DNA from: Spirochaetia bacterium | Lineage (GTDB): Bacteria; Spirochaetota; Spirochaetia; SZUA-6; Bin103 | Assembly: GCA_965208575.1 (NCBI GenBank) | Contig: CBDBOV010000001.1 | Span: 288,001-352,000 of the forward strand | DNA: 64,000 nt | Direction of reading: 5' to 3' | Shown here: one piece after another, positions 1 to 64,000 of the stretch | Position numbering within the stretch: the first letter of the stretch is position 1 | Layout of the letters: every line of letters starts with the position of its first letter | Translations under genes and position numbers: made by a program | Notes under the pieces: model-generated | The model's database searches: none | Seen by the model: only the letters and a program-made list of their open reading frames with translations | Told to the model about the DNA's origin: nothing

Positions 1-764
1 CTCAGGCGATCGCACCGTTGCAGCAGCTCGGGATGACGATCCTGCATCTGATCAAGCAGTCGCTGTGCCTGCGGCTGCTCACCGGTCGACGCCTTGGTGA
101 CCTCGAACGCCAGCGGCACCTCGTAGGTGGCGTCCACGACCAAGTGCAACAGGTAGCCGAACCAGTAGTGTTTCTTCTTGCCTTTCTTCTCGCCCTTCTC
201 GCCCTTCTTCTCGCCGGAACCCTTGACGCCCCAATCGGCATCGCGGTCGCGGCGCCCGTCGGTGTCTTCCTTGTTATCCTTCGGCACCGGATAGCTGCTC
301 GGACCGTTGGCCAGGGAGTGCAGCTCCTTGCCGTCCAGCGCCTGTACCTGGCCCAGGTCCGGCAGCTCAATCCGGAGTTCGTCGAGGGTGCTGTGGAACA
401 GCTCATCGATCTGCCCCTGATGCTTGCGCAGCCGGCGCTGGAAGCGGGTATAGGCGTATTCGCTGGGCACCGCCCGTGCGCCGTCGAACGGGTCGAACCC
501 GCACAGGTCTCGCAACTGCGCGTTGCGCAGCAACTCGCGCCGCAAGGCGGCGATGCTGGGATGCTGGAACACGAAGCCGGCGATCAGCGAGTTCCACATC
601 GGGCGCACCGGATAATCGTTGCGACCGCGACCGCGACCGGCTTCCAGCAGTTGCATCAGCGGCTCGTCGGGGAGCGCGTCGAGCACCAGCGTCAGGCGTT
701 CGAGATCACCCAACTGGTCGACGCTGTCCCAGCGGAACAGAAACGGATGTGGTATAGTGGCCAT
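1..764 (-). CDS. IS5/IS1182-like DDE transposase (DUF772-type N-terminus), runs off the window start
   Basis: Manual translation from ATG at 764 (AGGAG upstream): MATIPHPFLFRWDSVDQLGDLERL...GRGRNDYPVRPMWNSLIAGFVFQHPS...ALDGK...DADWGVK...YWFGYLLHLVVDA. The frame is open to the window edge and is absent from the ORF track because it has no stop. Confidence 0.85.
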   Translation of the reverse strand, partial: MATIPHPFLFRWDSVDQLGDLERLTLVLDALPDEPLMQLLEAGRGRGRNDYPVRPMWNSLIAGFVFQHPSIAALRRELLRNAQLRDLCGFDPFDGARAVPSEYAYTRFQRRLRKHQGQIDELFHSTLDELRIELPDLGQVQALDGKELHSLANGPSSYPVPKDNKEDTDGRRDRDADWGVKGSGEKKGEKGEKKGKKKHYWFGYLLHLVVDATYEVPLAFEVTKASTGEQPQAQRLLDQMQDRHPELLQRCDRL

Positions 765-1058
765 CGGCGGTTCTCCTGTTGTGAATTACTGTTCACTTGC
801 CACTATGGCGAGTTACAGGAGAACCGTCAATTATTTTGTAGACAAACAGTTGCGATGTATCATCGGGGCCTTGACCGGCGCTCCCGACGCGCGTACAGGG
901 GATCAGCAGGTCGTGGGGTAAGAAATACCTCCCCCTGGTTTCTGATCGCCTGCATCGGGCTTGCAGCAAGCGCAATTGCCTCGGTCACGGGGTAAAGAAA
1001 AAATCGCCCACTTCTATCTCGCTGCCCGCTTGGAACTTACCGACAGCGCAATTGGCTC
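1..1058 (-). mobile_element. Partial insertion sequence with two stacked ~75-bp end-like units (909-982, 983-1058)
   Basis: Transposase at 1-764. Upstream are two degenerate tandem units, each starting GAG(C/G)CAATTGCGCT and ending TTACCCC..GACC on the minus strand. The exact terminus is uncertain. Confidence 0.5.
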
Positions 1059-1911
1059 TGATCGCCCCGGTCCAATCGACGATGGCCACGGCGAGGTCGG
1101 AAGCGCTCTGCAGGGTGAAGGTAACCTGGTCGCCAGGCGGAGCGTCGATGGCGAACGCCTGTTTCGCCCAGAGATAGTCCAGGTCGAAGTGAATGGGTGT
1201 GGCTTGCGCGGTCGCCGCCAGGTTCCGGTCGCCGCGGCGTTGCGGGACATCCAGACCCGTCAGCAGGGCGGTAACGCGCGGAATCAGGTCGGCGGCGGAC
1301 ATCGCCATACCGAAGCGACCGAGGTCGCTCGCGAACCCGCTCATGCCGACCACGGCACCCGCCTCCGAAGCCAGCACTCCGCCGCTCTGCCCGTCATCGA
1401 CGGCCGCGTCGGTTTGCAGGAAGGTCACGTCCTGACCCGGCCAGCGGCGGTAGCGCGACAGGATGCCGCGGCTGATGGTGGGCTGAGGGAACGACTCCCA
1501 CTCGCCGGAATAACCGATGGCGAACAGCTCGGTACCGACCGGAAGCGTGGTGGAGGTGTCGAAGGGCGGCAGGACCGGGGGCGAGTCGAGCTGAACGGGG
1601 CCGAGGACGGCGATGTCGGTGAGCAGGTCCCAGACGATCAGGGGCACGTCGAGCAGCTCGGTACCGTCGGGGAACACGATGCGAGCAGAGCGGTGCGGGT
1701 ACAGTACGTGGGCGGCGGTGAGAATGGTATTCGAGTCCAGGAGCAGCCCGCTGCCGCTGCCGGGGCCGGCCTCGATGAACACGACCGCCGGAGCGACCGA
1801 CGTGTAGACCGAGGAGGCGGTGTTCTGTTGGGCGTAGGCGGCGGTACAGAGCAGAGCGATTGCAGCCAGTGCAGCCAGTGCAGCCGGTGCTGAGGACACG
1901 GGACGATGCAC
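985..1911 (-). CDS. Secreted trypsin-like (S1/trypsin_2) serine protease, C-terminus probably truncated by the IS
   Basis: Signal peptide ending AYA-QQ; catalytic triad motifs TAAHVL, DIAVL and GQSGG. The last ~23 codons lie in the IS-end repeat unit. Confidence 0.85.
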   Translation of the reverse strand: MHRPVSSAPAALAALAAIALLCTAAYAQQNTASSVYTSVAPAVVFIEAGPGSGSGLLLDSNTILTAAHVLYPHRSARIVFPDGTELLDVPLIVWDLLTDIAVLGPVQLDSPPVLPPFDTSTTLPVGTELFAIGYSGEWESFPQPTISRGILSRYRRWPGQDVTFLQTDAAVDDGQSGGVLASEAGAVVGMSGFASDLGRFGMAMSAADLIPRVTALLTGLDVPQRRGDRNLAATAQATPIHFDLDYLWAKQAFAIDAPPGDQVTFTLQSASDLAVAIVDWTGAIRANCAVGKFQAGSEIEVGDFFFTP

Positions 1912-1938
1912 GATCAGTTCCAGCCACCAGCGGAACGA

Positions 1939-2538
1939 TCAGCGCCGGCCATCGTGTACGGGCAGCAACGACTGAACATGTTGTACAACGCCCCGGAGCA
2001 CCGGCACGTTGGCGCCGGCGCGAACCAGCGTACACAAGCCGAGATAGAGGCCCAGCAACGCGCGCGCGGTCTGGACGAGGTCCACGTTGCCGGACACTTC
2101 GTTGACGCCGCGGGCCCGTTCGATGGCGTCCCGAAAGCGCACCTCCATGCCCTGGAGCAGACCTTGCAGCGCCTCGGCCACCTTTGGAGCGACGGTCCTC
2201 GACTCCAGGGCGGCGTTGACGAGGAGACACTGCTGACCGCGCTGCGACGAAACGTCCGCTTCGGCAGCCCATTGGAATGCGGCGATCAGCGCGGCGCGCG
2301 GTGAACCTTCACCGCGCAGCGCGTGCATACCAGGAGCACGACACTCGGTGCCGTAACGATCGAGGGTCTGCACGAACAAGGACTGCTTGTCGCCGAAGTT
2401 GGCGTACACGGCGCTGCGGGAAATCCCGATACGGCGGGCCAGCTCTGCCATCCCGGTGTCCTGGTAGCCGCGCTCGCCAAACAGCTCAATCGCGGTGTCG
2501 AGGGCGTCTTCTATGGCAAAGGATCTGTGTCTCGGCAT
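1939..2538 (-). CDS. TetR/AcrR family regulator (NemR/ComR-like), copy 1
   Basis: MPRHRSFAIEDALDTAIELFGERGY...GISRSAVYANFGDKQSLF HTH; CLLVNAALE C-terminal motif; start set at ATG 2538. Confidence 0.92.
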   Translation of the reverse strand: MPRHRSFAIEDALDTAIELFGERGYQDTGMAELARRIGISRSAVYANFGDKQSLFVQTLDRYGTECRAPGMHALRGEGSPRAALIAAFQWAAEADVSSQRGQQCLLVNAALESRTVAPKVAEALQGLLQGMEVRFRDAIERARGVNEVSGNVDLVQTARALLGLYLGLCTLVRAGANVPVLRGVVQHVQSLLPVHDGRR

Positions 2539-2652
2539 GGCGTCGGCCGTGGAGGCTGGGGGGACGCCGAACAGCGCCCGCCGGCTGCTGATAGTTTCCA
2601 GAATCCACTCATAATACTGCGTTGACAACACCATAGACGGAAACTGCCACAC

Positions 2653-2680
2653 TTGACAAGGCATCCTGGGGACATATAGT
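2653..2680 (+). promoter_or_regulatory. Putative sigma70 promoter for hybrid kinase 1
   Basis: TTGACA (2653-2658), 16-nt spacer, TATAGT (2675-2680) in an AT-rich divergent intergenic region. Confidence 0.55.
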
Positions 2681-2751
2681 GGATTTAATGTGTATGATCG
2701 CGCTATATTATGTCCTTATTGTGGATCAATCGACAGCAAGGGGAGGGTCTG

Positions 2752-5088
2752 ATGAAAAGTACAGATGAACTCACGAGGGAGATCGAGGCGCTGCGGGTCC
2801 GCATCTCGAACTTGAGCGGTGCGGTGCTGCGCATCAGCGCAAGCCTCGACGTCGACACCGTCCTGAAGGAGATCGCGGAAAACGCCCGCGCCCTGACCGG
2901 TGCCCGCGGCGCCGTGATTACTGCCTTCGGCGACGCGGGGCATATCGACTACGTGACCTCCGGCCTCACCGCGGACGAGGAGCGCGAGTTGATCGAGTGG
3001 CCGGACGGTCTGCGGCTGTTCGAGCACCTGCGGAACCTTCCCTCGCCGCTGCGGGTGTCCGACCTGCGCGGCTACGTGCGCTCGCTCGGTTTCTCGCCGG
3101 AGGTCATCTTCGTGGACACCTTCCTGGCAACGTCGATTCGCCATCGGAACGTGCAAGCCGGCTCCTTTTTTCTCGGCGAGAAGGAAGCGGGACAGGAATT
3201 CACCAAGGAGGACGAGGAGGTGCTGGCAATGTTCGCGGCGCAGGCGGCGACGGCGATCACGAACGCCCGCACCCACCGTGCCGAGCAGCGCGTGCGGGCC
3301 GACCTGGAGGCGCTGATCAACACCTCGCCGGTGGGGGTCGTGGTGATCGACGCCAGAACCGCCCGCCTGGTGTCGATCAACCGGGAGGCAAGGCGGATTG
3401 TGGCGGGGCTGCTCGATCCGGGCCAGACCGAGGAAGAACTGCTGCAGGTGTTGATCTTCCGGCTCGCCGACGGGCAGGAAGTCTCGCTCAACGATTTCCC
3501 GCTGGCGACCGTGCTCAGCAACGCCGCCGCGATTCGCGCCGAAGAGATGGTGCTGTCGGTGCGCGACGGGCGCAGTGTCACGGTGCTGATCAACGCCACG
3601 CCGATCAAGTTCGAGGGCGATGCGGTTCAGTCATTGGTCGTGACCATGCAGGACCTGGGGCCGCTGCAGGAGCTGGAGCGGCAGCGGGCGGAGTTCCTGG
3701 GGATGGTGAGCCATGAGCTGCGGGCTCCGTTGAGCTCCGTGAAGGGGCTGGCCGCCACCGTGCTCGGCAACGCGCGCGTCGCGGATCCGGCCGAGGTGCG
3801 CCAGTTCTTCCGGATCATCGAGCAGCAGGCCGATCACATGGACGGCCTGATCAGAGATCTGCTCGATGTTGGACGCATCGACACGGGCATGCTCTCGGTG
3901 GAGCCGGCACCGGTGGAGGTGGCGGCGCTTGTGGACCAGGCGCGGAGCACGTTCCTGAGCGGCGGTGCTCGGCACGTGCTGAACATCGACCTGCCGGCGG
4001 ATCTGCCGCCGGTGATGGCGGATGAGCAACGGATCGTACAAGTCCTGAACAACCTGTATTCCAACGCGGCTCAGCACTCGCCCGAGTCCTGCCCCATTCG
4101 GGTCGCGGCGGTGCACGATGGCGCCGAGGTAGCGATCTCGGTGTCCGACGAGGGTCGTGGCCTGACGCCGGAACGGCTGCGGCATCTGTTCCGCAAGCAC
4201 ACCGTCGTCGACGACGATGGAGGAGCGCGCAGACGGGGAGCCGGTCTGGGGCTGGCCATCTGCAAGGGGCTGGTCGAGGCTCACGGAGGCCGTATCCGGG
4301 GCGAGAGTCGTGGGCCGGACCTGGGAACGCGGTTTACCTTCACGCTTCCGATAGTCGACGAGGCCGGCGGTGGCGCCGCACCGCGGCGGTCGCGTCAGCC
4401 GGGCGATGGCCGCGAGCGTACCGGCATACTGGTCGTGGACGACGACCCGCTGACTCTGCACTACGTCCGGGACGCTCTCACCGCGGCCGGCTACGCGCCG
4501 GCGGTGACAGGAGATCCGCGAGAGGTGCTGCACCTGATCGAGACAAGAAGGCCGCAGTTGGTGGTGCTCGACCTGTTATTGCCTGGCATGGATGGCATCA
4601 AGTTGATGGAGTCCCTCCCCGAGCTGGCGGACATTCCGGTGATCTTTCTGTCCGCCTACGGGCGCGAGGAGACGATCGCGAGGGCACTGGAGGCGGGAGC
4701 CGCCGACTACATCGTCAAGCCATTCTCGCCGACGGAACTGACCGCGAGAGTCCGGGCGGCGCTGCGCAAGCGGTCCAAGCCGGACCCCTTCGCGGTGGCG
4801 GACCTGGCAATCGACTACGAGAAGCGCCACGTGACCGTGGGCGGCCAACCCGTGCGGCTGACCGTGACCGAGTACGAGCTGCTGCGATTGCTCTCGGTCA
4901 ACGCGGGACGGGTGTTGACCTACGAGTCACTGGTGCGGCAGATCTGGGGAGAGCGGGAGGATACGGAACCGGTGCGGACCTTCGTGAAGAAGCTGCGCGG
5001 CAAGCTCGGCGACAGCCCGGCAAACCCGACGTACATCTTCAACGAGCGTGGGGTTGGCTACCGCATGGCCGCACCGGGCGACGAGTAG
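2752..5088 (+). CDS. Soluble hybrid GAF-PAS-HisKA-HATPase-REC-OmpR/PhoB wHTH protein (HK1)
   Basis: GGGGAGG then ATG 2752. H-box SHELRAPL, N-box NNLYSNA, G1 DEGRG, G2 GAGLGL, REC VVDDD/LDLLLPGMDG/DYIVKPF, wHTH ending NERGVGYRM. No transmembrane segment seen. Confidence 0.92.
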   Translation: MKSTDELTREIEALRVRISNLSGAVLRISASLDVDTVLKEIAENARALTGARGAVITAFGDAGHIDYVTSGLTADEERELIEWPDGLRLFEHLRNLPSPLRVSDLRGYVRSLGFSPEVIFVDTFLATSIRHRNVQAGSFFLGEKEAGQEFTKEDEEVLAMFAAQAATAITNARTHRAEQRVRADLEALINTSPVGVVVIDARTARLVSINREARRIVAGLLDPGQTEEELLQVLIFRLADGQEVSLNDFPLATVLSNAAAIRAEEMVLSVRDGRSVTVLINATPIKFEGDAVQSLVVTMQDLGPLQELERQRAEFLGMVSHELRAPLSSVKGLAATVLGNARVADPAEVRQFFRIIEQQADHMDGLIRDLLDVGRIDTGMLSVEPAPVEVAALVDQARSTFLSGGARHVLNIDLPADLPPVMADEQRIVQVLNNLYSNAAQHSPESCPIRVAAVHDGAEVAISVSDEGRGLTPERLRHLFRKHTVVDDDGGARRRGAGLGLAICKGLVEAHGGRIRGESRGPDLGTRFTFTLPIVDEAGGGAAPRRSRQPGDGRERTGILVVDDDPLTLHYVRDALTAAGYAPAVTGDPREVLHLIETRRPQLVVLDLLLPGMDGIKLMESLPELADIPVIFLSAYGREETIARALEAGAADYIVKPFSPTELTARVRAALRKRSKPDPFAVADLAIDYEKRHVTVGGQPVRLTVTEYELLRLLSVNAGRVLTYESLVRQIWGEREDTEPVRTFVKKLRGKLGDSPANPTYIFNERGVGYRMAAPGDE

Positions 5089-5157
5089 GGGCTCTGTCCG
5101 CGGGGCACGAACGGATCGCGCCGGTATGGCGCCATCGACGGTGAATGCGTGTGCGCC

Positions 5158-5190
5158 AAAAATACTCCCGACAGGCCCAAAAAAACACTG
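5158..5190. promoter_or_regulatory. Degenerate AAAA(A/G)ACACTG box pair, 22-bp spacing
   Basis: AAAAATACTCC (5158-5168) and AAAAAACACTG (5180-5190), matching the perfect repeat at 10768-10789. Confidence 0.3.
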
Positions 5191-5241
5191 TCTGGCCACC
5201 ACAGGCCGTCTCGCCGTGCGGGACCGGCGCGCCTGACGCAA

Positions 5242-5874
5242 TCACTCCGAGGAGAGCTTGGGCGGGCGCGGGCTGATCGGTCCCGGGCCCCGACTTCGAC
5301 TCCCCCGAGGCGGCGGCAGCAACGCTTCGACCTGGCGCGCGGCGGCGCGCAGCACCGGCTCGCTCCGCATCAGCAGGTTTGTACCGAGGAACAGACTGAG
5401 CAGAGTCGAAGCCACCTGGGCAGCGTCGACGTTGCTGTCGATCTCGCCCCCCGCCATTCCGCGTTCGATCCCACGTCGAACGTTGTCCTCGAGAAACGCG
5501 AGTTCATCCCGGACCACGGCAGACACCTCCGCGTCATCCGGCACCAGCTCGAGTGCCGTCCTGATGAGCAGAACGATGCCGGGTGGCGTGGCGCCGCCGC
5601 CGTCTGAGAGTGTCGACTCGAACAGGTCGACGATCGCCTCGCGCGGCGCGGCGGCCGACTCCAGGTCCGGCATCCGGCAGGTCTGGGCGTCCCGGCGCAG
5701 GCCAGTCAGGAACAAGGCCCGCTTGTCACCGAACGTGGCATACAAGCTGCTCCGGCTGACCCCGACGTGCTCCGCGACATGGCGCATGTGCGTGGATCCA
5801 TAGCCGCGTGTCCGGAATACCTCCATCGCCCTGGTCAGTGCTTTCTCGGGATCGAATGTCTTTGTTCTCGGCAT
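5242..5874 (-). CDS. TetR/AcrR family regulator, copy 2 (paralogue of copy 1)
   Basis: MPRTKTFDPEKALTRAMEVFRTRGY...GVSRSSLYATFGDKRALF; start ATG 5874. Confidence 0.92.
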   Translation of the reverse strand: MPRTKTFDPEKALTRAMEVFRTRGYGSTHMRHVAEHVGVSRSSLYATFGDKRALFLTGLRRDAQTCRMPDLESAAAPREAIVDLFESTLSDGGGATPPGIVLLIRTALELVPDDAEVSAVVRDELAFLEDNVRRGIERGMAGGEIDSNVDAAQVASTLLSLFLGTNLLMRSEPVLRAAARQVEALLPPPRGSRSRGPGPISPRPPKLSSE

Positions 5875-6066
5875 GCTCTCTCTCACGGTCGAAGCAGTAG
5901 AAGTCCGCAAATCATAGGCGAGGATCGTGAACACAGTGTGCATTATTGTGATATAATGGTGGCGAATCTGTGGATCTTTGGGCTGATGCCTCGTACTGAG
6001 ATGGATCGACATCGCCAGCGCGGAGCGGAGCGGTCGCAGCGTTCATCCGAGGGTACCGGAGACGGG

Positions 6067-7932
6067 ATGATGGAGGGCAGAGAACAACTCAGCTTGCAGA
6101 ACAGAGCGCCGCGGGGCCGTGGCTCGCGCCTGAGCCGGGCTGACCTGGAGGCCCTGATCGATACCTCGCCGATGGGAGTCGTGGTGCTCGATGCCGGGAC
6201 CGGCCATCCGGTGTCCTGCAACCAGGAAGCGAGGCGGATCGTATCGGGTTTGCTCGATCGCGGGCAGACCGTGGAAGGGCTGTTGCCGGCACTGACGTGC
6301 CGGTTCGCCGACGGCAAGGAGGTAGCGCTCGACCAGTTCCCGCGGGCGGTGGTTCTGAACAGCGCCGCCGCGGTGGGCGCCGAAGAGATCGTGCTCTCGG
6401 CACGCAACGGACGGAGCGTCAGGACACTGGTCAACGCGACGCCGATCAAGACCGAGGACGGCACGGTCCAGTCGGTGGTGGTGACGATGCAGGACCTTGA
6501 GCCACTGGACGAGTTGGAGCGCCGGCGGGCGGAGTTCCTGGAGATGGTGAGCCACGAGTTGCGGGCGCCGCTGAGTTCGATCAAGGGCCTGACCGCCACC
6601 GTGCTCGGCAACTCGGGGATCGTAGACCCGGCCGAGGTGCGGCAGTTCTTCCGAATCATCGAACAGCAGGCGGATGACATGGACGGCCTCATCAGAGACC
6701 TGCTCGATGCCGGACGCATCGAAACCGGCACGCTGTCGGTGGCACCGAGACTCGTTGACGTTGCCGGGCTGGTGGACCATGCGAGGCGGACGTTCCTCAG
6801 CAGCGGTGCCCGGCACATCCTGGCGATCGACCTGGCGCCGGACCTGCCGCGCGTGATGGCCGATGAGGCGCGCATCGCGCAAGTTCTGAACAACCTGTTC
6901 TCCTACGTGGCCGGCAACTCCTCGCAGTCCTCGCCCATTCGGGTCACGGCGCTGCAGGAAGGAGCTGAGCTGGCGGTCTCGGTAACGGCCGACAGCGCGG
7001 GCGAGGCGGCCGACCGGTTGCCGCACCTGTTCCGGAAACACGCCGCGATTGGCGGCGTCGGGGGGGCGAGGGGCCGGGAGACCAACCTCGGCCTGGCTAT
7101 CTGCAAGGGACTGGTGGAGGCCCACGGCGGCCGCATCCGCGCCGAGAGCCTGGGGCCCGGCCAGGGGACGCGAATTACATTCACGCTGCCGGCGGTCGAA
7201 CACACCGGTGGACGGACCTCCCCGCGGCGTTCGGTTGCGGCTCGCGATGCGGAGCGTACGGGAGTACTCGTTGTCGACGACGACCCGCTGACGCTGCGCA
7301 TTGTGCGTCAAGCGCTGGTCAGCGCCGGCTTCGCTACGTCGGTGACCGGCGATCCGCGAGAGTTGCCGCACCTCATCAGCACCAGACAGCCGCAGTTGGT
7401 ATTGCTCGACCTGGTGTTTCCGAACGTCGACGGCATCGCGTTGATGGAGTCCGTCCCCGCGCTGGCCGAACTTCCGGTCATCTTTATTTCCGGCTATGGG
7501 CGGGACGAGACGATCGCCAGGGCACTGGAGGCGGGCGCGGTCGATTACATCGTCAAGCCGTTCTCGGCGACCGAGTTGACAGCGCGAGTCCGGGCCGCCC
7601 TGCGCAAGCGGACCAGACCCGCGCCCTTCCTGGTAGCGAATCTGGAGATCGACTACGAGCTGCGCCGAGTGACCGTCGCAGGCCGTACCGTGCGACTGAC
7701 CGTGACCGAGTACGAGCTGCTGCGCGTGCTCTCGGTCAACGCCGGGCGCGTATTGACCTACGACTCACTGCTGCGCCAGATCTGGGGAGAACGGGTGACC
7801 GCCGGTTCCGACCCGGTGCGTACGTTCGTCAAGAAGCTGCGCGGCAAGCTGGGCGATGATCCGGCATGCCCGACGTACATCTTCAACGAACGCGGGGTCG
7901 GCTACCGAATGGCGGTGCCGGCCAATCGATGA
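6067..7932 (+). CDS. Hybrid PAS-HisKA-(degenerate HATPase)-REC-wHTH protein (HK2), no GAF
   Basis: Close paralogue of HK1 from ADLEALI onward. H-box and REC Asp are intact; N/G1/G2 boxes are altered. Start uncertain (6001, 6067 or 6070). Confidence 0.88.
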   Translation: MMEGREQLSLQNRAPRGRGSRLSRADLEALIDTSPMGVVVLDAGTGHPVSCNQEARRIVSGLLDRGQTVEGLLPALTCRFADGKEVALDQFPRAVVLNSAAAVGAEEIVLSARNGRSVRTLVNATPIKTEDGTVQSVVVTMQDLEPLDELERRRAEFLEMVSHELRAPLSSIKGLTATVLGNSGIVDPAEVRQFFRIIEQQADDMDGLIRDLLDAGRIETGTLSVAPRLVDVAGLVDHARRTFLSSGARHILAIDLAPDLPRVMADEARIAQVLNNLFSYVAGNSSQSSPIRVTALQEGAELAVSVTADSAGEAADRLPHLFRKHAAIGGVGGARGRETNLGLAICKGLVEAHGGRIRAESLGPGQGTRITFTLPAVEHTGGRTSPRRSVAARDAERTGVLVVDDDPLTLRIVRQALVSAGFATSVTGDPRELPHLISTRQPQLVLLDLVFPNVDGIALMESVPALAELPVIFISGYGRDETIARALEAGAVDYIVKPFSATELTARVRAALRKRTRPAPFLVANLEIDYELRRVTVAGRTVRLTVTEYELLRVLSVNAGRVLTYDSLLRQIWGERVTAGSDPVRTFVKKLRGKLGDDPACPTYIFNERGVGYRMAVPANR

Positions 7933-8009
7933 GCCATGTCGACCCGAGGTGGCGGGCGCTTGCGCACCCATCATGCCGTTCGTGCTTGACGCGTCGAGCC
8001 GGGCCGTGA

Positions 8010-10382
8010 TCACCGCGGCCATAGCTCCGACGGCGGGGGCATGCGGTAACCGACGCCGCGTACGTTCAACACCCAGGTCGGTGTCGAGGCGTCGTCACCG
8101 AGCTTCGCCCGCAGCTTCTTCACGAAGTTGCGTACCAGGTTGACATCGCCCGTCTCGCGGTCGCCCCAAATCTGGCGCAGCAGAGTATCGTAGGTCACGA
8201 CCCGTCCCGCTCTGCGCGACAGCGCGCTCAGCAGCTCGTACTCGGTCGCGGTCAGCACCACCTCACGCTCGCCGACCGTTACCCGCCGCTGCTCGTAGTG
8301 AATGGCGAGTTCGCCGAGCGCGAACGGCTCAGGTTCGGCGTGCCTGCGCAGCGCCGCCCGCACTCGGGCCGTCAACTCGGTCGCCGAGAACGGCTTGACG
8401 ATGTAATCCGCGGCGCCGCACTCCAGAGCACGGGCGATGGTCTCGTCACGTCCGTACCCGGAGATGAAGACGACCGGCATATCGGCGAGTTCCGGTACGG
8501 TTTCCATCAGTTCGATGCCGTCGGTCCCCGGGAGCATCAAGTCGAGCAGCACAAGTTGAGGATGCTCGGTGCGGATGATGTGCGACAGTTCGGTGTGGTC
8601 GCCGGTCACGAGCGGCGAGTAGTGCGCGGCAGTGAGCGCGTCGCGCACGTAGCGCAGCGTCTGCGGGTCGTCATCCACCACCAGGATGCGACCGGGTTCG
8701 TACGCCGCCCGAGACCGCTCCGAGCGGCGCGGATCGCCCCCTGCCTGGCGGGCGTCGACGGCGCTGTCGGCCACCGGCACGGTGAACGTGAACCGTGCGC
8801 CTTGCCCGGCACCGTCGCTCTCGGCCCAGATTCGGCCCCCGTGCGCCTCCACCAGCCCCTTGCAGATGACCAGCCCGAGGCCGGCGCCCCCCTTGTCGCG
8901 TATCCCGCCGGTCTCGGCGCCGCCGGCATCCCGTTGGAACAGTCGCGGCAGCAGCTCATGCGGCACGCCGCGGCCTTCATCCGACACCGATATGGCGATG
9001 TCGAAGCTGCGGCGCCCCGCGCTGATCCGGATCGGCGAAGACTCGGGAGAGCACCTCGCGGCGTTCGACAGGAGGTTGTTCAGCACCTGCACGATGCGTC
9101 GCCGATCGGCCATGACCCGTGGCAGGTCAAGGGGCAGGTCGATCAGCACGTTGTGCCGGCCGCCGCCGCTCAGGAACGTGTTGCGCGCGCGGTCCACCAG
9201 GTCGGCCACCTCGGATGACTCGGGCGATACCGAGAGCGTGCCCGAGTCGATGCGGCCGGCGTCGAGCAAGTCGCCGATGAGGCCGCGCATGCGTTCCGCC
9301 TGGTCATGGATGATCCGGAAGTACTCGTGGCGTTCGGCCGGGTCGAGCTCCGGCGCCGCCTCCAACAAGATGTCAACCGAGCCCTTGATGGCGGTGAGCG
9401 GTGCCCGCAACTCGTGGCTTACCATCCCGAGGAACTCGGCGCGCAGCCGTTCCAGCTCATCGAGCGGGGCCAGATCCTGCATGGTGACCACCAGCGATTC
9501 GACCGCACCATCCTCGGACTGGATCGGCGTGCAGTTGACCAGGGTCCTGACGCTGCGCCCGTCCGGAATCGAGAGCACCACCTCCTCCGCGCGCACCGTC
9601 TCGGGGTTGCTGACGAGCTGCCCTGTCAGCGGGACTTCGGCAAGCGCGATTTCGCGGCCGTCCGCGCGCCGGCAGGTGACCAACTCGAGCAGCTCTTCGA
9701 GCGGACGCCCCGGCGAGCGCAGGCCCTCCACTATGCGCCGCGCCTCGCGATTCAACGAAATCGGGGCGCCGGTTGCGGCATTCAACACCACCACGCCGAT
9801 CGGCGAGGTTTCGACCAACGCTTCCAGGTCGGCCCGCGCGCGTTGCTCGTCGCGGTGGGTGCGAGCATTGGCGATCGCCGACGTTGCCAGCGAGGCGAAC
9901 ATCACGAGTACCCTCTCGTCCTCGGTCGTGAATTCCGGTGCGCCTTCCTTGCCGGCGAGAAACAGGTTGCCGACCGGCACGCCGCGGTGCAGCATCGGCG
10001 TTGCCTGGAACGTTTTCGAGTGCATCAGGTGCGGGGAGTACCCGAGCGAGCGAACGAACGCGGGCATGTCTGACAGGCGTATCGGCCCCGGCAGGCCACG
10101 GAGGTGCTCCCAGAGCTTGGGCCCGTCCGGCCAGGCCGCGAACTCGGCGTGCTCCTCGGCGGTGAAGCCGGAGCTGACGTACTCCTGCAGCTGTCCCCGG
10201 TCGTCGTTGGTAGTGATGACGCCGTAGCGGGCGCCGGTGAGTACTCGCGCGTTGTCGACGACCTCCTGCAGGACGGTGGTCACGTCGAGGGTCGCGCTGA
10301 TGCGCAGGATCGCGGAACTGAGCGTGGAGATACGCTCGCGAAGCGTATGTAGTTCTTGGCTTGGGTCCTTGGCTTGATGCAA
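8010..10382 (-). CDS. Hybrid GAF-PAS-HisKA-HATPase-REC-wHTH protein (HK3)
   Basis: AAGGAG RBS then TTG at 10382; SHELRAPL, NNLLSNA, DEGRG, GAGLGL, LDLMLPG and NVRGVGYRM motifs. Confidence 0.9.
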   Translation of the reverse strand: MHQAKDPSQELHTLRERISTLSSAILRISATLDVTTVLQEVVDNARVLTGARYGVITTNDDRGQLQEYVSSGFTAEEHAEFAAWPDGPKLWEHLRGLPGPIRLSDMPAFVRSLGYSPHLMHSKTFQATPMLHRGVPVGNLFLAGKEGAPEFTTEDERVLVMFASLATSAIANARTHRDEQRARADLEALVETSPIGVVVLNAATGAPISLNREARRIVEGLRSPGRPLEELLELVTCRRADGREIALAEVPLTGQLVSNPETVRAEEVVLSIPDGRSVRTLVNCTPIQSEDGAVESLVVTMQDLAPLDELERLRAEFLGMVSHELRAPLTAIKGSVDILLEAAPELDPAERHEYFRIIHDQAERMRGLIGDLLDAGRIDSGTLSVSPESSEVADLVDRARNTFLSGGGRHNVLIDLPLDLPRVMADRRRIVQVLNNLLSNAARCSPESSPIRISAGRRSFDIAISVSDEGRGVPHELLPRLFQRDAGGAETGGIRDKGGAGLGLVICKGLVEAHGGRIWAESDGAGQGARFTFTVPVADSAVDARQAGGDPRRSERSRAAYEPGRILVVDDDPQTLRYVRDALTAAHYSPLVTGDHTELSHIIRTEHPQLVLLDLMLPGTDGIELMETVPELADMPVVFISGYGRDETIARALECGAADYIVKPFSATELTARVRAALRRHAEPEPFALGELAIHYEQRRVTVGEREVVLTATEYELLSALSRRAGRVVTYDTLLRQIWGDRETGDVNLVRNFVKKLRAKLGDDASTPTWVLNVRGVGYRMPPPSELWPR

Positions 10383-10767
10383 GTAGTCTCTCCTTCGGGC
10401 CTCGACCCGAGCACGCTCGGGCCTTGCACGTTTACGGAAAAAATAGCTGCCGCGGTGAAAGCGGATATACGTGAAGGCTACTATCAATCCCCGATAGATG
10501 CTACCACGGAGTCACGAGCAGCCACGAGCAGCATCGACGGCTGCGTGCGGGCGCCGTCCATCGAGGCCGCTGCGACCGTGGAACGACGTACCCGAGATCG
10601 GCGAGTCGGTGCGCATGGCACGGGTGCGCCCAAAGGGGGACGCCGCCCACCAGGTCGCGGGCACGCCCCACCGGCGCGGCGCTCACGGCCCGGGGTGGCC
10701 GCGGCAGAGCCATGCCCGGCGTCCGCGTTCTGACGCCGCGCCGGCGACCGCATGCGCCTCGCACTCA

Positions 10768-10789
10768 AAAAGACACTGAAAAGACACTG
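10768..10789. promoter_or_regulatory. Perfect 11-bp tandem direct repeat AAAAGACACTG x2, candidate OmpR/PhoB-type binding site
   Basis: Read directly in the divergent HK3/GNAT intergenic region; the 11-bp period is typical of wHTH response-regulator boxes. Confidence 0.45.
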
Positions 10790-11162
10790 CCGGGCTTCGC
10801 TCGTCCATGTTCTGGTCACTAAAGAAGCTACAGCGCCGCCGCGGAGGCGCCGATGATGAAAGAAGGGCGGGCGCGCATGCCGCGACATGCAGCGAAACTG
10901 ACCGGGGAGCTATCCGATCCCACAACGCGGCGCGCGCCCGCCCCATTTCTCGCCGGAGCATCCGCCGTCGGGCCCGAGCCGGTTGCCATCGGGAGCGGGA
11001 CAGGCCACCGGTCGAAACCGGGCGGCCCGCGGCATGGATGGTGGGAGCCGCCTCGGCTACGCGCCGCCGCGCTCGTCGCCCGGTCACGCGGGCAGGACGT
11101 GAACGTGGACCTGCGCATCGCGCGCTGCCGCTCTGTTGTTCATGTTGGCACGAGCCCGTACC

Positions 11163-12329
11163 ATGCAGGTTACCGTGAGCGCAGCGTGCACGACCTCGAA
11201 CAGTGCCATTACCGTGCGCCCGGCTCGCTCGGCGGCCGACCGGAGGCGCTTCATCCGCTTTCCGTGGAGGGTGTACCGCGACATCGATGCCTGGGTGCCG
11301 CCGCTGATCAGCGACTTCAAGAAGAAGCTGGACACCGTGCGCAACCCGTTCTACGAGCACGCCGAGATCGAGCTGTTCCTGGCGTGGCGCAACGGCGCTC
11401 CGGCGGGCACGGTGGCGGCGATCATCGACTACCACTACAACAACTTTCACGACGAGCGCACCGGGTTCTTCGGGTTCTTCGAGGCGGTGAACGACGACGC
11501 GGTGGCGGGGGCGCTGATCGACGCGGCGGCGGAGTGGGTGGCAGCGCGCGGCATGGAGCGGCTGCGCGGCCCCGTCAACCCGTCGACCGCGGAGTCGATG
11601 GGCATCCTGCTGGACGCCTACGACCGGCCGCCCGCCATCATGATGGCCTACAACCCGCCCTACTACCCGCGCCTGCTGGAGAGTGCCGGGCTGAGCAAGG
11701 CCAAGGACATGGTGGCGCTGTACATGGCGGAGGCCCAGACGCCGGTGGCGCCGAGGGTGGCCCGCGTGGCGCAACTGGTGCGCCGCCGTCACAACGTGAC
11801 CATCCGCAGCGCGGACCTCAAGCAGATTGACCGCGAGATGGCGCTGGTCAAGCTGATCTACAACGACGCCTGGACGAAGAACTGGGGGTTCGTGCCGTTC
11901 ACCGACGCCGAGATCGACTACGCCGCCGACGACCTGAAGATGGTGCTGGATCCTGACCTGGCGTTCTTCGCCTTCGTGGACGGCGAGCCGGCCGGTTTCT
12001 CGCTGGCGGTGCCCGACTTCAACCAGGTGCTGCGGCGCATGAACGGGCGGTTGTTTCCAGCCGGCGTGTTCAAGGTGCTCTGGTACAAGCGCCGGATCGA
12101 CCTGCTGCGGGTGGTGCTGGCCGGGGTGCGCCACCGGTATCGCAACCTGGGTCTGGATGCGGTGTTCTACTACGAGACCTACACGCGCGGCACCGCCAAG
12201 GGGTTCAACCAGGGCGAGTTCTCGTGGGTGCTGGAGGACAATGTCGCAATGCGCACCACGCTGGAGAAGATGGGTGCGCGCGTCTACAAGCGCTATCGCA
12301 TGTACGACAGGCCGGTGCGCAGATCGTGA
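11163..12329 (+). CDS. GNAT-fold N-acetyltransferase (YghO-like)
   Basis: RRFIRFPWRVY...WVPPL...FGFFEA...RGPVNPS...YNPPYY...SWVLEDN...YKRYRMY pattern. Confidence 0.8.
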   Translation: MQVTVSAACTTSNSAITVRPARSAADRRRFIRFPWRVYRDIDAWVPPLISDFKKKLDTVRNPFYEHAEIELFLAWRNGAPAGTVAAIIDYHYNNFHDERTGFFGFFEAVNDDAVAGALIDAAAEWVAARGMERLRGPVNPSTAESMGILLDAYDRPPAIMMAYNPPYYPRLLESAGLSKAKDMVALYMAEAQTPVAPRVARVAQLVRRRHNVTIRSADLKQIDREMALVKLIYNDAWTKNWGFVPFTDAEIDYAADDLKMVLDPDLAFFAFVDGEPAGFSLAVPDFNQVLRRMNGRLFPAGVFKVLWYKRRIDLLRVVLAGVRHRYRNLGLDAVFYYETYTRGTAKGFNQGEFSWVLEDNVAMRTTLEKMGARVYKRYRMYDRPVRRS

Positions 12330-12330
12330 A

Positions 12331-14733
12331 TCAGCGCGCCCTCGCCGGCGGCGCGGGTGCGGCGGCCACGGCGAGGCCGGCGCCGTCCACCCGCACCTCG
12401 ACCAGCAGGGTGCCGCGCACCGGGCCGTCGAGCAGCAGGTCGGTGACGCGGTCGGCCACCTCGCGCTGGAACAGGCGGGCGAGGGGGCGGGCGCCGTAGC
12501 GCGGCTCGTAGCCGCGTTCGCCGAGCCACTGCGCCGCCGCCTCGCTGAGCCGCACCTGGGCGCGGCTGCCGCGGCCCGCTGTGGAGCGGAGCTTGTCGTT
12601 GAGGCGGTCGAGGTGGGTCGCCACGATGCGCCGCACGCTGTCCGGCTGCAGCGGCTGGAAGGTGACGATGGCGTCGAGCCGGTTGATGAACTCGGGGCGG
12701 AACAGGCGCCTGGCGGCGGCCTCGGCGGCCGAGGTGGGCACCGGTGCCGTGCCGTCGTCGAAGCCGATGCCCCGCGCACTCATCTCCTCGCCGCCGGCGT
12801 TGGAGGTCATCGCCAGCACGGTGTGATGGAAATCGGCGCGCCGGCCGTTGCCGTCGGTCAGGGTGGCGTGGTCCATGATCTGCAGCAGCAGGTCGAACAG
12901 GTCGGGATGCGCCTTCTCGATCTCGTCGAGCAGCACCACGGAGTAGGGCGCCTTGATCACGGCGTCGGTGAGATAGCCGCCCTCGTCGTAGCCCACGTAG
13001 CCGGGCGGCGCGCCGATCAGCCGCGAGACGGTGTGCCTCTCCTGGTACTCGCTCATGTCGACGCGGATCAGCTCCACGCCGAGGATGTCGGCGAGCTGGC
13101 GGGTCAGCTCGGTCTTGCCGACGCCGGTGGGGCCGGTGAGCAGAAAGGCGCCGATCGGCTTGTCGGCGTCGCCGAGCCCGGCGCGGTTGCGCTTGATGGC
13201 GCGCGCGATGCGGTCGATCGCCTCGTCCTGGCCGAACACCCGCTGCCGCAGCCGCTCGGGTAGGTCGCGCAGCGCCTGCCGCCCGCCGCCCGACACCGCC
13301 GCCACCGGCCGCCCGCTCATGCCGGCCACCACCGCGGCGATCTCGGTGCGCGTGATGAGGTGGCGCCGGCCCGTTCGACCTGGTGGAGCGCCCGTGGACG
13401 ACGTGCCCCCGGTGTTGCCGGCGGATGTGCGGGCGCCAGGGGCGCCAGCCGTATCGGCACCGGCGCCGTCGGCGCCCGACTCCTCGTGCGCCGCGGCGCG
13501 CAGCTTGTGGCGCGAGCCGGCCTCGTCGATTACGTCGATCGCCTTGTCGGGCAGGCGCCGGTCGTGGATGTGCACCGCCGCCAGTTCGGCCGCGCTGCCG
13601 AGCGCCGCGTCGCTGTAGCGCACGCCGTGAAAGCTCTGGTAGCGCTCGCGCAGGCCGCGCAGGATCAGCACCGTGTCCGCCACCGACGGCTCGGCCACCA
13701 CGATCTTCTGAAAGCGCCGCGACAGCGCGTGGTCCTTCTCGAAGTGGCGGCGGTACTCCTCGTAGGTGGTGGAGCCGATACAGCGCAACTCGCCGCCGCC
13801 GAGCACCGGCTTGAGGATGTTGGAGGCGTCCATGGAGCCGCCGGAGGTGGCGCCGGCGCCGACGATGGTGTGGATTTCGTCGATGAACAGGATGGTGCCG
13901 GGTTGTTCGCGCAGGGCGCCGATCACCCCCTTGAGCCGCTCCTCGAAGTCACCGCGGAACTTGGTGCCGGCGAGCAGCGCCCCGAGGTCGAGGCTGACGA
14001 TGCGAGCGTCGCGGAACGCCGGCGGTACCTTGCGGTCGGCGATGTGCAGCGCGATTCCTTCCACGATGGCGGTCTTGCCGACGCCGGCGTCGCCGACCAG
14101 CACCGGGCTGTTCTTCTGCCGCCGGCCGAGAATCTGCAGGGCGCGTTCGATCTCCCGGCCGCGTCCGATCAGGGGGTCGATGGCGCCCGCGGCGGCGCGT
14201 TCGGTGAGGTCGGTGGTGTAGCGCTGCAGGAGCCCGGCCGCGGTGTCGCCCTTGGTCCCGGTGCGTTCGGGTGTGCCGCGGTCGCCGGCGTCCGCGCCGG
14301 CCATCTCCGGTCCGCCGTGCGAGATGACCTCCATCACGTCGACGCGCGAGATGCCCTGTTCCTGCAGGAAGAAGGCGGCGTGCGAGTCGGCCTCCAGCAG
14401 CAGCCCGGCCAGCACGTCTCCGGCGCCGGCCTGCTCGCGCTCGGCGCCGCGCGCCTGCAGCACCACGCGCTGCAGCATGCGGCGCACGGTGCGGGTCATG
14501 TCCAGCTCGTAGGGGGTCTGACCCGGCACCGACTGCAGATGGTCGCGAAAGAACGCCTCCAGCCGCGTGCGCAACTCGTGGGCCTCGCCGCCGCAGGCGG
14601 CGATAATCGCCGCGCAGTCGTCGTTGTGCAGCAGCGCGTACAACAGGTGTTCCAGGGTCACGAACTCGTGCCGGCGAATCTCGGCCTCCCGAAACGCCGC
14701 CGCCACCGACAGTTCAACGTCGCGGCTGAGCAC
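12331..14733 (-). CDS. clpA: ATP-dependent Clp protease ATP-binding subunit ClpA
   Basis: Clp N-domain; two AAA+ modules (GDAGVGKT, GPTGVGKT; FIDEIH, LLDEIEK); no ClpB coiled-coil; start overlaps the clpS stop. Confidence 0.93.
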   Translation of the reverse strand: MLSRDVELSVAAAFREAEIRRHEFVTLEHLLYALLHNDDCAAIIAACGGEAHELRTRLEAFFRDHLQSVPGQTPYELDMTRTVRRMLQRVVLQARGAEREQAGAGDVLAGLLLEADSHAAFFLQEQGISRVDVMEVISHGGPEMAGADAGDRGTPERTGTKGDTAAGLLQRYTTDLTERAAAGAIDPLIGRGREIERALQILGRRQKNSPVLVGDAGVGKTAIVEGIALHIADRKVPPAFRDARIVSLDLGALLAGTKFRGDFEERLKGVIGALREQPGTILFIDEIHTIVGAGATSGGSMDASNILKPVLGGGELRCIGSTTYEEYRRHFEKDHALSRRFQKIVVAEPSVADTVLILRGLRERYQSFHGVRYSDAALGSAAELAAVHIHDRRLPDKAIDVIDEAGSRHKLRAAAHEESGADGAGADTAGAPGARTSAGNTGGTSSTGAPPGRTGRRHLITRTEIAAVVAGMSGRPVAAVSGGGRQALRDLPERLRQRVFGQDEAIDRIARAIKRNRAGLGDADKPIGAFLLTGPTGVGKTELTRQLADILGVELIRVDMSEYQERHTVSRLIGAPPGYVGYDEGGYLTDAVIKAPYSVVLLDEIEKAHPDLFDLLLQIMDHATLTDGNGRRADFHHTVLAMTSNAGGEEMSARGIGFDDGTAPVPTSAAEAAARRLFRPEFINRLDAIVTFQPLQPDSVRRIVATHLDRLNDKLRSTAGRGSRAQVRLSEAAAQWLGERGYEPRYGARPLARLFQREVADRVTDLLLDGPVRGTLLVEVRVDGAGLAVAAAPAPPARAR

Positions 14734-15056
14734 TACGGCGCCTCCTGAATGGAGCAGCGCAGCGGAAACTCGTTCTTGCGCGCCAGTCGATGCACCTGTT
14801 CCACCTTCATCTCCGCCACCTCGCGGGTATACACGCCGCAGCGCCCGGCGCCGTGGCGATGGATGGCCAGCATGATGCGGGTCGCCTCCGAGGGAGGCTT
14901 GTAGAAGATACTCTCCAGGATGCTGACCACGAAGTCCATGGTGGTGTAGTGGTCGTTGTGCATCAGCACCTCGTAGCGCGGCGGCTCGCGCACCTCCTCG
15001 TCGCTGTCGGGAAGGTCGGCCAGGTCGGGCGCCGGCGGCGTGGCCTGCTCCGCCAT
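14733..15056 (-). CDS. clpS: Clp protease adaptor ClpS
   Basis: EPPRYEVLMHNDHYTTMDFVV...MLAIHRHG...CGVYTREVAEMKV...FPLRC; start ATG 15056 (15113 possible). Confidence 0.95.
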   Translation of the reverse strand: MAEQATPPAPDLADLPDSDEEVREPPRYEVLMHNDHYTTMDFVVSILESIFYKPPSEATRIMLAIHRHGAGRCGVYTREVAEMKVEQVHRLARKNEFPLRCSIQEAP

Positions 15057-15109
15057 GAACGCGTGCAGCGCCGAGCGGGCTGCAAACAGGTGCCGTCCAT
15101 GCGCGTTCG

Positions 15110-16201
15110 TCATGTGTCGCTCTCCGGGAACAGCGGCAACTGGCGCGGATCGCCGGCCGGGCGCCGGAACAGGTCGGTGCGCAGGTCGACGCGGCCGCTG
15201 TTGAGTCCGGCGCGGCGGCAGGCGCCCGTGAACATCTGTTCGATCAGGTCGGCGAACGCTCCGGAGCCGCGCATGCGCGCGCCGAAGCGCGCCTCGTACA
15301 GCGTGCCGCCGCGCAGGTCGCGGATGCGTGCCAGCACCTTGCGCGCGTGGTTGGGACGATGCTCCTCCAGCCAGGCGGTGAACAGCGGCGCCACCGCATG
15401 GGGCAGGCGCAGCGTGACGTAGCCGGCATGGGTGGCGCCCGCTTCGCGCGCGGCGGCGAGGATGGCCGGTATCTCGTGGTCGGTGAGGCCGGGAATGACC
15501 GGCGCCACGAGTGCGATGACCGGGATGCCGGCGTCCGCCAGCCGCCGCACCGCATGCAGGCGCCGCTCGGGGGTGCTGGTGCGCGGCTCCATGGCCCTGC
15601 TCAGCGCGTGATCGATGGTAGGCAGGGAGATGCACACCGCCGCCATGCGCTGCCGCGCCAGCTTCGCGAGCAGGTCCAGGTCGCGCGTTACCAGGAAGTT
15701 CTTGGTGATGACGATTACCGGATTGCGCGCCTCGCACAGCACCTCCAGGCAGGAGCGGGTGATGCCCAGCCGGCGCTCGATCGGCTGGTAGGGATCGGTG
15801 ACGCCGCTCAGGCCAAGCGTCTGCGGGCGCCAGCCGGGCCGGCCCAGCTCCGCGCGCAGCAGGGCGGCGGCGTCTTCCTTGACCACGATGCGGGTCTCGA
15901 AGTCGAGCCCCGCGGACATGCCCAGGTATTCGTGGGTGGGCCGCGCGAAGCAGTAGGAGCAGCCGTGCTCGCAGCCTCGGTACGGGTTGATGGAGGCGTC
16001 GAAGCGGACGTCGGGGCTGTCGTTGTAGGTGATGATGGTGCGCGAAGTGTCGCGCAGCAGCTCGGTGCGCGGGCGCTCGGGCGCCTCGCCGGCGTCATGC
16101 TGCGCCTGCAGGGCGTCCGGATCGGGCACGTGATCGATGCCGTCGAAGCGGTTGCCGGGGTTTGCCACCGCCCCGCGCCCGCGCACCACGCGCCGGCTCA
16201 C
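15110..16201 (-). CDS. PA0069/Rv2578c-family radical SAM protein
   Basis: RGRGA..NP.NRF N-terminus; SINPYRGCEHGCSYCFARPTH (CxxxCxxC); TDPYQP. Confidence 0.9.
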   Translation of the reverse strand: MSRRVVRGRGAVANPGNRFDGIDHVPDPDALQAQHDAGEAPERPRTELLRDTSRTIITYNDSPDVRFDASINPYRGCEHGCSYCFARPTHEYLGMSAGLDFETRIVVKEDAAALLRAELGRPGWRPQTLGLSGVTDPYQPIERRLGITRSCLEVLCEARNPVIVITKNFLVTRDLDLLAKLARQRMAAVCISLPTIDHALSRAMEPRTSTPERRLHAVRRLADAGIPVIALVAPVIPGLTDHEIPAILAAAREAGATHAGYVTLRLPHAVAPLFTAWLEEHRPNHARKVLARIRDLRGGTLYEARFGARMRGSGAFADLIEQMFTGACRRAGLNSGRVDLRTDLFRRPAGDPRQLPLFPESDT

Positions 16202-17013
16202 GGCTGCACCTCGCCGCGCTCGGTGGCGGGCGCGGGCGGTCCGGTACCGGACGCCTCCCGCAGCCGGGCGACGGACCCACCCCGCGGCGCCGGCGTGCGG
16301 CCGGCAACCGCGTGCTCCCGGCGCGCCGCCACGGTTGCGGCTAGCTGCTCGACCGCGCGCCAGTAGGTGTCGTGCTCCGCCGCCAGCACCCGGCGCGCCA
16401 GCGTCTCCGCGGAATCCTCCGCGCGTACCGGCACCCGGCGCTGCAGGACGATCGCGCCGCCGTCGTATGCTTCGTCCACCAGGTGCACGGTAACGCCGGT
16501 TTCCCGCTCGCCCGCGGCCAGCACCGCGCGGTGCGGCGCCATGCCATACATGCCGCGCCCACCGTGGCGCGGCAGCAGCGCCGGATGGATGTTCAGGATC
16601 CGTCCCCGCCAGCGGCGCACGATTTCCGCGGGCAGCAGCTTCATGTAGCCGGCAAGCACGATCAACTGCGTGCCGTGCAGGGAGAGGACTTCCAGCAGGC
16701 GCGCGAGGTAGGCGGCGCGGCTCGGATGGGTGCGGCGCGACACGTGGTAGGCCGGCACGCCGCGCGCGCGGGCCAGCCTCATGACGGGGGCGCCGCTGTT
16801 GTTGCCGACCAGGCAGCGGAAGTGCGGCCGCACCGCGCCGCGGTACCGGTGGTCGAGCAGGGCGGCGGCGTTGCTGCCGGTGCCGGAGGCGAACAACGCC
16901 ACCGCCACCGCGGCGCCGCCCGGTTGCGCCGCCACCTCAGCAGCCGGCGGCGGACCCGGCGTCACACCGACGGCGACGCTCGGACGCTCGAATGCAGCCG
17001 GAGTTTTCGCCAC
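16198..17013 (-). CDS. purN: Phosphoribosylglycinamide formyltransferase (true start probably downstream of 17013)
   Basis: FASGTGSN, LAGYMKLL, LNIHPALLP, ETGVTVHLVDEAYDGG. The ORF-track start lies inside a dispersed repeat. Confidence 0.92.
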   Translation of the reverse strand: MAKTPAAFERPSVAVGVTPGPPPAAEVAAQPGGAAVAVALFASGTGSNAAALLDHRYRGAVRPHFRCLVGNNSGAPVMRLARARGVPAYHVSRRTHPSRAAYLARLLEVLSLHGTQLIVLAGYMKLLPAEIVRRWRGRILNIHPALLPRHGGRGMYGMAPHRAVLAAGERETGVTVHLVDEAYDGGAIVLQRRVPVRAEDSAETLARRVLAAEHDTYWRAVEQLAATVAARREHAVAGRTPAPRGGSVARLREASGTGPPAPATERGEVQP

Positions 17014-17022
17014 GGGCTGCCA
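16986..17022. repeat. Dispersed MITE-like repeat, copy a
   Basis: GCTCGAATGCAGCCGGAGTTTTCGCCACGGGCTGCCA, matching copies at 27.8, 34.5 and 47.2 kb. Confidence 0.7.
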
Positions 17023-17032
17023 AGCCGCCGCC

Positions 17033-19765
17033 TCAGGTGCGGGCGGCGAATTCGGCGTCGCGCACCACGAACGTGCCGTCAGGCAGCGAGTCGTCTTCCA
17101 CCAGTTCGAGACCCTCCGCGCGCACCGCGCTGATCACGTCGGCGGTTACCGGTTCCACGGCCCGGATGGCGCCGGAGTGACCGGCGAGCTGCATGGAACT
17201 GATGGCGCGCGCCACCGACACGCCGGACTGTGTCTTGTGGCGGTGGATGGCGGCCAGGGATGACTTGGCGGCGGCGAAGCTGGCCTCGCTGTCGGGCCGG
17301 CGGAACGCGGCGAATTCGGCCTCCGTGGGCCACGGCGCGCGATGCACCGAGCAGGCCGCCGGCAACGCCGCACCGGCTTCCGGATCGGCCCCGTTCAGCG
17401 CGCCGTCGACGCCGCGCGCGCCGGCCACCCGCAGCGCGTAGTCCCACGACCACAGCTCCTCGGTAATGTAGGGCAGCACCGGGGCGAACATGCGGACCAG
17501 CACGCCGAGCGCGAAGTCCAGGGTGGCCACCGCCGATGCGCGCTCCTGCTCGCTGACGCCGCCCTCACCCTTGGCGCGGTTCTTGGCCAGCTCTATGTAG
17601 GAGTCGGTGAAGTTGTCCCAGAAGAACGCCTCGGTGTGGGCGAGCCCGGTGGCGTAGTCGAACGCTTCGTGCGCCGCGCCGGCCTGCAGCACCAGGCCGC
17701 GCAGGGCGGCCAGAAAGCCGCGGTCCAGCTCTGCGCTCACCATGCCCGGGTGGGGCGGCTCGCCGCCCCACCCGGCGCGTGCACCGGCGACGATCCCGGC
17801 CACGAACTTGCCGGCGTTGTACAGCTTGGTCACCAGCCGCCGCCCGATCTTGAACACCGACTCGTCGTAGGCGGTGTCCACCCCCAGGCGGGCGCTCGCC
17901 GCCCAGTAGCGCGCGGCGTCCGCGTGGTGGGTCTCGATGATCTGCTGCGGGGTGACGGTGTTGCCGCGGCTCTTCGACATCTTCTTGCGGTCGGGGTCGA
18001 GGATCCATCCCGAGATCAGGGCGTGATGCCAGGGGATGGTGTCGAAGTGCAGGTGCGCCTTGGCGATGGTATAGAAGGCCCAGGTGCGGATGATGTCATG
18101 CGCCTGCGGGCGTACGTCCATGGGACAGAGCCGGCGGTGGCGCTGCGGGTTGCGCACCCAGCCGCTGGCGATTTCCGGGGTCAGCGAACTGGTGAACCAG
18201 GTGTCGAACACGTCCGCCTCGGCGGTGAACCCGCCCGGCCGGTCGCGCTGCTGTTCGCGATAGCCGGGCGGCACGTCGGTTAGCGGGTCGACCGGCAGCG
18301 CGGCGTCGTCGGCCAGCAACGGTCGCTCGTAGTCGGGCGCGCCGCCGGCGTCGAGCGGATACCACACCGGGAACGGCACGCCGAAGTAGCGCTGCCGGCT
18401 GATGCACCAGTCGAACTGCAGGTTCTCGGTCCAGTTGACGTAGCGGCTGAGCATGTAGCCGGGATGCCACTGGATTTCGCGCCCGCGCTCGATCAGCTCG
18501 TCCCGCTTGTCGGTGAGGCGCACGAACCATTGCCGGGTGGTGATGAACTCCAGCGGCCGGTCGCCCTGCTCGTAGTAGCGCACCGTGTGCTCGATGGGGC
18601 GCGGTTCGCCGCGCAGCGGCGGCCGGTGGCCGGCCGCGGCGCCGTCGGGGCGGCGCAACTGCTCGACGATGGCGGCGCGCGCCTGGCGCAGGTTGCGGCC
18701 GGCCAACTCGGCGTAAGAGCGGTTGGCGGCCTCCGGGTCGGCGCTGTCCCACTCGCCGCTGCCGAAGGTGACCTCCTGCAGGCGCCCGTTGGGAGCCACG
18801 ATCTGGCGCAGCGGCAGTTTCTGCTCCTGCCACCACTGCACGTCGGTGGTGTCCCCGAAGGTGCACACCATCAGGATGCCGGTGCCCTTGTCCGGATCGG
18901 CGAGCTCGGTGGCGAAGATCGGTACCCGCGCCCGGTACAGCGGCGTAACGGCGCGTGCTCCGAACAGTCCGCGGTAGCGTTCGTCGTCGGGATGGGCGGC
19001 CACGCCGACGCAGGCGGCGAGCAACTCGGGACGGGTGGTGGAGATCACGATCTCGCGGTCGGACCCCTCCACGCCGAACGCCAGGTCGTGGTAGTGGCCG
19101 GAGGTGGGGCGGTCCTGCACCTCGGCCTGCGCTACCGCGGTGCGGAAGTCGACGTCCCACATGGTGGGCGCCTCCGCGGTATAGAGATGCCCCTTGCGGT
19201 ACAGGTCGAGAAAGCTGTACTGCGCCAGGTGGCGGCTCGGCTCGCCGATGGTGGCGTACTCCTCGTGCCAATCCACCGACAGGCCGATGGTTTGCCACAC
19301 CCTCATGAACGCCTTCTCGTCCTCGGCGGTGACCAGGCCGCACAGCTCGATGAAGTTGCGCCGCGAAACCGCCCGCGGCGGCGACTTGAAGGTCTTGCTG
19401 GTGGCCATCGGCAACTCGAGGCCGGGCTCGTAGGGCAGGCCCGGCTCGCAACGCACGTGGAAGTAGTTCTGCACCCGCCGCTCGGTGGGCAGGCCGTTGT
19501 CGTCCCAGCCCATCGGGTAGAACACGTGCTTGCCGCGCATGCGCTGGTAGCGCGCCACCACGTCGGCCTGGGTGTAGCTGAACACATGGCCGACGTGCAG
19601 TGAGCCCGACACGGTGGGCGGCGGAGTATCCACCACGAACGCCTGCTCGCGGGTGTGGCCCGGGTCGTAGCGGTACACGCCGGCGCGTTCCCACCAGGCG
19701 CGGACGTGCTGTTCCCGGCGGGCGGCATCGTAGTGTCTCGGCAGCTTGCGCGGATCGAAGGTCAT
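17033..19765 (-). CDS. valS: Valine--tRNA ligase (type lacking the C-terminal coiled-coil arm)
   Basis: DTPPPTVSGSLHVGH, GWDDNGLPTE, DWCISRQRYFG, DTWFTSS and KMSKS motifs. Confidence 0.95.
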   Translation of the reverse strand: MTFDPRKLPRHYDAARREQHVRAWWERAGVYRYDPGHTREQAFVVDTPPPTVSGSLHVGHVFSYTQADVVARYQRMRGKHVFYPMGWDDNGLPTERRVQNYFHVRCEPGLPYEPGLELPMATSKTFKSPPRAVSRRNFIELCGLVTAEDEKAFMRVWQTIGLSVDWHEEYATIGEPSRHLAQYSFLDLYRKGHLYTAEAPTMWDVDFRTAVAQAEVQDRPTSGHYHDLAFGVEGSDREIVISTTRPELLAACVGVAAHPDDERYRGLFGARAVTPLYRARVPIFATELADPDKGTGILMVCTFGDTTDVQWWQEQKLPLRQIVAPNGRLQEVTFGSGEWDSADPEAANRSYAELAGRNLRQARAAIVEQLRRPDGAAAGHRPPLRGEPRPIEHTVRYYEQGDRPLEFITTRQWFVRLTDKRDELIERGREIQWHPGYMLSRYVNWTENLQFDWCISRQRYFGVPFPVWYPLDAGGAPDYERPLLADDAALPVDPLTDVPPGYREQQRDRPGGFTAEADVFDTWFTSSLTPEIASGWVRNPQRHRRLCPMDVRPQAHDIIRTWAFYTIAKAHLHFDTIPWHHALISGWILDPDRKKMSKSRGNTVTPQQIIETHHADAARYWAASARLGVDTAYDESVFKIGRRLVTKLYNAGKFVAGIVAGARAGWGGEPPHPGMVSAELDRGFLAALRGLVLQAGAAHEAFDYATGLAHTEAFFWDNFTDSYIELAKNRAKGEGGVSEQERASAVATLDFALGVLVRMFAPVLPYITEELWSWDYALRVAGARGVDGALNGADPEAGAALPAACSVHRAPWPTEAEFAAFRRPDSEASFAAAKSSLAAIHRHKTQSGVSVARAISSMQLAGHSGAIRAVEPVTADVISAVRAEGLELVEDDSLPDGTFVVRDAEFAART

Positions 19766-19849
19766 GTTCGGTGAGCCGTCCTGTCAGCAGCGCCCGTCGC
19801 CGCGGCCGCGGCCGGAGCGTGGCCGCGGCGAAGGCAAGTGGGCGGGCTG

Positions 19850-20332
19850 CTAATAATCGTAGCCGAGTTCGGCGGCGGCGACGCCCACCTGCACGACGCG
19901 GGTCTGGTCCACCCCGCCGACGGCGACGTACTTGAACACCGCCGAATCGAGCTCGCGTGGCTGGGCGTGCTGCACCACGACGGCGGCGAGGCCGCTGAAC
20001 AGCGCGGCGAACGGCGCCGCCTGGGTGCCGGCGTCCACGTCGGTCGGGAATGCGAAGCCGGTGCCGGGATTGTTGGTGTACACGATCTGGCCGTTCTCGT
20101 CGCTGATCCAGAACTCGGAGATGACGCTCTGCGCCGCCACCTTCCTCAGGATCCAGTTGATCTCGTCGGTGCTGTATCCGGCCTGCCGCGCGGCGTCGAT
20201 GAAGTGCGCCGTCAACATCGCCTGGGCTACCATGTGCTTGGAGGTCGCCTCCTCGACCGACACCGGGTCGGCAGCGGCGACTCCGCTCAGCGCCGCACCG
20301 AGCACCAGGACCAATATCGCAATTCGTTTCAT
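19850..20332 (-). CDS. Small secreted protein resembling a stand-alone Cache/PAS-like sensor domain
   Basis: GAGGAG RBS, ATG 20332, signal peptide MKRIAILVLVLGAALSGVAAA; EFWISDENGQIVYTN...FKYVAVGGVD...VVQVG pattern. Confidence 0.65.
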   Translation of the reverse strand: MKRIAILVLVLGAALSGVAAADPVSVEEATSKHMVAQAMLTAHFIDAARQAGYSTDEINWILRKVAAQSVISEFWISDENGQIVYTNNPGTGFAFPTDVDAGTQAAPFAALFSGLAAVVVQHAQPRELDSAVFKYVAVGGVDQTRVVQVGVAAAELGYDY

Positions 20333-20716
20333 GAATCTTCTCCTCACGCTTAACTTGTTCACCATTGGCTCGGTCGGGTCAAGGGCTGCCGCCAGGCGAT
20401 CCGAAGCGCACATGGCTCCCTATTGCCTCACGTAAAAATCTAACCTTACGGTGAGCGTGCCTCACGTAAGAATCTAACCGAAAGGGAGGCGGAGAACGAG
20501 GGGGGAGCGCGAGGGGGGAGACTCATAAATTGTGGATAAGTGGATAGGCTGCTGGGCGACCGGCCGGGTTGATTCAAGCACACCAACGCGACCGGGGGCG
20601 TATCTGGTTGGTCGGCGCGGATGAGGAGGCGTCAACGGCAGGGAGGTGGTCGGTGCCGTGTCGTGTCGCTGACCGAAGAGGGGGCGGACGGGTCTGGAGG
20701 CGACTTCGGTGCTGGT

Positions 20717-20847
20717 GACACGGGGATGTCCAGACACCACCTCGTGTCGCGGAGAGGCCTTACAGCGCGGCTGAGGCGACATTTCTTGACGCCGACCGTC
20801 TGGCTCACGGATATACGGGCGTCAGAGACGCTCAGAAGTCATTTGCC
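20717..20847. repeat. Hairpin-rich direct repeat, copy A
   Basis: GACACGGGGATGTCCAGACACCACCTCGTGTCGCGGAGAGGCCTTACAGCGCGGCTGAGGCGAC...; near-identical core at 22689. Confidence 0.8.
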
Positions 20848-20996
20848 GAGCCGGGTGATGCCGCCCACGCCGCGAGCGGCGCGCAGGTTGCTGCGGAGCG
20901 CACGGAGCGAGGCGCCCCGGACAACTGCACCGAGGTGCGTTGCCCGGGGCAGGGTCATGACAATTCCCCACCGCCGGGACGGGGTAGGCGACGAGG

Positions 20997-22670
20997 TTGC
21001 GACACCGGAGCCGTCGGGATCGAACGGGGCGGAGGAGATGCTGTACCCCGCTGACGGACGGAGGGCGTAGCCCGACCGGAGTCAGCCGGCGCGGTGCCGT
21101 GGAGGCCACCGTGGACGACGCCGAGATGGCGGACCAGGCAGCCAAGCTGCTCGCTTCCGGGATGAGCGGCTCAGCCTGCGCTCGCGAACTCGGCATCCCG
21201 GTGAGCACCTTCAACGAGAACCGCCGCGCCGGCGTCATCACAGATCCCACCCGGGAGCCCGCCGCCAGCGCCGAGGTTGCGCCGGCGGCCACCACCACTG
21301 ATCACCCGGTCAGCACCGCCGCCGCGGTCAGCGACCCGGCGGTCGCCACTGAGCGCGCCAGCCGCGACGCCCGCGACAAGCACGCGCCCATGGGCCGCGC
21401 GGCGCGCGACGTGGAACGCCGCACGCTCGCCAGAGCCGGCCTGCTGACCGAGGCCACACCAGCGTTCGTCGAGCCCGCCCACGCGGTCGCTGGCGGCGGC
21501 GTGCTGGCCGCACTGGCGATGCTGCTGCGCGAGGGCCTGCTCACCGCCGCCAACCGCCTGTTCCGCCTGCCGGCCGGATTCTACGGCCTGACCACCATCC
21601 TCCTGTTCGTCGCCTGCATGACCCTGGCCCGGGTGCGCAACCCCGAGAGCCTGCGCTACCAGGCACCCGGCGAGTGGGGCGCCATCCTCGGCCTCGACCG
21701 CTGTCCGGAGACCAAGACGCTGCGCCGCAAGATCAGGCTGCTGGCCAGCGCCGAGCACACCGTGCGCGATTGGCAATCGGTACTGGCGCGTACCTGGGCC
21801 AGCGAGCACGACGACGACTGGACGACGCTGGCCGTGGATGGCCACGTGAAGGTGTACACCGGGCGCAACGGGCGGTTGCCGAAACACTTCGTCGCACGCC
21901 AGAAGCTGTGTCTGCCGGCGTCGGTGAGCTACTGGATCAACGCCCTCGGCGGCGCACCGCTGCTGTGCCTGCACAAGGCGCTGGACCCGAAGCCGGTGAA
22001 TGCGATCAAGCACGACGTGGTGCCGCAGTTGCAGCACCTGGGGGTGGTGACCGAAGCGGCCCCCGACCTGACCGGAGCACCGGCCGGTACCCCGCAGCTG
22101 ACCCTGGTGTTCGACCGCGAGGGCTGGAGCCCGGACCTGTTCAAGCGCCTGGCCCGGCGTGGCATCGCCTGCATCACCTGGCACAAGAACTTCAACGGCG
22201 CGGACTGGCTGCCGGAAGACTTCCACACCTTCGAGGTACCGATCCATGGTCCCGCCGGCACCAGCACGACTGCGGTTGATCTGGCCGAGCAGCCGATCAT
22301 GCTGCGCAACGGGCTGGTGGTGCGCCAGATCCGGCGGCGTCTGGCCAACGGTCGTCAGGTGGCGGTGATCACCACGCACCCGCAGATGCCGTTGGCGCAG
22401 GTCGCCGGCGCCATGTTCTCGCGCTGGTCGCAGGAGAACTTCTTCAAGTACCTGCGCGAGCAGTTCAACCTTGACGCGCTGCCGAGCCATGACCTTGCGC
22501 CGCCGGAGCCCGACGCACGGGTCGTGAACCGGTGCGCCGGGCCCTGGAAAAGAGCATCAGGCGGGTACGCAGCCGGCTGGCAGCGGTCCGCAATCGCCTC
22601 GCCGAGGCACTGCAGGGACGGCACCGGGACTCCGCCACCCGGCTTACGGTCGCGGATAAAGTTGCACTGA
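20997..22670 (+). pseudogene. Large DDE-type putative transposase, frameshifted (~22530) and 3'-truncated
   Basis: HTH (ACARELGIPVSTF), LGLDRCPETKTLR, LAVDGHVKVY, LVFDREGWSP, RWSQENFFKY. The continuation VRRALEKSIRR is in another frame and breaks off near 22650. Confidence 0.75.
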
Positions 22671-22688
22671 ATTGCATGGTTATGCATA

Positions 22689-22822
22689 GACACGGGGGTA
22701 TCCAGACACCACCTCGTGTCGTGGAGGGGCCTTACAGCGCGGCTGAGGCGACGTTTTCTCATCGCTGACCGCCCATTCTCCGATTATCGACCGTCAGACC
22801 CGCCTGAGAGGGTCATTTTGCC
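22689..22822. repeat. Hairpin-rich direct repeat, copy A'
   Basis: GACACGGGGGTATCCAGACACCACCTCGTGTCGTGGAGGGGCCTTACAGCGCGGCTGAGGCGAC...; lies immediately 3' of the rve transposase gene. Confidence 0.8.
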
Positions 22823-24087
22823 GTGCGACCGCTGCCACCACGCTCCTCGCTCGGTGTTTGCACCGTGCTTGGTGCGGCCTTGGCGGTCTTGCTGACGTTC
22901 AGCTGCAGCAGATCCTCGGTCAACCTGGTCAGCTCGCGCTTGAGGGCGACCGGATTCAACGTCGCGTACTGCTGCTTGAGGCGGTTCTTCACCTTCTCGC
23001 TCACCGACTCGGAGGCCAGCATGCGGTGATACGGCGTCTGCGGGTCGTCATAGATGCGGCGCACCTTGCTGCCGGTGCGGGTTTTCTTCACCAGCTTCAC
23101 CGAGGGATAGAAGAAGTTCACCAGCAGGCACAGCGGGCGGTATATCGCGTTGAGGGCAGCCAGTTCCCGGTCGGTGTCGTAACGCAGGTGGCCGACCGCC
23201 CGTCGCACCACGTGGCCATTCTTCTGCTCGACGTAGCAGGTGTCGTTCTTGCGATGCGGGCGACCCCGAGTGAACGTGATGCCGTGCGCTTCGCAATAGC
23301 GCAGCAAATGATGATTGATGAACTCGCTGCCGTTGTCGGTGTCGATCCCCCGCATCACGATCGGCAGGCTCTGCCGGGCAGCGTCGATCGCCTCGTGGGT
23401 CCAGCGCTGCGCCTTGTTCTGCACGCCGTACAGGTCGACCCAGCCGGTGTCAACGTCGGTGATGGTGAGCGTGTGGCAGAAGTCGCCTGACGCGTTGCCG
23501 CCTTCATGGCCCACCAAGTCGATCTCGAAGAAGCCCGGCTCCTGCTCGTCCCAGTCAGCGAAGGTTCGGATCGCGATCTGATCCTTCAGGAGGGTGCCCG
23601 GCTTGGTGTGCGTGCGACCCTTCAGGCGCAGCCGTGCGCGCTCCTGCTGCAGCAGCCGGTCGATGGTCGCGGCGCTGATGGTCTGCAGCTTGCCGCGCAC
23701 CGCTGCGGTCAGCTCGATCTCGCCGAACGACTCCAGCGTCGGCAGCATGGTGCGCAGCACGACCACCAGGCGCTTGCCGCACATGCAGTCGAACACGTAC
23801 CAGATCAGCTTCAGAGCGACCAGCACCTCCTGGTCGTAGCGCCGCGGTCGCACGCGGCGCTGGGCAGGCCGCGGACGCCCGACCACCAGCTTCACCAGTG
23901 TGCCGTCGACTCGCACCATGCGGGTCCGTCCCCACCAGGTCAACAGATGGATCGCGTACTTGCGCTGGTACCCGGTCGACTCGACGAACTCGTCGAGTAT
24001 GCGCCCCTTCTCCTTCTTGCCCGCCCGACGATACCGCTGCGCGTGCTGCTCGGTGAGCTCTCGCCTTGAACTCATCTTCAACCCCAT
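22813..24087 (-). CDS. rve/integrase-core DDE transposase (ISNCY-like)
   Basis: RYRRAGKKEKGRILDEF..TGYQRKYAIHLL; SAATIDRLL; D (EIDLVGH), D (IDTDNGSEF), E (YVEQKN); GGAG RBS. Confidence 0.9.
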   Translation of the reverse strand: MGLKMSSRRELTEQHAQRYRRAGKKEKGRILDEFVESTGYQRKYAIHLLTWWGRTRMVRVDGTLVKLVVGRPRPAQRRVRPRRYDQEVLVALKLIWYVFDCMCGKRLVVVLRTMLPTLESFGEIELTAAVRGKLQTISAATIDRLLQQERARLRLKGRTHTKPGTLLKDQIAIRTFADWDEQEPGFFEIDLVGHEGGNASGDFCHTLTITDVDTGWVDLYGVQNKAQRWTHEAIDAARQSLPIVMRGIDTDNGSEFINHHLLRYCEAHGITFTRGRPHRKNDTCYVEQKNGHVVRRAVGHLRYDTDRELAALNAIYRPLCLLVNFFYPSVKLVKKTRTGSKVRRIYDDPQTPYHRMLASESVSEKVKNRLKQQYATLNPVALKRELTRLTEDLLQLNVSKTAKAAPSTVQTPSEERGGSGRTAK

Positions 24088-24256
24088 CTCCTCCGGAACC
24101 TCCTCACGTCCCTCGGAGAGGCTCCAACCGGACCCGGAAGGTCCAGCCCGTTCGGTTAGATTTTTAGATGAGGCATGCTTTCGCTACGGTTAGATTTTCG
24201 ATGAGTCAATGCGGGCTCTTGTTCCCGGCCCGGACCTGTACTACGATTCGCGCACC

Positions 24257-24562
24257 GTGGCGAGACGAAATGGCAGTGACAGCGGTGCGGGGCCCCGGCA
24301 GCGGTTGCTGTACATCCACGCGCAGACGCCGAATCCGTTGTCGCCGGTGCTGGAGATGACCATCTACGAGCCGGTGAAGGACTTTCGGATCGAGTTGACG
24401 GCCGACGAGCCGGAGTTCGGCTACGCCACCGTGCACGAGGCGGTCGTCGACGGCTGGCAGATCGTGCAGTTCCCCCTGCACCAGGCGGAATACGATGATG
24501 ACGAGATCGACATGGTGGGATACGAGTTCATCCTGCAGAAGATGGAGGTAATGGACGGATGA
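24257..24562 (+). CDS. Small acidic hypothetical protein coupled to PhyH
   Basis: RQRLLYIH...YATVHEAVVDGWQIVQFP...GYEFILQK; ATGA overlap with the next gene; start uncertain. Confidence 0.65.
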   Translation: MARRNGSDSGAGPRQRLLYIHAQTPNPLSPVLEMTIYEPVKDFRIELTADEPEFGYATVHEAVVDGWQIVQFPLHQAEYDDDEIDMVGYEFILQKMEVMDG

Positions 24563-25407
24563 GTACGACATTGACCGCGGCCCCGGATGCCGCCGGGAAG
24601 AGCGCCGAACAGAAGCAGTGCACGTTGGCGCCGTACCTGCTCGACGACCTGCAGGTGGTCGACTTCATCGTGAACGGCTATCACGTCGTGAAGCCGGACC
24701 TGCGGCCCGGTCTGAACGAAGCCATCGCTGCCAGGCTGGACGTGATGGAGCGCAACCCCGGTGATGCGATCTGCGACGAGGTGCCGGAACTGAACGAGGT
24801 GCTCGACCACCCGGCGGTGCGCGGCGCGCTCGTAAGCCTGGCGGGCAGGAACTTCGAGACCATGTTCCACCGCCACTGGCACTGCAAGGAGCCGGGCACG
24901 TCCTACATGCACTGGCACCAGGACGGCAAGAACCGGCGTGAGACCGGCATGGACAAGTTCCTGGGCCTGTACTACCCGGCCGACGTGACCGCGGACATGG
25001 GGCCGACCATCATCGTGCCCGCCACCCAGTACCGCAACGCTCCCACCGACCGCATGCGCACCTACGGCAACATCCGCGGCCAGGTGCCGCTGGTGGTGGA
25101 GGCGGGCACGTTCGCCATTACCCACTACGACCTGTGGCACGGCACCGCGGCCAACAGGTCCGGCAAGCGGCGCCACATGGTGAAGTTCCTGTTCGCGCGC
25201 ACGGCGCCGAACGAGTCGGCTACCTGGAAGCACGAGCCCGAGTGCATGAACCGGCTGCGTGACTGGAACCTGCGCGAGCAGGCGGCGGATCCGTTCAACC
25301 GGCTCACCTTCGCCAATCCGCTGAACGTTTCGCAGAGCGACTCCTACAAGGAACGCGCCATCCGCCGCGACATCTGGCAGCAGCTCACCGGCGAGCCGCT
25401 CGGCTAG
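24559..25407 (+). CDS. Phytanoyl-CoA dioxygenase (PhyH) family Fe(II)/2OG oxygenase
   Basis: FIVNGY, HWHQDG (HxD), MGPT..VPAT, distal LWH, R.MVKF. Confidence 0.85.
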   Translation: MSTTLTAAPDAAGKSAEQKQCTLAPYLLDDLQVVDFIVNGYHVVKPDLRPGLNEAIAARLDVMERNPGDAICDEVPELNEVLDHPAVRGALVSLAGRNFETMFHRHWHCKEPGTSYMHWHQDGKNRRETGMDKFLGLYYPADVTADMGPTIIVPATQYRNAPTDRMRTYGNIRGQVPLVVEAGTFAITHYDLWHGTAANRSGKRRHMVKFLFARTAPNESATWKHEPECMNRLRDWNLREQAADPFNRLTFANPLNVSQSDSYKERAIRRDIWQQLTGEPLG

Positions 25408-25436
25408 CCGATGCGGGCCATCGGGCGGGGAGCAGC

Positions 25437-25850
25437 ATGAACACGCGACCGGGCCGGCTGCGCCACGTGGCGCCCCTGTTCTTCGTGCGCGACGTGGTGG
25501 CCGCCACCGAGTACTACGTGCGCGCGCTCGGGTTCACACAGCCGCCCTACTGGGGCGATCCGCCCGCCTTCGCCATGCCCAGCCGCGACGGCGTGGTGAT
25601 CATGCTGAAGCGGGCGGAGCGCGGCGACCCGATTCGCAGCAACAACCCGGGCCGGGATCCGCGCCACGGGCCGTGGGATGCCTACGTGTGGGTGGACGAC
25701 GCGCGCGCCCTGCACGCCGAGGTGGCGGCCGCCGGGGCCGACGTGGCGTACGGCCCGCTGCTGCAGCAGGAGTACGGCAACTGGGAGTTCGCGGTGCGCG
25801 ACCGCGACGGCTACCTGGTCGCCTTCGGCTCCGACGCGGGCACGGCATAG
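25437..25850 (+). CDS. VOC / glyoxalase-bleomycin resistance family protein
   Basis: VAPLFFVRDVVAATEYYVRALGF...AYVWVDD...YGNWEFAVRDRDGYLVAF. Confidence 0.88.
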   Translation: MNTRPGRLRHVAPLFFVRDVVAATEYYVRALGFTQPPYWGDPPAFAMPSRDGVVIMLKRAERGDPIRSNNPGRDPRHGPWDAYVWVDDARALHAEVAAAGADVAYGPLLQQEYGNWEFAVRDRDGYLVAFGSDAGTA

Positions 25851-25962
25851 CGTTCCGGACACCGTCGCCCAAGGTGCCCCGTGGCCGGAGCGGCCGACGC
25901 GGCAGTGCCCTGCCGGGTGGGCGCGGCGCCGCATCCGTTGCCCCCCGCGACGGGTATCCGGC

Positions 25963-26232
25963 GCCCGCCGGCAGCGGCTGCCGCCGTCACTCTGCCGGAT
26001 GCGCCCGCCGGCAGCGGCTGCCGCCGTCACTCTGCCGGATGCGCCCGCCGGAAGCGGTGCGGCCGTCGCTCCGCCGGATGCGCCCGGCAGGTGGCGGCTG
26101 CCGCCGTCGTTCTGCCGGATGCGCCCGGCCGGTGGCGGCTGCGGCCGTCGTTCTGCCGGATGCGCCCGGCCGGTGGCGGCTGCGGCCGCCGTTCTACCGG
26201 ATGCGCCCGGCAGGTGGCGGCTGCGGCCGCCG
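25963..26232. repeat. Tandem array of ~7 GC-rich 39-41-bp units between convergent genes
   Basis: Unit GCCGGATGCGCCCG(G)C(C/A)GG(C/T)(A/G)GCGGCTGC(C/G)GCCGTC(A/G)(C/T)TCT; no unique spacers. Confidence 0.85.
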
Positions 26233-26320
26233 GTGCCGCCGCGGCGACAGCGCGAGCGCCGTCCTCCGATCTCGGGCACCTGGCGGACGGGCTCGCGGCG
26301 CCATGGCAGTTGACCGGCTG

Positions 26321-27709
26321 CTACGCGGTGTCGCCCACCTCGGCGCGCAGGCGCTCCAGTTCAGCGGTGAGTTCGGCGCGCACGGCGGCGTAGGCGGCGT
26401 CGTCGTACACGTTCACCAGCTCCCGCGGGTCGCGCTGCAGGTCGAACAGCTCCCATTCCGGCGGCGTGGGATCGCCGACCGCGCCGGCGGCATCGAGCGG
26501 GTCGCCGTAGTAGTAGATGAGCTTGTGGGTTTCGGTACGCACGCCGTAGTGGGCGGCGACGTCGAAGTGGGCGCCGTGCATCCAGTAGCGGTAGTACATG
26601 GAGGTGCGCCAGTCGCCGGCCGGCGCGCCGGCCAGGAGCGGGCGCAGGCTGCGGCCCGGCATGTCGTCCGGGATCGGCACCCCCGCCAGGTCGAGCACGG
26701 TGGGCGCGAAATCGACGTTGAGCACCATGCGGTCGTCGGCCAGGCCGGGCCGCGTGACGCCCGGCCCGCGCACCAGGAGCGGGATGCGGATCGACTCCTC
26801 GTACATGAAGCGCTTGTCGTAGAAGCCGTGGTCGCCGAGGAAGAAGCCGTGGTCGGAGGTGTACACCACCAGCGTGTCGTCGGCCAGGCCGGCCTCGTCG
26901 AGCCAGGCGAGCAGGCGACCGATGTTGTCGTCCACCGAGGCCACGCAGCGCAGGTAGCCCTTCATGAACGACTGGTAGTTCCAGCGCAGCAACTCGTCGC
27001 CGGTGAGGCCGGGCGGCGGCGGATCGGGGACGTGGTTGCGCAGGTGTGCGGTGGCCACCTTCTGCGTGCTGCGCGCGGCGGCGGCTGCGCGGCCCTGGTA
27101 GTCGTCGCGCAGGGTGGGCGGCTCCGGCAGGTCGCGGCCGGCGAACAGGTCGGCGTGGGCGGCGTCGTAGGTGAACGGGTCGTGCGGCGCCTTGTTGCCG
27201 AGGTAGAGAAAGAAGGGGCGGTCCCGGTCGCGGGCGCGCAGCCAGTCGAGCGCCATGTCGGCCAGGATGTCGGTCACGTAGCCGCGCCGGGTCACGGTGC
27301 CGCCCGCCTCGTGGAACTCCGGGTCCACGTACTTGCCCTGCACCGGCAGCACGCTCCAGTGGTCGAAGCCGACCGGATCGCTGTTGCCGCCGTGGCCAAG
27401 GTGCCACTTGCCAAGCGCCGCGGTCTGGTAGCCGGCGTCGTGCAGCAGCATGCCGAGCGTGTGTTCGCGGGTGTGGTCGATGACGTCGCTCAGGGTGCGG
27501 ATGCCGGTCGTGTGGCTGTACTTGCCGGTGAGCACGGTGGCCCGCGCCGGCGTGCAGATCGAGTTGGTGCAGAAACAGTTGTCGAAGCGCACGCCGTCCG
27601 CGGCCAGCCGGTCCAGGTTGGGCGTGGCCACCAGGCTGGGACCGTAGTTGGAGATCGCCGCCGGCGCATGATCATCGGCAATCACGAACAGAACGTTGGG
27701 CCTCGTCAT
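26321..27709 (-). CDS. Sulfatase (formylglycine-dependent S1 family), no signal peptide
   Basis: RPNVLFVIADDH, CTPARA (CxPxR), GKWHLG, YTSDHG, DKRFMYEESIRIP. Confidence 0.93.
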   Translation of the reverse strand: MTRPNVLFVIADDHAPAAISNYGPSLVATPNLDRLAADGVRFDNCFCTNSICTPARATVLTGKYSHTTGIRTLSDVIDHTREHTLGMLLHDAGYQTAALGKWHLGHGGNSDPVGFDHWSVLPVQGKYVDPEFHEAGGTVTRRGYVTDILADMALDWLRARDRDRPFFLYLGNKAPHDPFTYDAAHADLFAGRDLPEPPTLRDDYQGRAAAAARSTQKVATAHLRNHVPDPPPPGLTGDELLRWNYQSFMKGYLRCVASVDDNIGRLLAWLDEAGLADDTLVVYTSDHGFFLGDHGFYDKRFMYEESIRIPLLVRGPGVTRPGLADDRMVLNVDFAPTVLDLAGVPIPDDMPGRSLRPLLAGAPAGDWRTSMYYRYWMHGAHFDVAAHYGVRTETHKLIYYYGDPLDAAGAVGDPTPPEWELFDLQRDPRELVNVYDDAAYAAVRAELTAELERLRAEVGDTA

Positions 27710-27780
27710 GGCGCCATCATCAACCATTGCCAACCGCCATGGCCAGACGCCGCGGCCTCGGCGGCCTCGGCGCCGTGCTC

Positions 27781-27874
27781 TAGCCGCCCGTGGTGAAAAC
27801 CTGCGGCGCGCCGAACGCGGCGAGGCGGGATGGATCGCCGCTCGAATGCAGTCGGAGTTCACCACGGGCTGCCA
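27781..27874. mobile_element. Short MITE-like element, copy b, with terminal inverted repeats
   Basis: TAGCCGCCCGTGGTGAAAAC ... GAGTTCACCACGGGCTGCCA. Confidence 0.65.
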
Positions 27875-27911
27875 AGGTTCGCCTGCGACCCGCCGGGTGC
27901 ACGACCGTCGC

Positions 27912-29006
27912 TCAGTGCTGCTGCCGGTCCGACCCGCCGGGTGCAGACCGCCGCTCAGTGCTGCCACCGCGTATCAAGTTCAGGAAGTGGTCGGCGTCGT
28001 CGCACTGCAGCGCGGCCTGCATCAGCGCCGCGGCAGAGGTGGCCGGCGGTTCGGTCAGGTAGCGCGCCAGCGCGGGCGGCACCGGCACGCCCCGCGACGT
28101 CAACACCTGCAGCACGGCCTCCCGCCGCATCTCAGCCGCGGCCTCGGCACGGCCCTCGGCATGACCCTCGGCATGACCCTCGGCATGGCCCTCGGCATGG
28201 CCCTCGGCATGGCCCTCGGCATGGCCCTCGGCATGGCCCTCGGCGCGACTCTCGCGGCGCACGGCGCTCAGCAGCGGGTCGTCATCCGGGCCGGTTCCGT
28301 GCGCGGCTCCCAGCGTGCGCCCGATCCTGCGCAACGCGGCCATGGTGGCATACGACACCTCGCGCTCGTTCAACGCCAGGTGGATCTCCTTCGCCGTCCA
28401 GCCCGGCAAGGCCCGGCTGCTCGCGGCGGTGCGGAAGCTGCCGTGCTCCAGCAGGTAGTTCGTCAGGCATGGGCGCAGGCCTGCCGGGCGGCTTGGGGAG
28501 TACTGTTCAGGCACCTCGACCCACACCTCCGGGAAGCCCCACGATTCGTACAGCGACAGCTTGCCGCGGCGTACGTCGGTGGTGTTGTCGACCTCCAGCA
28601 CCACGTCCGGAAGCGTGTCGCTGCCCACTTCGATCCTGGCGCCGTCGGGCCGCGTGGTGCGCGGGTGCAGGTACACGGTCTGGTCGGCCTCCAGGATACG
28701 TCGCCAGGCGCCGTGGGCGTCGCGCAGCAGCAGGTCGGAGGCGCCGAACGTTGCGATGGGTGCGCCGCGCACGTGCGCGATGGTGTTGAGCAGCGCGGCC
28801 AGCACCTGCCCCGGCTGTTCGTGGTAGACGGAGACCGGATCGCACACCATGGCGGTCTCGGTGGCGGCGTCCCAGTACTCGATGCGGCGGTCGCTGTGTT
28901 CGATGTCGGCGCGCGTCATGGGCACCGGCCGGCAACCGGGAAACTCCAGCGGCGGCGCGTGTTGTTCGGCGGACGGTGGGGCGGTGGTGGTCGGAAGTTC
29001 AGCCAT
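27912..29006 (-). CDS. Uma2 (DUF820) PD-(D/E)XK nuclease-like protein with (AEGH)7 repeat
   Basis: RIEYWD, HEQP, LEADQTVY, PDVVLEVDNT, KLSLYESWGFPEVW; start ATG 29006. Confidence 0.85.
   Translation of the reverse strand: MAELPTTTAPPSAEQHAPPLEFPGCRPVPMTRADIEHSDRRIEYWDAATETAMVCDPVSVYHEQPGQVLAALLNTIAHVRGAPIATFGASDLLLRDAHGAWRRILEADQTVYLHPRTTRPDGARIEVGSDTLPDVVLEVDNTTDVRRGKLSLYESWGFPEVWVEVPEQYSPSRPAGLRPCLTNYLLEHGSFRTAASSRALPGWTAKEIHLALNEREVSYATMAALRRIGRTLGAAHGTGPDDDPLLSAVRRESRAEGHAEGHAEGHAEGHAEGHAEGHAEGHAEGRAEAAAEMRREAVLQVLTSRGVPVPPALARYLTEPPATSAAALMQAALQCDDADHFLNLIRGGSTERRSAPGGSDRQQH
28149..28244. repeat. Intragenic 12-bp tandem repeat x8 (AEGH/AEGR)
   Basis: ATG(G/A)CCCTCGGC units on the + strand. 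Confidence 0.95.
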
Positions 29007-29159
29007 GGCGCCGACCATACCATGGCTCAGACCGATCATTCCACAATGGTTCACCGTCGGGAACAGTCGGGTGGAAAGGCAGAGCGGCCACCTGCATCGA
29101 TTGTCGATGGCGATTCGTGTAGTGACACGGGCGGTGGGCATCCACCACACTCGCTTGTC

Positions 29160-30002
29160 ATGATCAGGGCGATCGACACCCATGTCCACTTCTGGGAGCT
29201 GGCCGGGTACCGCGGCTACGACGGCTGGTTCGCGGGGCGTGACTACCTGCGGCGCGACTACCTGCCGCACCACCTGCGCCCGGAGCTGGCGGCCGTCGGC
29301 GCCGAGGGCGCGGTGATCGTGGGGGCGGCGCCCGACTCGCACCGCCACAACCTCCAGTGGGGCGCGATGTGCGAGCGGCACGCCGACGTGCTCGGCCTGG
29401 TGGGCAGCTACGCCCTGACCTCGCCGCGCCTCGCCGAGTGGCTGGACGACTACGCGGGCAAGCCGTGGTTTCTGGGTATCCGCAGCCAGCCGGAGCTGCC
29501 GCCGGAGCGGTGGGGCGAGGACGCGGCCGCCGACCGCGGTGCGCGTGAGCTGCTGCGCCGCGGGCTGGTGCTGGACATCCTGGTGCAGCACCACCTGATT
29601 CCGGCGGTGGGGGTGTTCGCGCGGCGCCATCCCGACCTGCCCTTTGTGCTCAACCACTGCGGCCTGCCGCCGTTCCGGGACGGCGGCCTGGACGTGTGGG
29701 AGCGGCACGTGCGTGCGCTCGCGGCGCTGCCCAACGTGGTGGTGAAGTACTCGTCATTCTTGCTGCACTGCCATCCGCGCTGTGTGGCGGATGAGCTACG
29801 CAGCGCCGCCGGGGTGCTGTTCGAGGCGTTCGGCAGCGAGCGGCTGCTGTGGGGCAGCAACTGGCCGCCGGAATTGGTGGGCGGCAGTTACCGCGATGCG
29901 TTCGACACCATGATGGACGCCGCGCCGCCGCTTGCGGCGGACGAGCGCCGCGGGGTGCTGCGCGACAACGCCATACGGATATACCAACTGCCGGTCGGGT
30001 AG
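29160..30002 (+). CDS. Amidohydrolase_2 family protein (L-fuconolactonase-like)
   Basis: IDTHVHFW, RRDYLP, VLNHCGLP, RLLWGSNWP, NAIRIY. Confidence 0.88.
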   Translation: MIRAIDTHVHFWELAGYRGYDGWFAGRDYLRRDYLPHHLRPELAAVGAEGAVIVGAAPDSHRHNLQWGAMCERHADVLGLVGSYALTSPRLAEWLDDYAGKPWFLGIRSQPELPPERWGEDAAADRGARELLRRGLVLDILVQHHLIPAVGVFARRHPDLPFVLNHCGLPPFRDGGLDVWERHVRALAALPNVVVKYSSFLLHCHPRCVADELRSAAGVLFEAFGSERLLWGSNWPPELVGGSYRDAFDTMMDAAPPLAADERRGVLRDNAIRIYQLPVG

Positions 30003-30210
30003 CGACGCGGCGGCGCTGCCCTGGACGGCGCGCTCTTGGCCGGTGCGCCCGGTTGCGGCTCGCAGCGTGCGCCGGCCGGTTCGCGGCGTTGCCATCCGGC
30101 CACGAGCTTCGGCGCCGGCGCTCCGTCAGGCCGGCCTGAGTCTCGCGGTGCTTCCGGTTGAGGCGCTTCGGTGCCCGGCGCACGGGATCGGAAGCGCCGC
30201 GGCCGGATGT

Positions 30211-31128
30211 TCAGCCGCGGAACTCGGGGGACGGCTCTCGTTCCACCACCTCGCGCTGGTAGCCTTCCCAGTAGTATTGGTAGCGGTCCGACTTCCAGCC
30301 GGCGTACACCTCCGGCCAAGTGAGCCGGCCCTGGTGCACGCCGAGGTTCTTCCACATGATCTTGTCGGTCATCTTCTGGTAGCGGTAGTCGACCGACAGG
30401 CGGATGCGGTCGCCGGACACGTTGGGCAGCCCCTGGTGCACGGTCTTGCTGTGGAAGAACAGCGTGTCGCCGCGCTCGAACGGACTGGCCACCCACTCGC
30501 CGTCGAGGCACTCGTCGTTCACGCCGAGGCCGCCGGCCCCCTGGCGCTCGTGCACGGGCAGGATGCCGCGCCGGTGCGAGCCGCGCAGCACCGCCAGCCC
30601 GCCGAGGCTGATCGGACACGGGCCGAGCGGGATCCACGCGGTCCACACCTCGGGCGTGCCCTGCACGAGAACGAAGTCCTGGTGCGGCGGCGTGGTGTGC
30701 TCGAGCGTGTTCGGGAACATCACCCGCACGATGGTGCTCGGCTGCGGCATGCCGCGTTCGCCGAGCAGCGTCTCGGCCACGTCCAGCAGCGCCGGCTCGT
30801 GCGCCATGGTCTGGAACGACTCCAGCTTCTGGATGGCGTCGTAGATGGGGATGTACTCCGGCGTGCGGTTCAGCTTCGCCTCCTGGGTGGAGATGGCATC
30901 CAGCGGGTCGGTGCCGCGGTCCAGCCAGCCGGCTCCGTCGAGGATCGCCGCGATGTCGCGGCGCAGACGTGCGATCGGCTCGTCCGGCACCAGGGCGCGG
31001 ATGAACAGGTAGCCGTCTTCGAGCGCGCGGGCGCGCAGGTCGTTGGGGCGGTCGAGGAGATCGTCGCTTGCCGTGAACGGCGCGCAGCGCCGCTGCTCGG
31101 CGCCGACCTGGACAGTAGCGGTGGCCAT
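30211..31128 (-). CDS. PhyH family dioxygenase
   Basis: EDGYLFIR, TPPHQD, WTAWIPLG, GGLAVLRGSH, FHSKTVH, RLSVDYRYQ. Confidence 0.9.
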   Translation of the reverse strand: MATATVQVGAEQRRCAPFTASDDLLDRPNDLRARALEDGYLFIRALVPDEPIARLRRDIAAILDGAGWLDRGTDPLDAISTQEAKLNRTPEYIPIYDAIQKLESFQTMAHEPALLDVAETLLGERGMPQPSTIVRVMFPNTLEHTTPPHQDFVLVQGTPEVWTAWIPLGPCPISLGGLAVLRGSHRRGILPVHERQGAGGLGVNDECLDGEWVASPFERGDTLFFHSKTVHQGLPNVSGDRIRLSVDYRYQKMTDKIMWKNLGVHQGRLTWPEVYAGWKSDRYQYYWEGYQREVVEREPSPEFRG

Positions 31129-31189
31129 GCCGGCAGGATACTCAAAGCGCACCGCGCTGCACAAACCCACGCCGGGCCGGCGAGCCGGC

Positions 31190-32434
31190 CTATTCGTAGC
31201 GCAGGACCTGGGCAACGCTCATGCGGGCGGTGCGCAGTACCGGCACCAGCGCGGCGCCGGCGGTCATCAGCAGCGTGATGGCGGCCGGCACCAGGAAGTA
31301 GCGCAGGTCCAGGTGGATGGCGAAGGGCACCGGCAGATTGCTGCCGATCGGGAAGAAGGTGATCTCCAGCGCGTTGATCACGGCGCCGGCGGTGAGGCCG
31401 AGGCCCAGCGCCGCCGCCGCACCGAGCAGGTAGGTGGCCAGAGACTCCACCAGCAGCAACAGCAGCAACTGAGCGCGGGTGGTGCCGATGGCGCGCAGCG
31501 ATCCCAGTTCGCGCAGGCGCTCCAGGAAGGCCACCGACACGACCTCGAAGATGGCGACCATGGAGAGCACGGTGATAACCGCGATCGCGAAGGTGAACAG
31601 AAGGTCGTAGAACGACTTGAGCTGGTCGTAGAGGTCCTGTACTTCCCGCCAGCTCGACACGGCCACCGGCAGCCCGGTGTCGGCAAGCTGGTTGCGCAAG
31701 CGTATCCGCACCGCTTCCAGGTCTTGTTCCCGCCACTCCGTCCGTCCCGGCCGGAGTGGGCGCAGGAACACGAGGATCCGGTGTGCTCCCGCGGTGTCCA
31801 CGAGCTCGCGCGCGAACGGCAGCGGCACGTAGATTGCGTACGCGTCGTTGATGCTGCTGCCGGTGCGGACGACTCCCTTCAGGTGCAGCTCGGCGGTCCG
31901 CTCCGCACCCGCCGCGTCGTGGACGAACAGCGTCCCCTGCCGTTGCGACGCAACGGCAAGTTGCCGCGCCACGCCCTCGCCCAGGATGGCGGACGCATGA
32001 TCGCCTGAGGTCAGGTCGCGACCCGCCACCAGCAGCCGCCGGCTCGCGGCGCCGCGGTTCAGCCGGTCGGTCTCCACACCCACGGCGGCCACGCCCGTGC
32101 TGCGTTCGCCCGCCTGCAGCAGTCCCCCGAACAGCAGCTCCCTGCTCACGGTGCGCACTTCCGGAAGCGCCGTCACGACGCGCTCGACGCGGGCCAATGC
32201 CGCGCCCGGTATGAGCGGCTGTGCGCCCGGGCTGCCGTGCTGGTAGTCGGCGTGGTGAATCTGCAGGTCGCCGGCCTGGTTGCGGATTCCAAGGCTCAGA
32301 ACGGCGTACAGCCCCTGCAGGTAGGCGTGGCTCAGGAACAGCAGCCCGGTCCCGAGCGCGATGATCAGCACCGCGGCCACGGTGCGCCGCAGGTTGTGCA
32401 CCACGTTGAGCAGCGCGCAAATGATCAGCGGCAC
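31190..32434 (-). CDS. ABC transporter permease (FtsX/LolE/MacB type)
   Basis: N-terminal TM, large periplasmic domain, ERLRELGSLRAIG, three C-terminal TMs. Confidence 0.88.
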   Translation of the reverse strand: MPLIICALLNVVHNLRRTVAAVLIIALGTGLLFLSHAYLQGLYAVLSLGIRNQAGDLQIHHADYQHGSPGAQPLIPGAALARVERVVTALPEVRTVSRELLFGGLLQAGERSTGVAAVGVETDRLNRGAASRRLLVAGRDLTSGDHASAILGEGVARQLAVASQRQGTLFVHDAAGAERTAELHLKGVVRTGSSINDAYAIYVPLPFARELVDTAGAHRILVFLRPLRPGRTEWREQDLEAVRIRLRNQLADTGLPVAVSSWREVQDLYDQLKSFYDLLFTFAIAVITVLSMVAIFEVVSVAFLERLRELGSLRAIGTTRAQLLLLLLVESLATYLLGAAAALGLGLTAGAVINALEITFFPIGSNLPVPFAIHLDLRYFLVPAAITLLMTAGAALVPVLRTARMSVAQVLRYE

Positions 32435-32438
32435 GCGC

Positions 32439-33143
32439 CTACGCGCTCCGTTCCCGCAACTCGCCGTCGCGCATGTGCAGCAGCCGGTCGGTGGGCTCCA
32501 CCAGCGAGCGGTCGTGGGTGACCATCACGAAGGTGCGCCCGTCGGTGTGCTGCTGCTCGCGCAGCAGGGCGTAGACGCACCGCGACGACCGCGCGTCCAG
32601 GTTGCCGGTGATCTCGTCGCCGAGCACCACCTCCGGTTCCGCCACCAGGGCGCGGGCGAGGGCGACCCGCTGTCGCTGCCCCACGGACACGGCGTTGACC
32701 CGCCGGGTGAGCAGATCCCCGATCTCCAGGCGGTCGGCGATGCGCCCGACGCGGCGCCGCCGCTCGCGCCGCGGGATGCGCGCCAGCAGCAGGGGAAACT
32801 CGATGTTGCGGTAGCAGCTCATCAGCGGCACCAGCTCGAAGCCCTGCAGGACCACCGCCAGCCCGCGCCGGCGCAGGCGGGTGCGCTCGGCGTCGGTGTA
32901 GCCGCGCAACTCCCGTCCGCGATAGCGGATGCGGCCCTCGTCGACGGTATCGAGGCCGCTGAGCACGTTGAGCAGGGTGCTCTTGCCGCTGCCGGAGGGC
33001 CCGAGCACGACCGCGAAGTCGCCGCGCCGCACGGTGAGGTCGACGCCGCGCAGCGCGGCTACCGCGCCGGTCTTGCTGGGGTAGCGCCTGGTCGCGCTCC
33101 GCGCCTCCAGCAGCGGTGGCCGCGCATGGGTGCGCCCGTTCAC
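32439..33143 (-). CDS. ABC transporter ATP-binding protein (LolD/MacB type)
   Basis: GPSGSGKS, variant signature VSVGQRQR, DEITGNLD, VTHD. Confidence 0.92.
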   Translation of the reverse strand: MNGRTHARPPLLEARSATRRYPSKTGAVAALRGVDLTVRRGDFAVVLGPSGSGKSTLLNVLSGLDTVDEGRIRYRGRELRGYTDAERTRLRRRGLAVVLQGFELVPLMSCYRNIEFPLLLARIPRRERRRRVGRIADRLEIGDLLTRRVNAVSVGQRQRVALARALVAEPEVVLGDEITGNLDARSSRCVYALLREQQHTDGRTFVMVTHDRSLVEPTDRLLHMRDGELRERSA

Positions 33144-34042
33144 TGCAGCCGCTCCAGGTACAGCGCCGGGTCGTCGCCGGCGGCCAGGGCGCGGGCGGTC
33201 GCCACGGCCGGCGGGAAGCCGGGGGCGAACTCCAGCACCTGTGCGATCACCGCCGCCGCCTGCCCCGGTTCGCCGAGCTGGTGGTGGGTGACGCCGAGCC
33301 AGACGCCGGCGACCGCCCGTAGCGCCGGCGTCTCGCCGCCGAACGCTTTGCGGAAGTGCTTGAGCGCCTGCTTGCGGTCGCCGCCGAACGCCTTGGGGGC
33401 GTTGGCGAAGGTGAAGGCGAGGTTGAGGTGAGCCATCTGGTGGTCGGGATCGAGGTGCAGCGCGGTGGCGGTGGCCTGCCTGGCGGACCGGGCGAGCAGC
33501 ATCGCGCTGGCCGGGTTGGCGGCGATCTTCTGGCCCAGGATGGCGCCGTGCAGCGCGTGCCCGTCGGCGAAACCGACGCTCTGTTCCGCGAAGTGCTCGA
33601 TCTGCTCCAGCGCGCGGTCCAGGTAGCCGGCGCGTTCGTCGCCGCCGGTGCCGGCCAGCCGATGGTAGGCGTCGTACTCGATGCGGGCGCGCAGGTAGTG
33701 GTAGGCCGCCGGATCGCCGCGCAGCTCGTCGCTCCTCTCCCGCCAGCGCCGCATGTCGGCCGTGACCCGCGCCGGGTCGGGGGAGGCAGCGGTCGCCTGC
33801 CGGGCGAACCCCTCCGCCTGCACGCGCTCGTATTCGGCGAGCATCTGCGCCGCGGGTGGCGAGGGAGTGTAGTCGTGCAGTTCACGTGCGCCACCCGCGA
33901 AGCCGGCGGCCGTGCAGGTCAACAGCAGGATCAAAGTCGGGGCGGGCACTGCGGGTCGCGCGGGACGAAGAGCGTCGACCCATCGAGGTCGTCCGTCGGC
34001 CGCCACGGTCTGGTCGGAGTGGTACTGTTTCATCGTTTTCAT
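33140..34042 (-). CDS. Exported TPR-like repeat protein
   Basis: Hydrophobic N-terminal segment; TPR-like helices ALHLDPDH...APKAFGGD..QAL..F...VLEFAPGF. Confidence 0.7.
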   Translation of the reverse strand: MKTMKQYHSDQTVAADGRPRWVDALRPARPAVPAPTLILLLTCTAAGFAGGARELHDYTPSPPAAQMLAEYERVQAEGFARQATAASPDPARVTADMRRWRERSDELRGDPAAYHYLRARIEYDAYHRLAGTGGDERAGYLDRALEQIEHFAEQSVGFADGHALHGAILGQKIAANPASAMLLARSARQATATALHLDPDHQMAHLNLAFTFANAPKAFGGDRKQALKHFRKAFGGETPALRAVAGVWLGVTHHQLGEPGQAAAVIAQVLEFAPGFPPAVATARALAAGDDPALYLERLQ

Positions 34043-34094
34043 CGTTCGTCTCCAATCTGCTAGACTTGCACTCCACGCCGCACACGAGCCGGTG

Positions 34095-34424
34095 TCACCG
34101 CGCCCGTTCGATGAGGCGGGTCAGGTTCTCGATGTGCTGCGCGAGGTGCTGCTGTCCGCCGGCGGTGAGCTGGTACCAGGTGACCGGGCGCCGTTCGCGG
34201 TAGGTCTTGTCGACCGCCAGGTAGCCGGCGTCCTCCAGCTTGCGCAGGTGGGTGCCCAGGCTGCCGTCCTTCTCCTCCAGCACTTCCTTCAGCCGGCGGA
34301 ACGACATCGCGTCGTACTTGGACAGCAGCACGCAGATCGCCAGCCGGACGCGATGCTGAAGGAGCCCGTTCAGCGCCGCCAGCTCGTCCAGGTCGGGAAC
34401 GTCGGGATCAACAGGCATCGTCAC
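34095..34424 (-). CDS. Winged-helix transcriptional regulator (HTH_34/ArsR-MarR-like)
   Basis: LLQHRVRLAICVLL...SFRRLKE...DGSLGTHLRKLEDAGY...RPVTWYQLT..G. Confidence 0.9.
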   Translation of the reverse strand: MTMPVDPDVPDLDELAALNGLLQHRVRLAICVLLSKYDAMSFRRLKEVLEEKDGSLGTHLRKLEDAGYLAVDKTYRERRPVTWYQLTAGGQQHLAQHIENLTRLIERAR

Positions 34425-34493
34425 TCAGCACCGCGCCAGGCGGTCTCGGGGCGCCTGCGGGCCTTGGTGGCGGGCGTTGCACCCGGAGCGCCG

Positions 34494-34528
34494 TTCGAAT
34501 GCAGCCGGTGTTCCGCCACGGGCCGCTA
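34494..34528. repeat. Dispersed MITE-like repeat, copy c
   Basis: TTCGAATGCAGCCGGTGTTCCGCCACGGGCCGCTA. Confidence 0.6.
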
Positions 34529-34531
34529 TGG

Positions 34532-35101
34532 CTAACGGGCGGCATCGCGTGTGCGCGCTCCGAGGACCGCCTGCCAGACGAGCGCCCCCGCCACGAGGAC
34601 GCCGGCCAGCGTCCACTGGTACCCCGGTATGAACAGGGTCACCAGGTAACACACGCCGACTACCGCGCCCATCGCCAACATGCGGCGGTCCAGGTACAGG
34701 CCCGCATGAAAGTAGGACACGGCCAGCAGCAGCACCACGAGCGAACCGTACGCGGACCATGGCAGGTGTCCGGCTGCGACCAGGGCGGCGCCGAGCGCCC
34801 CGGCTGCCATGAATGCCAGCCAGTGCAATCCCCAGCGTGTGCCGGTCCGCGCGCCTCCCTGACCGGCATGGCGGCCGGCGCGATAGCCAAGCCATGCGGA
34901 GATACCGAATCCGGCGGGGCCCGCCACCGCCCAGAACCCTCCTACCCAGCGCCCGTCGGGTACGAAGTCCGCCAGCGCGAAGCCGCACAGCGAAATAACC
35001 GCCCACACCACGTATATCGACGGACTCGTCGCGGCTCCGGCCCGCTCGGCCGCGGCGCGCACGTACGCGATGTCTTCCTTGAGGTTGCCGGTCGTCGTCA
35101 C
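34532..35101 (-). CDS. Integral membrane protein (~6 TM), partner of the HTH_34 regulator
   Basis: LKEDIAYVRAAAER then repeated hydrophobic segments; GTG start at 35101. Confidence 0.8.
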   Translation of the reverse strand: MTTTGNLKEDIAYVRAAAERAGAATSPSIYVVWAVISLCGFALADFVPDGRWVGGFWAVAGPAGFGISAWLGYRAGRHAGQGGARTGTRWGLHWLAFMAAGALGAALVAAGHLPWSAYGSLVVLLLAVSYFHAGLYLDRRMLAMGAVVGVCYLVTLFIPGYQWTLAGVLVAGALVWQAVLGARTRDAAR

Positions 35102-35149
35102 CTGTTTGCCCCCTGACTCTCGATCCGAGATAACTCTCGAATACCGTAT

Positions 35150-35186
35150 ACTCTGAAATATAGAGTGCATGGGGATGGGTTGTCAA
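35150..35186 (-). promoter_or_regulatory. Promoter TTGACA-N18-TATATT overlapped by palindromic operator ACTCT-N7-AGAGT
   Basis: TGTCAA at 35181-35186 and AATATA at 35157-35162 on the + strand; ACTCTGAAATATAGAGT at 35150-35166. Confidence 0.6.
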
Positions 35187-35297
35187 CCTCGGCAACCCCG
35201 GGCTTCGAGTTCGCACGCACGCTGAACGCGGCTATGATTGGTGGGACGCTGGTGTGGAGCGCCCGGGCTCGGATCGGCGAGCGAGGAGGTGGGCGGT

Positions 35298-36152
35298 TTG
35301 AGCGAGACTGTGCAGGCGGCGGAGCTGCCGAGTCTGACGGAGGATCTGGAGACGGCGCGGAGGGACCTCGCGGTGTGGGGTTACGCGATGATCGCGAATG
35401 CGCTGACGGCGGAACAGGTGCGGGAGTGCCGGGAGCGGCTGCGGTCCCAGGCGGCGGCGGAGGAGGCGGCCGGGATCGGGCACTTCGACAACGGCGAGCT
35501 TAAGCTGAATCAGCGGGTGTGGAACCTGGTGAACAAGGGCGGGGTGTTCCGCGACCTGCTGTTCCACCCGGTGCTGCGCGAGTTGCTGCCGGAACTGCTC
35601 GGCGAGGACTACACGCTGTCGAGTTTCACCGCGAACATCGCCGCGCCGGGCGGGGAGCCGATGGCGCTGCATTCGGACCAGGGGTACACGCCGCGCTCGT
35701 TGCCGATCCGGGTGGTGGTCAACACGGCCTGGATGCTGGAGGACCACTCGGAGGAGAACGGCGGCACGCGGCTGGTGCCGGGCAGCCACCTGTGGCCGGA
35801 GTTGCCCGCGGACAAGCCGGAGGTGGCAAGCATTGCCGCCACCGGGCCGGCGGGGACGATGGTGATGTTCGACGGGCGCCTGTGGCACGGCACCGGCGCC
35901 AACCGCACTACCCGCCGGCGGCACCTGCTGCTCGGCTACTTCTGCCGCCCGTGGATCCGGCCGCAGGAGAACTTCACCCTGTCGCTGCTCGACGAGCTGT
36001 ACGAGAAGGCTTCGCCCGAACTGCTCGGGCTGCTCGGATTCCGGACCCACGCCACGCTCGGCAACGTGAACGGCGTGATCGTCCCCAACGGCGCCCTGAT
36101 CGACCGCGGCCGGCAGGTAGGGCCGATGGAGGCTACCCCACCACCGGAGTAG
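35298..36152 (+). CDS. PhyH family dioxygenase
   Basis: GGAGG plus TTG start; LHSDQG (HxD), ENGGTRLVPGSH, DGRLWHGTGAN, RPQEN. Confidence 0.9.
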   Translation: MSETVQAAELPSLTEDLETARRDLAVWGYAMIANALTAEQVRECRERLRSQAAAEEAAGIGHFDNGELKLNQRVWNLVNKGGVFRDLLFHPVLRELLPELLGEDYTLSSFTANIAAPGGEPMALHSDQGYTPRSLPIRVVVNTAWMLEDHSEENGGTRLVPGSHLWPELPADKPEVASIAATGPAGTMVMFDGRLWHGTGANRTTRRRHLLLGYFCRPWIRPQENFTLSLLDELYEKASPELLGLLGFRTHATLGNVNGVIVPNGALIDRGRQVGPMEATPPPE

Positions 36153-36181
36153 CGCCGTGCCCGCAACAGAAGGTGCGGTGG

Positions 36182-36565
36182 TCAGGGAAACACGATCCGC
36201 ACGGAGTTCCTGGTAATCCGTGCGATGTAGGGAGGGAACTGAGTGCTCAATATCTGGCGAATGCGTGAGTCATGCTTGCGGAGCAGCTTCGCTTGGTCCT
36301 GTCCCGAGATGTTGTTGCTCCGAAATGCGAAGTATCGGACCTGATGATCCTTGACCGCTTGCAACTCGACCTCCGCACGACGAACCCGGTTGTCGCCGCT
36401 CAACACTGCCCAACCCTTGCCGCCTGCCAGCGCCAACCAGTGCGAATCATCCTGCTCTTTGGGGCTGAAGTGGTCGGAGTGAAGTTCCACGCCGTACCCC
36501 AAGGCCGACAGCGCGGCAGGTATCGTGTACCTGCCGAGACAGCGATCAACGAGGAAGGTGTGAAT
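36182..36565 (-). CDS. VapC45-like PIN-domain toxin (probable ATT start)
   Basis: In-frame IHTFLVDRCLGRY...HSDHF...DDSHWLALAG..GWAVLSGD.RVR..E.E; the conserved N-terminal Asp lies upstream of the first canonical start (36502). Confidence 0.8.
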   Translation of the reverse strand: MHTFLVDRCLGRYTIPAALSALGYGVELHSDHFSPKEQDDSHWLALAGGKGWAVLSGDNRVRRAEVELQAVKDHQVRYFAFRSNNISGQDQAKLLRKHDSRIRQILSTQFPPYIARITRNSVRIVFP

Positions 36566-36576
36566 CGCTCGTCCTA

Positions 36577-37272
36577 CTAGGCGGCGGAGCGAATACCGCG
36601 AAGATCCTGCTCGAAGTGTATGGCCTCTCGGATCCGTTCAATCGGCATCTCGTAGTCGTGAGCGAGCGCGTCCACCTCATCCCCCGCCCGGTGACGCTGG
36701 TACAGAATTTCCGTTGGTATGCCGGTCCCAGTAAGACACGGTCTGCCGAACTGAATGGAAGGGTTGATTTCGATGGTCTGCGGCTCCGCCGATTCTACTT
36801 CGGCAGAAGGGAACGGGTAGAGCCTGCGAGCTTCCCCAGCCGGGTGTCTCTCTATTCTCTGCAGAGCAGCTCGGAGCACCTTGTCGAGGTGAATCTGCTT
36901 GTCGTGGTCACTGACGTTGGTCAACAGCCCCGACACGCGAGCAAACAGCTCGTACCCATCGGTGAGGATGTCTTGCTCCGCCAATGGATGCTTCGATTTC
37001 CATGATTCGGAGAGGATTTCTATGGCAATTCTTACCCGGTACAACGTCACGCGGTGACGCTTCCGTATCGAGTTGAGCACGTGAAGTTCGACCAGGTTGC
37101 GAAACGACAGCATCCGGTGCCTGGAGTCGTCCAGTTGCAGTACTGGCTGGAACTGTCCCCAGCCGGTCTTCGCGCCAAGAAACCAAGCTCGAACGGTAGC
37201 TACCGGAGCCCTAACGTAGCGCGCCGCATCGGCGAACGTGTACGCACCGAGGGTGGGCACTTCACGGGTCAC
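36577..37272 (-). CDS. VapB45-like antitoxin (HTH + DUF433)
   Basis: YTFADAARY...TVRAW; LSFRNLVELHV; INPSIQFGRPCL.GTGIPT...AGD....LAHDY...AIHFE. Confidence 0.88.
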   Translation of the reverse strand: MTREVPTLGAYTFADAARYVRAPVATVRAWFLGAKTGWGQFQPVLQLDDSRHRMLSFRNLVELHVLNSIRKRHRVTLYRVRIAIEILSESWKSKHPLAEQDILTDGYELFARVSGLLTNVSDHDKQIHLDKVLRAALQRIERHPAGEARRLYPFPSAEVESAEPQTIEINPSIQFGRPCLTGTGIPTEILYQRHRAGDEVDALAHDYEMPIERIREAIHFEQDLRGIRSAA

Positions 37273-37404
37273 AGGCGGCGCCTTTCGTCATTTCCGGTCA
37301 TGCGAATTCTCCAACGGGCACCTGTTCCGTGGTGTCGGTGTGCCTCCCACCCATGTTGCCGATCGTACTGCCGTCCATCAGGCAGGTCAATTGACAAGGA
37401 GATT

Positions 37405-37761
37405 CTACGAACTCGACTCCATCACGTCCTGGAAGCGGACGAAGCCGTGCGCCTCGTAGAATCGTCGGGCGTCGTGGTTGTCCGTGTACACGTGGAGTTC
37501 GATGCGCTCCGCTCCTCGCCGCGCGGCCTCGGCCCGGATTCTGTTGATCAGAAGCGCGCCGATCCCCCGCCGGCGGTGCGTGCCGGACACCGCCATCTGG
37601 TCGACCATGAGCGACCGGCTGGCATACCGAAACGGATTCTCTGCCCTCACGGAGTCACACACCATGGCGTACCCGACGCAGACGCCCTGGAGGCGGGCCA
37701 CGAGCAATTGGAAGAGCTCGGTCGAGGGTATTGCCCTGCCCTTCCCGCCGAAGCGTTCCAA
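37405..37761 (-). pseudogene. GNAT acetyltransferase, probably N-terminally truncated
   Basis: Motif A (VSGTHRRRGIG) and motif B (N.DARRFYEAHGF) present; only 118 aa with an atypical N-terminus. Confidence 0.6.
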
Positions 37762-37836
37762 CGGGCGCGGTCACGCAACGCCGCCGCCGGCGAGCGGGTG
37801 GCGCGCAGGCCGGCGGCGTTGCGGACCGGAATCCGG

Positions 37837-40080
37837 CTACGAGCCGTTGGACGCCTTGTGGGTGAGGATGCCTGCCAGTACGCGGTCCGGGGACATCGGC
37901 ACCTGGCGCAGGCGCACGCCGGTGGCGTCGGCGATGGCGTTGGCCACCGTCGCCAGCGGCGCCACGATGGCGTTCTCGCCCACGCCGCGCACGCCGTACG
38001 GGTGCTTGGGGTTGGGCACCTCCACCACCACGGTGTCGATCATCGGCAGGTCGAGGGCCACCGGCATGCGGTAGTCCAGGAAGCCGGCGTTCTCCATCAC
38101 CCCCTGCTCGTTGTAGAAGTAGCCTTCGTTGAGCGCCCAGCCGATGCCCTGGGCGGCGCCGCCCTGGAACTGGCCTTCCACGTAGCTCTTGTGCAGCGCG
38201 CGGCCGGCGTCCTGGCACACGGTGTAGCGCACCACGTCCACCTTGCCGGTGTCCTGGTCCACCTCCACGTCGCAGATGTGGGTGCCGAACGCCGGCGCCG
38301 CGAAGCGCGCGTTGATCGCCGCCTCGGCGCCGAGCGGACCGCCGGTCTGCGACGAGCTCCCGGCCAGGTCGCGCAGCGACAGCGGCTCCTCGGAGCCATT
38401 GCTGCCGCCGTTGCAGTGGGCGGCGCCGTCCTGCCAGGTGACCCGCTCCTTGTCCACCTCCCACACTTGGGCGGCGCGATCGCGCAGCAGGTCGATCAGT
38501 CTCTTGGCGGCTTCGTGGATCGCCATGCTGCTGGCGTAGGCGGTGCTGCTGCCCTCCGAGATGCCGTTCATGCCGACCGTGTCGGAGTCGCCGATGGAGG
38601 GGTTGATCTCGTCCACCGGGATGCCGAGTTCCTCGGCCAGGACCATGGCCTGGGCGGCGCGCGAGCCGCCGATGTCGGGGCGCCCGGTGATCAGCGACAC
38701 GCGCCCGTCGGGCAGCACCGAGATGTTGGCGGTGGCGTCGCCGCCGATGTTCATCCAGAACCCGCTGGCGACGCCGCGGCCCTGGTTCGGGCCGAGCGGT
38801 GCGCTGTAGTGCGGATGCGCCTTGGCGGCCTCGAGCGTCTCGACCATGCCGATTTGCGGGTAGACGGGGCCGTAGGCGGCCTTGGTGCCCTCCTTGGCGG
38901 CGTTCTTGAGGCGGAACTCGATCTTGTCCATGCCGATTTGCTCGCAGATCTCGTCGATGATGCTCTCGGTGGCGTGCGCGGCGTTGGGCGCCAGCGGGGC
39001 GCGGTAGGGGCGCATGAACGGCTTGTTGACCAGCACGTTGTAGCCCTTGATGTGGTAGTTCGCGACCTCGTAGGGGGCGGTCAGGCACATCATGCCCAGT
39101 CCCATCAGCGGCCCCGGGTAGCTGCCCGACTCGTACCACAGGTCGGCGTCCACGGCGGTGATGCGGCCGTCCCTGGTGGCGCCCATCTTGAGGCGGATGT
39201 GGCTGCCGGGGGCGGGGCCGCTGGAGGTGAACACCTCCTCGCGCGTCATCACCATCTTCACCGGGCGGCCGGTCTTCTCCGCCATCAGGATTGCCACCGG
39301 CTCCAGGAACACGGTGGTTTTGCCGCCGAAGCCGCCGCCGATCTCGGCGGGAATGGTCTTGATGCGCGACGGCGCGATGCCGAGCTGGCCGGCGGTCAGG
39401 TCGCGGATCGCGAAGTGGCCCTGGCTGGACACCCACAGCAGCACGTTGCCGTCCTCGCCCCAGCGCGCGACGCAGGCGTGCGGTTCGATGTAGCCCTGGT
39501 GGATGGTGGCGCTGTCGAACTCGTGCTCGATGATTACGTCGGCGGCGGCGAAACCCGCCTCCACGTCGCCGGCGTCGAACACGTTGGTGGTGGAGATGTT
39601 GGACGGCGGCGCCGCCTCGTCGCCGTCGGTGCGCAACTCGGGGTCGATGATCACGTTGCCCTGCGCCGCCTCCCACACGTCGGTCACGCACGGCAGCACC
39701 TCGTAGTCGACCTCGATCAGGCCGAGCGCCTGGTCGGCGATGGTGGGCGTGGCGGCCGCCACCGCGGCGACCGGCTGGCCCTGGTAGCGCACGTGGCCGC
39801 GGCACATCACCACGTTGGCGCTCACCTCGCTCGGCGTCTCGGACGGAAAGTCGTCCCCGGTCACCACCGCGAACACGCCGGCGAGCCCCTCCGCGGCGCT
39901 GGTGTCGATGGAGCGGATGCGCGCGTGCGCGTGCGGGCTGCGCAGCACCTTGCCGTGCAGCATGCCGGGCAGGTGGAAGTCGGCGCCGTAGTTGGCGCGC
40001 CCGGTCACCTTGTCCACGCCGTCGTGACGCACGGGCCGCGTGCCCAGCACCTTGTATTTCGCGGTTTTCGTATCGCTCAT
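37837..40080 (-). CDS. Xanthine dehydrogenase/aldehyde oxidase family molybdopterin-binding large subunit
   Basis: DKVTGRA.Y, LRSPHAHARI, HQGYIEPH, IGGGFGGK, PYRAP, GVRGVGE; ATG 40080. Confidence 0.93.
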   Translation of the reverse strand: MSDTKTAKYKVLGTRPVRHDGVDKVTGRANYGADFHLPGMLHGKVLRSPHAHARIRSIDTSAAEGLAGVFAVVTGDDFPSETPSEVSANVVMCRGHVRYQGQPVAAVAAATPTIADQALGLIEVDYEVLPCVTDVWEAAQGNVIIDPELRTDGDEAAPPSNISTTNVFDAGDVEAGFAAADVIIEHEFDSATIHQGYIEPHACVARWGEDGNVLLWVSSQGHFAIRDLTAGQLGIAPSRIKTIPAEIGGGFGGKTTVFLEPVAILMAEKTGRPVKMVMTREEVFTSSGPAPGSHIRLKMGATRDGRITAVDADLWYESGSYPGPLMGLGMMCLTAPYEVANYHIKGYNVLVNKPFMRPYRAPLAPNAAHATESIIDEICEQIGMDKIEFRLKNAAKEGTKAAYGPVYPQIGMVETLEAAKAHPHYSAPLGPNQGRGVASGFWMNIGGDATANISVLPDGRVSLITGRPDIGGSRAAQAMVLAEELGIPVDEINPSIGDSDTVGMNGISEGSSTAYASSMAIHEAAKRLIDLLRDRAAQVWEVDKERVTWQDGAAHCNGGSNGSEEPLSLRDLAGSSSQTGGPLGAEAAINARFAAPAFGTHICDVEVDQDTGKVDVVRYTVCQDAGRALHKSYVEGQFQGGAAQGIGWALNEGYFYNEQGVMENAGFLDYRMPVALDLPMIDTVVVEVPNPKHPYGVRGVGENAIVAPLATVANAIADATGVRLRQVPMSPDRVLAGILTHKASNGS

Positions 40081-40362
40081 GTGTTTCCTCCGAAGACGTC
40101 CGAAGACGGTTGCCGATAGTGGCTTGCTTGCCGGCAGGGTAGACGAAACCGGGACTGTTCGACAACCGCTGCCGTCCGCACCCGCCTGGTCCGTTGCGGG
40201 GATCGCGTTTCCGCAACGCCGGCGATGCGGCCGGCGCGGGGGCAGTATGGCAGGCTGTCGGCTCCAGGAGCGCCTTCCTCGACTTCGACCGTGTCGGAGT
40301 TGCGGAACGACGGAACAGGGAGAGTGGCCGTTCCTGCTTGCTCGGTCTATACTGGCCGGTAC

Positions 40363-41382
40363 ATGGAGCCGGCTACCCCCCACAGCGGTCATTCTGCGCT
40401 TGACCCGCAATCCAGCGCTCCGGGAGCGGAGGCTGCCCCGCCGGGCGGGGTGCTGGCGAGGCCGGCCTTGAGCGTGGCGCGTGCCGCCACGGTCCGGGCG
40501 GCAGGGGTAGCCGCTCCGCCGCCGCCGCTGAACGTCGACATCGAATCTCTGGTAACCGAGGATGATACGCCGGTGGACAACATGCCCTCCGAGAAACAGC
40601 AGCGCCTGCTCACCGAGCCGCTGTACAGTTCGTGGGCCGGTCCGGGGGGCGGGCGCGCGTTTGTGGCGGCTGCCAACGTCGGCGTGTTTCCGGAGCCGCG
40701 CAACCCGGCGATCGTGCCGGACGTGTTCCTGAGCCTGGACGTGCAGGTGCACGAGAACTTCTGGGAGAAGAGGCACCGCTCCTACTTCGTGTGGGAGTTC
40801 GGCAAGCCGCCGGACCTGGTGGTGGAGATCGTGTCGAACCAGAAAGGCAACGAGGTTGGCAGCAAGCGGCTCAGGTACGCACGCATGGGTGTGGCTTACT
40901 ACGTGATCCACGATCCGTTTCACCGCGTGATGCGGGACGACCTGCGCGTGTACCGGTTGCGCGGCGGGCGCTACCAACGCCAGCAGTCGCCGCGGTTCCC
41001 GGAGCTGCGGCTGGGCATGCGCCTGTGGGAGGGCGAGTTCGAGGGCGTGTGGTGGAACTCGTGGCTGCGCTGGACGGACGAGCACGACGTGTTGATACCG
41101 ATGGGCAAGGAGCGCGCCGAGCACGCGGAGCACCTGGTGGTGGAGGAAAGCCGCCGTGCCGAGCAGGAAAGCCGGCGCGCTGAGGAGGAAAGCCGCCGTG
41201 CCGAGCAGGAAAGCCGGCGCGCTGAGCAGGAAAGCCGCCGTGCCGAGCAGGAAAGCCGGCGCGCTGAGGAGGAACACCGGCGCGCTGAGGAGGAACACCG
41301 GCGCGCCGAGGAGGAACACCGGCGCGCCGAACGCCTGGCGGCCTTGCTGCGCCGGTCGGGCATCGACCCCGAGCAGGCGTGA
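40363..41382 (+). CDS. Uma2 (DUF820) nuclease-like protein with heptad-repeat coiled-coil tail
   Basis: TEDDTPVDN, IVPDVFLSLDV, WEFGKPPDLVVEIVS, YYVIHDP, WLRWTD, LRRSGIDP; start uncertain. Confidence 0.88.
   Translation: MEPATPHSGHSALDPQSSAPGAEAAPPGGVLARPALSVARAATVRAAGVAAPPPPLNVDIESLVTEDDTPVDNMPSEKQQRLLTEPLYSSWAGPGGGRAFVAAANVGVFPEPRNPAIVPDVFLSLDVQVHENFWEKRHRSYFVWEFGKPPDLVVEIVSNQKGNEVGSKRLRYARMGVAYYVIHDPFHRVMRDDLRVYRLRGGRYQRQQSPRFPELRLGMRLWEGEFEGVWWNSWLRWTDEHDVLIPMGKERAEHAEHLVVEESRRAEQESRRAEEESRRAEQESRRAEQESRRAEQESRRAEEEHRRAEEEHRRAEEEHRRAERLAALLRRSGIDPEQA
41143..41331. repeat. Intragenic 21-bp tandem repeat x9 (AE(Q/E)E(S/H)RR)
   Basis: GAG(C/G)AGGAA(AG/CA)CCG(C/G)CG(T/C)GC(C/T) units. Confidence 0.95.
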
Positions 41383-41659
41383 GCGGCGGGTATTCCGCCG
41401 CCGATGGGGTGCTGTTTCCGAGAGCGGCTTGACCGGTGAGGGGGGCCGTGGGAGAGTCAGCGTCATGAAGGTGCAGACGGTACGCAAGGAACCACGTGCG
41501 CGCGGCGTACGCCGGTGAATCTCGCGCCGCGCCGCATCGTCTTGGCGTCCTTGCCGGGGCACACCGGACTGTGTCGCAGGCGTGCCCGTAGAGAGTGAGC
41601 AAGGGCCGGCAAACCACCGCAACCAACTCTCGCAGGTCAATAGGAAGGAGAGGATCTTC

Positions 41660-43405
41660 ATGAGGATTTCCGCATTCGAGAAAGTGATCGTGGCCGGACT
41701 GCTGTTGAGCCTTGCCGCGATGCCGCTGTGGGCAGCCGCGGCGGGCGAGGAGGGAACGGCGGCGGCCTCGGGAGCGCCCGGCGAGCCGCAGTACGGCGGC
41801 ACGCTCACCGTGGTCACGTTCAAGACGCACGACGAGAGCGTGAGATGGGACGCAACGCTCGGCAAGTACGTGACCAACACCTTCCAGAGTCCCTTCTCCG
41901 AGAGCCTCCTGGTAGGAGACGTGGACACGCACGGGCCGCGCGGCTCCGGCGAGTACAAGTTCGGCGTCATCGAGTTTGTCCCGCTGCAGTTTACGCGCGG
42001 TCAGCTTGCCGAGAGCTGGGAGATCACCAGCGATCCTCCCGGCATCGTCTTCCACATCCGTCCGGGCGTGATGTGGACCGGTAACGAGCACATCGGCATG
42101 GAGCCGAGGGAGTTCGTTGCCAGCGACGCGGTCCATCACCTGGAGCGGTTCCGGAACAGCAGCCACGCCTCCGACTACTACTATATCGACAAGGTGTACG
42201 CGGACGGAGACCACCGCTTCGTGGTCGAATTCAACCAGGGATACTCGTTCTGGCCGTTCGATCTCGGCTACGGCACGTTCGCTCACCACGTGGCGCCGGA
42301 AACGTTCGACGCACCGGGCGGCATCCAGGATTGGCAGAACCAGGTGGGAACCGGTCCCTACATCCTGGCCGACTTCGTGCAAGGGTCCACCGTCGCGTTC
42401 GTCAAGAACCCGAACTACTGGGACACGACGACCATCGACGGCACGGAGTACCAGTTGCCGTTCACGGACGAGTTCGTGCTGCCGTTGATCGCTGACGAGT
42501 CCACGCGGCTGGCCGCCCTGAGGACCGGCAAGATCGACTGGGACACGAACCTGAACGTGGTCAGCGAGGCGACCCTGGATCGGACCAGTCCGGAACTGAT
42601 CAAGTACCGGCATGCGCGTGCCTCCATCTACCAGGTCGGCTTCAACACGACGAGAGCACCGTTCAACGACATCAACGTGCGGCGGGCGATGCACCTCGGC
42701 ACCGACCAGCACACGGTGGCGAAGAACTTCTTCCAGGAGTACGACCTGCATGCTCATCCGCTGCGCGAGGACGCCGCCGGCCTGTTCGTGCCGTTCGAGG
42801 AACTGCCGGAATCGAGCCGCGAGCTGTACACCTACGATCCCGAGCGGGCAAAGAAAATGCTCGCCGACGCCGGCTATCCAGACGGCTTCAAGACGACCCT
42901 GAATACGGCTGACATTCTCGGCTGGCCCACCCTGGCGGCAGCGGTCAAGGACCAGTGGTCCAAGATCGGCGTCGAGGCGGAGGTGATCGTCCACGAGGGA
43001 GCGGCGCTGTGGCCGATGCTCAACCCCGCGGACGAGGCGGACCGGTACAAGGGCACCCTGGTGTTCGGTAACGGCAACACGATGATCCCGTTCCACCTTT
43101 CCAAGTGTGCCGGCGAGCACACCTACGCGGTAACCGGATTGGACGATCCCGAGTACAGCGAACTGTTCGCCGCGGCCATGGCGGAAATGGACTACGACAA
43201 GATGGCGGCGATGGGGCGCGAACTGTTCACCAGGTGCATTGCAACGGCCACCATCATGCCGCTCGGCGACGGCCACGACATCACCTACGCGTGGCCGTGG
43301 GTCAAGAACTACTTCGGCGAGATCGAAACCGGCTTCGTGAGCGTCGGGCCGATCGGCGCACGCATCTGGCTCGACCAGGCGCTGAAGAAGGAAATGGGAT
43401 ACTAA
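41660..43405 (+). CDS. ABC transporter substrate-binding protein, family 5 (Dpp/Opp-like)
   Basis: AAGGAG RBS, signal peptide, PQYGGTL, LAESWE, VGTGPY, RLAALRTGKID, PFNDINVRRAM, YDPERAKKMLADAGYPDGF. Confidence 0.93.
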   Translation: MRISAFEKVIVAGLLLSLAAMPLWAAAAGEEGTAAASGAPGEPQYGGTLTVVTFKTHDESVRWDATLGKYVTNTFQSPFSESLLVGDVDTHGPRGSGEYKFGVIEFVPLQFTRGQLAESWEITSDPPGIVFHIRPGVMWTGNEHIGMEPREFVASDAVHHLERFRNSSHASDYYYIDKVYADGDHRFVVEFNQGYSFWPFDLGYGTFAHHVAPETFDAPGGIQDWQNQVGTGPYILADFVQGSTVAFVKNPNYWDTTTIDGTEYQLPFTDEFVLPLIADESTRLAALRTGKIDWDTNLNVVSEATLDRTSPELIKYRHARASIYQVGFNTTRAPFNDINVRRAMHLGTDQHTVAKNFFQEYDLHAHPLREDAAGLFVPFEELPESSRELYTYDPERAKKMLADAGYPDGFKTTLNTADILGWPTLAAAVKDQWSKIGVEAEVIVHEGAALWPMLNPADEADRYKGTLVFGNGNTMIPFHLSKCAGEHTYAVTGLDDPEYSELFAAAMAEMDYDKMAAMGRELFTRCIATATIMPLGDGHDITYAWPWVKNYFGEIETGFVSVGPIGARIWLDQALKKEMGY

Positions 43406-43439
43406 AGGCCTTTCTTGCAGGACAAGGGAATCTTGATCG

Positions 43440-43475
43440 AGAAGGGGTGGGGCCGCGCGTCTCGCCCCTTCTTTG
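43440..43475 (+). terminator. Stem-loop after the SBP gene (attenuator or mRNA stabiliser)
   Basis: AGAAGGGGTGGGGC...GTCTCGCCCCTTCT followed by TT. Confidence 0.5.
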
Positions 43476-43502
43476 CAATGCTTTGATCACCGAGGAGTCG
43501 GC

Positions 43503-44513
43503 GTGCGTGTCTACCTGATCCGAAGACTGCTGCTCACCATTCCCACCCTGTTCATTGCGAGCATCATCGTGTTCCTGTCGGTTCGCTTCATACCGGGCGA
43601 CGTCGTGGACGTGATGATGATGCGGGCGCAGACCGGCATGTCGGAAGAGACCCGGGCGGCGATACGGCGCGACCTGGGACTGGATACGCCGATCCACATC
43701 CAGTACGGCCGTTGGCTGGGCGTCCTTCCGCAGCACGATGCACCGTCGGACGCGGGTGTCGGGAACGCCAGGTTCAATGGGGTGTTGCAGGGCAACGTCG
43801 GCACTTCGCTGTGGACCGGGGTGCCGGTGTTGGAGGCGCTCAAACGCAGGCTGCCGGTTACCGTCGAGCTGAGCTTGATGGGCCTGGTCCTGGGCCTGCT
43901 GATAGCGATGCCGATCGGCATGTATTCGGCCCTGCGCCAGGACACGATCGGAGACTATATCGCACGCAGCATTGCGATGGCGTTTATCGCCGTTCCCTAC
44001 TTCTGGATCGGGATCCTGGTGGTGGTGTTCGGATCGTTGTGGTTCCGGTACATGCCGCCCTTGCGGCTCGTTCCCTTTGTCGAGGATCCGCTCGGCAACC
44101 TGGGACAGTTCATCGTACCGGCCATCGTCCTCGGCATGGTGCTGTCGGGGTGGACCATGAGACTGACCCGGACAATGATGCTGGAAGTACTGAGGCAGGA
44201 CTACGTCAGGACGGCGTGGGCCAAGGGGCTGCGGGAGCGGGCGGTGGTGCTGCGCCATGCGCTGAAGAACTCGCTCATCCCGGTGGTCAGCCTGATCGGT
44301 CTGCAGTTGCCCCTGTTGTTCGGGGGCACGGTCGTGATAGAACAGATATTTCTGCTGCCGGGCGTCGGCCGCTACACGGTGGAGGCCACCATCAGCCGGG
44401 ACTACCCGGTGATCAGCGGAGTGCTGCTCCTGTTCGGCGCCACCGTCGTGCTGGCCAATCTCCTGATCGACCTGAGCTACGGCTTCCTGGACCCGCGGAT
44501 TCGCTATGAGTAG
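43503..44513 (+). CDS. ABC permease, DppB-like
   Basis: YLIRRLL...PGDVVD...RLPVTVEL...QDYVRTAWAKGL...DPRIRY. Confidence 0.93.
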   Translation: MRVYLIRRLLLTIPTLFIASIIVFLSVRFIPGDVVDVMMMRAQTGMSEETRAAIRRDLGLDTPIHIQYGRWLGVLPQHDAPSDAGVGNARFNGVLQGNVGTSLWTGVPVLEALKRRLPVTVELSLMGLVLGLLIAMPIGMYSALRQDTIGDYIARSIAMAFIAVPYFWIGILVVVFGSLWFRYMPPLRLVPFVEDPLGNLGQFIVPAIVLGMVLSGWTMRLTRTMMLEVLRQDYVRTAWAKGLRERAVVLRHALKNSLIPVVSLIGLQLPLLFGGTVVIEQIFLLPGVGRYTVEATISRDYPVISGVLLLFGATVVLANLLIDLSYGFLDPRIRYE

Positions 44514-45432
44514 TGGGACGGTGGCCGGCAAGCGGCCGCGCGGCCTGCTGGCGGACAGCGCGGTGCGGCTGGTGCGCGAGAAGCCGCTGGGTACCGTGGG
44601 TGCGGCAATCACGCTGGTGTTCCTGCTGATGGCGGTATTTGCCGACGTCCTGGCGCCGTACGGCATGAACGAGGGCACGCCGACCAACCTGACGCCGCCG
44701 TCGGCGGAGTTCTGGCTGGGTACGGATGAGTTGGGGCGCGACGTGTTCAGCAGGGTCGTGATCGGCGCCCGCATCTCGATGGGAATGGGGCTGGCGGCGA
44801 GCGCGGTGAGCATCGTCATTTCGGTGGCGATCGGCCTGGTCAGCGGCTACGTCGGCGGCAAGTTCGACATCATCGTGCAGCGGTTCGTGGATGCCTGGAT
44901 GTCGCTGCCGGGCCTGATCTGGATGATGGTGGTGCTGTCGATCGTGGGCCGCGGCGTGGTGCCGATCGTGGTCGTGCTGTCGCTGGTGCTCGGCGTCGGC
45001 GGTTCCCGGATCATCCGGGGAGCGGTGATCAGCGCCAAGGAGAACGTCTACGTGGCGGCGGCGCTGGCGATCGGCTCCCGTACCGACCGGGTCCTGTTCC
45101 GGCACATTGTGCCGGGCATCATGGCGCCGATCATCATGCTGTTTTCGGTACGCGTGCCGGATGCGATCCTGATCGAGGCGGCGTTGAGCTTCCTCGGTTT
45201 CGGCATGCCGCCGCCGTATCCGAGCTGGGGCAGCATGCTGTCCGGCAGCGCGCGCCAGTACATGTTCGTGGCCCCGTGGATGGCCCTGTGGCCGGGCGTG
45301 GCCCTGGCGCTGGTGGTGTATGGTGTGAACATCTTCGGCGATGCCCTGCGCGACATACTGGACCCGCGCATGCGGGGCGGGAGCGGACGCTTCGGCGTGC
45401 GCGCGAAGAAGTTGTCCGGCAAGAGGAGGTGA
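44506..45432 (+). CDS. ABC permease, DppC-like
   Basis: LGTDELGRDVFSR, EAALSFLGFG, PSWGSML, GDALRDILDPR. Confidence 0.93.
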   Translation: MSSGTVAGKRPRGLLADSAVRLVREKPLGTVGAAITLVFLLMAVFADVLAPYGMNEGTPTNLTPPSAEFWLGTDELGRDVFSRVVIGARISMGMGLAASAVSIVISVAIGLVSGYVGGKFDIIVQRFVDAWMSLPGLIWMMVVLSIVGRGVVPIVVVLSLVLGVGGSRIIRGAVISAKENVYVAAALAIGSRTDRVLFRHIVPGIMAPIIMLFSVRVPDAILIEAALSFLGFGMPPPYPSWGSMLSGSARQYMFVAPWMALWPGVALALVVYGVNIFGDALRDILDPRMRGGSGRFGVRAKKLSGKRR

Positions 45433-45434
45433 AC

Positions 45435-46490
45435 ATGGAGCAGCGGCGGTTCGGCGATACCGAGCTGGCTACCTCGCCGATCGGCTTCGGCACCTGGGAG
45501 ATGAGCGGCACCATGTACGGCAAGATCGACGCCACTGCCGCCGGCCGCGCGGTCGGGGCGGCCATCGACCACGGCATCACGCTGTTCGACACCGCGGCCG
45601 TGTACGGGCCGTTCCACTCGGAGCGGCTGCTCGCCAAGGCGCTCGGCGCGCGGCGCCGGGAGGTGACCCTGGTCACCAAGGTGTGCGAGCGGCTCAGTGA
45701 CGACGAGACGCTGGACTGGCGCGACCGGATCGGACCGCGCGACGGCAGCTACGAGCACACCATCCGGGCGGCGGAGGGCTGCCTGCAGCGGCTCGCCACC
45801 GACGTGATCGACCTGCTGCTGATCCATCACCGCGACTTCGACACGCCGATCGCCGAGACCATCGGCGCGCTGGAGCGGTTGCGGGCCGACGGCAAGATCC
45901 GCTACTACGGCGTATCGAACCACGACGTGCCGATGCTGGAGGAGTGCCGGATTGTCGGCGGTGCCGGCAGCATCGCCACCAACCAGCTTCCGTTCAACCT
46001 GTTCGACCGGCGGGTGGAGCCGGAGATCCTGCCGTGGTGCGCGGCCAACGGCGTCGGGTTCATGTCCTACGGCACCCTCGGCTTCGGCCTGCTGACCGGT
46101 GCGTTCAGCGCTGACACCTCGTTCGGCGCCGACGACTGGCGCAGCGCGGGCAGTGCGTTCGGCCTGCCGCTGTTCGAGGGTGCGCCGTTCCGCGACCGGC
46201 TGCGGGTGGGCGCGCGGCTGGCCGAGCTGGCCGCGGAGCATGGCAGGACCCTGGCACAACTCGCCATCGCGTGGGTGCTGGATCATGGCCCGGTGACGGT
46301 GGCGCTGGTCGGCATGCGCAATGCGCGCGAGCTGAGCGAGAACGTCGGTGCGGCGAGCTGGAAGCTGACCGACGAGATTCGCGCACGGGTTGACCGAATC
46401 TTCGCAGCGGAGAACGTTACCACCTATGTCGGCACACCGGTCACGGTGCGGCCGGACCAACAAATTCTATCGGAGGGAGATGACGAATGA
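45435..46490 (+). CDS. Aldo/keto reductase
   Basis: IGFGTW, FDTAAVYG, LVTK, DLLLIH, GKIRYYGVSN, AQLAIAWVL. Confidence 0.92.
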   Translation: MEQRRFGDTELATSPIGFGTWEMSGTMYGKIDATAAGRAVGAAIDHGITLFDTAAVYGPFHSERLLAKALGARRREVTLVTKVCERLSDDETLDWRDRIGPRDGSYEHTIRAAEGCLQRLATDVIDLLLIHHRDFDTPIAETIGALERLRADGKIRYYGVSNHDVPMLEECRIVGGAGSIATNQLPFNLFDRRVEPEILPWCAANGVGFMSYGTLGFGLLTGAFSADTSFGADDWRSAGSAFGLPLFEGAPFRDRLRVGARLAELAAEHGRTLAQLAIAWVLDHGPVTVALVGMRNARELSENVGAASWKLTDEIRARVDRIFAAENVTTYVGTPVTVRPDQQILSEGDDE

Positions 46491-47206
46491 GCGACAACCA
46501 CAAACCTGACAAGCTGGTGTACACCGCGACGGTGGAGAAGCGGTTCAAGGCCCCCGGCCCGCAGCCGAACGGCCTGCAGGCGGCGGAGGACGGATTGTGG
46601 TGCATCGACCAGACCAACCTGAAGGTGCACCAGCTCGACTGGGAGACGGGCGCGGTGCTGCACGAGTTCCAGACCGCCACCGAGCACTCCAGCGGCATTA
46701 CGCTCGACGGCGACGGCAACGTGTGGATTACCTCCACCTGGCAGCTCGAGGTGGTGAAGTACGACCCGCGCACCGGCGAGGAGCTGGCGCGCTACCCGGA
46801 CCCCGGCAAGGGCGTAGCGGCCATGGTCGAAACCACCCCACCGCCGTGGAAGCCGTCGTCCAGCCACGGCATCGAGTGGCGCGACGGCAAGTTCTACCTG
46901 GCGGCGCCGCCCACGCAGCGCCTGCACGTGATGGACGCGGAAAGCTGGACCGAGGTGCGCTCGCTGGCGGCGCCGGGGTTGCGCATCCACGGCATCGGCT
47001 GGAACAGCGATGGCCGGCTGTGGGTGTCGGATACGTCGTCGGGCGCGGTCCACCTGATGGACGTCGACAGCGGGCGCTTCGTGGACGTGTTCCGGGTCGC
47101 CGAACCGGACGAAGTGCACGGCATGACGGTGCGCGGCGGCGAGGAAATCTGGTACTGCGACGCCGGCACCTGCGACATCGGCGTGCTGAAGCGGCCGGGC
47201 TCCTGA
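46487..47206 (+). CDS. Beta-propeller protein (glutaminyl cyclase/Vgb/NHL-like)
   Basis: Repeated blade motifs PNGL, SGIT, HGIEW, HGIGW, HGMT each followed by LW/VW strands. Confidence 0.7.
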   Translation: MSDNHKPDKLVYTATVEKRFKAPGPQPNGLQAAEDGLWCIDQTNLKVHQLDWETGAVLHEFQTATEHSSGITLDGDGNVWITSTWQLEVVKYDPRTGEELARYPDPGKGVAAMVETTPPPWKPSSSHGIEWRDGKFYLAAPPTQRLHVMDAESWTEVRSLAAPGLRIHGIGWNSDGRLWVSDTSSGAVHLMDVDSGRFVDVFRVAEPDEVHGMTVRGGEEIWYCDAGTCDIGVLKRPGS

Positions 47207-47368
47207 CAGCCCGTGGCGAAACTCCGGCTGCATTGAATGCAGCGATCGATCCCGGCTGCTGCGTCGCTCCTCGCTCTCAAGTGCCCTGACGTGCTCGCTC
47301 GCCGTGCCTTGCCAGCCGGGCGCCTCTCCGCTCTCGGTGTGACGCCGGCGGCCACCGCGGGCTGCTAG
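47207..47368. mobile_element. MITE-like element, copy d (~160 bp)
   Basis: CAGCCCGTGGCGAAACTCCGGCTGCATT ... CCGCGGGCTGCTA termini. Confidence 0.6.
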
Positions 47369-47386
47369 GCCGGACGCGCGCCCGGT

Positions 47387-48366
47387 ATGCGGCCCCCGAT
47401 CTTCAACTGCACCTACACCGCGCTGTCGAGCGCCGTGCAGGAGCGGCTCGCCGGCGTGGGTGAGGTGCACCCGTATCGGCCGGCGCCGCGCGATGCGACG
47501 CTGGAGCAGTTGCGCGCGGCGCACGCGCTGCTGGGCAGTCCATATCGCGCCGGCCGGATCGATGCCGCCTTCCTGGACGCGCTGCCATCGCTGCGGGTCA
47601 TCGCCGGGGTCGGCGTGGGCTACGACGGCATCGACGTGGATGCGGCGAGCGCGCGCGGCGTGGCCGTGTGCAACGCGCCGGGAGTGCTCAACACCGCGGT
47701 CGCCGAGTTGACCGTGGCGCTGATCCTGATGCTGGCGCGGCGCCTGGGTGAGAACGAGCGCTACGTGCGCAGCGGCGCGTGGACGCGCGGCGAGGAGGCG
47801 CCTCCGCTGGGCAGCGACGTCGGCGGCAAGACGCTCGGCGTGGTCGGGTTCGGGCGCATCGGGCGGCAGGTGACGCGCCACGCGCAGGGTTTCGCGCCAC
47901 CTGGTACGACGTGTTCCGGGAGCCGCCTCCCGGAGCTCCACCGGCCGAGTACCGGCCCCTCGACCAGCTCCTGGGGGAGGCCGACTTCGTGACCCTGCAC
48001 ACCGACCTGAACGACTCCTCGCGGCACCTGATCGGCGGGCGCGAGCTGGCCCTCATGAAGCCGACCGCCTACCTGGTGAACATGGCGCGCGGCGGCGTGG
48101 TCGACCAGGCGGCCCTCACCGCGGCGCTCCGCGACGGATCGATCGCGGGAGCGGGCCTCGACTGCCTGGCCCCGGAGCCGCCGCTGGCCAGCGACGACAT
48201 CGTGCGGCTGCCCAACGTCATCGCGCTGCCGCACGTCGGCACCGCGACCCACGAGACGCGCGAGGCGCTGGCGCAGATGGCGGCCGACAACGTCGTGGCC
48301 GTGCTCACCGGGCGCCCGCCGCGCGCTATCGTCAACCCCGAGGTGCTCGGCGCGCGCACACCGTAG
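47387..48366 (+). pseudogene. D-isomer 2-hydroxyacid dehydrogenase (glyoxylate reductase-like), frameshift near 47893
   Basis: Frame 1 has GVGYDGID...VGFGRIG; frame 2 has ADFVTLH...VNMARG...AGLD...LPHVGTAT. The junction lacks the usual GFGM residues. Confidence 0.8.
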
Positions 48367-48468
48367 CAGCTCGTGGGTCAACACTGGCTGCACTCCAGCG
48401 GCGATGCACCCCGGCTGGTGTGGCGGCCCGCAACTGCTCGCGCACGCGCCGCGCGTCCTGCAGCGGGG

Positions 48469-50127
48469 ATGAGGCGACCGGAGACAGCGATCGGGGCGAC
48501 CATCGGGGCGTGGACGCGGAGCGCCGCGCGCCTGTTGCTGAGGCTCGCGCCAGTGGCGCTGGCGTGCACGCCGGCGGCGGAGCCGGCGCCGGGAGCGGAG
48601 ATCTTCGTCGACGCGAGCGCGGCGGCCGGCATCGACGCGCCCCACGGGGGCGCCTGGGAGTTCGACGGCAAGGGTGGCTACCTCGGCATCGGTCAGGCCT
48701 GGGGCGACTACGACAACGACGGTCGGGTCGACCTGTTCCTGGCCGGCGGCCGGCTCCCGAGCATGCTGTATCGCAACAACGGCGACGGCACCTTCGCGGT
48801 CTCCGCACACGCCGCCGACGTCGCGCTGGCGGAGGCATGGACCGGCGGCGCCGTCTGGGCCGACTACGACAACGACGGCTGGCGCGACCTGTACGTGCTC
48901 ACCCACGGCGCCAACGTCCTGTTCCGGAACGAGGCCGGCGCAGGCTTCCGCGACGTCACCGCGGCGGCGGGGGTGGGCGCCGCCGGCAACGGTGCCACGG
49001 CGGCCTGGGGCGACTACGACGGCGATGGTCTCCTCGACCTGTTCGTGGCCAACTGGACCTGTTACCCGGAATGCTCCCCGGAGGAGGCGGACGCACTGAC
49101 CAGCGACCGGCTGTATCGCAACCGCGGCGACGGCACCTTCGAAGACGTCTCCGCGCTGCTCGGCGACAAGTTGCGCGGCGCCGCCTTCTCCGCCAGCTTC
49201 GCCGACTTCGACAACGACGGCGACCCAGACATCTACGTGGTCAACGACAAGGTCGACAACCCGATCGGCAACGTGCTGTGGCGCAATGACGGGCCGGGCT
49301 GCGGCGGCTGGTGCTGGCGCGACGTGTCGAGCGAGACCGGGACCGGCGCGGTGCGCAACGGCATGGGCCTGGCAGTCGGCGACTACGACAACGACCTGGA
49401 CCTGGACTTCTACTTCTCCGACATGGGCGAGCCGATGTCGCTGCTGCAGAACATGGACGGCCGCTTCCGCAACGCCAGCGAGGCGGCCGGCGTTGGGGCC
49501 GATCGGCACGGCCGGATTGTCGGTTGGGGCACGGCTTTCTTCGACTTCGACAACGACGGCTGGCTGGACCTGTTCCTGGCCGCCACCGCGTACTCGCCGC
49601 GTTCCAGCGACCCCGGGGCGCCGATCGACCTGCTGTTCTTGCCGCATCCCAACGTGCTGTACCGCAATCGCGGCTACGGCAACTACGTCGAGGTGACGCC
49701 GGCGAGCTGGCGGGTGCGCCCCGACCCCAGCATGGGCGTGGCGTACGCCGACTACGACGGCGACGGGTTCGTCGACTTCGTGGTGGGCAACTTCGACGCC
49801 GGCTACACGCTGTACCGGAACGCCGGGCTGGCGGGGGCGGACAACCACTGGCTGACGGTGCGGCTCGAAGGCCGCCGGCCGGTCAACCGCGACGCGATCG
49901 GCGCCCGGGTGTACGTCACCGCCGGCGACGGCCGCCCGCGCATGCAGGAGGTGAAGAGCGGCTCGTCCCTGGGCGCCGGCAACGACACCGCGCTGCACTT
50001 CGGCCTCGGCGGCTCGGCGGCCGCCGACGTGCGCGTGCTGTGGCCCGACGGCACCGAGGCGGTATTCGAGGCGGTCCCCGCAAACCGGAAGTTGCACCTG
50101 ATCTACGCCCAGACTAAGTTGAGGTGA
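48469..50127 (+). CDS. CRTAC1-like FG-GAP repeat protein with C-terminal ASPIC/UnbV domain
   Basis: Repeated (G/A)D(Y/F)D(N/G)DG..D(L/I) Ca-binding motifs; NRDAIGARV; LHFGLG; V.WPDG. Confidence 0.9.
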   Translation: MRRPETAIGATIGAWTRSAARLLLRLAPVALACTPAAEPAPGAEIFVDASAAAGIDAPHGGAWEFDGKGGYLGIGQAWGDYDNDGRVDLFLAGGRLPSMLYRNNGDGTFAVSAHAADVALAEAWTGGAVWADYDNDGWRDLYVLTHGANVLFRNEAGAGFRDVTAAAGVGAAGNGATAAWGDYDGDGLLDLFVANWTCYPECSPEEADALTSDRLYRNRGDGTFEDVSALLGDKLRGAAFSASFADFDNDGDPDIYVVNDKVDNPIGNVLWRNDGPGCGGWCWRDVSSETGTGAVRNGMGLAVGDYDNDLDLDFYFSDMGEPMSLLQNMDGRFRNASEAAGVGADRHGRIVGWGTAFFDFDNDGWLDLFLAATAYSPRSSDPGAPIDLLFLPHPNVLYRNRGYGNYVEVTPASWRVRPDPSMGVAYADYDGDGFVDFVVGNFDAGYTLYRNAGLAGADNHWLTVRLEGRRPVNRDAIGARVYVTAGDGRPRMQEVKSGSSLGAGNDTALHFGLGGSAAADVRVLWPDGTEAVFEAVPANRKLHLIYAQTKLR

Positions 50128-50396
50128 CCGATCCTGAGGAGAGGCTCTCGAATACCGCTTGTATGGTGCTGACCCTTCCCCGCTGGAACTGCGGGCGTAG
50201 CGCCGGCTTGGTGTGTTGGCGAGTTGCGGGCTGTTGTAGTCGTGCATGCCCACCTCTGCCGGCCGTGGGGCGTAACTGGCTTGGGCTTGGTTGATTCGGA
50301 CTGCCGGCTTGACTCTGCCGAGTTTCCGGGCAACACTGTCTCGCTGATGAAGGGGTGGTCGCCCAGGTGTGGGGCTGCCATTTTGGGTCACACGGC

Positions 50397-51908
50397 ATGT
50401 TGACGCGGCTCTCTGTTTCAGGCTTTAAGAACCTGGTTGATGTGGATCTCCATCTTGGTGCATTTACGTGTGTCGTCGGGCCCAACGGTGCGGGGAAGTC
50501 CAACCTCTTCGACGCAATCCGGTTTCTCAGTGCACTAGCCAACCATACTTTCCTGGAGGCGGCCTCCTCGGTCCGCGATCAACACAGCCGTACTGCTCAG
50601 ATACGGGACCTGTTCCATCACGTAGGCAGTCACTATGCCGGCAACATGAAGTTTGTTGCGGAGATGATCGTTCCCGGCAACGCGACTGATGATCTTGGAC
50701 AGGAGGCGAAAGCAAGCATTACGTTCCTGCGCTACTCCTTGGAACTCGCCTACCGAGAGTCTAACGACAGCTTAGCCCCGGGAGCGCTGGAGATTGTCAA
50801 GGAGGAGTTGGTTCATGTCACACAGCGTGACGCGCCACGACACCTCCCATTTCCTCATAGCGCGAAGGACTGGCGCAAGTCGGTGGTACAGGGACAGAGG
50901 CGTGCGCGCTATTTCATCTCAACCGAAGGGGAAGGTCAGAACCGGGTAATTAAGCTGCATCAGGATGGTGGCAGCAGCGGGCGTCCCCTGAGCCGGCCGG
51001 CTGCCAATCTTCCGCGCACGGTACTTTCGGCGGCAAATGCAACGGAGAGCCCTACCGTGCTGACTGCTCGCCGCGAAATGGAAGCATGGCAGCTTGTACA
51101 ATTGGAACCTAGCGCCATGAGAAAGCCCGACGAATTCGTATCTCCAACCCATGTGGGAACGGACGGACGTCACCTGGCGGCAACTCTTTATCGATTGGCC
51201 CGTAGTGCGGAACAGCACGAGCACAATGGCAACCGAGACGCTCTTGTTACGGGCCTTCAAACTTCTGCTCCGAACGGTGAAGATCTAGGAGCATACAGTC
51301 AGATCGCCAACCGTCTTGGTGAGCTTATCGACGATGTGCATGGTATCTATGTAGATCTCGATGAAAAGCGAGAGTTGATGACGTTGTACGTGAGAGACAG
51401 GGATGGGACTTCACATCCTGCACGGGCACTGTCGGATGGTACCTTGAGGTTTCTCGCGTTGTCCGTTCTGGAGAGCGACGCCAAGATGCAAGGCGTCCTT
51501 TGTCTGGAGGAACCCGAGAACGGTATTCATCCGGAGCGGATTCCAGCCATACTTGAGCTCCTGATGGACATCGCCGTCGACACTCATCAATCTGTCGGCA
51601 TTGACAATCCGTTGCGCCAAGTTATTGTCAACACACATTCGCCGGTAGTATTCCAGCAAGTTCCGGATGACAGTGTGGTATTCGTCAAGCCGATCGAGGC
51701 CGTGGACAATTCCGGTCGTCGCTTCAAGAGTGCGCAATTCCTCTGTTTGTCAGATACTTGGCGTGCGCTGGACCGTGAGCACGCAGCACGGGGTGACCTC
51801 CTGCCCTATCTGAATCCGGTGCTGTCCGAAGAACAGCCAGAACCGTACGTCAAGAAACGGGTGGTCGATCGGGATGACGTGCAGCAACTTCTGTTGTTCT
51901 CTCAGTAG
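50397..51908 (+). CDS. AAA_21/ABC-type ATPase (RecF/SMC-like, AbiEii-type)
   Basis: GFKNL, GPNGAGKSN, LSDGTLR, CLEEPENGIHP, VNTHSP; visibly lower GC than flanks. Confidence 0.88.
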   Translation: MLTRLSVSGFKNLVDVDLHLGAFTCVVGPNGAGKSNLFDAIRFLSALANHTFLEAASSVRDQHSRTAQIRDLFHHVGSHYAGNMKFVAEMIVPGNATDDLGQEAKASITFLRYSLELAYRESNDSLAPGALEIVKEELVHVTQRDAPRHLPFPHSAKDWRKSVVQGQRRARYFISTEGEGQNRVIKLHQDGGSSGRPLSRPAANLPRTVLSAANATESPTVLTARREMEAWQLVQLEPSAMRKPDEFVSPTHVGTDGRHLAATLYRLARSAEQHEHNGNRDALVTGLQTSAPNGEDLGAYSQIANRLGELIDDVHGIYVDLDEKRELMTLYVRDRDGTSHPARALSDGTLRFLALSVLESDAKMQGVLCLEEPENGIHPERIPAILELLMDIAVDTHQSVGIDNPLRQVIVNTHSPVVFQQVPDDSVVFVKPIEAVDNSGRRFKSAQFLCLSDTWRALDREHAARGDLLPYLNPVLSEEQPEPYVKKRVVDRDDVQQLLLFSQ

Positions 51909-51917
51909 CGGCGTCCT

Positions 51918-52550
51918 GTGCATAGATTGAACTACACACTGGTGTCGGACGGGACGTCTGATCGCGCACTGTTACCGATTCTGTCGTGGCTGCTGCGGGG
52001 CTTTTGCGGTTCGCTGCCCATCCAGCCGGAAATTGCTGATCTGAGAAGGCTGAGAAATCCTCCAAGATCGCTTGTGGACCGCATTGAGCGGAGCATCGAA
52101 CTCTATCCATGCGATCTGCTCTTCGTGCACCGGGACGCGGAGGGAGCTGCCTTCGAGGATCGGCTAGCGGAGATCACAGCGGCTCTGAGTGAGAGTTTGG
52201 CGACTGCAATGCCTGCGGTATGCATAGTTCCCGTGCGCATGTCGGAGGCGTGGTTGCTCATCGACGAGAGCGCGCTTCGACATGCAGCGGGCAATCCCAA
52301 CGGTAGCGTACGCCTGAATTTGCCGAGTCCGCATCGACTCGAACAGTTGCCAGATCCCAAACGAGTTCTTCACGAGGTCTTGCGGCGGGCAAGCGGGCTG
52401 CGCGGCCGCCGCCTTACTAGCTTCAACCGTCGGTTACACCGATGTCGCGTAGCTGATTGGATCGATGACTTTAGCTCCCTATATGGTCTCCCTGCATTCC
52501 AGCGCTTGTCAGCGGATTTGAGGCAGGTCGTAACCTCGAACGGCTGGTGA
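51918..52550 (+). CDS. DUF4276/RloB-like (TOPRIM-like) partner protein
   Basis: LVSDGTSD, LFVHRDAE, VPVRMSEAWLL, DPK..L, LPAFQRL; starts 9 bp after the ATPase stop. Confidence 0.75.
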   Translation: MHRLNYTLVSDGTSDRALLPILSWLLRGFCGSLPIQPEIADLRRLRNPPRSLVDRIERSIELYPCDLLFVHRDAEGAAFEDRLAEITAALSESLATAMPAVCIVPVRMSEAWLLIDESALRHAAGNPNGSVRLNLPSPHRLEQLPDPKRVLHEVLRRASGLRGRRLTSFNRRLHRCRVADWIDDFSSLYGLPAFQRLSADLRQVVTSNGW

Positions 52551-52787
52551 CCAGTGGCGGGAAGTCGGCATTTCCCCCGAGCTGATCGAACGATTTCCCG
52601 AGTTGCATGTCGTTCTCGGTATGGATTCGGCGTATCCGGCGCCCAGCACCGGCGAGTCCCCTCTGAACGAACGGGTCGAGCCGTTCATGAAGCTCGGCCA
52701 GGACAAGTTCGCGTGAGGTGAGCAGGACTTGATGGCTCAATCGGGGTATATTCCGATTTAGTCGAACTATTTCGGAGTACATTACGA

Positions 52788-53956
52788 ATGGGTCAGTATC
52801 AGCGTGTCCTCGACATCGACCTTCCGCAGGGCCAGTCGGCGTTCCTGTGGGGTCCCCGCAAGACCGGCAAGTCGACGCTGCTGCGGGAGCTGTTCCCGCA
52901 CTCCGCCCGCTTCGACCTGCTCGATACCCGGTTGATGCTGGAGTTCACGCGGGCTCCGTGGACGCTTGCGGACCGCGTCCGCGCGCTCGACCCGGCCGCC
53001 AGGGCGCATCCGATCATCATCGACGAGGTGCAGAAGGTGCCGGCGCTCCTTGACGAAGTGCATCGCATGATTGAGGGCGACCGCCTGAGCTTCGTGCTGT
53101 GCGGCTCCAGCGCTCGCAAGGTGAGCGCGGGCGAGCCAACCTGCTCGGCGGCCGGGCATGGGGCTTCCGGCTGCATCCGCTGAGTTGGCGCGAGATTCCG
53201 GAGTTCGACCTGCTGCGCGCGCTCAATCGCGGACTCGTGCCGCAGCACTACGACTCCGCGCGGCACCGGCGGGCGCTGTCCGGGTACGTGGACACCTACC
53301 TCAAGGAGGAGGTGTTCGACGAGGGGCTGACCCGCAACGTGGCAGCGTTCTCACGCTTCTTCGACGCGCTGTCGTTCTGCCACGGCGAGCTGCTGAACTA
53401 CAGCAACGTGGCGCGTGACTGCGGCGTCGACTCCAAGACGGTGCGCGAGTATTTCCAGATTCTCGTGGATACCCTGCTCGGTGTGTTCGTGGAGCCGTTC
53501 AGCGGGCGGCCCCGCTCGCGAGCGGTGATCGTGCGGGCGCCGAAGTTCTACCTGTTCGACGTCGGCGTCGCCGGCCACCCGACCGGGCGCCGCATCGGGC
53601 AGGCCGCGGGCCCGGACTTCGGGCGCGCCCTCGAGCACTTCGTGCTGATGGAACTGCTCGCCTGCCGCAGCTACCGGGAGTGCGACTACGAGGTGCGCTT
53701 CTGGCGCACCAGGTCGGGCCTGGAGTGCGACTTCGTGCTCGGGCGGGAGGGCGAGGTGGCCATCGAGGTCAAGGGCAGCGCCAACCCCGGCCCGGGAGAC
53801 CTTCGGGCACTGCGTGCTTACGTGCGGGATCATCGTCCCCGTCTCGCCGCCCTGGTCTGCAACGCGAGCGCTCCACGGCGCACACCCGACGGCATCGACA
53901 TTCTGCCCTGGGAAGTGTTCCTGGAACGGCTGTGGGCCGGCACGATCATGGCATGA
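52788..53956 (+). pseudogene. AAA_14 + DUF4143 ATP-binding protein, frameshift near 53124
   Basis: LWGPRKTGKS, IDEVQK and CGSSARK in one frame; NLLGGRA, PKFYLFDVG, FWRT..G.ECDF and IEVK in another. Confidence 0.85.
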
Positions 53957-54018
53957 CGCGCGTTGTGGATAACGCACTGCCGGCGACTGCCGGGCACGCA
54001 GGTTGAGAGGCCATCATT

Positions 54019-55242
54019 TCAGGATGCCGTTGATGAACCACCCAGCATGCCGAGCAGGACCTCTGCCGCCCTATCGGCGAAGGCCGGATCGTTGATGTTG
54101 CAGTCCAGCTCCACGACTTCGATGCCCGGCTTCAGGTTGTTCTTGATGGCCTGGAAGCAGGCGCGGTCGGCATCCGGATCCCAGAAGGCGCCGCCCTCGG
54201 TGTCGAGCATCGACACACCGCCCAGTGGCAGGAGGATAGCCACCGGCGCCGTCGACGCGTTAGCCGCAGCGGCGATCAACTCGCCGATACGCCTGTTCTC
54301 GTCTGCATTGGTGCGGAGCAGGGTGGCGGTCGGCGTCCACTGAAACAGATTGCGCTCCCGGTACCGCTCGGGCACGGAGTCGAGGGCGCCGAAGTTGGCC
54401 ATATCCACACAGCCCGGCGCGATGACCGCCGGTATCCCGGCCCGCGAGGCGGCCATGCAGCGCTCCGGCCCGGCGCTCGCCCCGCCGCCGCACACCTCGT
54501 CGGCCAACTCGGTGGTGGTGATGTCGAGGCAGGCGACGATGTAGCCGTCCGCGATCATGCCCTCCATGGTCTGTCCGCCGATGCCGGTGGCATGGAACAC
54601 CAGCACCTCGTAGCCGTGGTCGGTGAGCACGCCGCGGGCGCGGTCGACGCAGGCCGTCGTGTTGCCGAACATCGACGCGGTAATCAGCGGCTTGTCCAGC
54701 TCACTGGCAGGAGGCTCCACGCCGAGCATGCCGGCGATGGCGCCAACCGCGTTGGCGTACACCCTGGCGCTGATGCGGTTGATGCCGGCCACGTCGACGA
54801 TCGACGGCATCATGATGATGTCCTTCGGGCCGACGAAGGCGCGCACGTTGCCACCGGCGACGGTGGAGACCATCACCTTGGGCACGCCGAAGGGCAGCGC
54901 GCGCATGCCCGTCGTGGCGATCGAGGTGCCACCACCGCCGCCCATGCCCAGGATCGCATCCAGCCGGCCCTCGTCGTACAGCCGTCGTACCACCACCGCC
55001 AGGCCCTCGGCCATGATCGGCATCGCCTCTTCGCGCAGCTTGTTGCGACGCAGGTACTCGAGATCGCCGCCGCCGGCCCGCGCCACCTCCTCGCGGCTTA
55101 CATCCGCAGGAATGGTCGGCTCACCCAGGATGCCGAAGTCGACGACCAGGGCGGCCAGCCCCTGCTGCTCGACCAGGTCCTTCACGAAGGCGAGCTCCGG
55201 GCCCTTCGTGTCCAGGGCGCCGACGATGACGACGGCCTTCAC
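54019..55242 (-). CDS. UPF0261 / Tm-1-like ATP-binding domain protein
   Basis: VGALDTKG.E, GGGGGTS, LPFGVPKVMVST, SMFGNTT, VFHATG.GG, DITTTE, PGCVDM.NFG, INDP.FA. Confidence 0.92.
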   Translation of the reverse strand: MKAVVIVGALDTKGPELAFVKDLVEQQGLAALVVDFGILGEPTIPADVSREEVARAGGGDLEYLRRNKLREEAMPIMAEGLAVVVRRLYDEGRLDAILGMGGGGGTSIATTGMRALPFGVPKVMVSTVAGGNVRAFVGPKDIIMMPSIVDVAGINRISARVYANAVGAIAGMLGVEPPASELDKPLITASMFGNTTACVDRARGVLTDHGYEVLVFHATGIGGQTMEGMIADGYIVACLDITTTELADEVCGGGASAGPERCMAASRAGIPAVIAPGCVDMANFGALDSVPERYRERNLFQWTPTATLLRTNADENRRIGELIAAAANASTAPVAILLPLGGVSMLDTEGGAFWDPDADRACFQAIKNNLKPGIEVVELDCNINDPAFADRAAEVLLGMLGGSSTAS

Positions 55243-55244
55243 GC

Positions 55245-56129
55245 TCAGGTCGTCGCGGCTTCCGAGAGGCTTGCCTTCCGTTGCTTGATCGCGTGGCTCT
55301 TGAACCCTTGCAGCGCTCCCATCACGGCCTTCTCCACGGGGATACGCTCGATGCTCGAAGCTCCGACGAATCCCTGGGCGTCGGTCTGCGCGTACAGCGC
55401 CGCGGTGTCCGCGGGTTCGGCAAAGGGTCCACCGTGCGCCAGGCAGATGGCGTCCGCGTCCACCGCCCAGGCCCCCTCCATGATCTCCTGGGCGCTGCTC
55501 AGAGCCTCGGTCATCGGACTGGCGGCGAAGCCGACCAGCCCGCCCGAGGTTCCGCCGACGTGGGCACATACCACGTCCACGCCCGCCTGCACCATCTCGG
55601 CCGCGTGCTCGGCCGAGTGGACATAGCACATGGTGAACAGGCCCCCCTCCCTGAACGTCCGTATCATCTCGACCTCGCGCGCGAAGCCCCAGGGTATGCC
55701 GAGGTTGCGCCCGGTCTGCCGGTTCTGTACCAGGGTGTGTGGGTTGAAGGTCTCGCCGTGTCCCTGGGTGGGAAAGTTGATGACCCCGTCGTAGCCCTGG
55801 TCCACGAATCGGCGACACAGCTCATCCAGATCGTAGACCGTCTGGTCGCACGCCTCCACGCCGGCAATGATCGGCGTGTCCCTCACCACGTTGCTGATCT
55901 CGTCGTACATGCTCAGCGTCTGTGGATTGGCGTGATCGATGTTGATCGTCTGCAGCCCGCGTATGCGGGACTGACCGGTGCTGTAGCAGATGATCAGATC
56001 AGCGCCGCCGAGCTCGGCCGCCCGCGCGATGAGGCCGGCGCTGCAGCCGGCCCCGATGATCGGCTTGCCGGTGGCGATCGTGTCCCGCAGCCGCGCGACG
56101 ATCTCGTTTCGTGCGAACCTCTTCTTCAT
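55245..56129 (-). CDS. TIM-barrel signal transduction / PEP-hydrolase family protein
   Basis: PIIGAG...AELGGADLII.YSTG, GVINFPT, HVGGTSGG, HGGP, GFVGASSIERIPVE. Confidence 0.9.
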   Translation of the reverse strand: MKKRFARNEIVARLRDTIATGKPIIGAGCSAGLIARAAELGGADLIICYSTGQSRIRGLQTINIDHANPQTLSMYDEISNVVRDTPIIAGVEACDQTVYDLDELCRRFVDQGYDGVINFPTQGHGETFNPHTLVQNRQTGRNLGIPWGFAREVEMIRTFREGGLFTMCYVHSAEHAAEMVQAGVDVVCAHVGGTSGGLVGFAASPMTEALSSAQEIMEGAWAVDADAICLAHGGPFAEPADTAALYAQTDAQGFVGASSIERIPVEKAVMGALQGFKSHAIKQRKASLSEAATT

Positions 56130-56160
56130 GTAATCAAATCCTTCGATTAAGTCTTTCGAA

Positions 56161-56850
56161 TCAGATTCTTCGTGATACCCAGTGGATTCCGCGTTGGAGG
56201 ACCTGCCGGAATCCGGGCTCCTGCCAGGTTTGGTTGTCGTGGCCAGACTGGAAACAGAACACACGGGCCTGCTTGTGCTCGCGGGTCCACCCGATCGTGC
56301 GCATACTCTTCGCGTGTGCGGTGGTAAGCAGGATCTCGCTCCCCTCTTGCGCATCCGCCATGGTGTAGGTCTCGTCGCCCATTTCCCACGACGCGATGCC
56401 CTCGGTAATCGGGTGCCGAGTGTCGGCAACGTCGATCCGCAGATGCTGATCGAAATGGGCCGCGAATGAGCGGTCCTCGATGCCGACCAGCTGGTTGAGT
56501 AGGGACCAGTCCGGATACGCGAGCAGGGCATGATGGAGAACCACGATGCCCTGTTGCGTGTCGCCCAGGTGCTCGATCGCCGCCCGCGGTTTTCTGGCAA
56601 AGAACCAGGGCTCTTCCGCGTCCTGAGGCTCCCCCCTTCCCGCATCGCCGACAGAATAGGGATGAACAAAAAAGTACAGCACCACCGCGTCGTAGGAGTC
56701 TCGCTCGGCTTGTGTTGCACAGGCGAAATCGTCCAGGTGCTGTATGTAGCAGTCGACGCCCTCCAGTCCTCTAAACAGGTGATGGAAATCCACCACACTG
56801 AAGCCGTGGGCTCCGGTGACTACCGCGGTCTTGATCGCGCCGCCGTTCAT
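56161..56850 (-). CDS. ThuA-like (class I glutamine amidotransferase fold) protein
   Basis: VTGAHGF, GIVVLHH, HPITEG, DETY, RVFCFQSGHD, RGIHW. Confidence 0.85.
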   Translation of the reverse strand: MNGGAIKTAVVTGAHGFSVVDFHHLFRGLEGVDCYIQHLDDFACATQAERDSYDAVVLYFFVHPYSVGDAGRGEPQDAEEPWFFARKPRAAIEHLGDTQQGIVVLHHALLAYPDWSLLNQLVGIEDRSFAAHFDQHLRIDVADTRHPITEGIASWEMGDETYTMADAQEGSEILLTTAHAKSMRTIGWTREHKQARVFCFQSGHDNQTWQEPGFRQVLQRGIHWVSRRI

Positions 56851-58856
56851 AGCGTACTTCCCACCACGTAGCCCTCGAGGATCGCGTCATGGATGCCGCG
56901 CGGTTGCTTGCCATCACCGATCAGATGCACGTCGGACAGCTCCTGCAGCAGAGACCTGTAGAGCGCATTGTCAGCCTGCATGCCGGCCGCCAACACCACC
57001 GTGTCACAGGCGAACGTGCGGGTGCCGGAGATACGATCAACGGCAATCAGCTCGCCGTCTCGCGCCTCCTGCACCATAGTGTCGGCGGCGATGTTGACCT
57101 TGCTATCGGCCAGCATATCCAGGAGCATCGATCGGTTGATGCCGACTGCATCGCTGGCAAGAGCAGATGCCTGCTCCAGGAGCGTCACCTCCTTCCCCTG
57201 CTGCGCCAACCACAGGGCCGCGTGGCATCCGGCGTGACCACCACCGATCACCGCGATGTGCTCCCCCGCCTTCGCGGGGTCCAGATAGAGCTCGCTGCAC
57301 GTGTGCGCCGGTGCCTGGCTGATGCCCGGGATTTCGGGAACCTGGTAGGTCGAGCCGGTCGCCACGATCACCACATCGGCATCCTCCTCTCTGAGTAGCT
57401 CAGCGGTCACCGCGGTGCCGAGCTTGATCTCGACCGCTGATTGGTCGAGTTGCCTCTTGTACCAATCCAACAGCCGCCTGATATCCAGGTTGAAATCCGG
57501 GACCGAGATCGCTATCAGGTGTCCGCCAAGATCTGCGGCTTGTTCATACAGCGTTACCGCGTGGCCCCGCGACCACGCCATCCTCGCCGCCTCCATGCCC
57601 GCGACCCCGCCACCGACGACGACGACTTTCCGCGGCCGAGCCGGGGGGCTCAGCGCCGGCGCTGCGGCTTTTGCTCTGCCGCAGGCCGGATTCACCGAAC
57701 AACTGAGGTGAGCACCCGCGAGCGGTCGGTGCAGACAGCCGTCATGACAGCCGATACATGGACGCACATCCTCGGTCCTGCCCTCGAACACCTTCTTGGG
57801 CCACTCGGGGTCGGCGAGCAGTGCTCTGCCCAGCACGATGATGTCCGCCTTGTCCTGATTCAGCACCTCCTCGGCCACTGCGGGCAGGCCCAACCTGCTG
57901 GCCGCGAGAATCGGGATGCGAACCGCCTCTTTTACCTGCTTGACCAGATCGGCGGTGAAACCATGCGCGAAATAGTTTGGTGGATGAGCGTAGTAGCTAC
58001 TATCGTAGCAGCCGGTATCGAGATCGAGGCCGTCGTAGCCAGCCTCTTCGAGCAGCCTGGCCATCTCGATCGACTCGGGGAGGTCGCGTCCCAGCTCGGT
58101 GTCTCCGTGCAGGGATGCTCGCCACGGCTCGGCGATGAAGTGTTTGACGCCGAACCGGTAGGTGACGGCCAGGTCGGGCGCTCTTTCTTTGATGGCGCCC
58201 AGTATTTCGATGGGAAACGTCAGCCGGCCTGGCAGGTCGCCGCCATATTTGTCGGTTCGATTGTTCCACAGCGCGGTAGCGAACTGATCGATCAGGTAGC
58301 CCTCGTGGCCGTGCACCTCGATGCCATCGAATCCCGCGCTGGCGACCAGCTCCGCCGCGCGGCCAAACGCCGCGACGATCTGCGCGACCTCGTCGGTTGC
58401 CAGGGCGCGGCAGGTCACATCCGGCACGAAATGGGCTTGATTGGCCGAGGCCGAAACTGGCGTGATGCCGGACTTGATTACGTTGCCCCCGGTTACGCGA
58501 CCCGGGCCGGCGCTCAGCTGAATAAAGACCTTCACCCCATACGCGTGAGCGTAGTCAGTCAGCTCGTGGTACTCCGGCAAGGACTTCTCGGTAAGCATGG
58601 GCCACACGAACAACCCGTTCGCCATGCACTGCTCGATCTGGTTTTCTACCTTGAAGACACCGGTAATGAGGTGGCCCACGCCGCCTTTGGCTATTTCCAC
58701 GTAGTAGTCGACACATCGCTGCGTTATCGTGCCGAAGGTGGGATCCATCTGATGGAAGTTGTTGATCGGGGCCAGGGCCACCCTGTTCTTGAGCCACACG
58801 TTGCCGATGGATATCGGCTCGAACATCTTGCGGCGTTCGCCCACCCGAGCGGTCAC
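56847..58856 (-). CDS. Old-yellow-enzyme family NADH:flavin oxidoreductase (2-enoate reductase-like, Fe-S)
   Basis: KNRVALAP, EVHGHEGYLIDQF, CIGCHDGC...CSVNP, VVGGGVAGMEAA; start 58856 or 58826. Confidence 0.92.
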   Translation of the reverse strand: MTARVGERRKMFEPISIGNVWLKNRVALAPINNFHQMDPTFGTITQRCVDYYVEIAKGGVGHLITGVFKVENQIEQCMANGLFVWPMLTEKSLPEYHELTDYAHAYGVKVFIQLSAGPGRVTGGNVIKSGITPVSASANQAHFVPDVTCRALATDEVAQIVAAFGRAAELVASAGFDGIEVHGHEGYLIDQFATALWNNRTDKYGGDLPGRLTFPIEILGAIKERAPDLAVTYRFGVKHFIAEPWRASLHGDTELGRDLPESIEMARLLEEAGYDGLDLDTGCYDSSYYAHPPNYFAHGFTADLVKQVKEAVRIPILAASRLGLPAVAEEVLNQDKADIIVLGRALLADPEWPKKVFEGRTEDVRPCIGCHDGCLHRPLAGAHLSCSVNPACGRAKAAAPALSPPARPRKVVVVGGGVAGMEAARMAWSRGHAVTLYEQAADLGGHLIAISVPDFNLDIRRLLDWYKRQLDQSAVEIKLGTAVTAELLREEDADVVIVATGSTYQVPEIPGISQAPAHTCSELYLDPAKAGEHIAVIGGGHAGCHAALWLAQQGKEVTLLEQASALASDAVGINRSMLLDMLADSKVNIAADTMVQEARDGELIAVDRISGTRTFACDTVVLAAGMQADNALYRSLLQELSDVHLIGDGKQPRGIHDAILEGYVVGSTL

Positions 58857-58857
58857 C

Positions 58858-59625
58858 TCAGTAGCCCCTGACCATCGTACCGCCGTCCACCATCAGATTC
58901 TCGCCGGTGATGAACGACGCGTCATCCGACACCAGGAAAAGGGCGGCTTTGGCAAGGTCCGCTACGTCACACGCACGGCCCATTGGCGTCTCCCGCGAGA
59001 CGAAATCGTTCCAGTTGTCAGCGTCGCCCTCCCGCCACTTCGCGTGCATCGGTGTCGCGCCGATGCACGGACTGACGGAGTTGCAGCGTATGCCATTGCC
59101 GACGTAGTCCATGGCGATAGCGCGGGTAAACGCTACGATCGCGCCCTTCGTGGCGCAGTACACAGCCACATTGCGATTACCGCGAAAAGCGCTGTCGGAC
59201 CCGGTGCTCAAGATGGCGCCACCCCCACTCGCGATCATCGCCGGTACGGCGTGTTTGGTACCCAGCACCGCACCTTTGAGGTTTACCGCGAGCAGCCTGT
59301 CGATGTCCTCCTCGGTGACCTCCTGGAGTTTCGCCGTCGGTCCGAGGATACCGGCGTTGTTGAACAGAATGTCCAACTTTCCGTAGACGCCCACCGCCTG
59401 CTTGACCATGTTCGCAGCGTCGCCCTCTTTGGTGACATCCGTCTTCACGAAGATGGCTGCGCCGCCGCCATCTTGTATGGCCTTTGCGACCTTCTCGCCA
59501 GCCTCGACGAGCACGTCAGCGATAACCACCTTGGCGCCCTCCTGCGCCCAGAGATAGGCGGTGGCCTCGCCAAACCCGCTGCTCGCTCCCGTCACGATAG
59601 CTACCTTGTCTTCTAGTTTGCCCAC
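58858..59625 (-). CDS. Short-chain dehydrogenase/reductase
   Basis: TGASSGFG, NNAG, YCATK, ITGENLMVDGG. Confidence 0.93.
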   Translation of the reverse strand: MGKLEDKVAIVTGASSGFGEATAYLWAQEGAKVVIADVLVEAGEKVAKAIQDGGGAAIFVKTDVTKEGDAANMVKQAVGVYGKLDILFNNAGILGPTAKLQEVTEEDIDRLLAVNLKGAVLGTKHAVPAMIASGGGAILSTGSDSAFRGNRNVAVYCATKGAIVAFTRAIAMDYVGNGIRCNSVSPCIGATPMHAKWREGDADNWNDFVSRETPMGRACDVADLAKAALFLVSDDASFITGENLMVDGGTMVRGY

Positions 59626-59761
59626 TTAGATCTTGGCTCCCCCCTCAGCGTAGCCTGTTTGGCACGAAGTTCTTGACAACGTCCGATCCGGTGCAGTCCG
59701 CAGCGCCGGTTGTGGCGACAGGGCCGTCCAGCGATGCCGTCGCGCCGACGGTGGAGCGACG

Positions 59762-60649
59762 CTATAAAGCACCGAGACGACCGCCACCGCCGCGCAGCCG
59801 CGGGTCGAGCAGATCCCGCAGCGCGTCGCCGAACATGTTGAGGCTGTAAACGGTAATCGTCAGCGCAAGACCGGGCCAGAGACCCAGCCACGGCGCCACC
59901 TCCATGTACCGACGCCCTTCCCGGCTGAGCAGACCTCCCCAGCTAGGGATCTGGGCTGGCAGACCGAATCCGAGGAAGCTCAGAGAAGCCTCAGAGATAA
60001 TAATTCCCCCGATGTTGATGCTGAATATGATGATTGCCACAGGCATGATATTGGGCAGGACATGTTGGCTAAATGTTCTCCATTTCGAACAGCCAATCGA
60101 CTCCGCCGCCTGGAAATAGTCATTCTCCTTTACTACGATAACGGCGCCTCTTACTGTTCTCGAGCCGACGATGCCTCCTGCTATCCCCAGCGTCACTATC
60201 ATCTGTGGTAAACCGCGTCCGACAATGGACATCACGGTCAACAATAGGAGGAGTCCCGGGAAGGCCATCCAGGCATCGACGAATCTCTGCACAGCCAGGT
60301 CAAATCTGCCACCAATGAATCCTGACGTGCCGCCTAGCAGGACAGCCACCACAACATTGATACTGGTCGCCGCCAGGCCGACAAGCAGCGAAATGCGAGC
60401 CCCATAGATAATACGGCTCAGGAAGTCTCGCCCCAAATGGTCGGTACCGAGCAGATACCGGGCTGATGAGCCCTGTAGCGTGTCTGCCGGGTGCACTTCC
60501 GAATACCCATAAGGGGCCAGAACATCGGCAAAGACAGCCACTAGAATCAATATCAATACAAAAACACCACATGCAGTACCGAGTGGCTTCTCTCTAATCA
60601 GCCTGATGAGGACATCAATCGACAGGGAGCGTCTCCTTGGACCGGCCAC
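59762..60649 (-). CDS. ABC permease, DppC-like
   Basis: LGTDHLGRD, EASLSFLGFG, GDALRDLLDPR. Confidence 0.93.
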   Translation of the reverse strand: MAGPRRRSLSIDVLIRLIREKPLGTACGVFVLILILVAVFADVLAPYGYSEVHPADTLQGSSARYLLGTDHLGRDFLSRIIYGARISLLVGLAATSINVVVAVLLGGTSGFIGGRFDLAVQRFVDAWMAFPGLLLLLTVMSIVGRGLPQMIVTLGIAGGIVGSRTVRGAVIVVKENDYFQAAESIGCSKWRTFSQHVLPNIMPVAIIIFSINIGGIIISEASLSFLGFGLPAQIPSWGGLLSREGRRYMEVAPWLGLWPGLALTITVYSLNMFGDALRDLLDPRLRGGGGRLGAL

Positions 60650-60650
60650 T

Positions 60651-61607
60651 CTATGTATAGCGGACCCTTGGATCCAAAAAGGGATAAAGCAGGTCGATCA
60701 AGAGATTGATCCCTAACACCCCCGTGGCGAAAACCAGGTTCACTCCGGAGACCATTGGGTAGTCTCTACTATCGAGTCCTTCCAGCAGTAGACGACCCAG
60801 GCCCGGTAGGTTGAATATGTTCTCCATGATAACGGAACCGCCTACCAGGATAGGCAACTGCATACCTATCAGGGTAACTACCGGAATGACGGCGTTCTTG
60901 ACGGCGTGTCTGACGATGACGACCTTCTCCCGCAGACCCTTGGACCAGGCTGTCCGGATATAGTCCTGTCTGAGCACCTCCAGCATCATGGTGCGCGTCA
61001 TCCGCATGGTGGCTGCAGACATGCCCGTCCCCAGAATCAGGCTCGGAATGAGGAACATTCCAAGGTTACCCAGTGGGTCGTCGGCAAATCTGATCAGCTG
61101 CATCGGTGGCGCCCAGCCCCACCAGAGTGCCGGGTAGATCATGACCATAATTGCCAGCCAGAAGTTAGGCGTCGCCAGGCCGATGACGGCCGCCGTGCGC
61201 CCAGCGTAGTCGGCGACCGTATCCTGTCGAACGGCCGAGTAGATGCCTATCGGCAGCGCTATCAGTATCCCGATGACGAGCGCCATGACACCGAGCTCGA
61301 TGGTTACCGGTAGTCTAGCAAGAATCTCTTCCTCTACCGATGAACCGCCCAGCAGTGGGGTGCCGAGGGTGCCATGCAGGAGAATACCGCCCATCCACCG
61401 CCCGTACTGCACATAGACAGGCACGTCTAAACCCAGCATCTCCTCAATAGCTTCACGGTCCAACTGGGCATTCAAATAGTCGAGTTGGGATTGCATTATG
61501 TCTATGACATCGCCAGGGATGAAGCGGACCGAGAGAAAGACCAGGACGGTCACTATGAACAGGGTGGGGATGATCAGCAATATCCGCCTGATGATATAGC
61601 CCCTCAT
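60651..61607 (-). CDS. ABC permease, DppB-like
   Basis: MRGYIIRR, RLPVTIEL, QDYIRTAWSKGL, DPRVRY. Confidence 0.93.
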   Translation of the reverse strand: MRGYIIRRILLIIPTLFIVTVLVFLSVRFIPGDVIDIMQSQLDYLNAQLDREAIEEMLGLDVPVYVQYGRWMGGILLHGTLGTPLLGGSSVEEEILARLPVTIELGVMALVIGILIALPIGIYSAVRQDTVADYAGRTAAVIGLATPNFWLAIMVMIYPALWWGWAPPMQLIRFADDPLGNLGMFLIPSLILGTGMSAATMRMTRTMMLEVLRQDYIRTAWSKGLREKVVIVRHAVKNAVIPVVTLIGMQLPILVGGSVIMENIFNLPGLGRLLLEGLDSRDYPMVSGVNLVFATGVLGINLLIDLLYPFLDPRVRYT

Positions 61608-61682
61608 CGACCCACCCAATACTCAATACTCAATTGAGAAAGGGAGCCGGAAGACTCGAGCTACCAGCTCCGTGTTCTCCTC

Positions 61683-63500
61683 TTAATGACCCATTGCTTC
61701 CTTCAGCTGACTGTCGATCCAGAGGTATTGGAAGAGAGTATTATTTGCACCTCCTCCCATGATGCCTTCGCCGGCGTAGCCCATCACCCACGGCTGGACC
61801 ACGTTATACACCGGGGCATCCGGACCCCAGAGAGTCCAATGCTGCTCTATGTAGTTCTTGTCCATCTCGCGACTCAGCCTTTCCACCTCTTCGACAGTGA
61901 CAGCCTCTAGGAGGTCTTCATGCAGGGCATCATGGCGAGCGTCGGTAGTCGACATCTGCCAACCACTGGTGTCCCCGGACGTATGCTGCCACCATTGATC
62001 CGACGGATCAGCCTTGACGCCTGCGGTATCGTTAACCATGTCAAAATTCAAGGCACCTCTTCTAGCCATGAATTCTGCCGAGGAAGGTGTCTCGATACTG
62101 ACATCTATGCCAATCTCAGCCCAGTACGCAGCCATGAATTCCGGCCAGCCCACATCCCACCGGGGGAAGTGCGTGAACGTGGTCTTGAATCGGATACCGT
62201 CAGCGCCGCGCGGATACCCGGCCTCATCGAGGAGCTTCTCGGCCCCTGCCGGGTCGTAGGTATAGTATCCCTTGAGCTCCGCGGACCACTCTTCGTATGG
62301 GTAGATATAAGATGAGAATGTCCGGCCTATCCTTCCCCGTGGTAACGTATCTGCAAATCCCTTGAAGAAAGAGCTGTTCATGGTCTCGAAGTCTAGTGCC
62401 ATCTGCATGGCATGGCGCACCCGGACGTCGTCAAACGGCGGCTTTTGAACGTTCATATGAACGGCGGTGCCCTCGGAGCGCTGTGACCACGCGAACTGCT
62501 GGAGTTCGGGGTTGGTCCGCTGCAGGCTCAAATGATCGTTGATACTGAATAGTTGAGTCGAGCCGGGGTGACCGATATAGTCGATGGCACCCGAGCGCAG
62601 TCCCGCCAGACGTGTTTCAAACTCTACGATAATGAGACCCTTTACCTCGTCAACATATGGCAAGCGGTTCTCAGGCCATTTTGGGTCGAACCCCCAGTAG
62701 TTTGGATTCTTGGTGTAGGTAAAAGAACTGCCACTAACCCAGTCAGTCAGCTCGAAGGGACCGGTGCCAACCAGGTTCCTCCAATCGGCAGCGTCACCGT
62801 GTTCCTCGATTACCTCGGGGGGGTAAATAATCGCGGCTTGGTTATCCATGATTTGGCTCAAGGCAGTGAGACTTGGCTTCTTCATCTTTATGACAAGCGT
62901 TTGATCGTCGGTGGCCTCTATGGATTCCCAAGGCAAATCTCCGAAGGAACCTATCTGGAGGGCTTGGGGTTCGGTAAAGCCGCTGCCCAAACCCAATTGA
63001 CGGTGAAAGTTATATGCTACGTCCTGCGCAGTAAGTTCCCGCCCATTCATCGGCGCCTTATCATGCCAGTGAACGCCCTGGCGGATATTGAACACATAAG
63101 TGTTGGCGTCGGGCGTTTCCCAGCTTGCCGCCAGCGCCCCCCGCAGGGCGGATACAGGCGTCCTGAAGCCGCCGTTAAAAGGATATGCGTCCCTATCCAG
63201 TGCCCAGTCCATCATGCCCAGTTTCTCATTAACGAGACTGCCGATGAGCCCCGACGCCCGATTATTCTGAGCGGTGTCAACATTTTGGGTGGCAAACATG
63301 GCGCCAGCTCTGGCAAAGGTTATGGTCCCGCCCCACTCATGCTCAGTATGCACGTTGCCGGTGACGGGGTCGGTCACGTACCTCTTGTCGGCGGCGGCTG
63401 CCGTCGAGCCCTCGTCTGCGCCAGTGGCCCAGAGGCCGGTGGCGGTCAGGGCGAGTCCAATCAGGATCGCGAGGCACGTCTTAGGAAATGTCTGTCTCAT
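61683..63500 (-). CDS. ABC transporter substrate-binding protein, family 5
   Basis: AAGGAGG RBS, signal peptide (LWATGADE), LAASWE, VGTGPF, PFDDVRVR, YDPAGAEKLLDEAGYP. Confidence 0.93.
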   Translation of the reverse strand: MRQTFPKTCLAILIGLALTATGLWATGADEGSTAAAADKRYVTDPVTGNVHTEHEWGGTITFARAGAMFATQNVDTAQNNRASGLIGSLVNEKLGMMDWALDRDAYPFNGGFRTPVSALRGALAASWETPDANTYVFNIRQGVHWHDKAPMNGRELTAQDVAYNFHRQLGLGSGFTEPQALQIGSFGDLPWESIEATDDQTLVIKMKKPSLTALSQIMDNQAAIIYPPEVIEEHGDAADWRNLVGTGPFELTDWVSGSSFTYTKNPNYWGFDPKWPENRLPYVDEVKGLIIVEFETRLAGLRSGAIDYIGHPGSTQLFSINDHLSLQRTNPELQQFAWSQRSEGTAVHMNVQKPPFDDVRVRHAMQMALDFETMNSSFFKGFADTLPRGRIGRTFSSYIYPYEEWSAELKGYYTYDPAGAEKLLDEAGYPRGADGIRFKTTFTHFPRWDVGWPEFMAAYWAEIGIDVSIETPSSAEFMARRGALNFDMVNDTAGVKADPSDQWWQHTSGDTSGWQMSTTDARHDALHEDLLEAVTVEEVERLSREMDKNYIEQHWTLWGPDAPVYNVVQPWVMGYAGEGIMGGGANNTLFQYLWIDSQLKEAMGH

Positions 63501-63525
63501 GGAGATAGACCTCCTTCATCGGTTT

Positions 63526-63584
63526 TGAGAGTGCTGTTTCCACTGCCGGGCCCCTCGCTACTCTCGCGAGCGAGAGCACTCTCA
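63526..63584 (-). promoter_or_regulatory. Structured 5' leader hairpin upstream of the SBP gene
   Basis: Perfect 10-bp inverted repeat TGAGAGTGCT (63526-63535) / AGCACTCTCA (63575-63584), with inner CTCGCT/AGCGAG pairing. Confidence 0.5.
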
Positions 63585-64000
63585 TCGAGCGAGGGCGGCA
63601 CCCGGTTTCCCGCGTCAGTCGCCGCGACGCCCCGCGGGCTGCTGGTCGGCGAAGTAGCGAGACTCCCCGCTTCATAGCCAGTTATCCGGTATAGTGGTGC
63701 TGCGTCGTGGATTCGAGAATGAGACGAACCGACCAAAACCTATCTGGAACCGACATCGGGCATGGAACTCGCGAGGAGAAGCTGGTCCGGGTTGACACGC
63801 GCGACCAGCGGCCGCAGTTCCAGGGGGCGCCGGTGTGTGCCTCTCTCGCCCGACACCACATCGTTCACCTGGGTGTGGCTCGCCAGCAGGGACCGTGGGA
63901 GGTCGTCCGCACCAAGCTCGGGGGGAGCTTTTTCCAGGCGACGTTAGACGGCGAGGGGCAGGTGGTTGTCGACGGACGTTGGCAGCCGTGTCGCAGCGGG

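Follow-up and report, generated by a model that had tools for sequence, protein, structure and literature searches.

Positions 1939 to 10382 of the window, by which we mean the whole stretch of 64,000 nucleotides analysed from the Spirochaetia bacterium genome, hold five genes in the order TetR1, HK1, TetR2, HK2 and HK3, as delimited by open reading frame calls and Pfam domains. TetR1 (1939..2538, minus strand, 199 aa, likely ATG at 2538, ORF 1939-2664) and HK1 (2752..5088, plus strand, 778 aa, likely ATG at 2752, ORF 2710-5088) are transcribed in opposite directions from a 213 bp intergenic region (2539..2751). The same applies to TetR2 (5242..5874, minus strand, 210 aa, likely start at 5874, ORF 5242-6012) and HK2 (6067..7932, plus strand, 621 aa, likely ATG at 6067, ORF 5767-7932), which are separated by 192 bp (5875..6066); both distances vary with the choice of start codon. 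HK3 (8010..10382, minus strand, 790 aa, likely TTG at 10382, ORF 8010-10487) converges on HK2 with 77 bp between the stop codons. The layout given in the first-pass annotation, two divergent TetR-kinase pairs followed by a third kinase gene facing them, is thus borne out. Both TetR proteins match Pfam TetR_N and TetR_C_13 and possess the HTH as well as the ligand domain. Downstream of TetR1 resides a gene for a Trypsin_2 serine protease (985..1911, minus strand, Pfam E 7.9e-22). From the TetR1 stop (1939) to the start of the protease gene (1911) there are 27 bp, and the protease N-terminus resembles, by eye, a Sec signal peptide ending in AYA/Q, in agreement with the earlier description of a secreted protease 27 bp behind TetR1. 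The two genes probably share one operon. The 3' end of the protease gene is interrupted by an IS element, the right end of which covers 1..1058 and includes a transposase fragment (ORF 3-764, minus strand, Pfam DUF772 and DDE_Tnp_1). This segment recurs at seven more places in the genome, six times at 100% and once at 95% identity. The native protease sequence runs from 1911 down to 1059 and the final 24 codons are IS-derived.

HK1, HK2 and HK3 share 60-70% pairwise identity (70% for HK1 and HK2). Assembly artefacts had been named as a possible source of such copies, but the copies are real: they diverge from one another, the same array recurs at 88-94% nucleotide identity in the related genome G006, and the array junctions are bridged by contigs from other sequencing runs. 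A convergent pair of HK3-type and HK2-type genes is present not only in G006 but also in genome G007. GC3 amounts to 0.76-0.84 in the array genes versus at least 0.92 in the conserved flank.

All three kinases are soluble fusions of HisKA, HATPase, receiver (REC) and OmpR-type winged helix-turn-helix (wHTH) domains, as had been proposed; the part of the proposal that fails concerns HK2, which is devoid of a GAF domain and has a degenerate ATP-binding site. In HK1, an N-terminal helix is followed by Pfam GAF_2, PAS, HisKA, HATPase_c, Response_reg and then Trans_reg_C, with His321 in HisKA, intact N, G1 and G2 boxes and Asp607 in the receiver. HK3 has the same domain set, every catalytic box is intact and the receiver carries Asp614. 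The boxes common to both (SHELRAPL, NNLxSNA, DEGRG, GAGLGL) are those of catalytically competent HisKA kinases. No 19-residue window of HK1, HK2 or HK3 exceeds a Kyte-Doolittle value of 1.7 and the sole peak falls within REC, such that a membrane helix is not indicated in any of them. Matches in the PDB cover parts of the chain only: in HK1, HK853-type kinases match over residues 312-553 and MtrA and KdpE over residues 570-789.

The output domain is an OmpR/PhoB winged helix (Trans_reg_C, E 2e-18 to 2e-21) and not an AraC-type HTH. The REC-wHTH portion matches full-length MtrA, KdpE and RegX3 end to end (E 1e-42 to 1e-33), and the phospho-accepting aspartates (Asp607, Asp448 and Asp614 in HK1, HK2 and HK3) are accompanied by the conserved Ser/Thr and Lys. 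The module thereby resembles OmpR/PhoB regulators (MtrA, 2gwr; KdpE, 4kny; RegX3, 2oqr) in the combination of REC and winged helix and in these conserved residues. However, OmpR/PhoB regulators stand alone and are served by a separate kinase, whereas the module described here is covalently joined to its own HisKA/HATPase core. Most fusions of kinase and receiver are phosphorelay kinases according to a review (PMC12471899), and TorS, LuxQ and RcsC models of NCBIfam do match, albeit below their cut-offs. The receiver could then be a mere intermediate of a multi-step phosphorelay, with DNA binding by the wHTH not governed by the protein's own kinase. The contiguity of REC and wHTH and their end-to-end match to complete OmpR-family regulators, together with the failure to find an HPt domain with Pfam, render this highly improbable.

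The only PDB sequence matches of the GAF domain are the GAF-A domains of DosS and DosT (2w3d, 2vzw; phmmer E 2e-15 to 4e-13), and the same proteins are the best Foldseek match of a structural model of this domain (pLDDT 83.8; E 6e-12, 28-29% identity, TM about 0.8 on the target). DosS/DosT (DevS) from Mycobacterium tuberculosis bind heme in GAF-A. Val is present at the position of the DosS proximal heme His and Phe at that of the distal Tyr, following a DosS numbering anchored on the E87A entry in the alignment. Fold and sequence are therefore held in common with DosS/DosT but the heme ligands are not, and DosS-style heme binding is not supported.

HK1, HK2 and HK3 belong to a very large uncharacterised family of soluble single-chain two-component regulators that is horizontally spread. 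More than 8000 database matches were scored, with 8000 of 8000 scored candidates matching; the best 120 of these are 64-92% identical and all but two of the 120 contain the full domain set. Within the same taxonomic family, 10 of 23 genomes carry members, while searches of 37 genomes elsewhere in the order and of a sample of 300 from the phylum found none. Homologues with 55-63% identity occur in metagenome-assembled genomes of Dehalococcoidia and Ca. Versatilivorator (Acidobacteriota). Further family fragments reside in the source genome itself (C4:781621 and C1:122718). In NCBIfam no model reaches its cut-off, and in the literature we found no characterised member of the soluble family but only membrane-bound AraC-type hybrid two-component systems (HTCS). 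The earlier inference of an uncharacterised cytoplasmic system is upheld in that neither NCBIfam nor the PDB nor the literature yielded a counterpart of the whole chain.

Gao, Wu and Stock (2024, PMC11253607) describe HTCS of Bacteroides, such as BT4124 and BT1754, as single polypeptides that unite a sensor, HisKA/HATPase, a receiver and a DNA-binding domain. The proteins studied here likewise combine kinase, receiver and DNA-binding domain in a single chain, and with a DNA-binding domain tethered to a dimeric kinase they face the same need to remain silent without a signal, as that account puts it for HTCS. The HTCS treated there are located in the membrane, use periplasmic Reg_prop/Y_Y_Y sensors and an AraC-type HTH and belong to polysaccharide utilisation loci. 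HK1, HK2 and HK3, in contrast, have no hydrophobic segment; the family is soluble, senses through GAF and PAS domains, ends in an OmpR-type winged helix and resides in variable islands without conserved target genes. Single-chain two-component regulators have been studied almost solely in the form of the membrane-bound AraC-type HTCS of Bacteroides, while metagenomes contain thousands of members of the soluble GAF/PAS-to-OmpR version. A family that passes from phylum to phylum and brings its promoter sites along may be regarded as a compact sensor-to-promoter part.

HK2 deviates from this plan. Pfam detects PAS, HisKA, HATPase_c, REC and Trans_reg_C but no GAF domain; the N-terminal helix abuts PAS directly because GAF has been deleted in frame, with a clean junction. 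The H-box His163, Asp448 in REC and the wHTH have all remained intact. The boxes for ATP binding have degenerated (N-box NNLFSYVAGNS with Asn replaced by Tyr, G1 TADSAG, G2 TNLGL) and differ from those of a competent kinase. HK2 could simply be a decaying gene without a function of its own, for which the loss of GAF and of the N, G1 and G2 boxes and the family fragments elsewhere in the genome could be adduced. We consider this very unlikely. The HK2 frame is open, and dN/dS versus the G006 orthologs is 0.36, the same value as for HK3 (HK1, 0.27). Of the sequences with 80% or more identity to HK2, all 11 have the Tyr in the N-box, and two of these still possess GAF. The HK2 clade, sister to the HK1 clade (SH-aLRT 99 and 100), has at least 11 members that retain His, Asp, Lys and the recognition helix, and DHp of the HK2 type shows 87% identity in a comparison of G000 with G007. 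Judged by sequence, HK2 belongs to a conserved clade of predicted pseudokinases that is new here.

Between HK2 and HK1, DHp (83% identity) and wHTH (85%, recognition helix identical) are the most conserved domains and the ATP-binding domain is the least conserved. HK2 keeps His, Asp, DHp and recognition helix, and would therefore most likely act on the DNA sites that HK1 uses, as a sensor-blind partner of HK1 or a modulator of its output. DivL and RetS appear among the PDB matches. These kinase-like proteins do not signal by ATP-driven autophosphorylation of their own but modulate a related kinase pathway, and may offer a model for HK2, which unlike them carries its own receiver and DNA-binding domain. 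A strict HK1-HK2 partnership cannot be general, as G007 has an HK2-type gene, convergent with an HK3-type neighbour, while the query used here found no HK1-clade gene in it. In the G007-type proteins, the Asn of the N-box is still there and the G1 Asp alone is missing, which makes loss of kinase activity less certain for them. A kinase-dead, sensor-less HK2 next to a full copy amounts to a natural experiment on the tuning of tethered kinase-regulator fusions.

The recognition helices quoted in the first-pass annotation are present as written, VRTFVKKLRGKL in HK1 and HK2 and VRNFVKKLRAKL in HK3, and the regions upstream of the genes were inspected for putative binding sites. The TetR1-HK1 intergenic region features predicted back-to-back sigma-70-like promoters, that of HK1 at 2653-2680 on the plus strand (TTGACA-16-TATAGT) and that of TetR1 at 2659-2630 on the minus strand, which overlap at their -35 boxes; the promoter scan returned five sites versus 0.6 expected. 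GTG boxes start at 2679, 2690 and 2721 upstream of HK1, and a promoter alignment revealed the boxes TGTGTATGAT (2689-2698) and TTATTGTGGA (2716-2725), invariant across five HK1-clade promoters. Between TetR2 and HK2 we found a promoter-like site at 5928-5957 (TGAACA-18-TATAAT, the second hexamer being preceded by TG) and five GTG boxes with 10-11 bp spacing (5927, 5938, 5948, 5959 and 5970) that are conserved in G006. The region upstream of HK3 (10383..10560, minus strand) looks unlike these promoters and contains a CCGTAAACGTG box and two copies of a 10-bp tandem repeat, GCTGCTCGTG. The copy number of this repeat differs among strains, runs X5, X6 and X8 showing an insertion of 10 bases behind 10512.

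Across 22 non-redundant upstream regions of the family, the sense strand contains 44 copies of GTGA compared with 11 of TCAC, and GTGA pairs at 11-bp spacing number nine versus 0.1 expected, a count reached in none of 500 shuffles. Direct repeats spaced by about one helical turn are a further feature shared with OmpR/PhoB regulators, and their phasing at 11 bp suggests autoregulation. By eye, the final GTGA repeat is situated 12-14 nt ahead of a -10-like hexamer. Such a position just upstream of the gene's own -10, seen in much of the family, would imply positive autoregulation; phased repeats are clear in about one third of the family's upstream groups only. The HK1 and HK2 boxes (GTGG, GTGT and GTGA) overlap the best sigma-70-like promoter matches or lie downstream of them, so that autorepression fits as well as activation. 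That the members share DNA sites, as had been proposed, is plausible for HK1 and HK2, given identical recognition helices, 85% identical wHTH domains and similarly phased putative GTG(G/A/T) boxes, and finds no support for HK3, in which the helix differs and the promoter looks different.

The proposal that TetR repressors are an integral part of the system deserves closer scrutiny. On this reading, a TetR/HK cassette was duplicated and joined by a third kinase, and all of them form one circuit with shared sites and with levels set by the TetR proteins. The gene layout and the near-identical recognition helices agree with this, and the intergenic distances of 192 and 213 bp, which shift with the start codons chosen, lie close to the limit in the 200-bp rule that Ahn et al. 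(2012, PMC3511530) give for divergent TetR regulators. TetR linkage is moreover seen again in other strains and on metagenome contigs. Both TetR-HK junctions are bridged in strains 90-99% identical (other runs from three studies, sponge metagenomes), that between TetR2 and HK2 by contigs of four runs. TetR1 orthologs with 73-74% identity adjoin HK genes in L067 and L066. On L067, an independent metagenome contig, a TetR1-like gene, a second TetR gene and a protease gene (ortholog 88% identical) follow each other divergently from an HK1-like gene with 79% HK identity; in L066, the TetR1-like gene adjoins an HK fragment. A duplication of the cassette nevertheless fails on the identity of only 36% between TetR1 and TetR2 compared with 70% between HK1 and HK2, and on the closest TetR1 paralogue in the genome (50%), which is located elsewhere, outside the array. 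The place given to HK3 is not supported either: it falls into a different clade, its helix differs and its promoter looks different. TetR_N is encoded beside only one of 31 related loci, the one being the syntenic ortholog, and beside neither of the two other paralogues in the source genome, and the syntenic G006 locus keeps HK1 without TetR1. A palindromic TetR operator was not found. We thus regard one integrated circuit as distinctly unlikely. Linkage to TetR genes recurs within the HK1/HK2 sub-clade and is not conserved family-wide.

At the other extreme, TetR1, the second TetR present in L067 and the protease may constitute a module of their own that has travelled along in a variable island without any regulatory link to the HK genes. 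Members of this TetR subfamily are normally arranged in tandem pairs away from HK genes (six pairs in six genomes), and only three of 19 TetR homologues in relatives adjoin one. A transposase gene adjoins each TetR locus examined in the genome, the one next to TetR1 being a multi-copy IS; TetR1 and the protease either disappeared from G006 or were never there. TetR2 is 71% identical to its G006 ortholog by tblastn (79% over the aligned coding sequence) with a dN/dS of 0.77, which may reflect relaxed constraint. As with the repressors surveyed in PMC3511530, each TetR gene here points away from its neighbour, the start codons being 192 and 213 bp apart, but this neighbour is itself a transcription regulator, as in only 1% of the divergent TetR targets counted there, and an operator palindrome was not detected. 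Against a purely incidental association stand the persistence of both junctions in the 90-99% identical strains and of the arrangement in L067 at 79% HK identity, as well as the overlap of the predicted TetR1 and HK1 promoters; we consider it possible, though rather doubtful. The TetR genes stand outside the family's design, as neighbours peculiar to the island of the HK1/HK2 sub-clade; the pairing is a trait local to a single sub-clade rather than a novel system architecture.

The explanation we favour, and deem reasonably probable from the sequences at hand, is that the locus encodes regulators of this family with HK2 as a modulator and TetR proteins as sub-clade neighbours. Going by domains and intact residues, a DosS-like and probably heme-free GAF domain would read a cytoplasmic signal together with PAS in HK1 and HK3, the HisKA/HATPase core would autophosphorylate its histidine and the phosphoryl group would pass to the Asp of the REC domain tethered in the same dimer. 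The OmpR-type winged helix would then bind phased direct repeats built around a GTG(A/G) core, resulting in positive autoregulation in that large part of the family where the repeats precede the gene's own -10. HK2 might receive a phosphoryl group in trans, mixed dimers being one way, or else serve as a phosphatase or as a competitor. The TetR proteins would probably act as repressors of the shared divergent promoters, with TetR1 also repressing the downstream protease, and would thereby add a small-molecule gate. It is even conceivable, though rather unlikely, that the HK1/HK2 island is a transferable unit in which HK1 is permanently paired with HK2 as its sensor-deleted, ATP-blind copy, which sets the gain or threshold of HK1 output via mixed dimers or competition at shared phased GTG sites, while the TetR proteins adjust the HK1:HK2 ratio in response to a second signal, a small molecule. 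If true, this would be a pseudokinase tuning circuit of a kind undescribed for two-component systems with their own DNA-binding domain. Three side-by-side paralogous hybrid two-component proteins are also found in Lysobacter enzymogenes, where HtsH1, HtsH2 and HtsH3 are reported as 50-53% identical and as having a common promoter target (PMC8463545). The HtsH proteins are presented there as products of one operon with Reg_prop/Y_Y_Y sensors and a transmembrane segment, whereas HK1, HK2 and HK3 are soluble, are encoded in three separate transcription units on both strands and include one kinase-dead copy. The three proteins bear on how cross-talk is avoided, or put to use, among paralogues whose DNA-reading heads are nearly identical.

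The array is laid out as described in the first-pass annotation, and ORF listing and Pfam placed all six genes where they had been reported. Starts were chosen from homologue lengths, Shine-Dalgarno-like sequences and alignments. A Trypsin_2 protease gene (985-1911, minus strand) is followed by TetR1 (ORF 1939-2664, minus strand, likely start ATG 2538, 199 aa), HK1 (ORF 2710-5088, plus strand, likely start ATG 2752, 778 aa), TetR2 (ORF 5242-6012, minus strand, likely start ATG 5874, 210 aa), HK2 (ORF 5767-7932, plus strand, likely start ATG 6067, 621 aa) and HK3 (ORF 8010-10487, minus strand, likely start TTG 10382, 790 aa). The gap between TetR1 and the protease gene is 27 bp, the protease has a signal-peptide-like N-terminus, no membrane helix is indicated in the sequences of the HK proteins, and the recognition helices quoted for HK1-HK3 match the translations exactly. 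The full domain set ascribed to all three (GAF_2, PAS, HisKA, HATPase_c, Response_reg, plus Trans_reg_C) is present in HK1 and HK3, but HK2 is devoid of GAF. The three copies share 60-70% pairwise identity and the whole array occurs again in the related genome G006 at 88-94% nucleotide identity; it is thus not an assembly artefact.

The middle part of the HK proteins matches HK853-type kinase cores in the PDB, and the receiver-wHTH part aligns end to end with complete OmpR-family regulators (MtrA, KdpE and RegX3; E 1e-42 to 1e-33), while the solved PDB chains extend at most over the kinase and receiver or over the receiver and DNA-binding domain. HK1 and HK3 retain the phospho-acceptor His, intact N, G1 and G2 boxes and, in the receiver, Asp, Ser and Lys, and the simplest reading of these residues is that each protein would hold a complete His-to-Asp pathway in one dimeric protein with a terminal DNA-binding head. 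The best structural neighbours of the GAF domain model (pLDDT 83.8) are the GAF-A domains by which DosS and DosT bind heme (Foldseek E 6e-12 at 28-29% identity); these are also the sole PDB sequence matches of the domain (E 2e-15). Heme sensing was considered on account of these matches and dropped: in the alignment to DosS, Val occupies the position of the proximal heme His and Phe that of the distal Tyr (by a residue numbering that we take to be correct and that is anchored on the E87A entry), and we therefore make no claim of heme sensing.

The closest described systems are the HTCS of Bacteroides (PMC11253607) and HtsH, three consecutive proteins of Lysobacter (PMC8463545). Both follow the same one-polypeptide logic but, unlike the HK proteins studied here, they are membrane-bound with periplasmic sensors, and the Bacteroides HTCS carry AraC-type heads. 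A soluble GAF/PAS-to-OmpR form in a single chain came up neither in full-text searches of the literature outside subscription journals nor in the excerpt of PMC12471899, and no NCBIfam model reaches its cut-off with the HK proteins. The architecture itself is recurrent. A search with HK1 yielded at least 8000 scored candidates, the best 120 of which are 64-92% identical, and the same domain set is found in 118 of these, the exceptions being P0040 (without GAF) and P0065 (without Trans_reg_C). What is new from this window is a conserved, sensor-deleted pseudokinase paralogue, HK2, together with statistical support for phased, putatively autoregulatory repeats.

A tree calculated by a quick search with SH-aLRT from the region common to all (43 rows; P0065 and the locus L055 left out) groups HK1 together with the ortholog from G006 and with relatives from metagenomes. 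HK2 resides in the sister clade of HK1 along with GAF-less proteins from G006 and a further related genome, G007 (support 99; joint clade 100), and HK3 falls, with proteins of G006 and G007, into a clade of its own (99). GAF is missing from HK2 by a clean in-frame deletion that leaves the GAF-PAS linker attached to the N-terminal helix, and the ATP-binding boxes are degenerate. The essential N-box Asn is replaced by Tyr in all 11 of the sequences with 80% or more identity to HK2, a set made up of HK2, the G006 ortholog, P0126-P0130, P0134, P0135, P0038 and P0142. P0038 and P0142 have this Tyr yet retain GAF, and the loss of the N-box Asn is thus older than the GAF deletion. The three G007-type proteins have kept the N-box Asn, carry Gly instead of the G1 Asp and show a different deletion junction. 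P0040, P0143, P0145 and P0164 are GAF-less proteins of about 620 aa with intact boxes and were not counted in the HK2 clade; their start is a Met within the final helix of GAF, and they may represent truncated gene calls.

Throughout the HK2 clade the His, the receiver Asp and Lys and the recognition helix are conserved. Identity between HK2 and HK1 is highest in the wHTH (85%) and in the kinase dimerisation helices (83%) and lowest in the ATP-binding domain (62%). Comparison of the source genome, G000, with G006 gave dN/dS values of 0.36 for HK2, 0.27 for HK1 and 0.36 for HK3; HK2 is under purifying selection. A convergent pair of HK2-type and HK3-type genes is present in G000, G006 and G007, and no HK1-clade gene was detected in G007 with the HK query. 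HK1-like and HK2-like database proteins may occur on shared contigs, as the longest source contigs are equally long for P0006/P0128, P0008/P0129 and P0009/P0130.

Regions upstream of family genes feature a phased GTGA repeat. Among 22 non-redundant upstream regions, clustered beforehand though still not fully independent where promoters are related, the coding strand has 44 GTGA occurrences versus 11 of the complement, and GTGA pairs exactly 11 bp apart were counted 9 times versus 0.1 expected (none of 500 mononucleotide shuffles reached 9), with additional peaks at 21 and 32 bp. By eye, a -10-like hexamer usually follows 12-14 nt after the end of the last GTGA repeat, which places the repeat where activators of the OmpR/PhoB type take the place of a -35 box. 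GTG boxes lie at 2679, 2690 and 2721 upstream of HK1 and at 5927, 5938, 5948, 5959 and 5970 upstream of HK2. The TGTGTATGAT and TTATTGTGGA boxes are invariant across five promoters of the HK1 clade, whether or not a TetR gene lies next to them, and the HK2 boxes are kept in G006. Since the HK1 and HK2 boxes overlap strong sigma-70-like matches (TTGACA-16-TATAGT and TGAACA-18-TATAAT; 5 such matches versus 0.6 expected), it is also possible that they serve as repression sites. Upstream of HK3 we found a CGTAAACGTG-type box common to the HK3 clade and, at 10505-10530, a CGTG-containing tandem repeat of 10 bp (GCTGCTCGTG in the HK3 orientation) of strain-variable copy number, one extra copy being present in sequencing runs X5, X6 and X8. 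The proposal that all three proteins share DNA sites is accordingly plausible for HK1 and HK2 with their similar phased GTG boxes and doubtful for HK3, the upstream region of which differs. A regulon search was uninformative, as TGTGGATC occurs 252 times genome-wide versus 119 expected and longer HK1 boxes are either unique or at chance level.

From these sequence features we infer that HK2 may be a sensor-blind and ATP-blind member sharing its DNA sites with HK1. It would then be fed with phosphate in trans, or would work as a phosphatase or as a competitor.

The pairing with TetR genes is a trait of a sub-clade. As a trait of the whole family it is not borne out: TetR_N was found once in 118 flanking ORFs at 31 related loci, namely at the syntenic G006 locus, and the two other G000 paralogues have no TetR neighbour. 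Homologues of this TetR subfamily number 19 in 8 of 25 related genomes; three are situated beside an HK gene, and twelve are arranged as six tandem TetR pairs with no HK linked to them. Nor did the idea of a duplicated TetR/HK cassette hold, with TetR1 and TetR2 36% identical versus 70% for HK1 and HK2, and with the nearest TetR1 paralogue (50%) located on another G000 contig. Synteny with G006 ends at 2583, and the window has about 4 kb extra, consisting of an IS copy, the protease gene and TetR1, flanked by a solute-binding-protein gene and by the promoter of HK1. Still, TetR adjacency is no accident of G000 alone. The metagenomic contig L067 carries a protease gene (88% identical), a further TetR gene and a TetR1-like gene (73%), all transcribed in the same direction, the last divergent from an HK1-like gene (79%), and in the locus L066 a TetR1-like gene (74%) is divergent from an HK fragment. 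A 2362-nt contig from run X5 spans 1341-3702 at 99% identity, about 90% identical contigs from X6 and X8 bridge the TetR1-HK1 junction, and the TetR2-HK2 junction is bridged by contigs of all four runs compared. Because of this recurrence in L067, L066 and runs X5, X6 and X8, we regard TetR adjacency as characteristic of the island of the HK1/HK2 sub-clade.

The TetR proteins may regulate the HK genes. With 192 and 213 bp, the intergenic distances are next to the 200-bp rule for divergent TetR regulators (PMC3511530), and the promoters predicted for HK1 and TetR1 have overlapping -35 boxes, both of which would speak for such control. A TetR2 dN/dS of 0.77 points the other way, as does a search for operator palindromes, which found no inverted repeats (seeds of 6 nt within 40 bp) in either intergenic region of the window or in L067. 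The TetR_C_13 subfamily is normally arranged as a tandem pair on one strand, as seen in five related genomes and in G000 (C6:1642485-1645455), where an IS110-family transposase separates the two genes.

Five full-length family paralogues and two fragments are contained in G000 (6.5 Mb, 6 contigs). The fragments, a wHTH end and a PAS/HisKA piece (C4:781621-782034 and C1:122718-123053), are isolated, which suggests continuing turnover of family copies. At E<=1e-100, matches were found in 10 of 23 genomes of the same taxonomic family (up to 7 per genome), in 0 of 37 genomes from the other seven families of the order, and in 0 of 300 genomes of a phylum sample with three candidates scored per genome. 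Homologues of 55-63% identity are present in MAGs of Dehalococcoidia and Candidatus Versatilivorator (Acidobacteriota). GC3 of the array genes is 0.76-0.84 versus at least 0.92 in the conserved flank, and the gene neighbourhoods of the relatives are variable, with integrase, transposase and toxin-antitoxin genes among them. Distribution, GC3 and neighbourhoods fit horizontal spread combined with local expansion of the family. Several studies contributed runs, labelled as sponge metagenome or as marine metagenome, that contain DNA near-identical to the locus; no RNA run is among the datasets listed with DNA of the stretch. A 39% identical family member in a Dehalococcoidia MAG (L022:4001-6478) has nearly all catalytic residues replaced (H-box His by Glu, the receiver acidic pair and Ser/Thr position changed, G1 degenerate) and retains the wHTH despite this full catalytic degeneration. 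At L015:8300-11392 and L061:3864-5327, the paralogue on G000 contig C3 and its G006 ortholog adjoin a gene for a large Calx-beta/arylsulfotransferase-like protein.

Core synteny has its right boundary at about 11130, and no clean insertion site is definable because synteny is lacking on the left side in G001, G003, G009, G010 and G007. The IS element at 1-1058 encodes a DUF772/DDE_Tnp_1 transposase and recurs at seven further genomic places, with 100% identity in six cases and 95% in one (C1:447810, C2:17821, C2:362859, C2:531216, C4:482826, C4:484738 and C3:514079). The window copy ends inside the protease gene, to which it contributes the last 24 codons and the stop codon. Between HK3 and a ClpB-like AAA+ gene (12331-14733), the region 10498-12329 harbours two small ORFs and a 397-aa ORF, all without a Pfam match; five genomes from the genus have the 397-aa ORF next to the ClpB-like gene, conserved at 79-89% nucleotide identity.

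What the first reader, a model, noticed from the sequence alone, without database searches (positions are those of the whole stretch)
6067..7932. Middle paralogue looks like a pseudokinase: ATP-binding boxes lost, phospho-His and phospho-Asp kept
Seen: relative to HK1/HK3, the N-box NNLYSNA/NNLLSNA becomes NNLFSYV, the G1 box SDEGRG becomes TADSAG and the G2 box GAGLGL becomes ETNLGL, and the GAF domain is absent. The H-box (SHELRAPL), receiver (VVDDD, LLDLVFP, DYIVKPF) and wHTH are intact in an uninterrupted ORF. Established: the N-box Asn and G1 Asp are required for Mg-ATP binding in GHKL kinases, and DivL is a known functional pseudokinase. Inference: damage concentrated in the ATP-binding boxes suggests selection for a kinase-dead DNA-binding partner that is phosphorylated in trans or acts as a dominant-negative or phosphatase subunit with HK1/HK3.
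Basis: partly seen in the sequence, partly recalled or inferred. Interest (0 to 1): 0.7.

Follow-up and report, generated by a model that had tools for sequence, protein, structure and literature searches.

The report
Conserved kinase-dead copy of fused sensor-regulator
One of three neighbouring copies of a single-protein sensor kinase and transcription factor has lost exactly the residues that hold ATP while keeping everything else, and related bacteria keep the same crippled copy intact, so it is a maintained pseudokinase and not a dying gene.

Summary
HK2 (6067-7932, +, 621 aa) is PAS-HisKA-HATPase_c-REC-OmpR-type wHTH. It is 69% identical to HK1 (2710-5088) and lacks HK1's GAF domain. Of 143 columns that are at least 98% invariant in 134 other family members, HK2 changes six. 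Four are the ATP-site residues: the N-box Mg-Asn to Tyr280, the G1 Asp to Ala308, a G1 Gly to Ser310 and a G2 Gly to Asn340. The other two are conservative changes in REC.

This is not private decay. HK2 sits in an 18-row clade, sister to the HK1 clade, in which 17 of 18 rows carry at least one such lesion. None of 217 other family members lacks the Mg-Asn or the G1 Asp. The His, the receiver Asp and the receiver Lys are kept in 18 of 18.

dN/dS between HK2 and its syntenic orthologue is 0.10 (DHp), 0.15 (REC), 0.19 (wHTH) and 0.55 (CA). CA gives 0.29 and 0.34 in the HK1 and HK3 pairs.

So HK2 is a selectively maintained pseudokinase with relaxed constraint on ATP binding. How it is phosphorylated is inferred only. 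HK1 is the likeliest donor, because the two share DHp and REC interface residues and an identical DNA-recognition helix. A phosphatase role is disfavoured. This is a new variant of a known kind.

The parts
6067..7932 (+). HK2: 621-aa PAS-HisKA-HATPase_c-REC-wHTH protein with no GAF domain. This is the pseudokinase.
   Evidence: The start is supported.
6145..6498 (+). PAS domain of HK2 (residues 27-144).
   Evidence: Pfam PAS_9/PAS_8. 0 of 18 family-invariant columns changed. dN/dS 0.48 against G006.
6526..6729 (+). HisKA (DHp) domain. The H box SHELRAPL is at 6550-6573 and the phospho-acceptor His163 at 6553-6555.
   Evidence: Pfam 55.1 bits. His kept in 18 of 18 clade rows. 0 of 23 invariant columns changed. 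dN/dS 0.10. Coordinates.
6862..7194 (+). HATPase_c (CA) domain with the degenerate ATP site.
   Evidence: Pfam 56.4 bits over profile positions 2-109 of 111. 42 of 46 invariant columns kept. dN/dS 0.41-0.55.
6889..6909 (+). N box NNLFSYV. Tyr280 (6904-6906, TAC) replaces the Mg-coordinating Asn.
   Evidence: Aligned to the second Asn of the HK853 N box.
6985..7002 (+). G1 box TADSAG. Ala308 replaces the adenine-binding Asp, and Ser310 replaces the first Gly.
7078..7095 (+). G2 box ETNLGL. Asn340 replaces the middle Gly.
7264..7593 (+). Receiver domain. Acceptor Asp448 (7408-7410) and Lys497 (7555-7557). Phe451 (three residues after the Asp) is a signature of the clade.
   Evidence: Pfam 87.2 bits. 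Asp and Lys kept in 18 of 18. The L-to-F change is present in 18 of 18 clade rows. dN/dS 0.15.
7681..7911 (+). OmpR/PhoB-type winged-helix DNA-binding domain. The recognition-helix segment is identical to HK1's.
   Evidence: Pfam Trans_reg_C 66.9 bits. 0 of 16 invariant columns changed. VRTFVKKLRGKLGD is identical in HK1 and HK2.
2710..5088 (+). HK1: the intact GAF-PAS-HisKA-HATPase_c-REC-wHTH paralogue, 69% identical to HK2. It is the proposed phosphodonor or partner.
8010..10487 (-). HK3: an intact paralogue, 60% identical to HK2 and convergent with it (77 bp between the stops). Its exact start is uncertain.
   Evidence: The convergent HK2-HK3 pairing is kept in G006 and G007.
5242..5874 (-). 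TetR-family regulator (TetR2), divergent from HK2. The ORF is open to 6012, but the likely start is the MPRTK Met.
   Evidence: Pfam TetR_N and TetR_C_13. Start inferred from the alignment with TetR1. A 77% identical orthologue sits in the same place in G006.
5928..5957 (+). Promoter-like site TGAACA-18-TATAAT, with TG before the -10 hexamer, 110 nt upstream of the HK2 start.
   Evidence: 1 found; 0.4 expected in shuffles. Both hexamers are nearly kept in G006. Consensus match only.
1939..2538 (-). TetR-family regulator (TetR1), divergent from HK1 and 36% identical to TetR2.

Best explanation
HK2 is a selectively maintained pseudo-histidine kinase. It descends from a duplicate of an HK1-type soluble, single-polypeptide two-component protein (GAF-PAS-DHp-CA-REC-wHTH).

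Shown:
- Its ATP pocket has lost the Mg-Asn, the adenine-binding Asp and two box glycines.
- The rest of the protein, including the phospho-His, the phospho-Asp and the DNA-reading helix, is under purifying selection.
- The lesions belong to a whole clade spanning two genera, where they accumulated stepwise. The N-box Asn-to-Tyr change came first. Loss of a sensor domain and further G1 and G2 changes followed.

Inferred, with my odds:
- HK2 cannot autophosphorylate (about 0.85).
- It still works as a phosphorylation-dependent transcription factor. Its phosphoryl group comes from an active paralogue, most likely HK1, either within HK1/HK2 heterodimers or by transfer from the HK1 His to the HK2 Asp (about 0.4).
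- It acts on the same promoters as HK1, without GAF input and under its own promoter next to a TetR-type regulator.
For: 1. Lesions fall only where ATP binds. 4 of 46 family-invariant CA columns are changed, and all four are box residues. The counts elsewhere are 0 of 57 in PAS, DHp and wHTH together, and 2 of 40 in REC. The box assignment is checked against HK853. The roles of the N-box Asn and the G1 Asp are as described in bioRxiv 10.1101/2022.12.12.520123 (passages read).

2. The feature belongs to a clade.
- A tree of 95 rows, built with the box columns left out, gives an 18-row HK2 clade (SH-aLRT 99) sister to a 34-row HK1 clade (99).
- 17 of 18 HK2-clade rows have at least one lesion.
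- Outside the clade, the Mg-Asn and the G1 Asp are kept in 134 of 134 rows, and in 83 of 83 further members from 80 loci of at least 9 phyla.
- Parsimony needs at least 2 + 3 + 5 + 2 = 12 changes at the four positions, all inside the clade.

3. Intact ORFs. There are no stops in the HK2-type genes of G000, G006, G007 and G021. His, Asp and Lys are kept in 18 of 18 rows.

4. Purifying selection (Nei-Gojobori).
- HK2 own against G006: DHp 0.10, REC 0.15, wHTH 0.19, PAS 0.48, CA 0.55.
- Own against G007: CA 0.41 (bootstrap 0.26-0.66).
- Own against G021: CA 0.48 (0.29-0.78).
- CA in the HK1 pair is 0.29, and in the HK3 pair 0.34.

5. Real decay in this family looks different. The own genome holds two internally deleted remnants. 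G003 has an HK1-like gene split by a 4.1-kb insert.

6. Partner inference.
- HK1-TetR2-HK2-HK3 synteny is kept in G006.
- The HK1 and HK2 clades alone share the DHp helix-1 'KGL' and the REC 'DDDPL', where other paralogues have 'KGS' and 'DDDPQ/G/H'.
- HK2 is 83% identical to HK1 in DHp, against 61-68% to the other paralogues of this genome.
- The recognition-helix segment is identical in HK1 and HK2.
- Every genome with an HK2-type gene also has at least two intact paralogues (4 of 4).

7. Precedent. A CA-defective ChrS works through cross-phosphorylation by its paralogue HrrS and heterodimerises with it (PMC9491836, abstract read).
Against: - No biochemical or expression data exist. No RNA run was available, and that says nothing either way.
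- DNA-level tests rest on four genomes. The own-G006 bootstrap interval for CA (0.31-1.03) touches 1.
- Protein databases hold called ORFs, so broken copies would be under-represented among the 14 metagenome rows.
- Several rows are near-duplicates: P0013 equals L014, P0011 equals P0012 in the tree columns, and P0057 and P0005 are close to L016 and L013.
- G007 and G021 have an HK2-type gene but no HK1-clade paralogue. HK1 therefore cannot be the universal donor.
- The single-lesion proteins of G007 and G021 may keep some activity. VanS kinases with a non-canonical G1 box still work, with weak ATP binding (10.1101/2022.12.12.520123).
- P0010, a member of the clade, has all boxes intact.
- HK1-HK2 co-location in three further metagenome contigs is inferred only from equal contig lengths.
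- The reading of the DHp and REC residues as specificity residues is recalled knowledge (Skerker/Laub work) and was not tested here.
Confidence: 0.7

Rival explanations
1. HK2 is a young pseudogene drifting neutrally. The intact frame is luck.
For: The ATP boxes are destroyed and the GAF domain is gone. The family does leave dead remnants in this genome and in G003. CA dN/dS is raised to 0.55, and its interval reaches 1.03.
Against: Intact ORFs in four genomes of two genera and in 14 metagenome proteins. dN/dS is 0.10-0.19 in DHp, REC and wHTH, with binomial p from 1.6e-3 to 9e-7. 0 of 57 invariant columns are changed in PAS, DHp and wHTH, and 42 of 46 are kept in CA. The upstream region, with its promoter-like site, is conserved in G006.
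Confidence: 0.04
2. HK2 is still a working kinase that binds nucleotide in a non-canonical way.
For: The CA domain is still under some constraint (dN/dS 0.41-0.55), and His163 is kept in 18 of 18 rows. Kinases with deviant G1 boxes exist, such as VanS with Asn for Asp and weak ATP binding (10.1101/2022.12.12.520123). Tyr at the N-box position is invariant in its 12-row subclade.
Against: Four lesions coexist: the Mg-Asn, the adenine Asp (to Ala, with no hydrogen-bonding side chain), a G1 Gly and a G2 Gly. Within the clade the G1 and G2 positions take many different residues, which is the mark of lost constraint. None of 217 other family members tolerates loss of the Asn or the Asp.
Confidence: 0.07
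3. HK2 is kinase-dead and maintained, but it acts negatively or independently of paralogue phosphorylation. It could be a phosphate sink or a poison subunit for HK1. It could compete with HK1 at shared DNA sites. It could also be a regulator charged by small phosphodonors and switched mainly at the level of transcription by TetR2.
For: The structural facts are the same as for the best explanation. The recognition helix is identical to HK1's. HK2 has its own promoter-like site next to a conserved divergent TetR gene. G007 and G021 have no HK1-type donor. The clade-wide L-to-F change three residues after the acceptor Asp could retune receiver chemistry.
Against: Strict retention of His163, and the very low dN/dS of DHp (0.10), are more than simple DNA competition requires. 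No sequence evidence tells a sink from a relay.
Confidence: 0.17
4. HK2 is a dedicated phosphatase subunit for the receivers of HK1 or HK3.
For: A kinase-off HisKA protein that keeps DHp and CA could in principle be locked in a phosphatase state.
Against: The residue four after the His is Ala in HK2, in 17 of 18 clade rows and in 123 of 134 other rows. The HisKA phosphatase motif is E/DxxT/N (quoted in PMC12963549). HK2 carries its own receiver and DNA-binding domain under strong constraint, which a pure phosphatase would not need.
Confidence: 0.02

Closest known systems
ChrS pseudokinase variant with its paralogue HrrS (Corynebacterium glutamicum; PMC9491836, abstract read)
   Same: One of two paralogous two-component kinases loses CA function. 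Signalling continues through cross-phosphorylation by the active paralogue, and the two form heterodimers.
   Different: The ChrS variant arose by a frameshift in a laboratory evolution experiment. Its regulator ChrA is a separate protein. HK2 is a natural lineage conserved across genera, with point lesions in a retained CA fold, and its receiver and DNA-binding domains are fused on.
DivL of Caulobacter (PMC4211667 and PMC5361649, search listing only; structure 4q20 is among the PDB hits)
   Same: A conserved histidine-kinase-like protein that signals without kinase activity.
   Different: As I recall it, DivL has Tyr in place of the phospho-His and works by binding DivK~P. HK2 keeps the His and loses the ATP site. 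It also carries its own receiver and wHTH output.
PsmA of Streptomyces (PMC12963549, passages read)
   Same: A hybrid (HK plus REC) pseudokinase conserved in a taxon. Key ATP-motif residues are not conserved, and it lacks the E/DxxT/N phosphatase motif.
   Different: PsmA lacks the His, its receiver Asp is dispensable, and it acts as a polarisome component. HK2 keeps His, Asp and Lys under strong constraint and ends in a DNA-binding domain.
Bacteroides hybrid two-component systems (PMC11253607, listing and start of abstract)
   Same: Kinase, receiver and DNA-binding regulator lie in one polypeptide, with intramolecular phosphotransfer.
   Different: According to that abstract, HTCSs have a membrane sensor kinase. 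As I recall, their output domain is AraC-type. The family here has no hydrophobic segment of transmembrane type, has GAF and PAS sensors, and has an OmpR-type wHTH. No kinase-dead HTCS paralogue was looked for.
HK853 of Thermotoga maritima (2c2a/3dge; best solved match to the DHp-CA part, E 3.7e-25)
   Same: HisKA-type DHp plus a Bergerat-fold CA domain, alignable over 234 residues.
   Different: HK853 has the full N, G1 and G2 boxes. HK2 has Tyr, Ala, Ser and Asn at four of those positions.

Membership tests
HisKA-type histidine kinase, by descent and fold | HisKA (DHp) domain with an H-box His | tested here: met
   PF00512 at 55.1 bits against a cut-off of 26.9. SHELRAPL with His163.
HisKA-type histidine kinase, by descent and fold | HATPase_c (Bergerat) domain | tested here: met
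   PF02518 at 56.4 bits against a cut-off of 26.4, over profile positions 2-109 of 111. Aligns to HK853 over 234 residues.
Catalytically competent histidine kinase | N box NxxxNA with the Mg-coordinating second Asn | tested here: not met
   Tyr280 is at that position.
Catalytically competent histidine kinase | G1 box DxGxG with the adenine-binding Asp | tested here: not met
   ADSAG: Asp to Ala308, and the first Gly to Ser310.
Catalytically competent histidine kinase | G2 box GxGLGL | tested here: not met
   ETNLGL: the middle Gly is Asn340. The first Gly is variable in the family anyway.
Catalytically competent histidine kinase | ATP binding and autophosphorylation | not testable with these tools
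   Needs purified protein.
OmpR/PhoB-type response regulator | Receiver domain with the acidic pocket, acceptor Asp and conserved Lys | tested here: met
   PF00072 at 87.2 bits. DDD at 403-405, Asp448 and Lys497. Best PDB matches are MtrA and KdpE.
OmpR/PhoB-type response regulator | Trans_reg_C winged-helix domain | tested here: met
   PF00486 at 66.9 bits against a cut-off of 26.2.
Pseudo-histidine kinases (a functional class, not a sequence family) | Kinase fold kept, with residues essential for catalysis lost | tested here: met
Pseudo-histidine kinases (a functional class, not a sequence family) | Conserved across species under purifying selection | tested here: met
   An 18-row clade with intact ORFs in four genomes, and dN/dS of 0.10-0.55 by domain.
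Pseudo-histidine kinases (a functional class, not a sequence family) | No autokinase activity | not testable with these tools
   Inferred from sequence only.
HisKA bifunctional kinase/phosphatase | E/DxxT/N motif directly after the His | tested here: not met
   HELRA: Ala167 stands at the T/N position. Motif as quoted in PMC12963549.
Bacteroides-type HTCS | Membrane-anchored periplasmic sensor and AraC-type HTH | tested here: not met
   No Pfam AraC/HTH_18 hit. The output domain is Trans_reg_C. The maximum Kyte-Doolittle 19-residue mean is 1.68, and it lies inside REC.

The most novel reading that the evidence does not exclude
HK2 and HK1 form a natural, obligately asymmetric signalling pair. 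The GAF-sensing, ATP-using HK1 charges a GAF-less, ATP-blind protomer or dimer that reads the same DNA sites. One kinase would then drive two differently gated transcription-factor outputs, with HK2 dosed by a TetR-type repressor. The clade would record, step by step, how a duplicated one-polypeptide two-component protein is turned from a kinase into a pure phospho-acceptor. The order is N-box hit, then sensor loss, then free decay of G1 and G2. This happens inside a gene family that has spread across at least 9 bacterial phyla at about 60% identity.
Probability: 0.25. Interest if true: 0.65.

Novelty: new variant of a known kind. Interest (0 to 1): 0.45.

Why it matters
Bacterial pseudo-histidine kinases are known from a few cases: DivL, PsmA, RocA and a lab-evolved ChrS. 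Those read here have lost the phospho-His or the whole CA function. In this case the ATP pocket alone is gone. The His, the Asp and a fused DNA-binding output stay under strong constraint.

Relatives also preserve intermediate stages. One has all boxes intact. Some have only the N-box hit with both sensor domains present. Others have a sensor domain lost. Others have G1 and G2 decayed. That makes the clade a natural series for asking how paralogous two-component proteins divide labour after duplication, and whether trans-phosphorylation between paralogues is used in nature and not only tolerated.

There is a practical point as well. Such genes are annotated as ordinary 'response regulator' or 'histidine kinase', so kinase counts in these genomes are overestimates.

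Tried and rejected
- GAF remnant upstream of HK2: none found. The gap holds a TetR gene.
- Longer HK2 starting at GTG 5767 or ATG 5956: rejected. It would overlap TetR2, it is not conserved in G006, and it does not fit the 620-621-aa relatives.
- RNA evidence: no RNA holder listed.
- More orthologue DNA, first attempt. A degenerate DNA pattern for the Tyr-type N box scanned metagenome contigs and returned 116 stretches. None encodes a relative of HK2; the only tblastn hit was an unrelated two-component gene at 31% identity.
- More orthologue DNA, second attempt. The genome-contig scan returned only 56-65% paralogue-level relatives from other phyla, with no HK2-type gene and no TetR2 neighbour.
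- TetR as a general partner of the family: not found. A TetR2 orthologue occurs only in G006, and no TetR1 orthologue was found anywhere else among 123 loci at E <= 1e-8.
- Recent gene conversion between HK1 and HK2: no sign. dS is 0.51-0.73 in every domain.
- Complex prediction with HK1: not sent. Two DHp domains that are 83% identical would pass by likeness to solved homodimers, and my odds would not move.
- Structure prediction: not used. The fold is already supported by Pfam, HK853 and 42 of 46 invariant columns.
- Operator search. An inverted-repeat scan of 5950-6120 gave only a GC palindrome inside the coding start. A small CACA-N-TGTG palindrome between the promoter hexamers was seen by eye and was not tested.
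- Earlier notes of this scan: three look-ups, nothing shown.
- Literature. Searches found no description of this GAF-PAS-HK-REC-wHTH family or of a kinase-dead member. That covers only the held library and those terms.
- One search failed on a two-letter term and was repeated.
Full report
WHAT IS THERE

The window is G+C-rich. It carries three paralogous genes for soluble one-polypeptide two-component proteins.
- HK1: 2710-5088 (+), 792 aa.
- HK2: 6067-7932 (+), 621 aa.
- HK3: 8010-10487 (-), convergent with HK2.

Pfam gives GAF-PAS-HisKA-HATPase_c-Response_reg-Trans_reg_C for HK1 and HK3. HK2 has the same domains without GAF. Its HATPase_c score drops to 56.4 bits, against 83.7 and 90.5 in HK1 and HK3. 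HK2 is 69% identical to HK1 and 60% to HK3. None of the three has a transmembrane-type hydrophobic segment.

Between HK1 and HK2 lies a TetR-family gene on the minus strand (5242-5874; the ORF is open to 6012). A second TetR gene, 36% identical to the first, lies divergently upstream of HK1 at 1939-2538.

THE OBSERVATION

- N box: NNLYSNA and NNLLSNA become NNLFSYV.
- G1: SDEGRG becomes TADSAG.
- G2: GAGLGL becomes ETNLGL.
- SHELRAPL, VVDDD, LLDLVFP and DYIVKPF are intact.

I checked the box assignment against a solved kinase. In the HMMER alignment to HK853 (2c2a/3dge, E 3.7e-25), HK2 Tyr280 pairs with the second Asn of the N box. Ala308 and Ser310 pair with the D and first G of DxGxG. Asn340 pairs with the middle G of GxGLGL. 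A VanS structure preprint describes what these residues do: the second N-box Asn coordinates the Mg of Mg-ATP, and the G1 Asp bonds the adenine amine (10.1101/2022.12.12.520123, passages read).

The start at 6067 holds.
- GGAG lies 5 nt upstream.
- Relatives are 620-621 aa.
- The G006 orthologue has only 23 open codons upstream.
- The upstream in-frame ATG is not conserved, and the two intergenic regions differ by indels.

There is no GAF remnant. DNA similarity to HK1 starts at about 6136.

IS THE DAMAGE REALLY CONCENTRATED?

I aligned 152 family proteins. These were 120 from the protein search and 32 read from related genomes. I then took the columns that are at least 98% invariant among the 134 rows outside HK2's own clade. 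HK2 changes:
- 0 of 18 in PAS
- 0 of 23 in DHp
- 4 of 46 in CA
- 2 of 40 in REC
- 0 of 16 in wHTH

The four CA changes are exactly the Mg-Asn, the G1 Asp, the first G1 Gly and the middle G2 Gly. The two REC changes are Tyr to Phe and Leu to Phe. The Leu-to-Phe change lies three residues after the acceptor Asp and is present in all 18 rows of the clade.

IS IT PRIVATE DECAY OR A LINEAGE?

The family is present in 10 of 41 related genomes searched, all of them in one family of two genera. That family holds 24 species genomes in all.

A maximum-likelihood tree of 95 rows was built with the N, G1 and G2 columns removed (IQ-TREE quick, LG+G4, SH-aLRT support). It places HK2 in an 18-row clade (99), sister to a 34-row clade (99) that contains HK1.

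Inside the 18-row clade:
- The Mg-Asn is Tyr in 12 rows, Ser in 1 and Asn in 5.
- The G1 Asp is lost in 9 rows.
- The first G1 Gly is lost in 6 rows.
- The middle G2 Gly is lost in 8 rows.
- 17 of 18 rows have at least one lesion. Only P0010 is intact.
- The His, the receiver Asp and the receiver Lys are kept in 18 of 18.

Outside the clade the Asn and the Asp are kept in 134 of 134 rows. They are also kept in 83 of 83 further ORFs read from 80 loci of MAGs labelled as at least 9 phyla. Parsimony needs at least 2, 3, 5 and 2 changes at the four positions, all within the clade.

Some rows are near-duplicates (P0013 equals L014, P0011 equals P0012 in the tree columns, and P0057 and P0005 are close to L016 and L013). 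About 14 rows are distinct.

THE ORDER OF EVENTS

The tree and the domain scans suggest a sequence.
- P0010 (782 aa, with GAF) has all boxes.
- Its GAF-less sisters (the G007 group) have G1 Asp to Gly.
- P0009 (779 aa, GAF plus PAS region) has only Asn to Tyr.
- The G021 pair has Asn to Tyr, and GAF is fused straight to DHp with the PAS region deleted.
- The nine GAF-less rows that include HK2 have Asn to Tyr plus assorted G1 and G2 lesions.

The Tyr is invariant in its 12 rows, whereas the G1 and G2 positions take many residues. That is what relaxed constraint after a first inactivating hit looks like. It is not selection for one particular dead sequence.

GAF loss is not strictly tied to kinase death. 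Two GAF-less rows with intact boxes occur elsewhere in the tree (P0017 and P0063), although they may be truncated gene calls.

SELECTION

DNA is available for four HK2-type genes. Nei-Gojobori dN/dS for HK2 against its syntenic G006 orthologue (dS about 0.2) is:
- PAS 0.48
- DHp 0.10
- CA 0.55 (bootstrap 0.31-1.03)
- REC 0.15
- wHTH 0.19

Against G007, CA is 0.41 (0.26-0.66). Against G021, CA is 0.48 (0.29-0.78). The same species pair gives CA 0.29 for HK1 and 0.34 for HK3.

So DHp, REC and wHTH are at least as constrained as in the intact paralogues. CA is relaxed but still below 1 in the deeper comparisons. It is kept as a folded module.

Neutral decay in this family looks different. The own genome has two internally deleted remnants. 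G003 has an HK1-like gene split by a 4.1-kb insert that carries an ORF with a Mu-transposase C-terminal domain.

CONTEXT AND LIKELY PARTNER

G006 keeps the whole arrangement of HK1-TetR2-HK2-HK3 plus the downstream genes. G007 keeps only the convergent HK2-HK3 pair. The G021 copy stands apart from the others.

The TetR2-HK2 intergenic region is 89% identical between the two genomes. It contains a promoter-like TGAACA-18-TATAAT at 5928-5957.

Within each genome HK2 is closest to HK1 in DHp, at 83% against 61-68% for the other paralogues. The HK1 and HK2 clades alone share 'KGL' in DHp helix 1 and 'DDDPL' at the start of REC helix 1. Other paralogues have 'KGS' and 'DDDPQ/G/H'. The recognition-helix segment VRTFVKKLRGKLGD is identical in HK1 and HK2.

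From recalled work on kinase-regulator specificity (Skerker, Capra and Laub), these DHp and REC positions lie in the phosphotransfer interface. Shared residues would therefore permit HK1-to-HK2 transfer and heterodimerisation. This is inference, not a test.

Against a universal HK1 partner: G007 and G021 have no HK1-clade gene.

MECHANISM

Shown:
- ATP-site loss.
- Retention and constraint of the His, the Asp, the Lys and the DNA-binding domain.
- Conservation across the clade.

Inferred:
- HK2 cannot autophosphorylate (about 0.85).
- It is charged by an active paralogue, most likely HK1, and acts on HK1's promoters without GAF input and under its own promoter, possibly controlled by TetR2 (about 0.4).

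Alternatives are a phosphate sink, a poison subunit, a DNA competitor, or charging by small phosphodonors.

A phosphatase role is unlikely. The position four residues after the His is Ala, not the T/N of the HisKA phosphatase motif (motif quoted in PMC12963549).

COMPARISON WITH KNOWN SYSTEMS

The closest functional precedent is the CA-defective ChrS of Corynebacterium glutamicum. It signals through cross-phosphorylation by its paralogue HrrS and heterodimerises with it (PMC9491836, abstract). That variant is a laboratory frameshift with a separate regulator.

DivL (listing only) and PsmA (passages) are conserved pseudokinases, but they have lost the His. In PsmA the receiver Asp is dispensable.

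Bacteroides HTCSs share the one-polypeptide design but have a membrane sensor kinase (PMC11253607, listing).

HK2 therefore belongs by descent to HisKA/HATPase_c kinases and OmpR-type regulators. It fails the tests for a competent kinase. It is a new variant within the functional class of pseudo-histidine kinases.

Four literature searches found no description of this family or of a kinase-dead member. That covers only the held library and those terms.

VERDICT

A maintained pseudokinase is supported. The specific mode of action is not shown. The phosphatase option is disfavoured.
- Interest is moderate. This is a clean natural series of kinase-to-acceptor conversion in an uncultured lineage, within a class of proteins that is already known.

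Noticed in passing
L040-L119; family of HK1 2710-5088, HK2 6067-7932 and HK3 8010-10487: The GAF-PAS-HK-REC-wHTH family occurs at 56-65% protein identity in MAGs labelled as many different phyla. Of 80 loci, 33 are Acidobacteriota, 17 Pseudomonadota, 15 Gemmatimonadota, 3 Binatota, 3 Nitrospirota, 2 Rhodothermota, 2 Latescibacterota, 1 Chloroflexota, 1 Spirochaetota and 3 unplaced. There are several copies per genome. Within the window's own order it was found only in one family (0 of 17 genomes of other families). This looks like wide horizontal spread. No tree against species phylogeny was made.
   Followed up: partly
L123 (G003:C5) 5164-6372 and 10531-11691: An HK1-like gene is split at about residue 390-394 by a ~4.1-kb insert. 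One ORF of the insert has a Mu-transposase C-terminal domain.
   Followed up: partly
L006 (G000:C4:781624-782031) and L007 (G000:C1:122715-123086): The own genome holds two internally deleted remnants of the family. One joins a PAS piece, a DHp piece and a wHTH within about 620 bp. The other joins an N-terminal piece and a PAS piece.
   Followed up: partly
window 1939-2538 (-) and 5242-5874 (-): Each of HK1 and HK2 has a divergent TetR-family gene upstream (TetR_N plus TetR_C_13), and the two are 36% identical. A TetR2 orthologue (77%) is at the same place in G006. No TetR1 orthologue was found there.
   Followed up: partly
window 5934-5942: A small palindrome, CACA-G-TGTG, sits between the promoter-like hexamers upstream of HK2. 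G006 keeps it as CACA-C-TGTG (seen by eye). It is a possible operator and was not tested against chance.
   Followed up: no
window 7417-7419 (HK2 Phe451): A Leu-to-Phe change three residues after the acceptor Asp is present in 18 of 18 HK2-clade rows, including the one with intact ATP boxes. That position is Leu in at least 98% of the 134 other rows, and Phe occurs in 4 of 83 members from other phyla. This clade signature in the receiver pre-dates the ATP-site lesions.
   Followed up: partly
L122 (G021:C1) 7721-9682: The HK2-type gene of G021 has GAF joined directly to DHp, with the PAS region missing. It carries only the N-box Asn-to-Tyr lesion.
   Followed up: partly
window 20997-22670 (+) and 22813-24087 (-): Two mobile-element genes: a Transposase_29 family protein and an rve integrase-core protein.
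   Followed up: no
window 12331-14733 (-) and 14733-15737 (-): A ClpA/ClpB-type double AAA+ ATPase with a Clp_N domain lies next to an ORF whose C-terminus is a ClpS adaptor domain. Further on lie a radical-SAM gene, a formyltransferase gene and a class-I tRNA synthetase gene. The ORFs at 10683-12779 and 12331-14733 overlap by about 450 bp, so at least one start is miscalled. These are ordinary housekeeping genes, and they are syntenic in G006.
   Followed up: no
PDB entry 6azr: The best solved match is an HK853 variant whose H box reads SHELRAPL, the same as this family. Wild-type HK853 has Thr at that position. I did not read the paper behind the entry.
   Followed up: no
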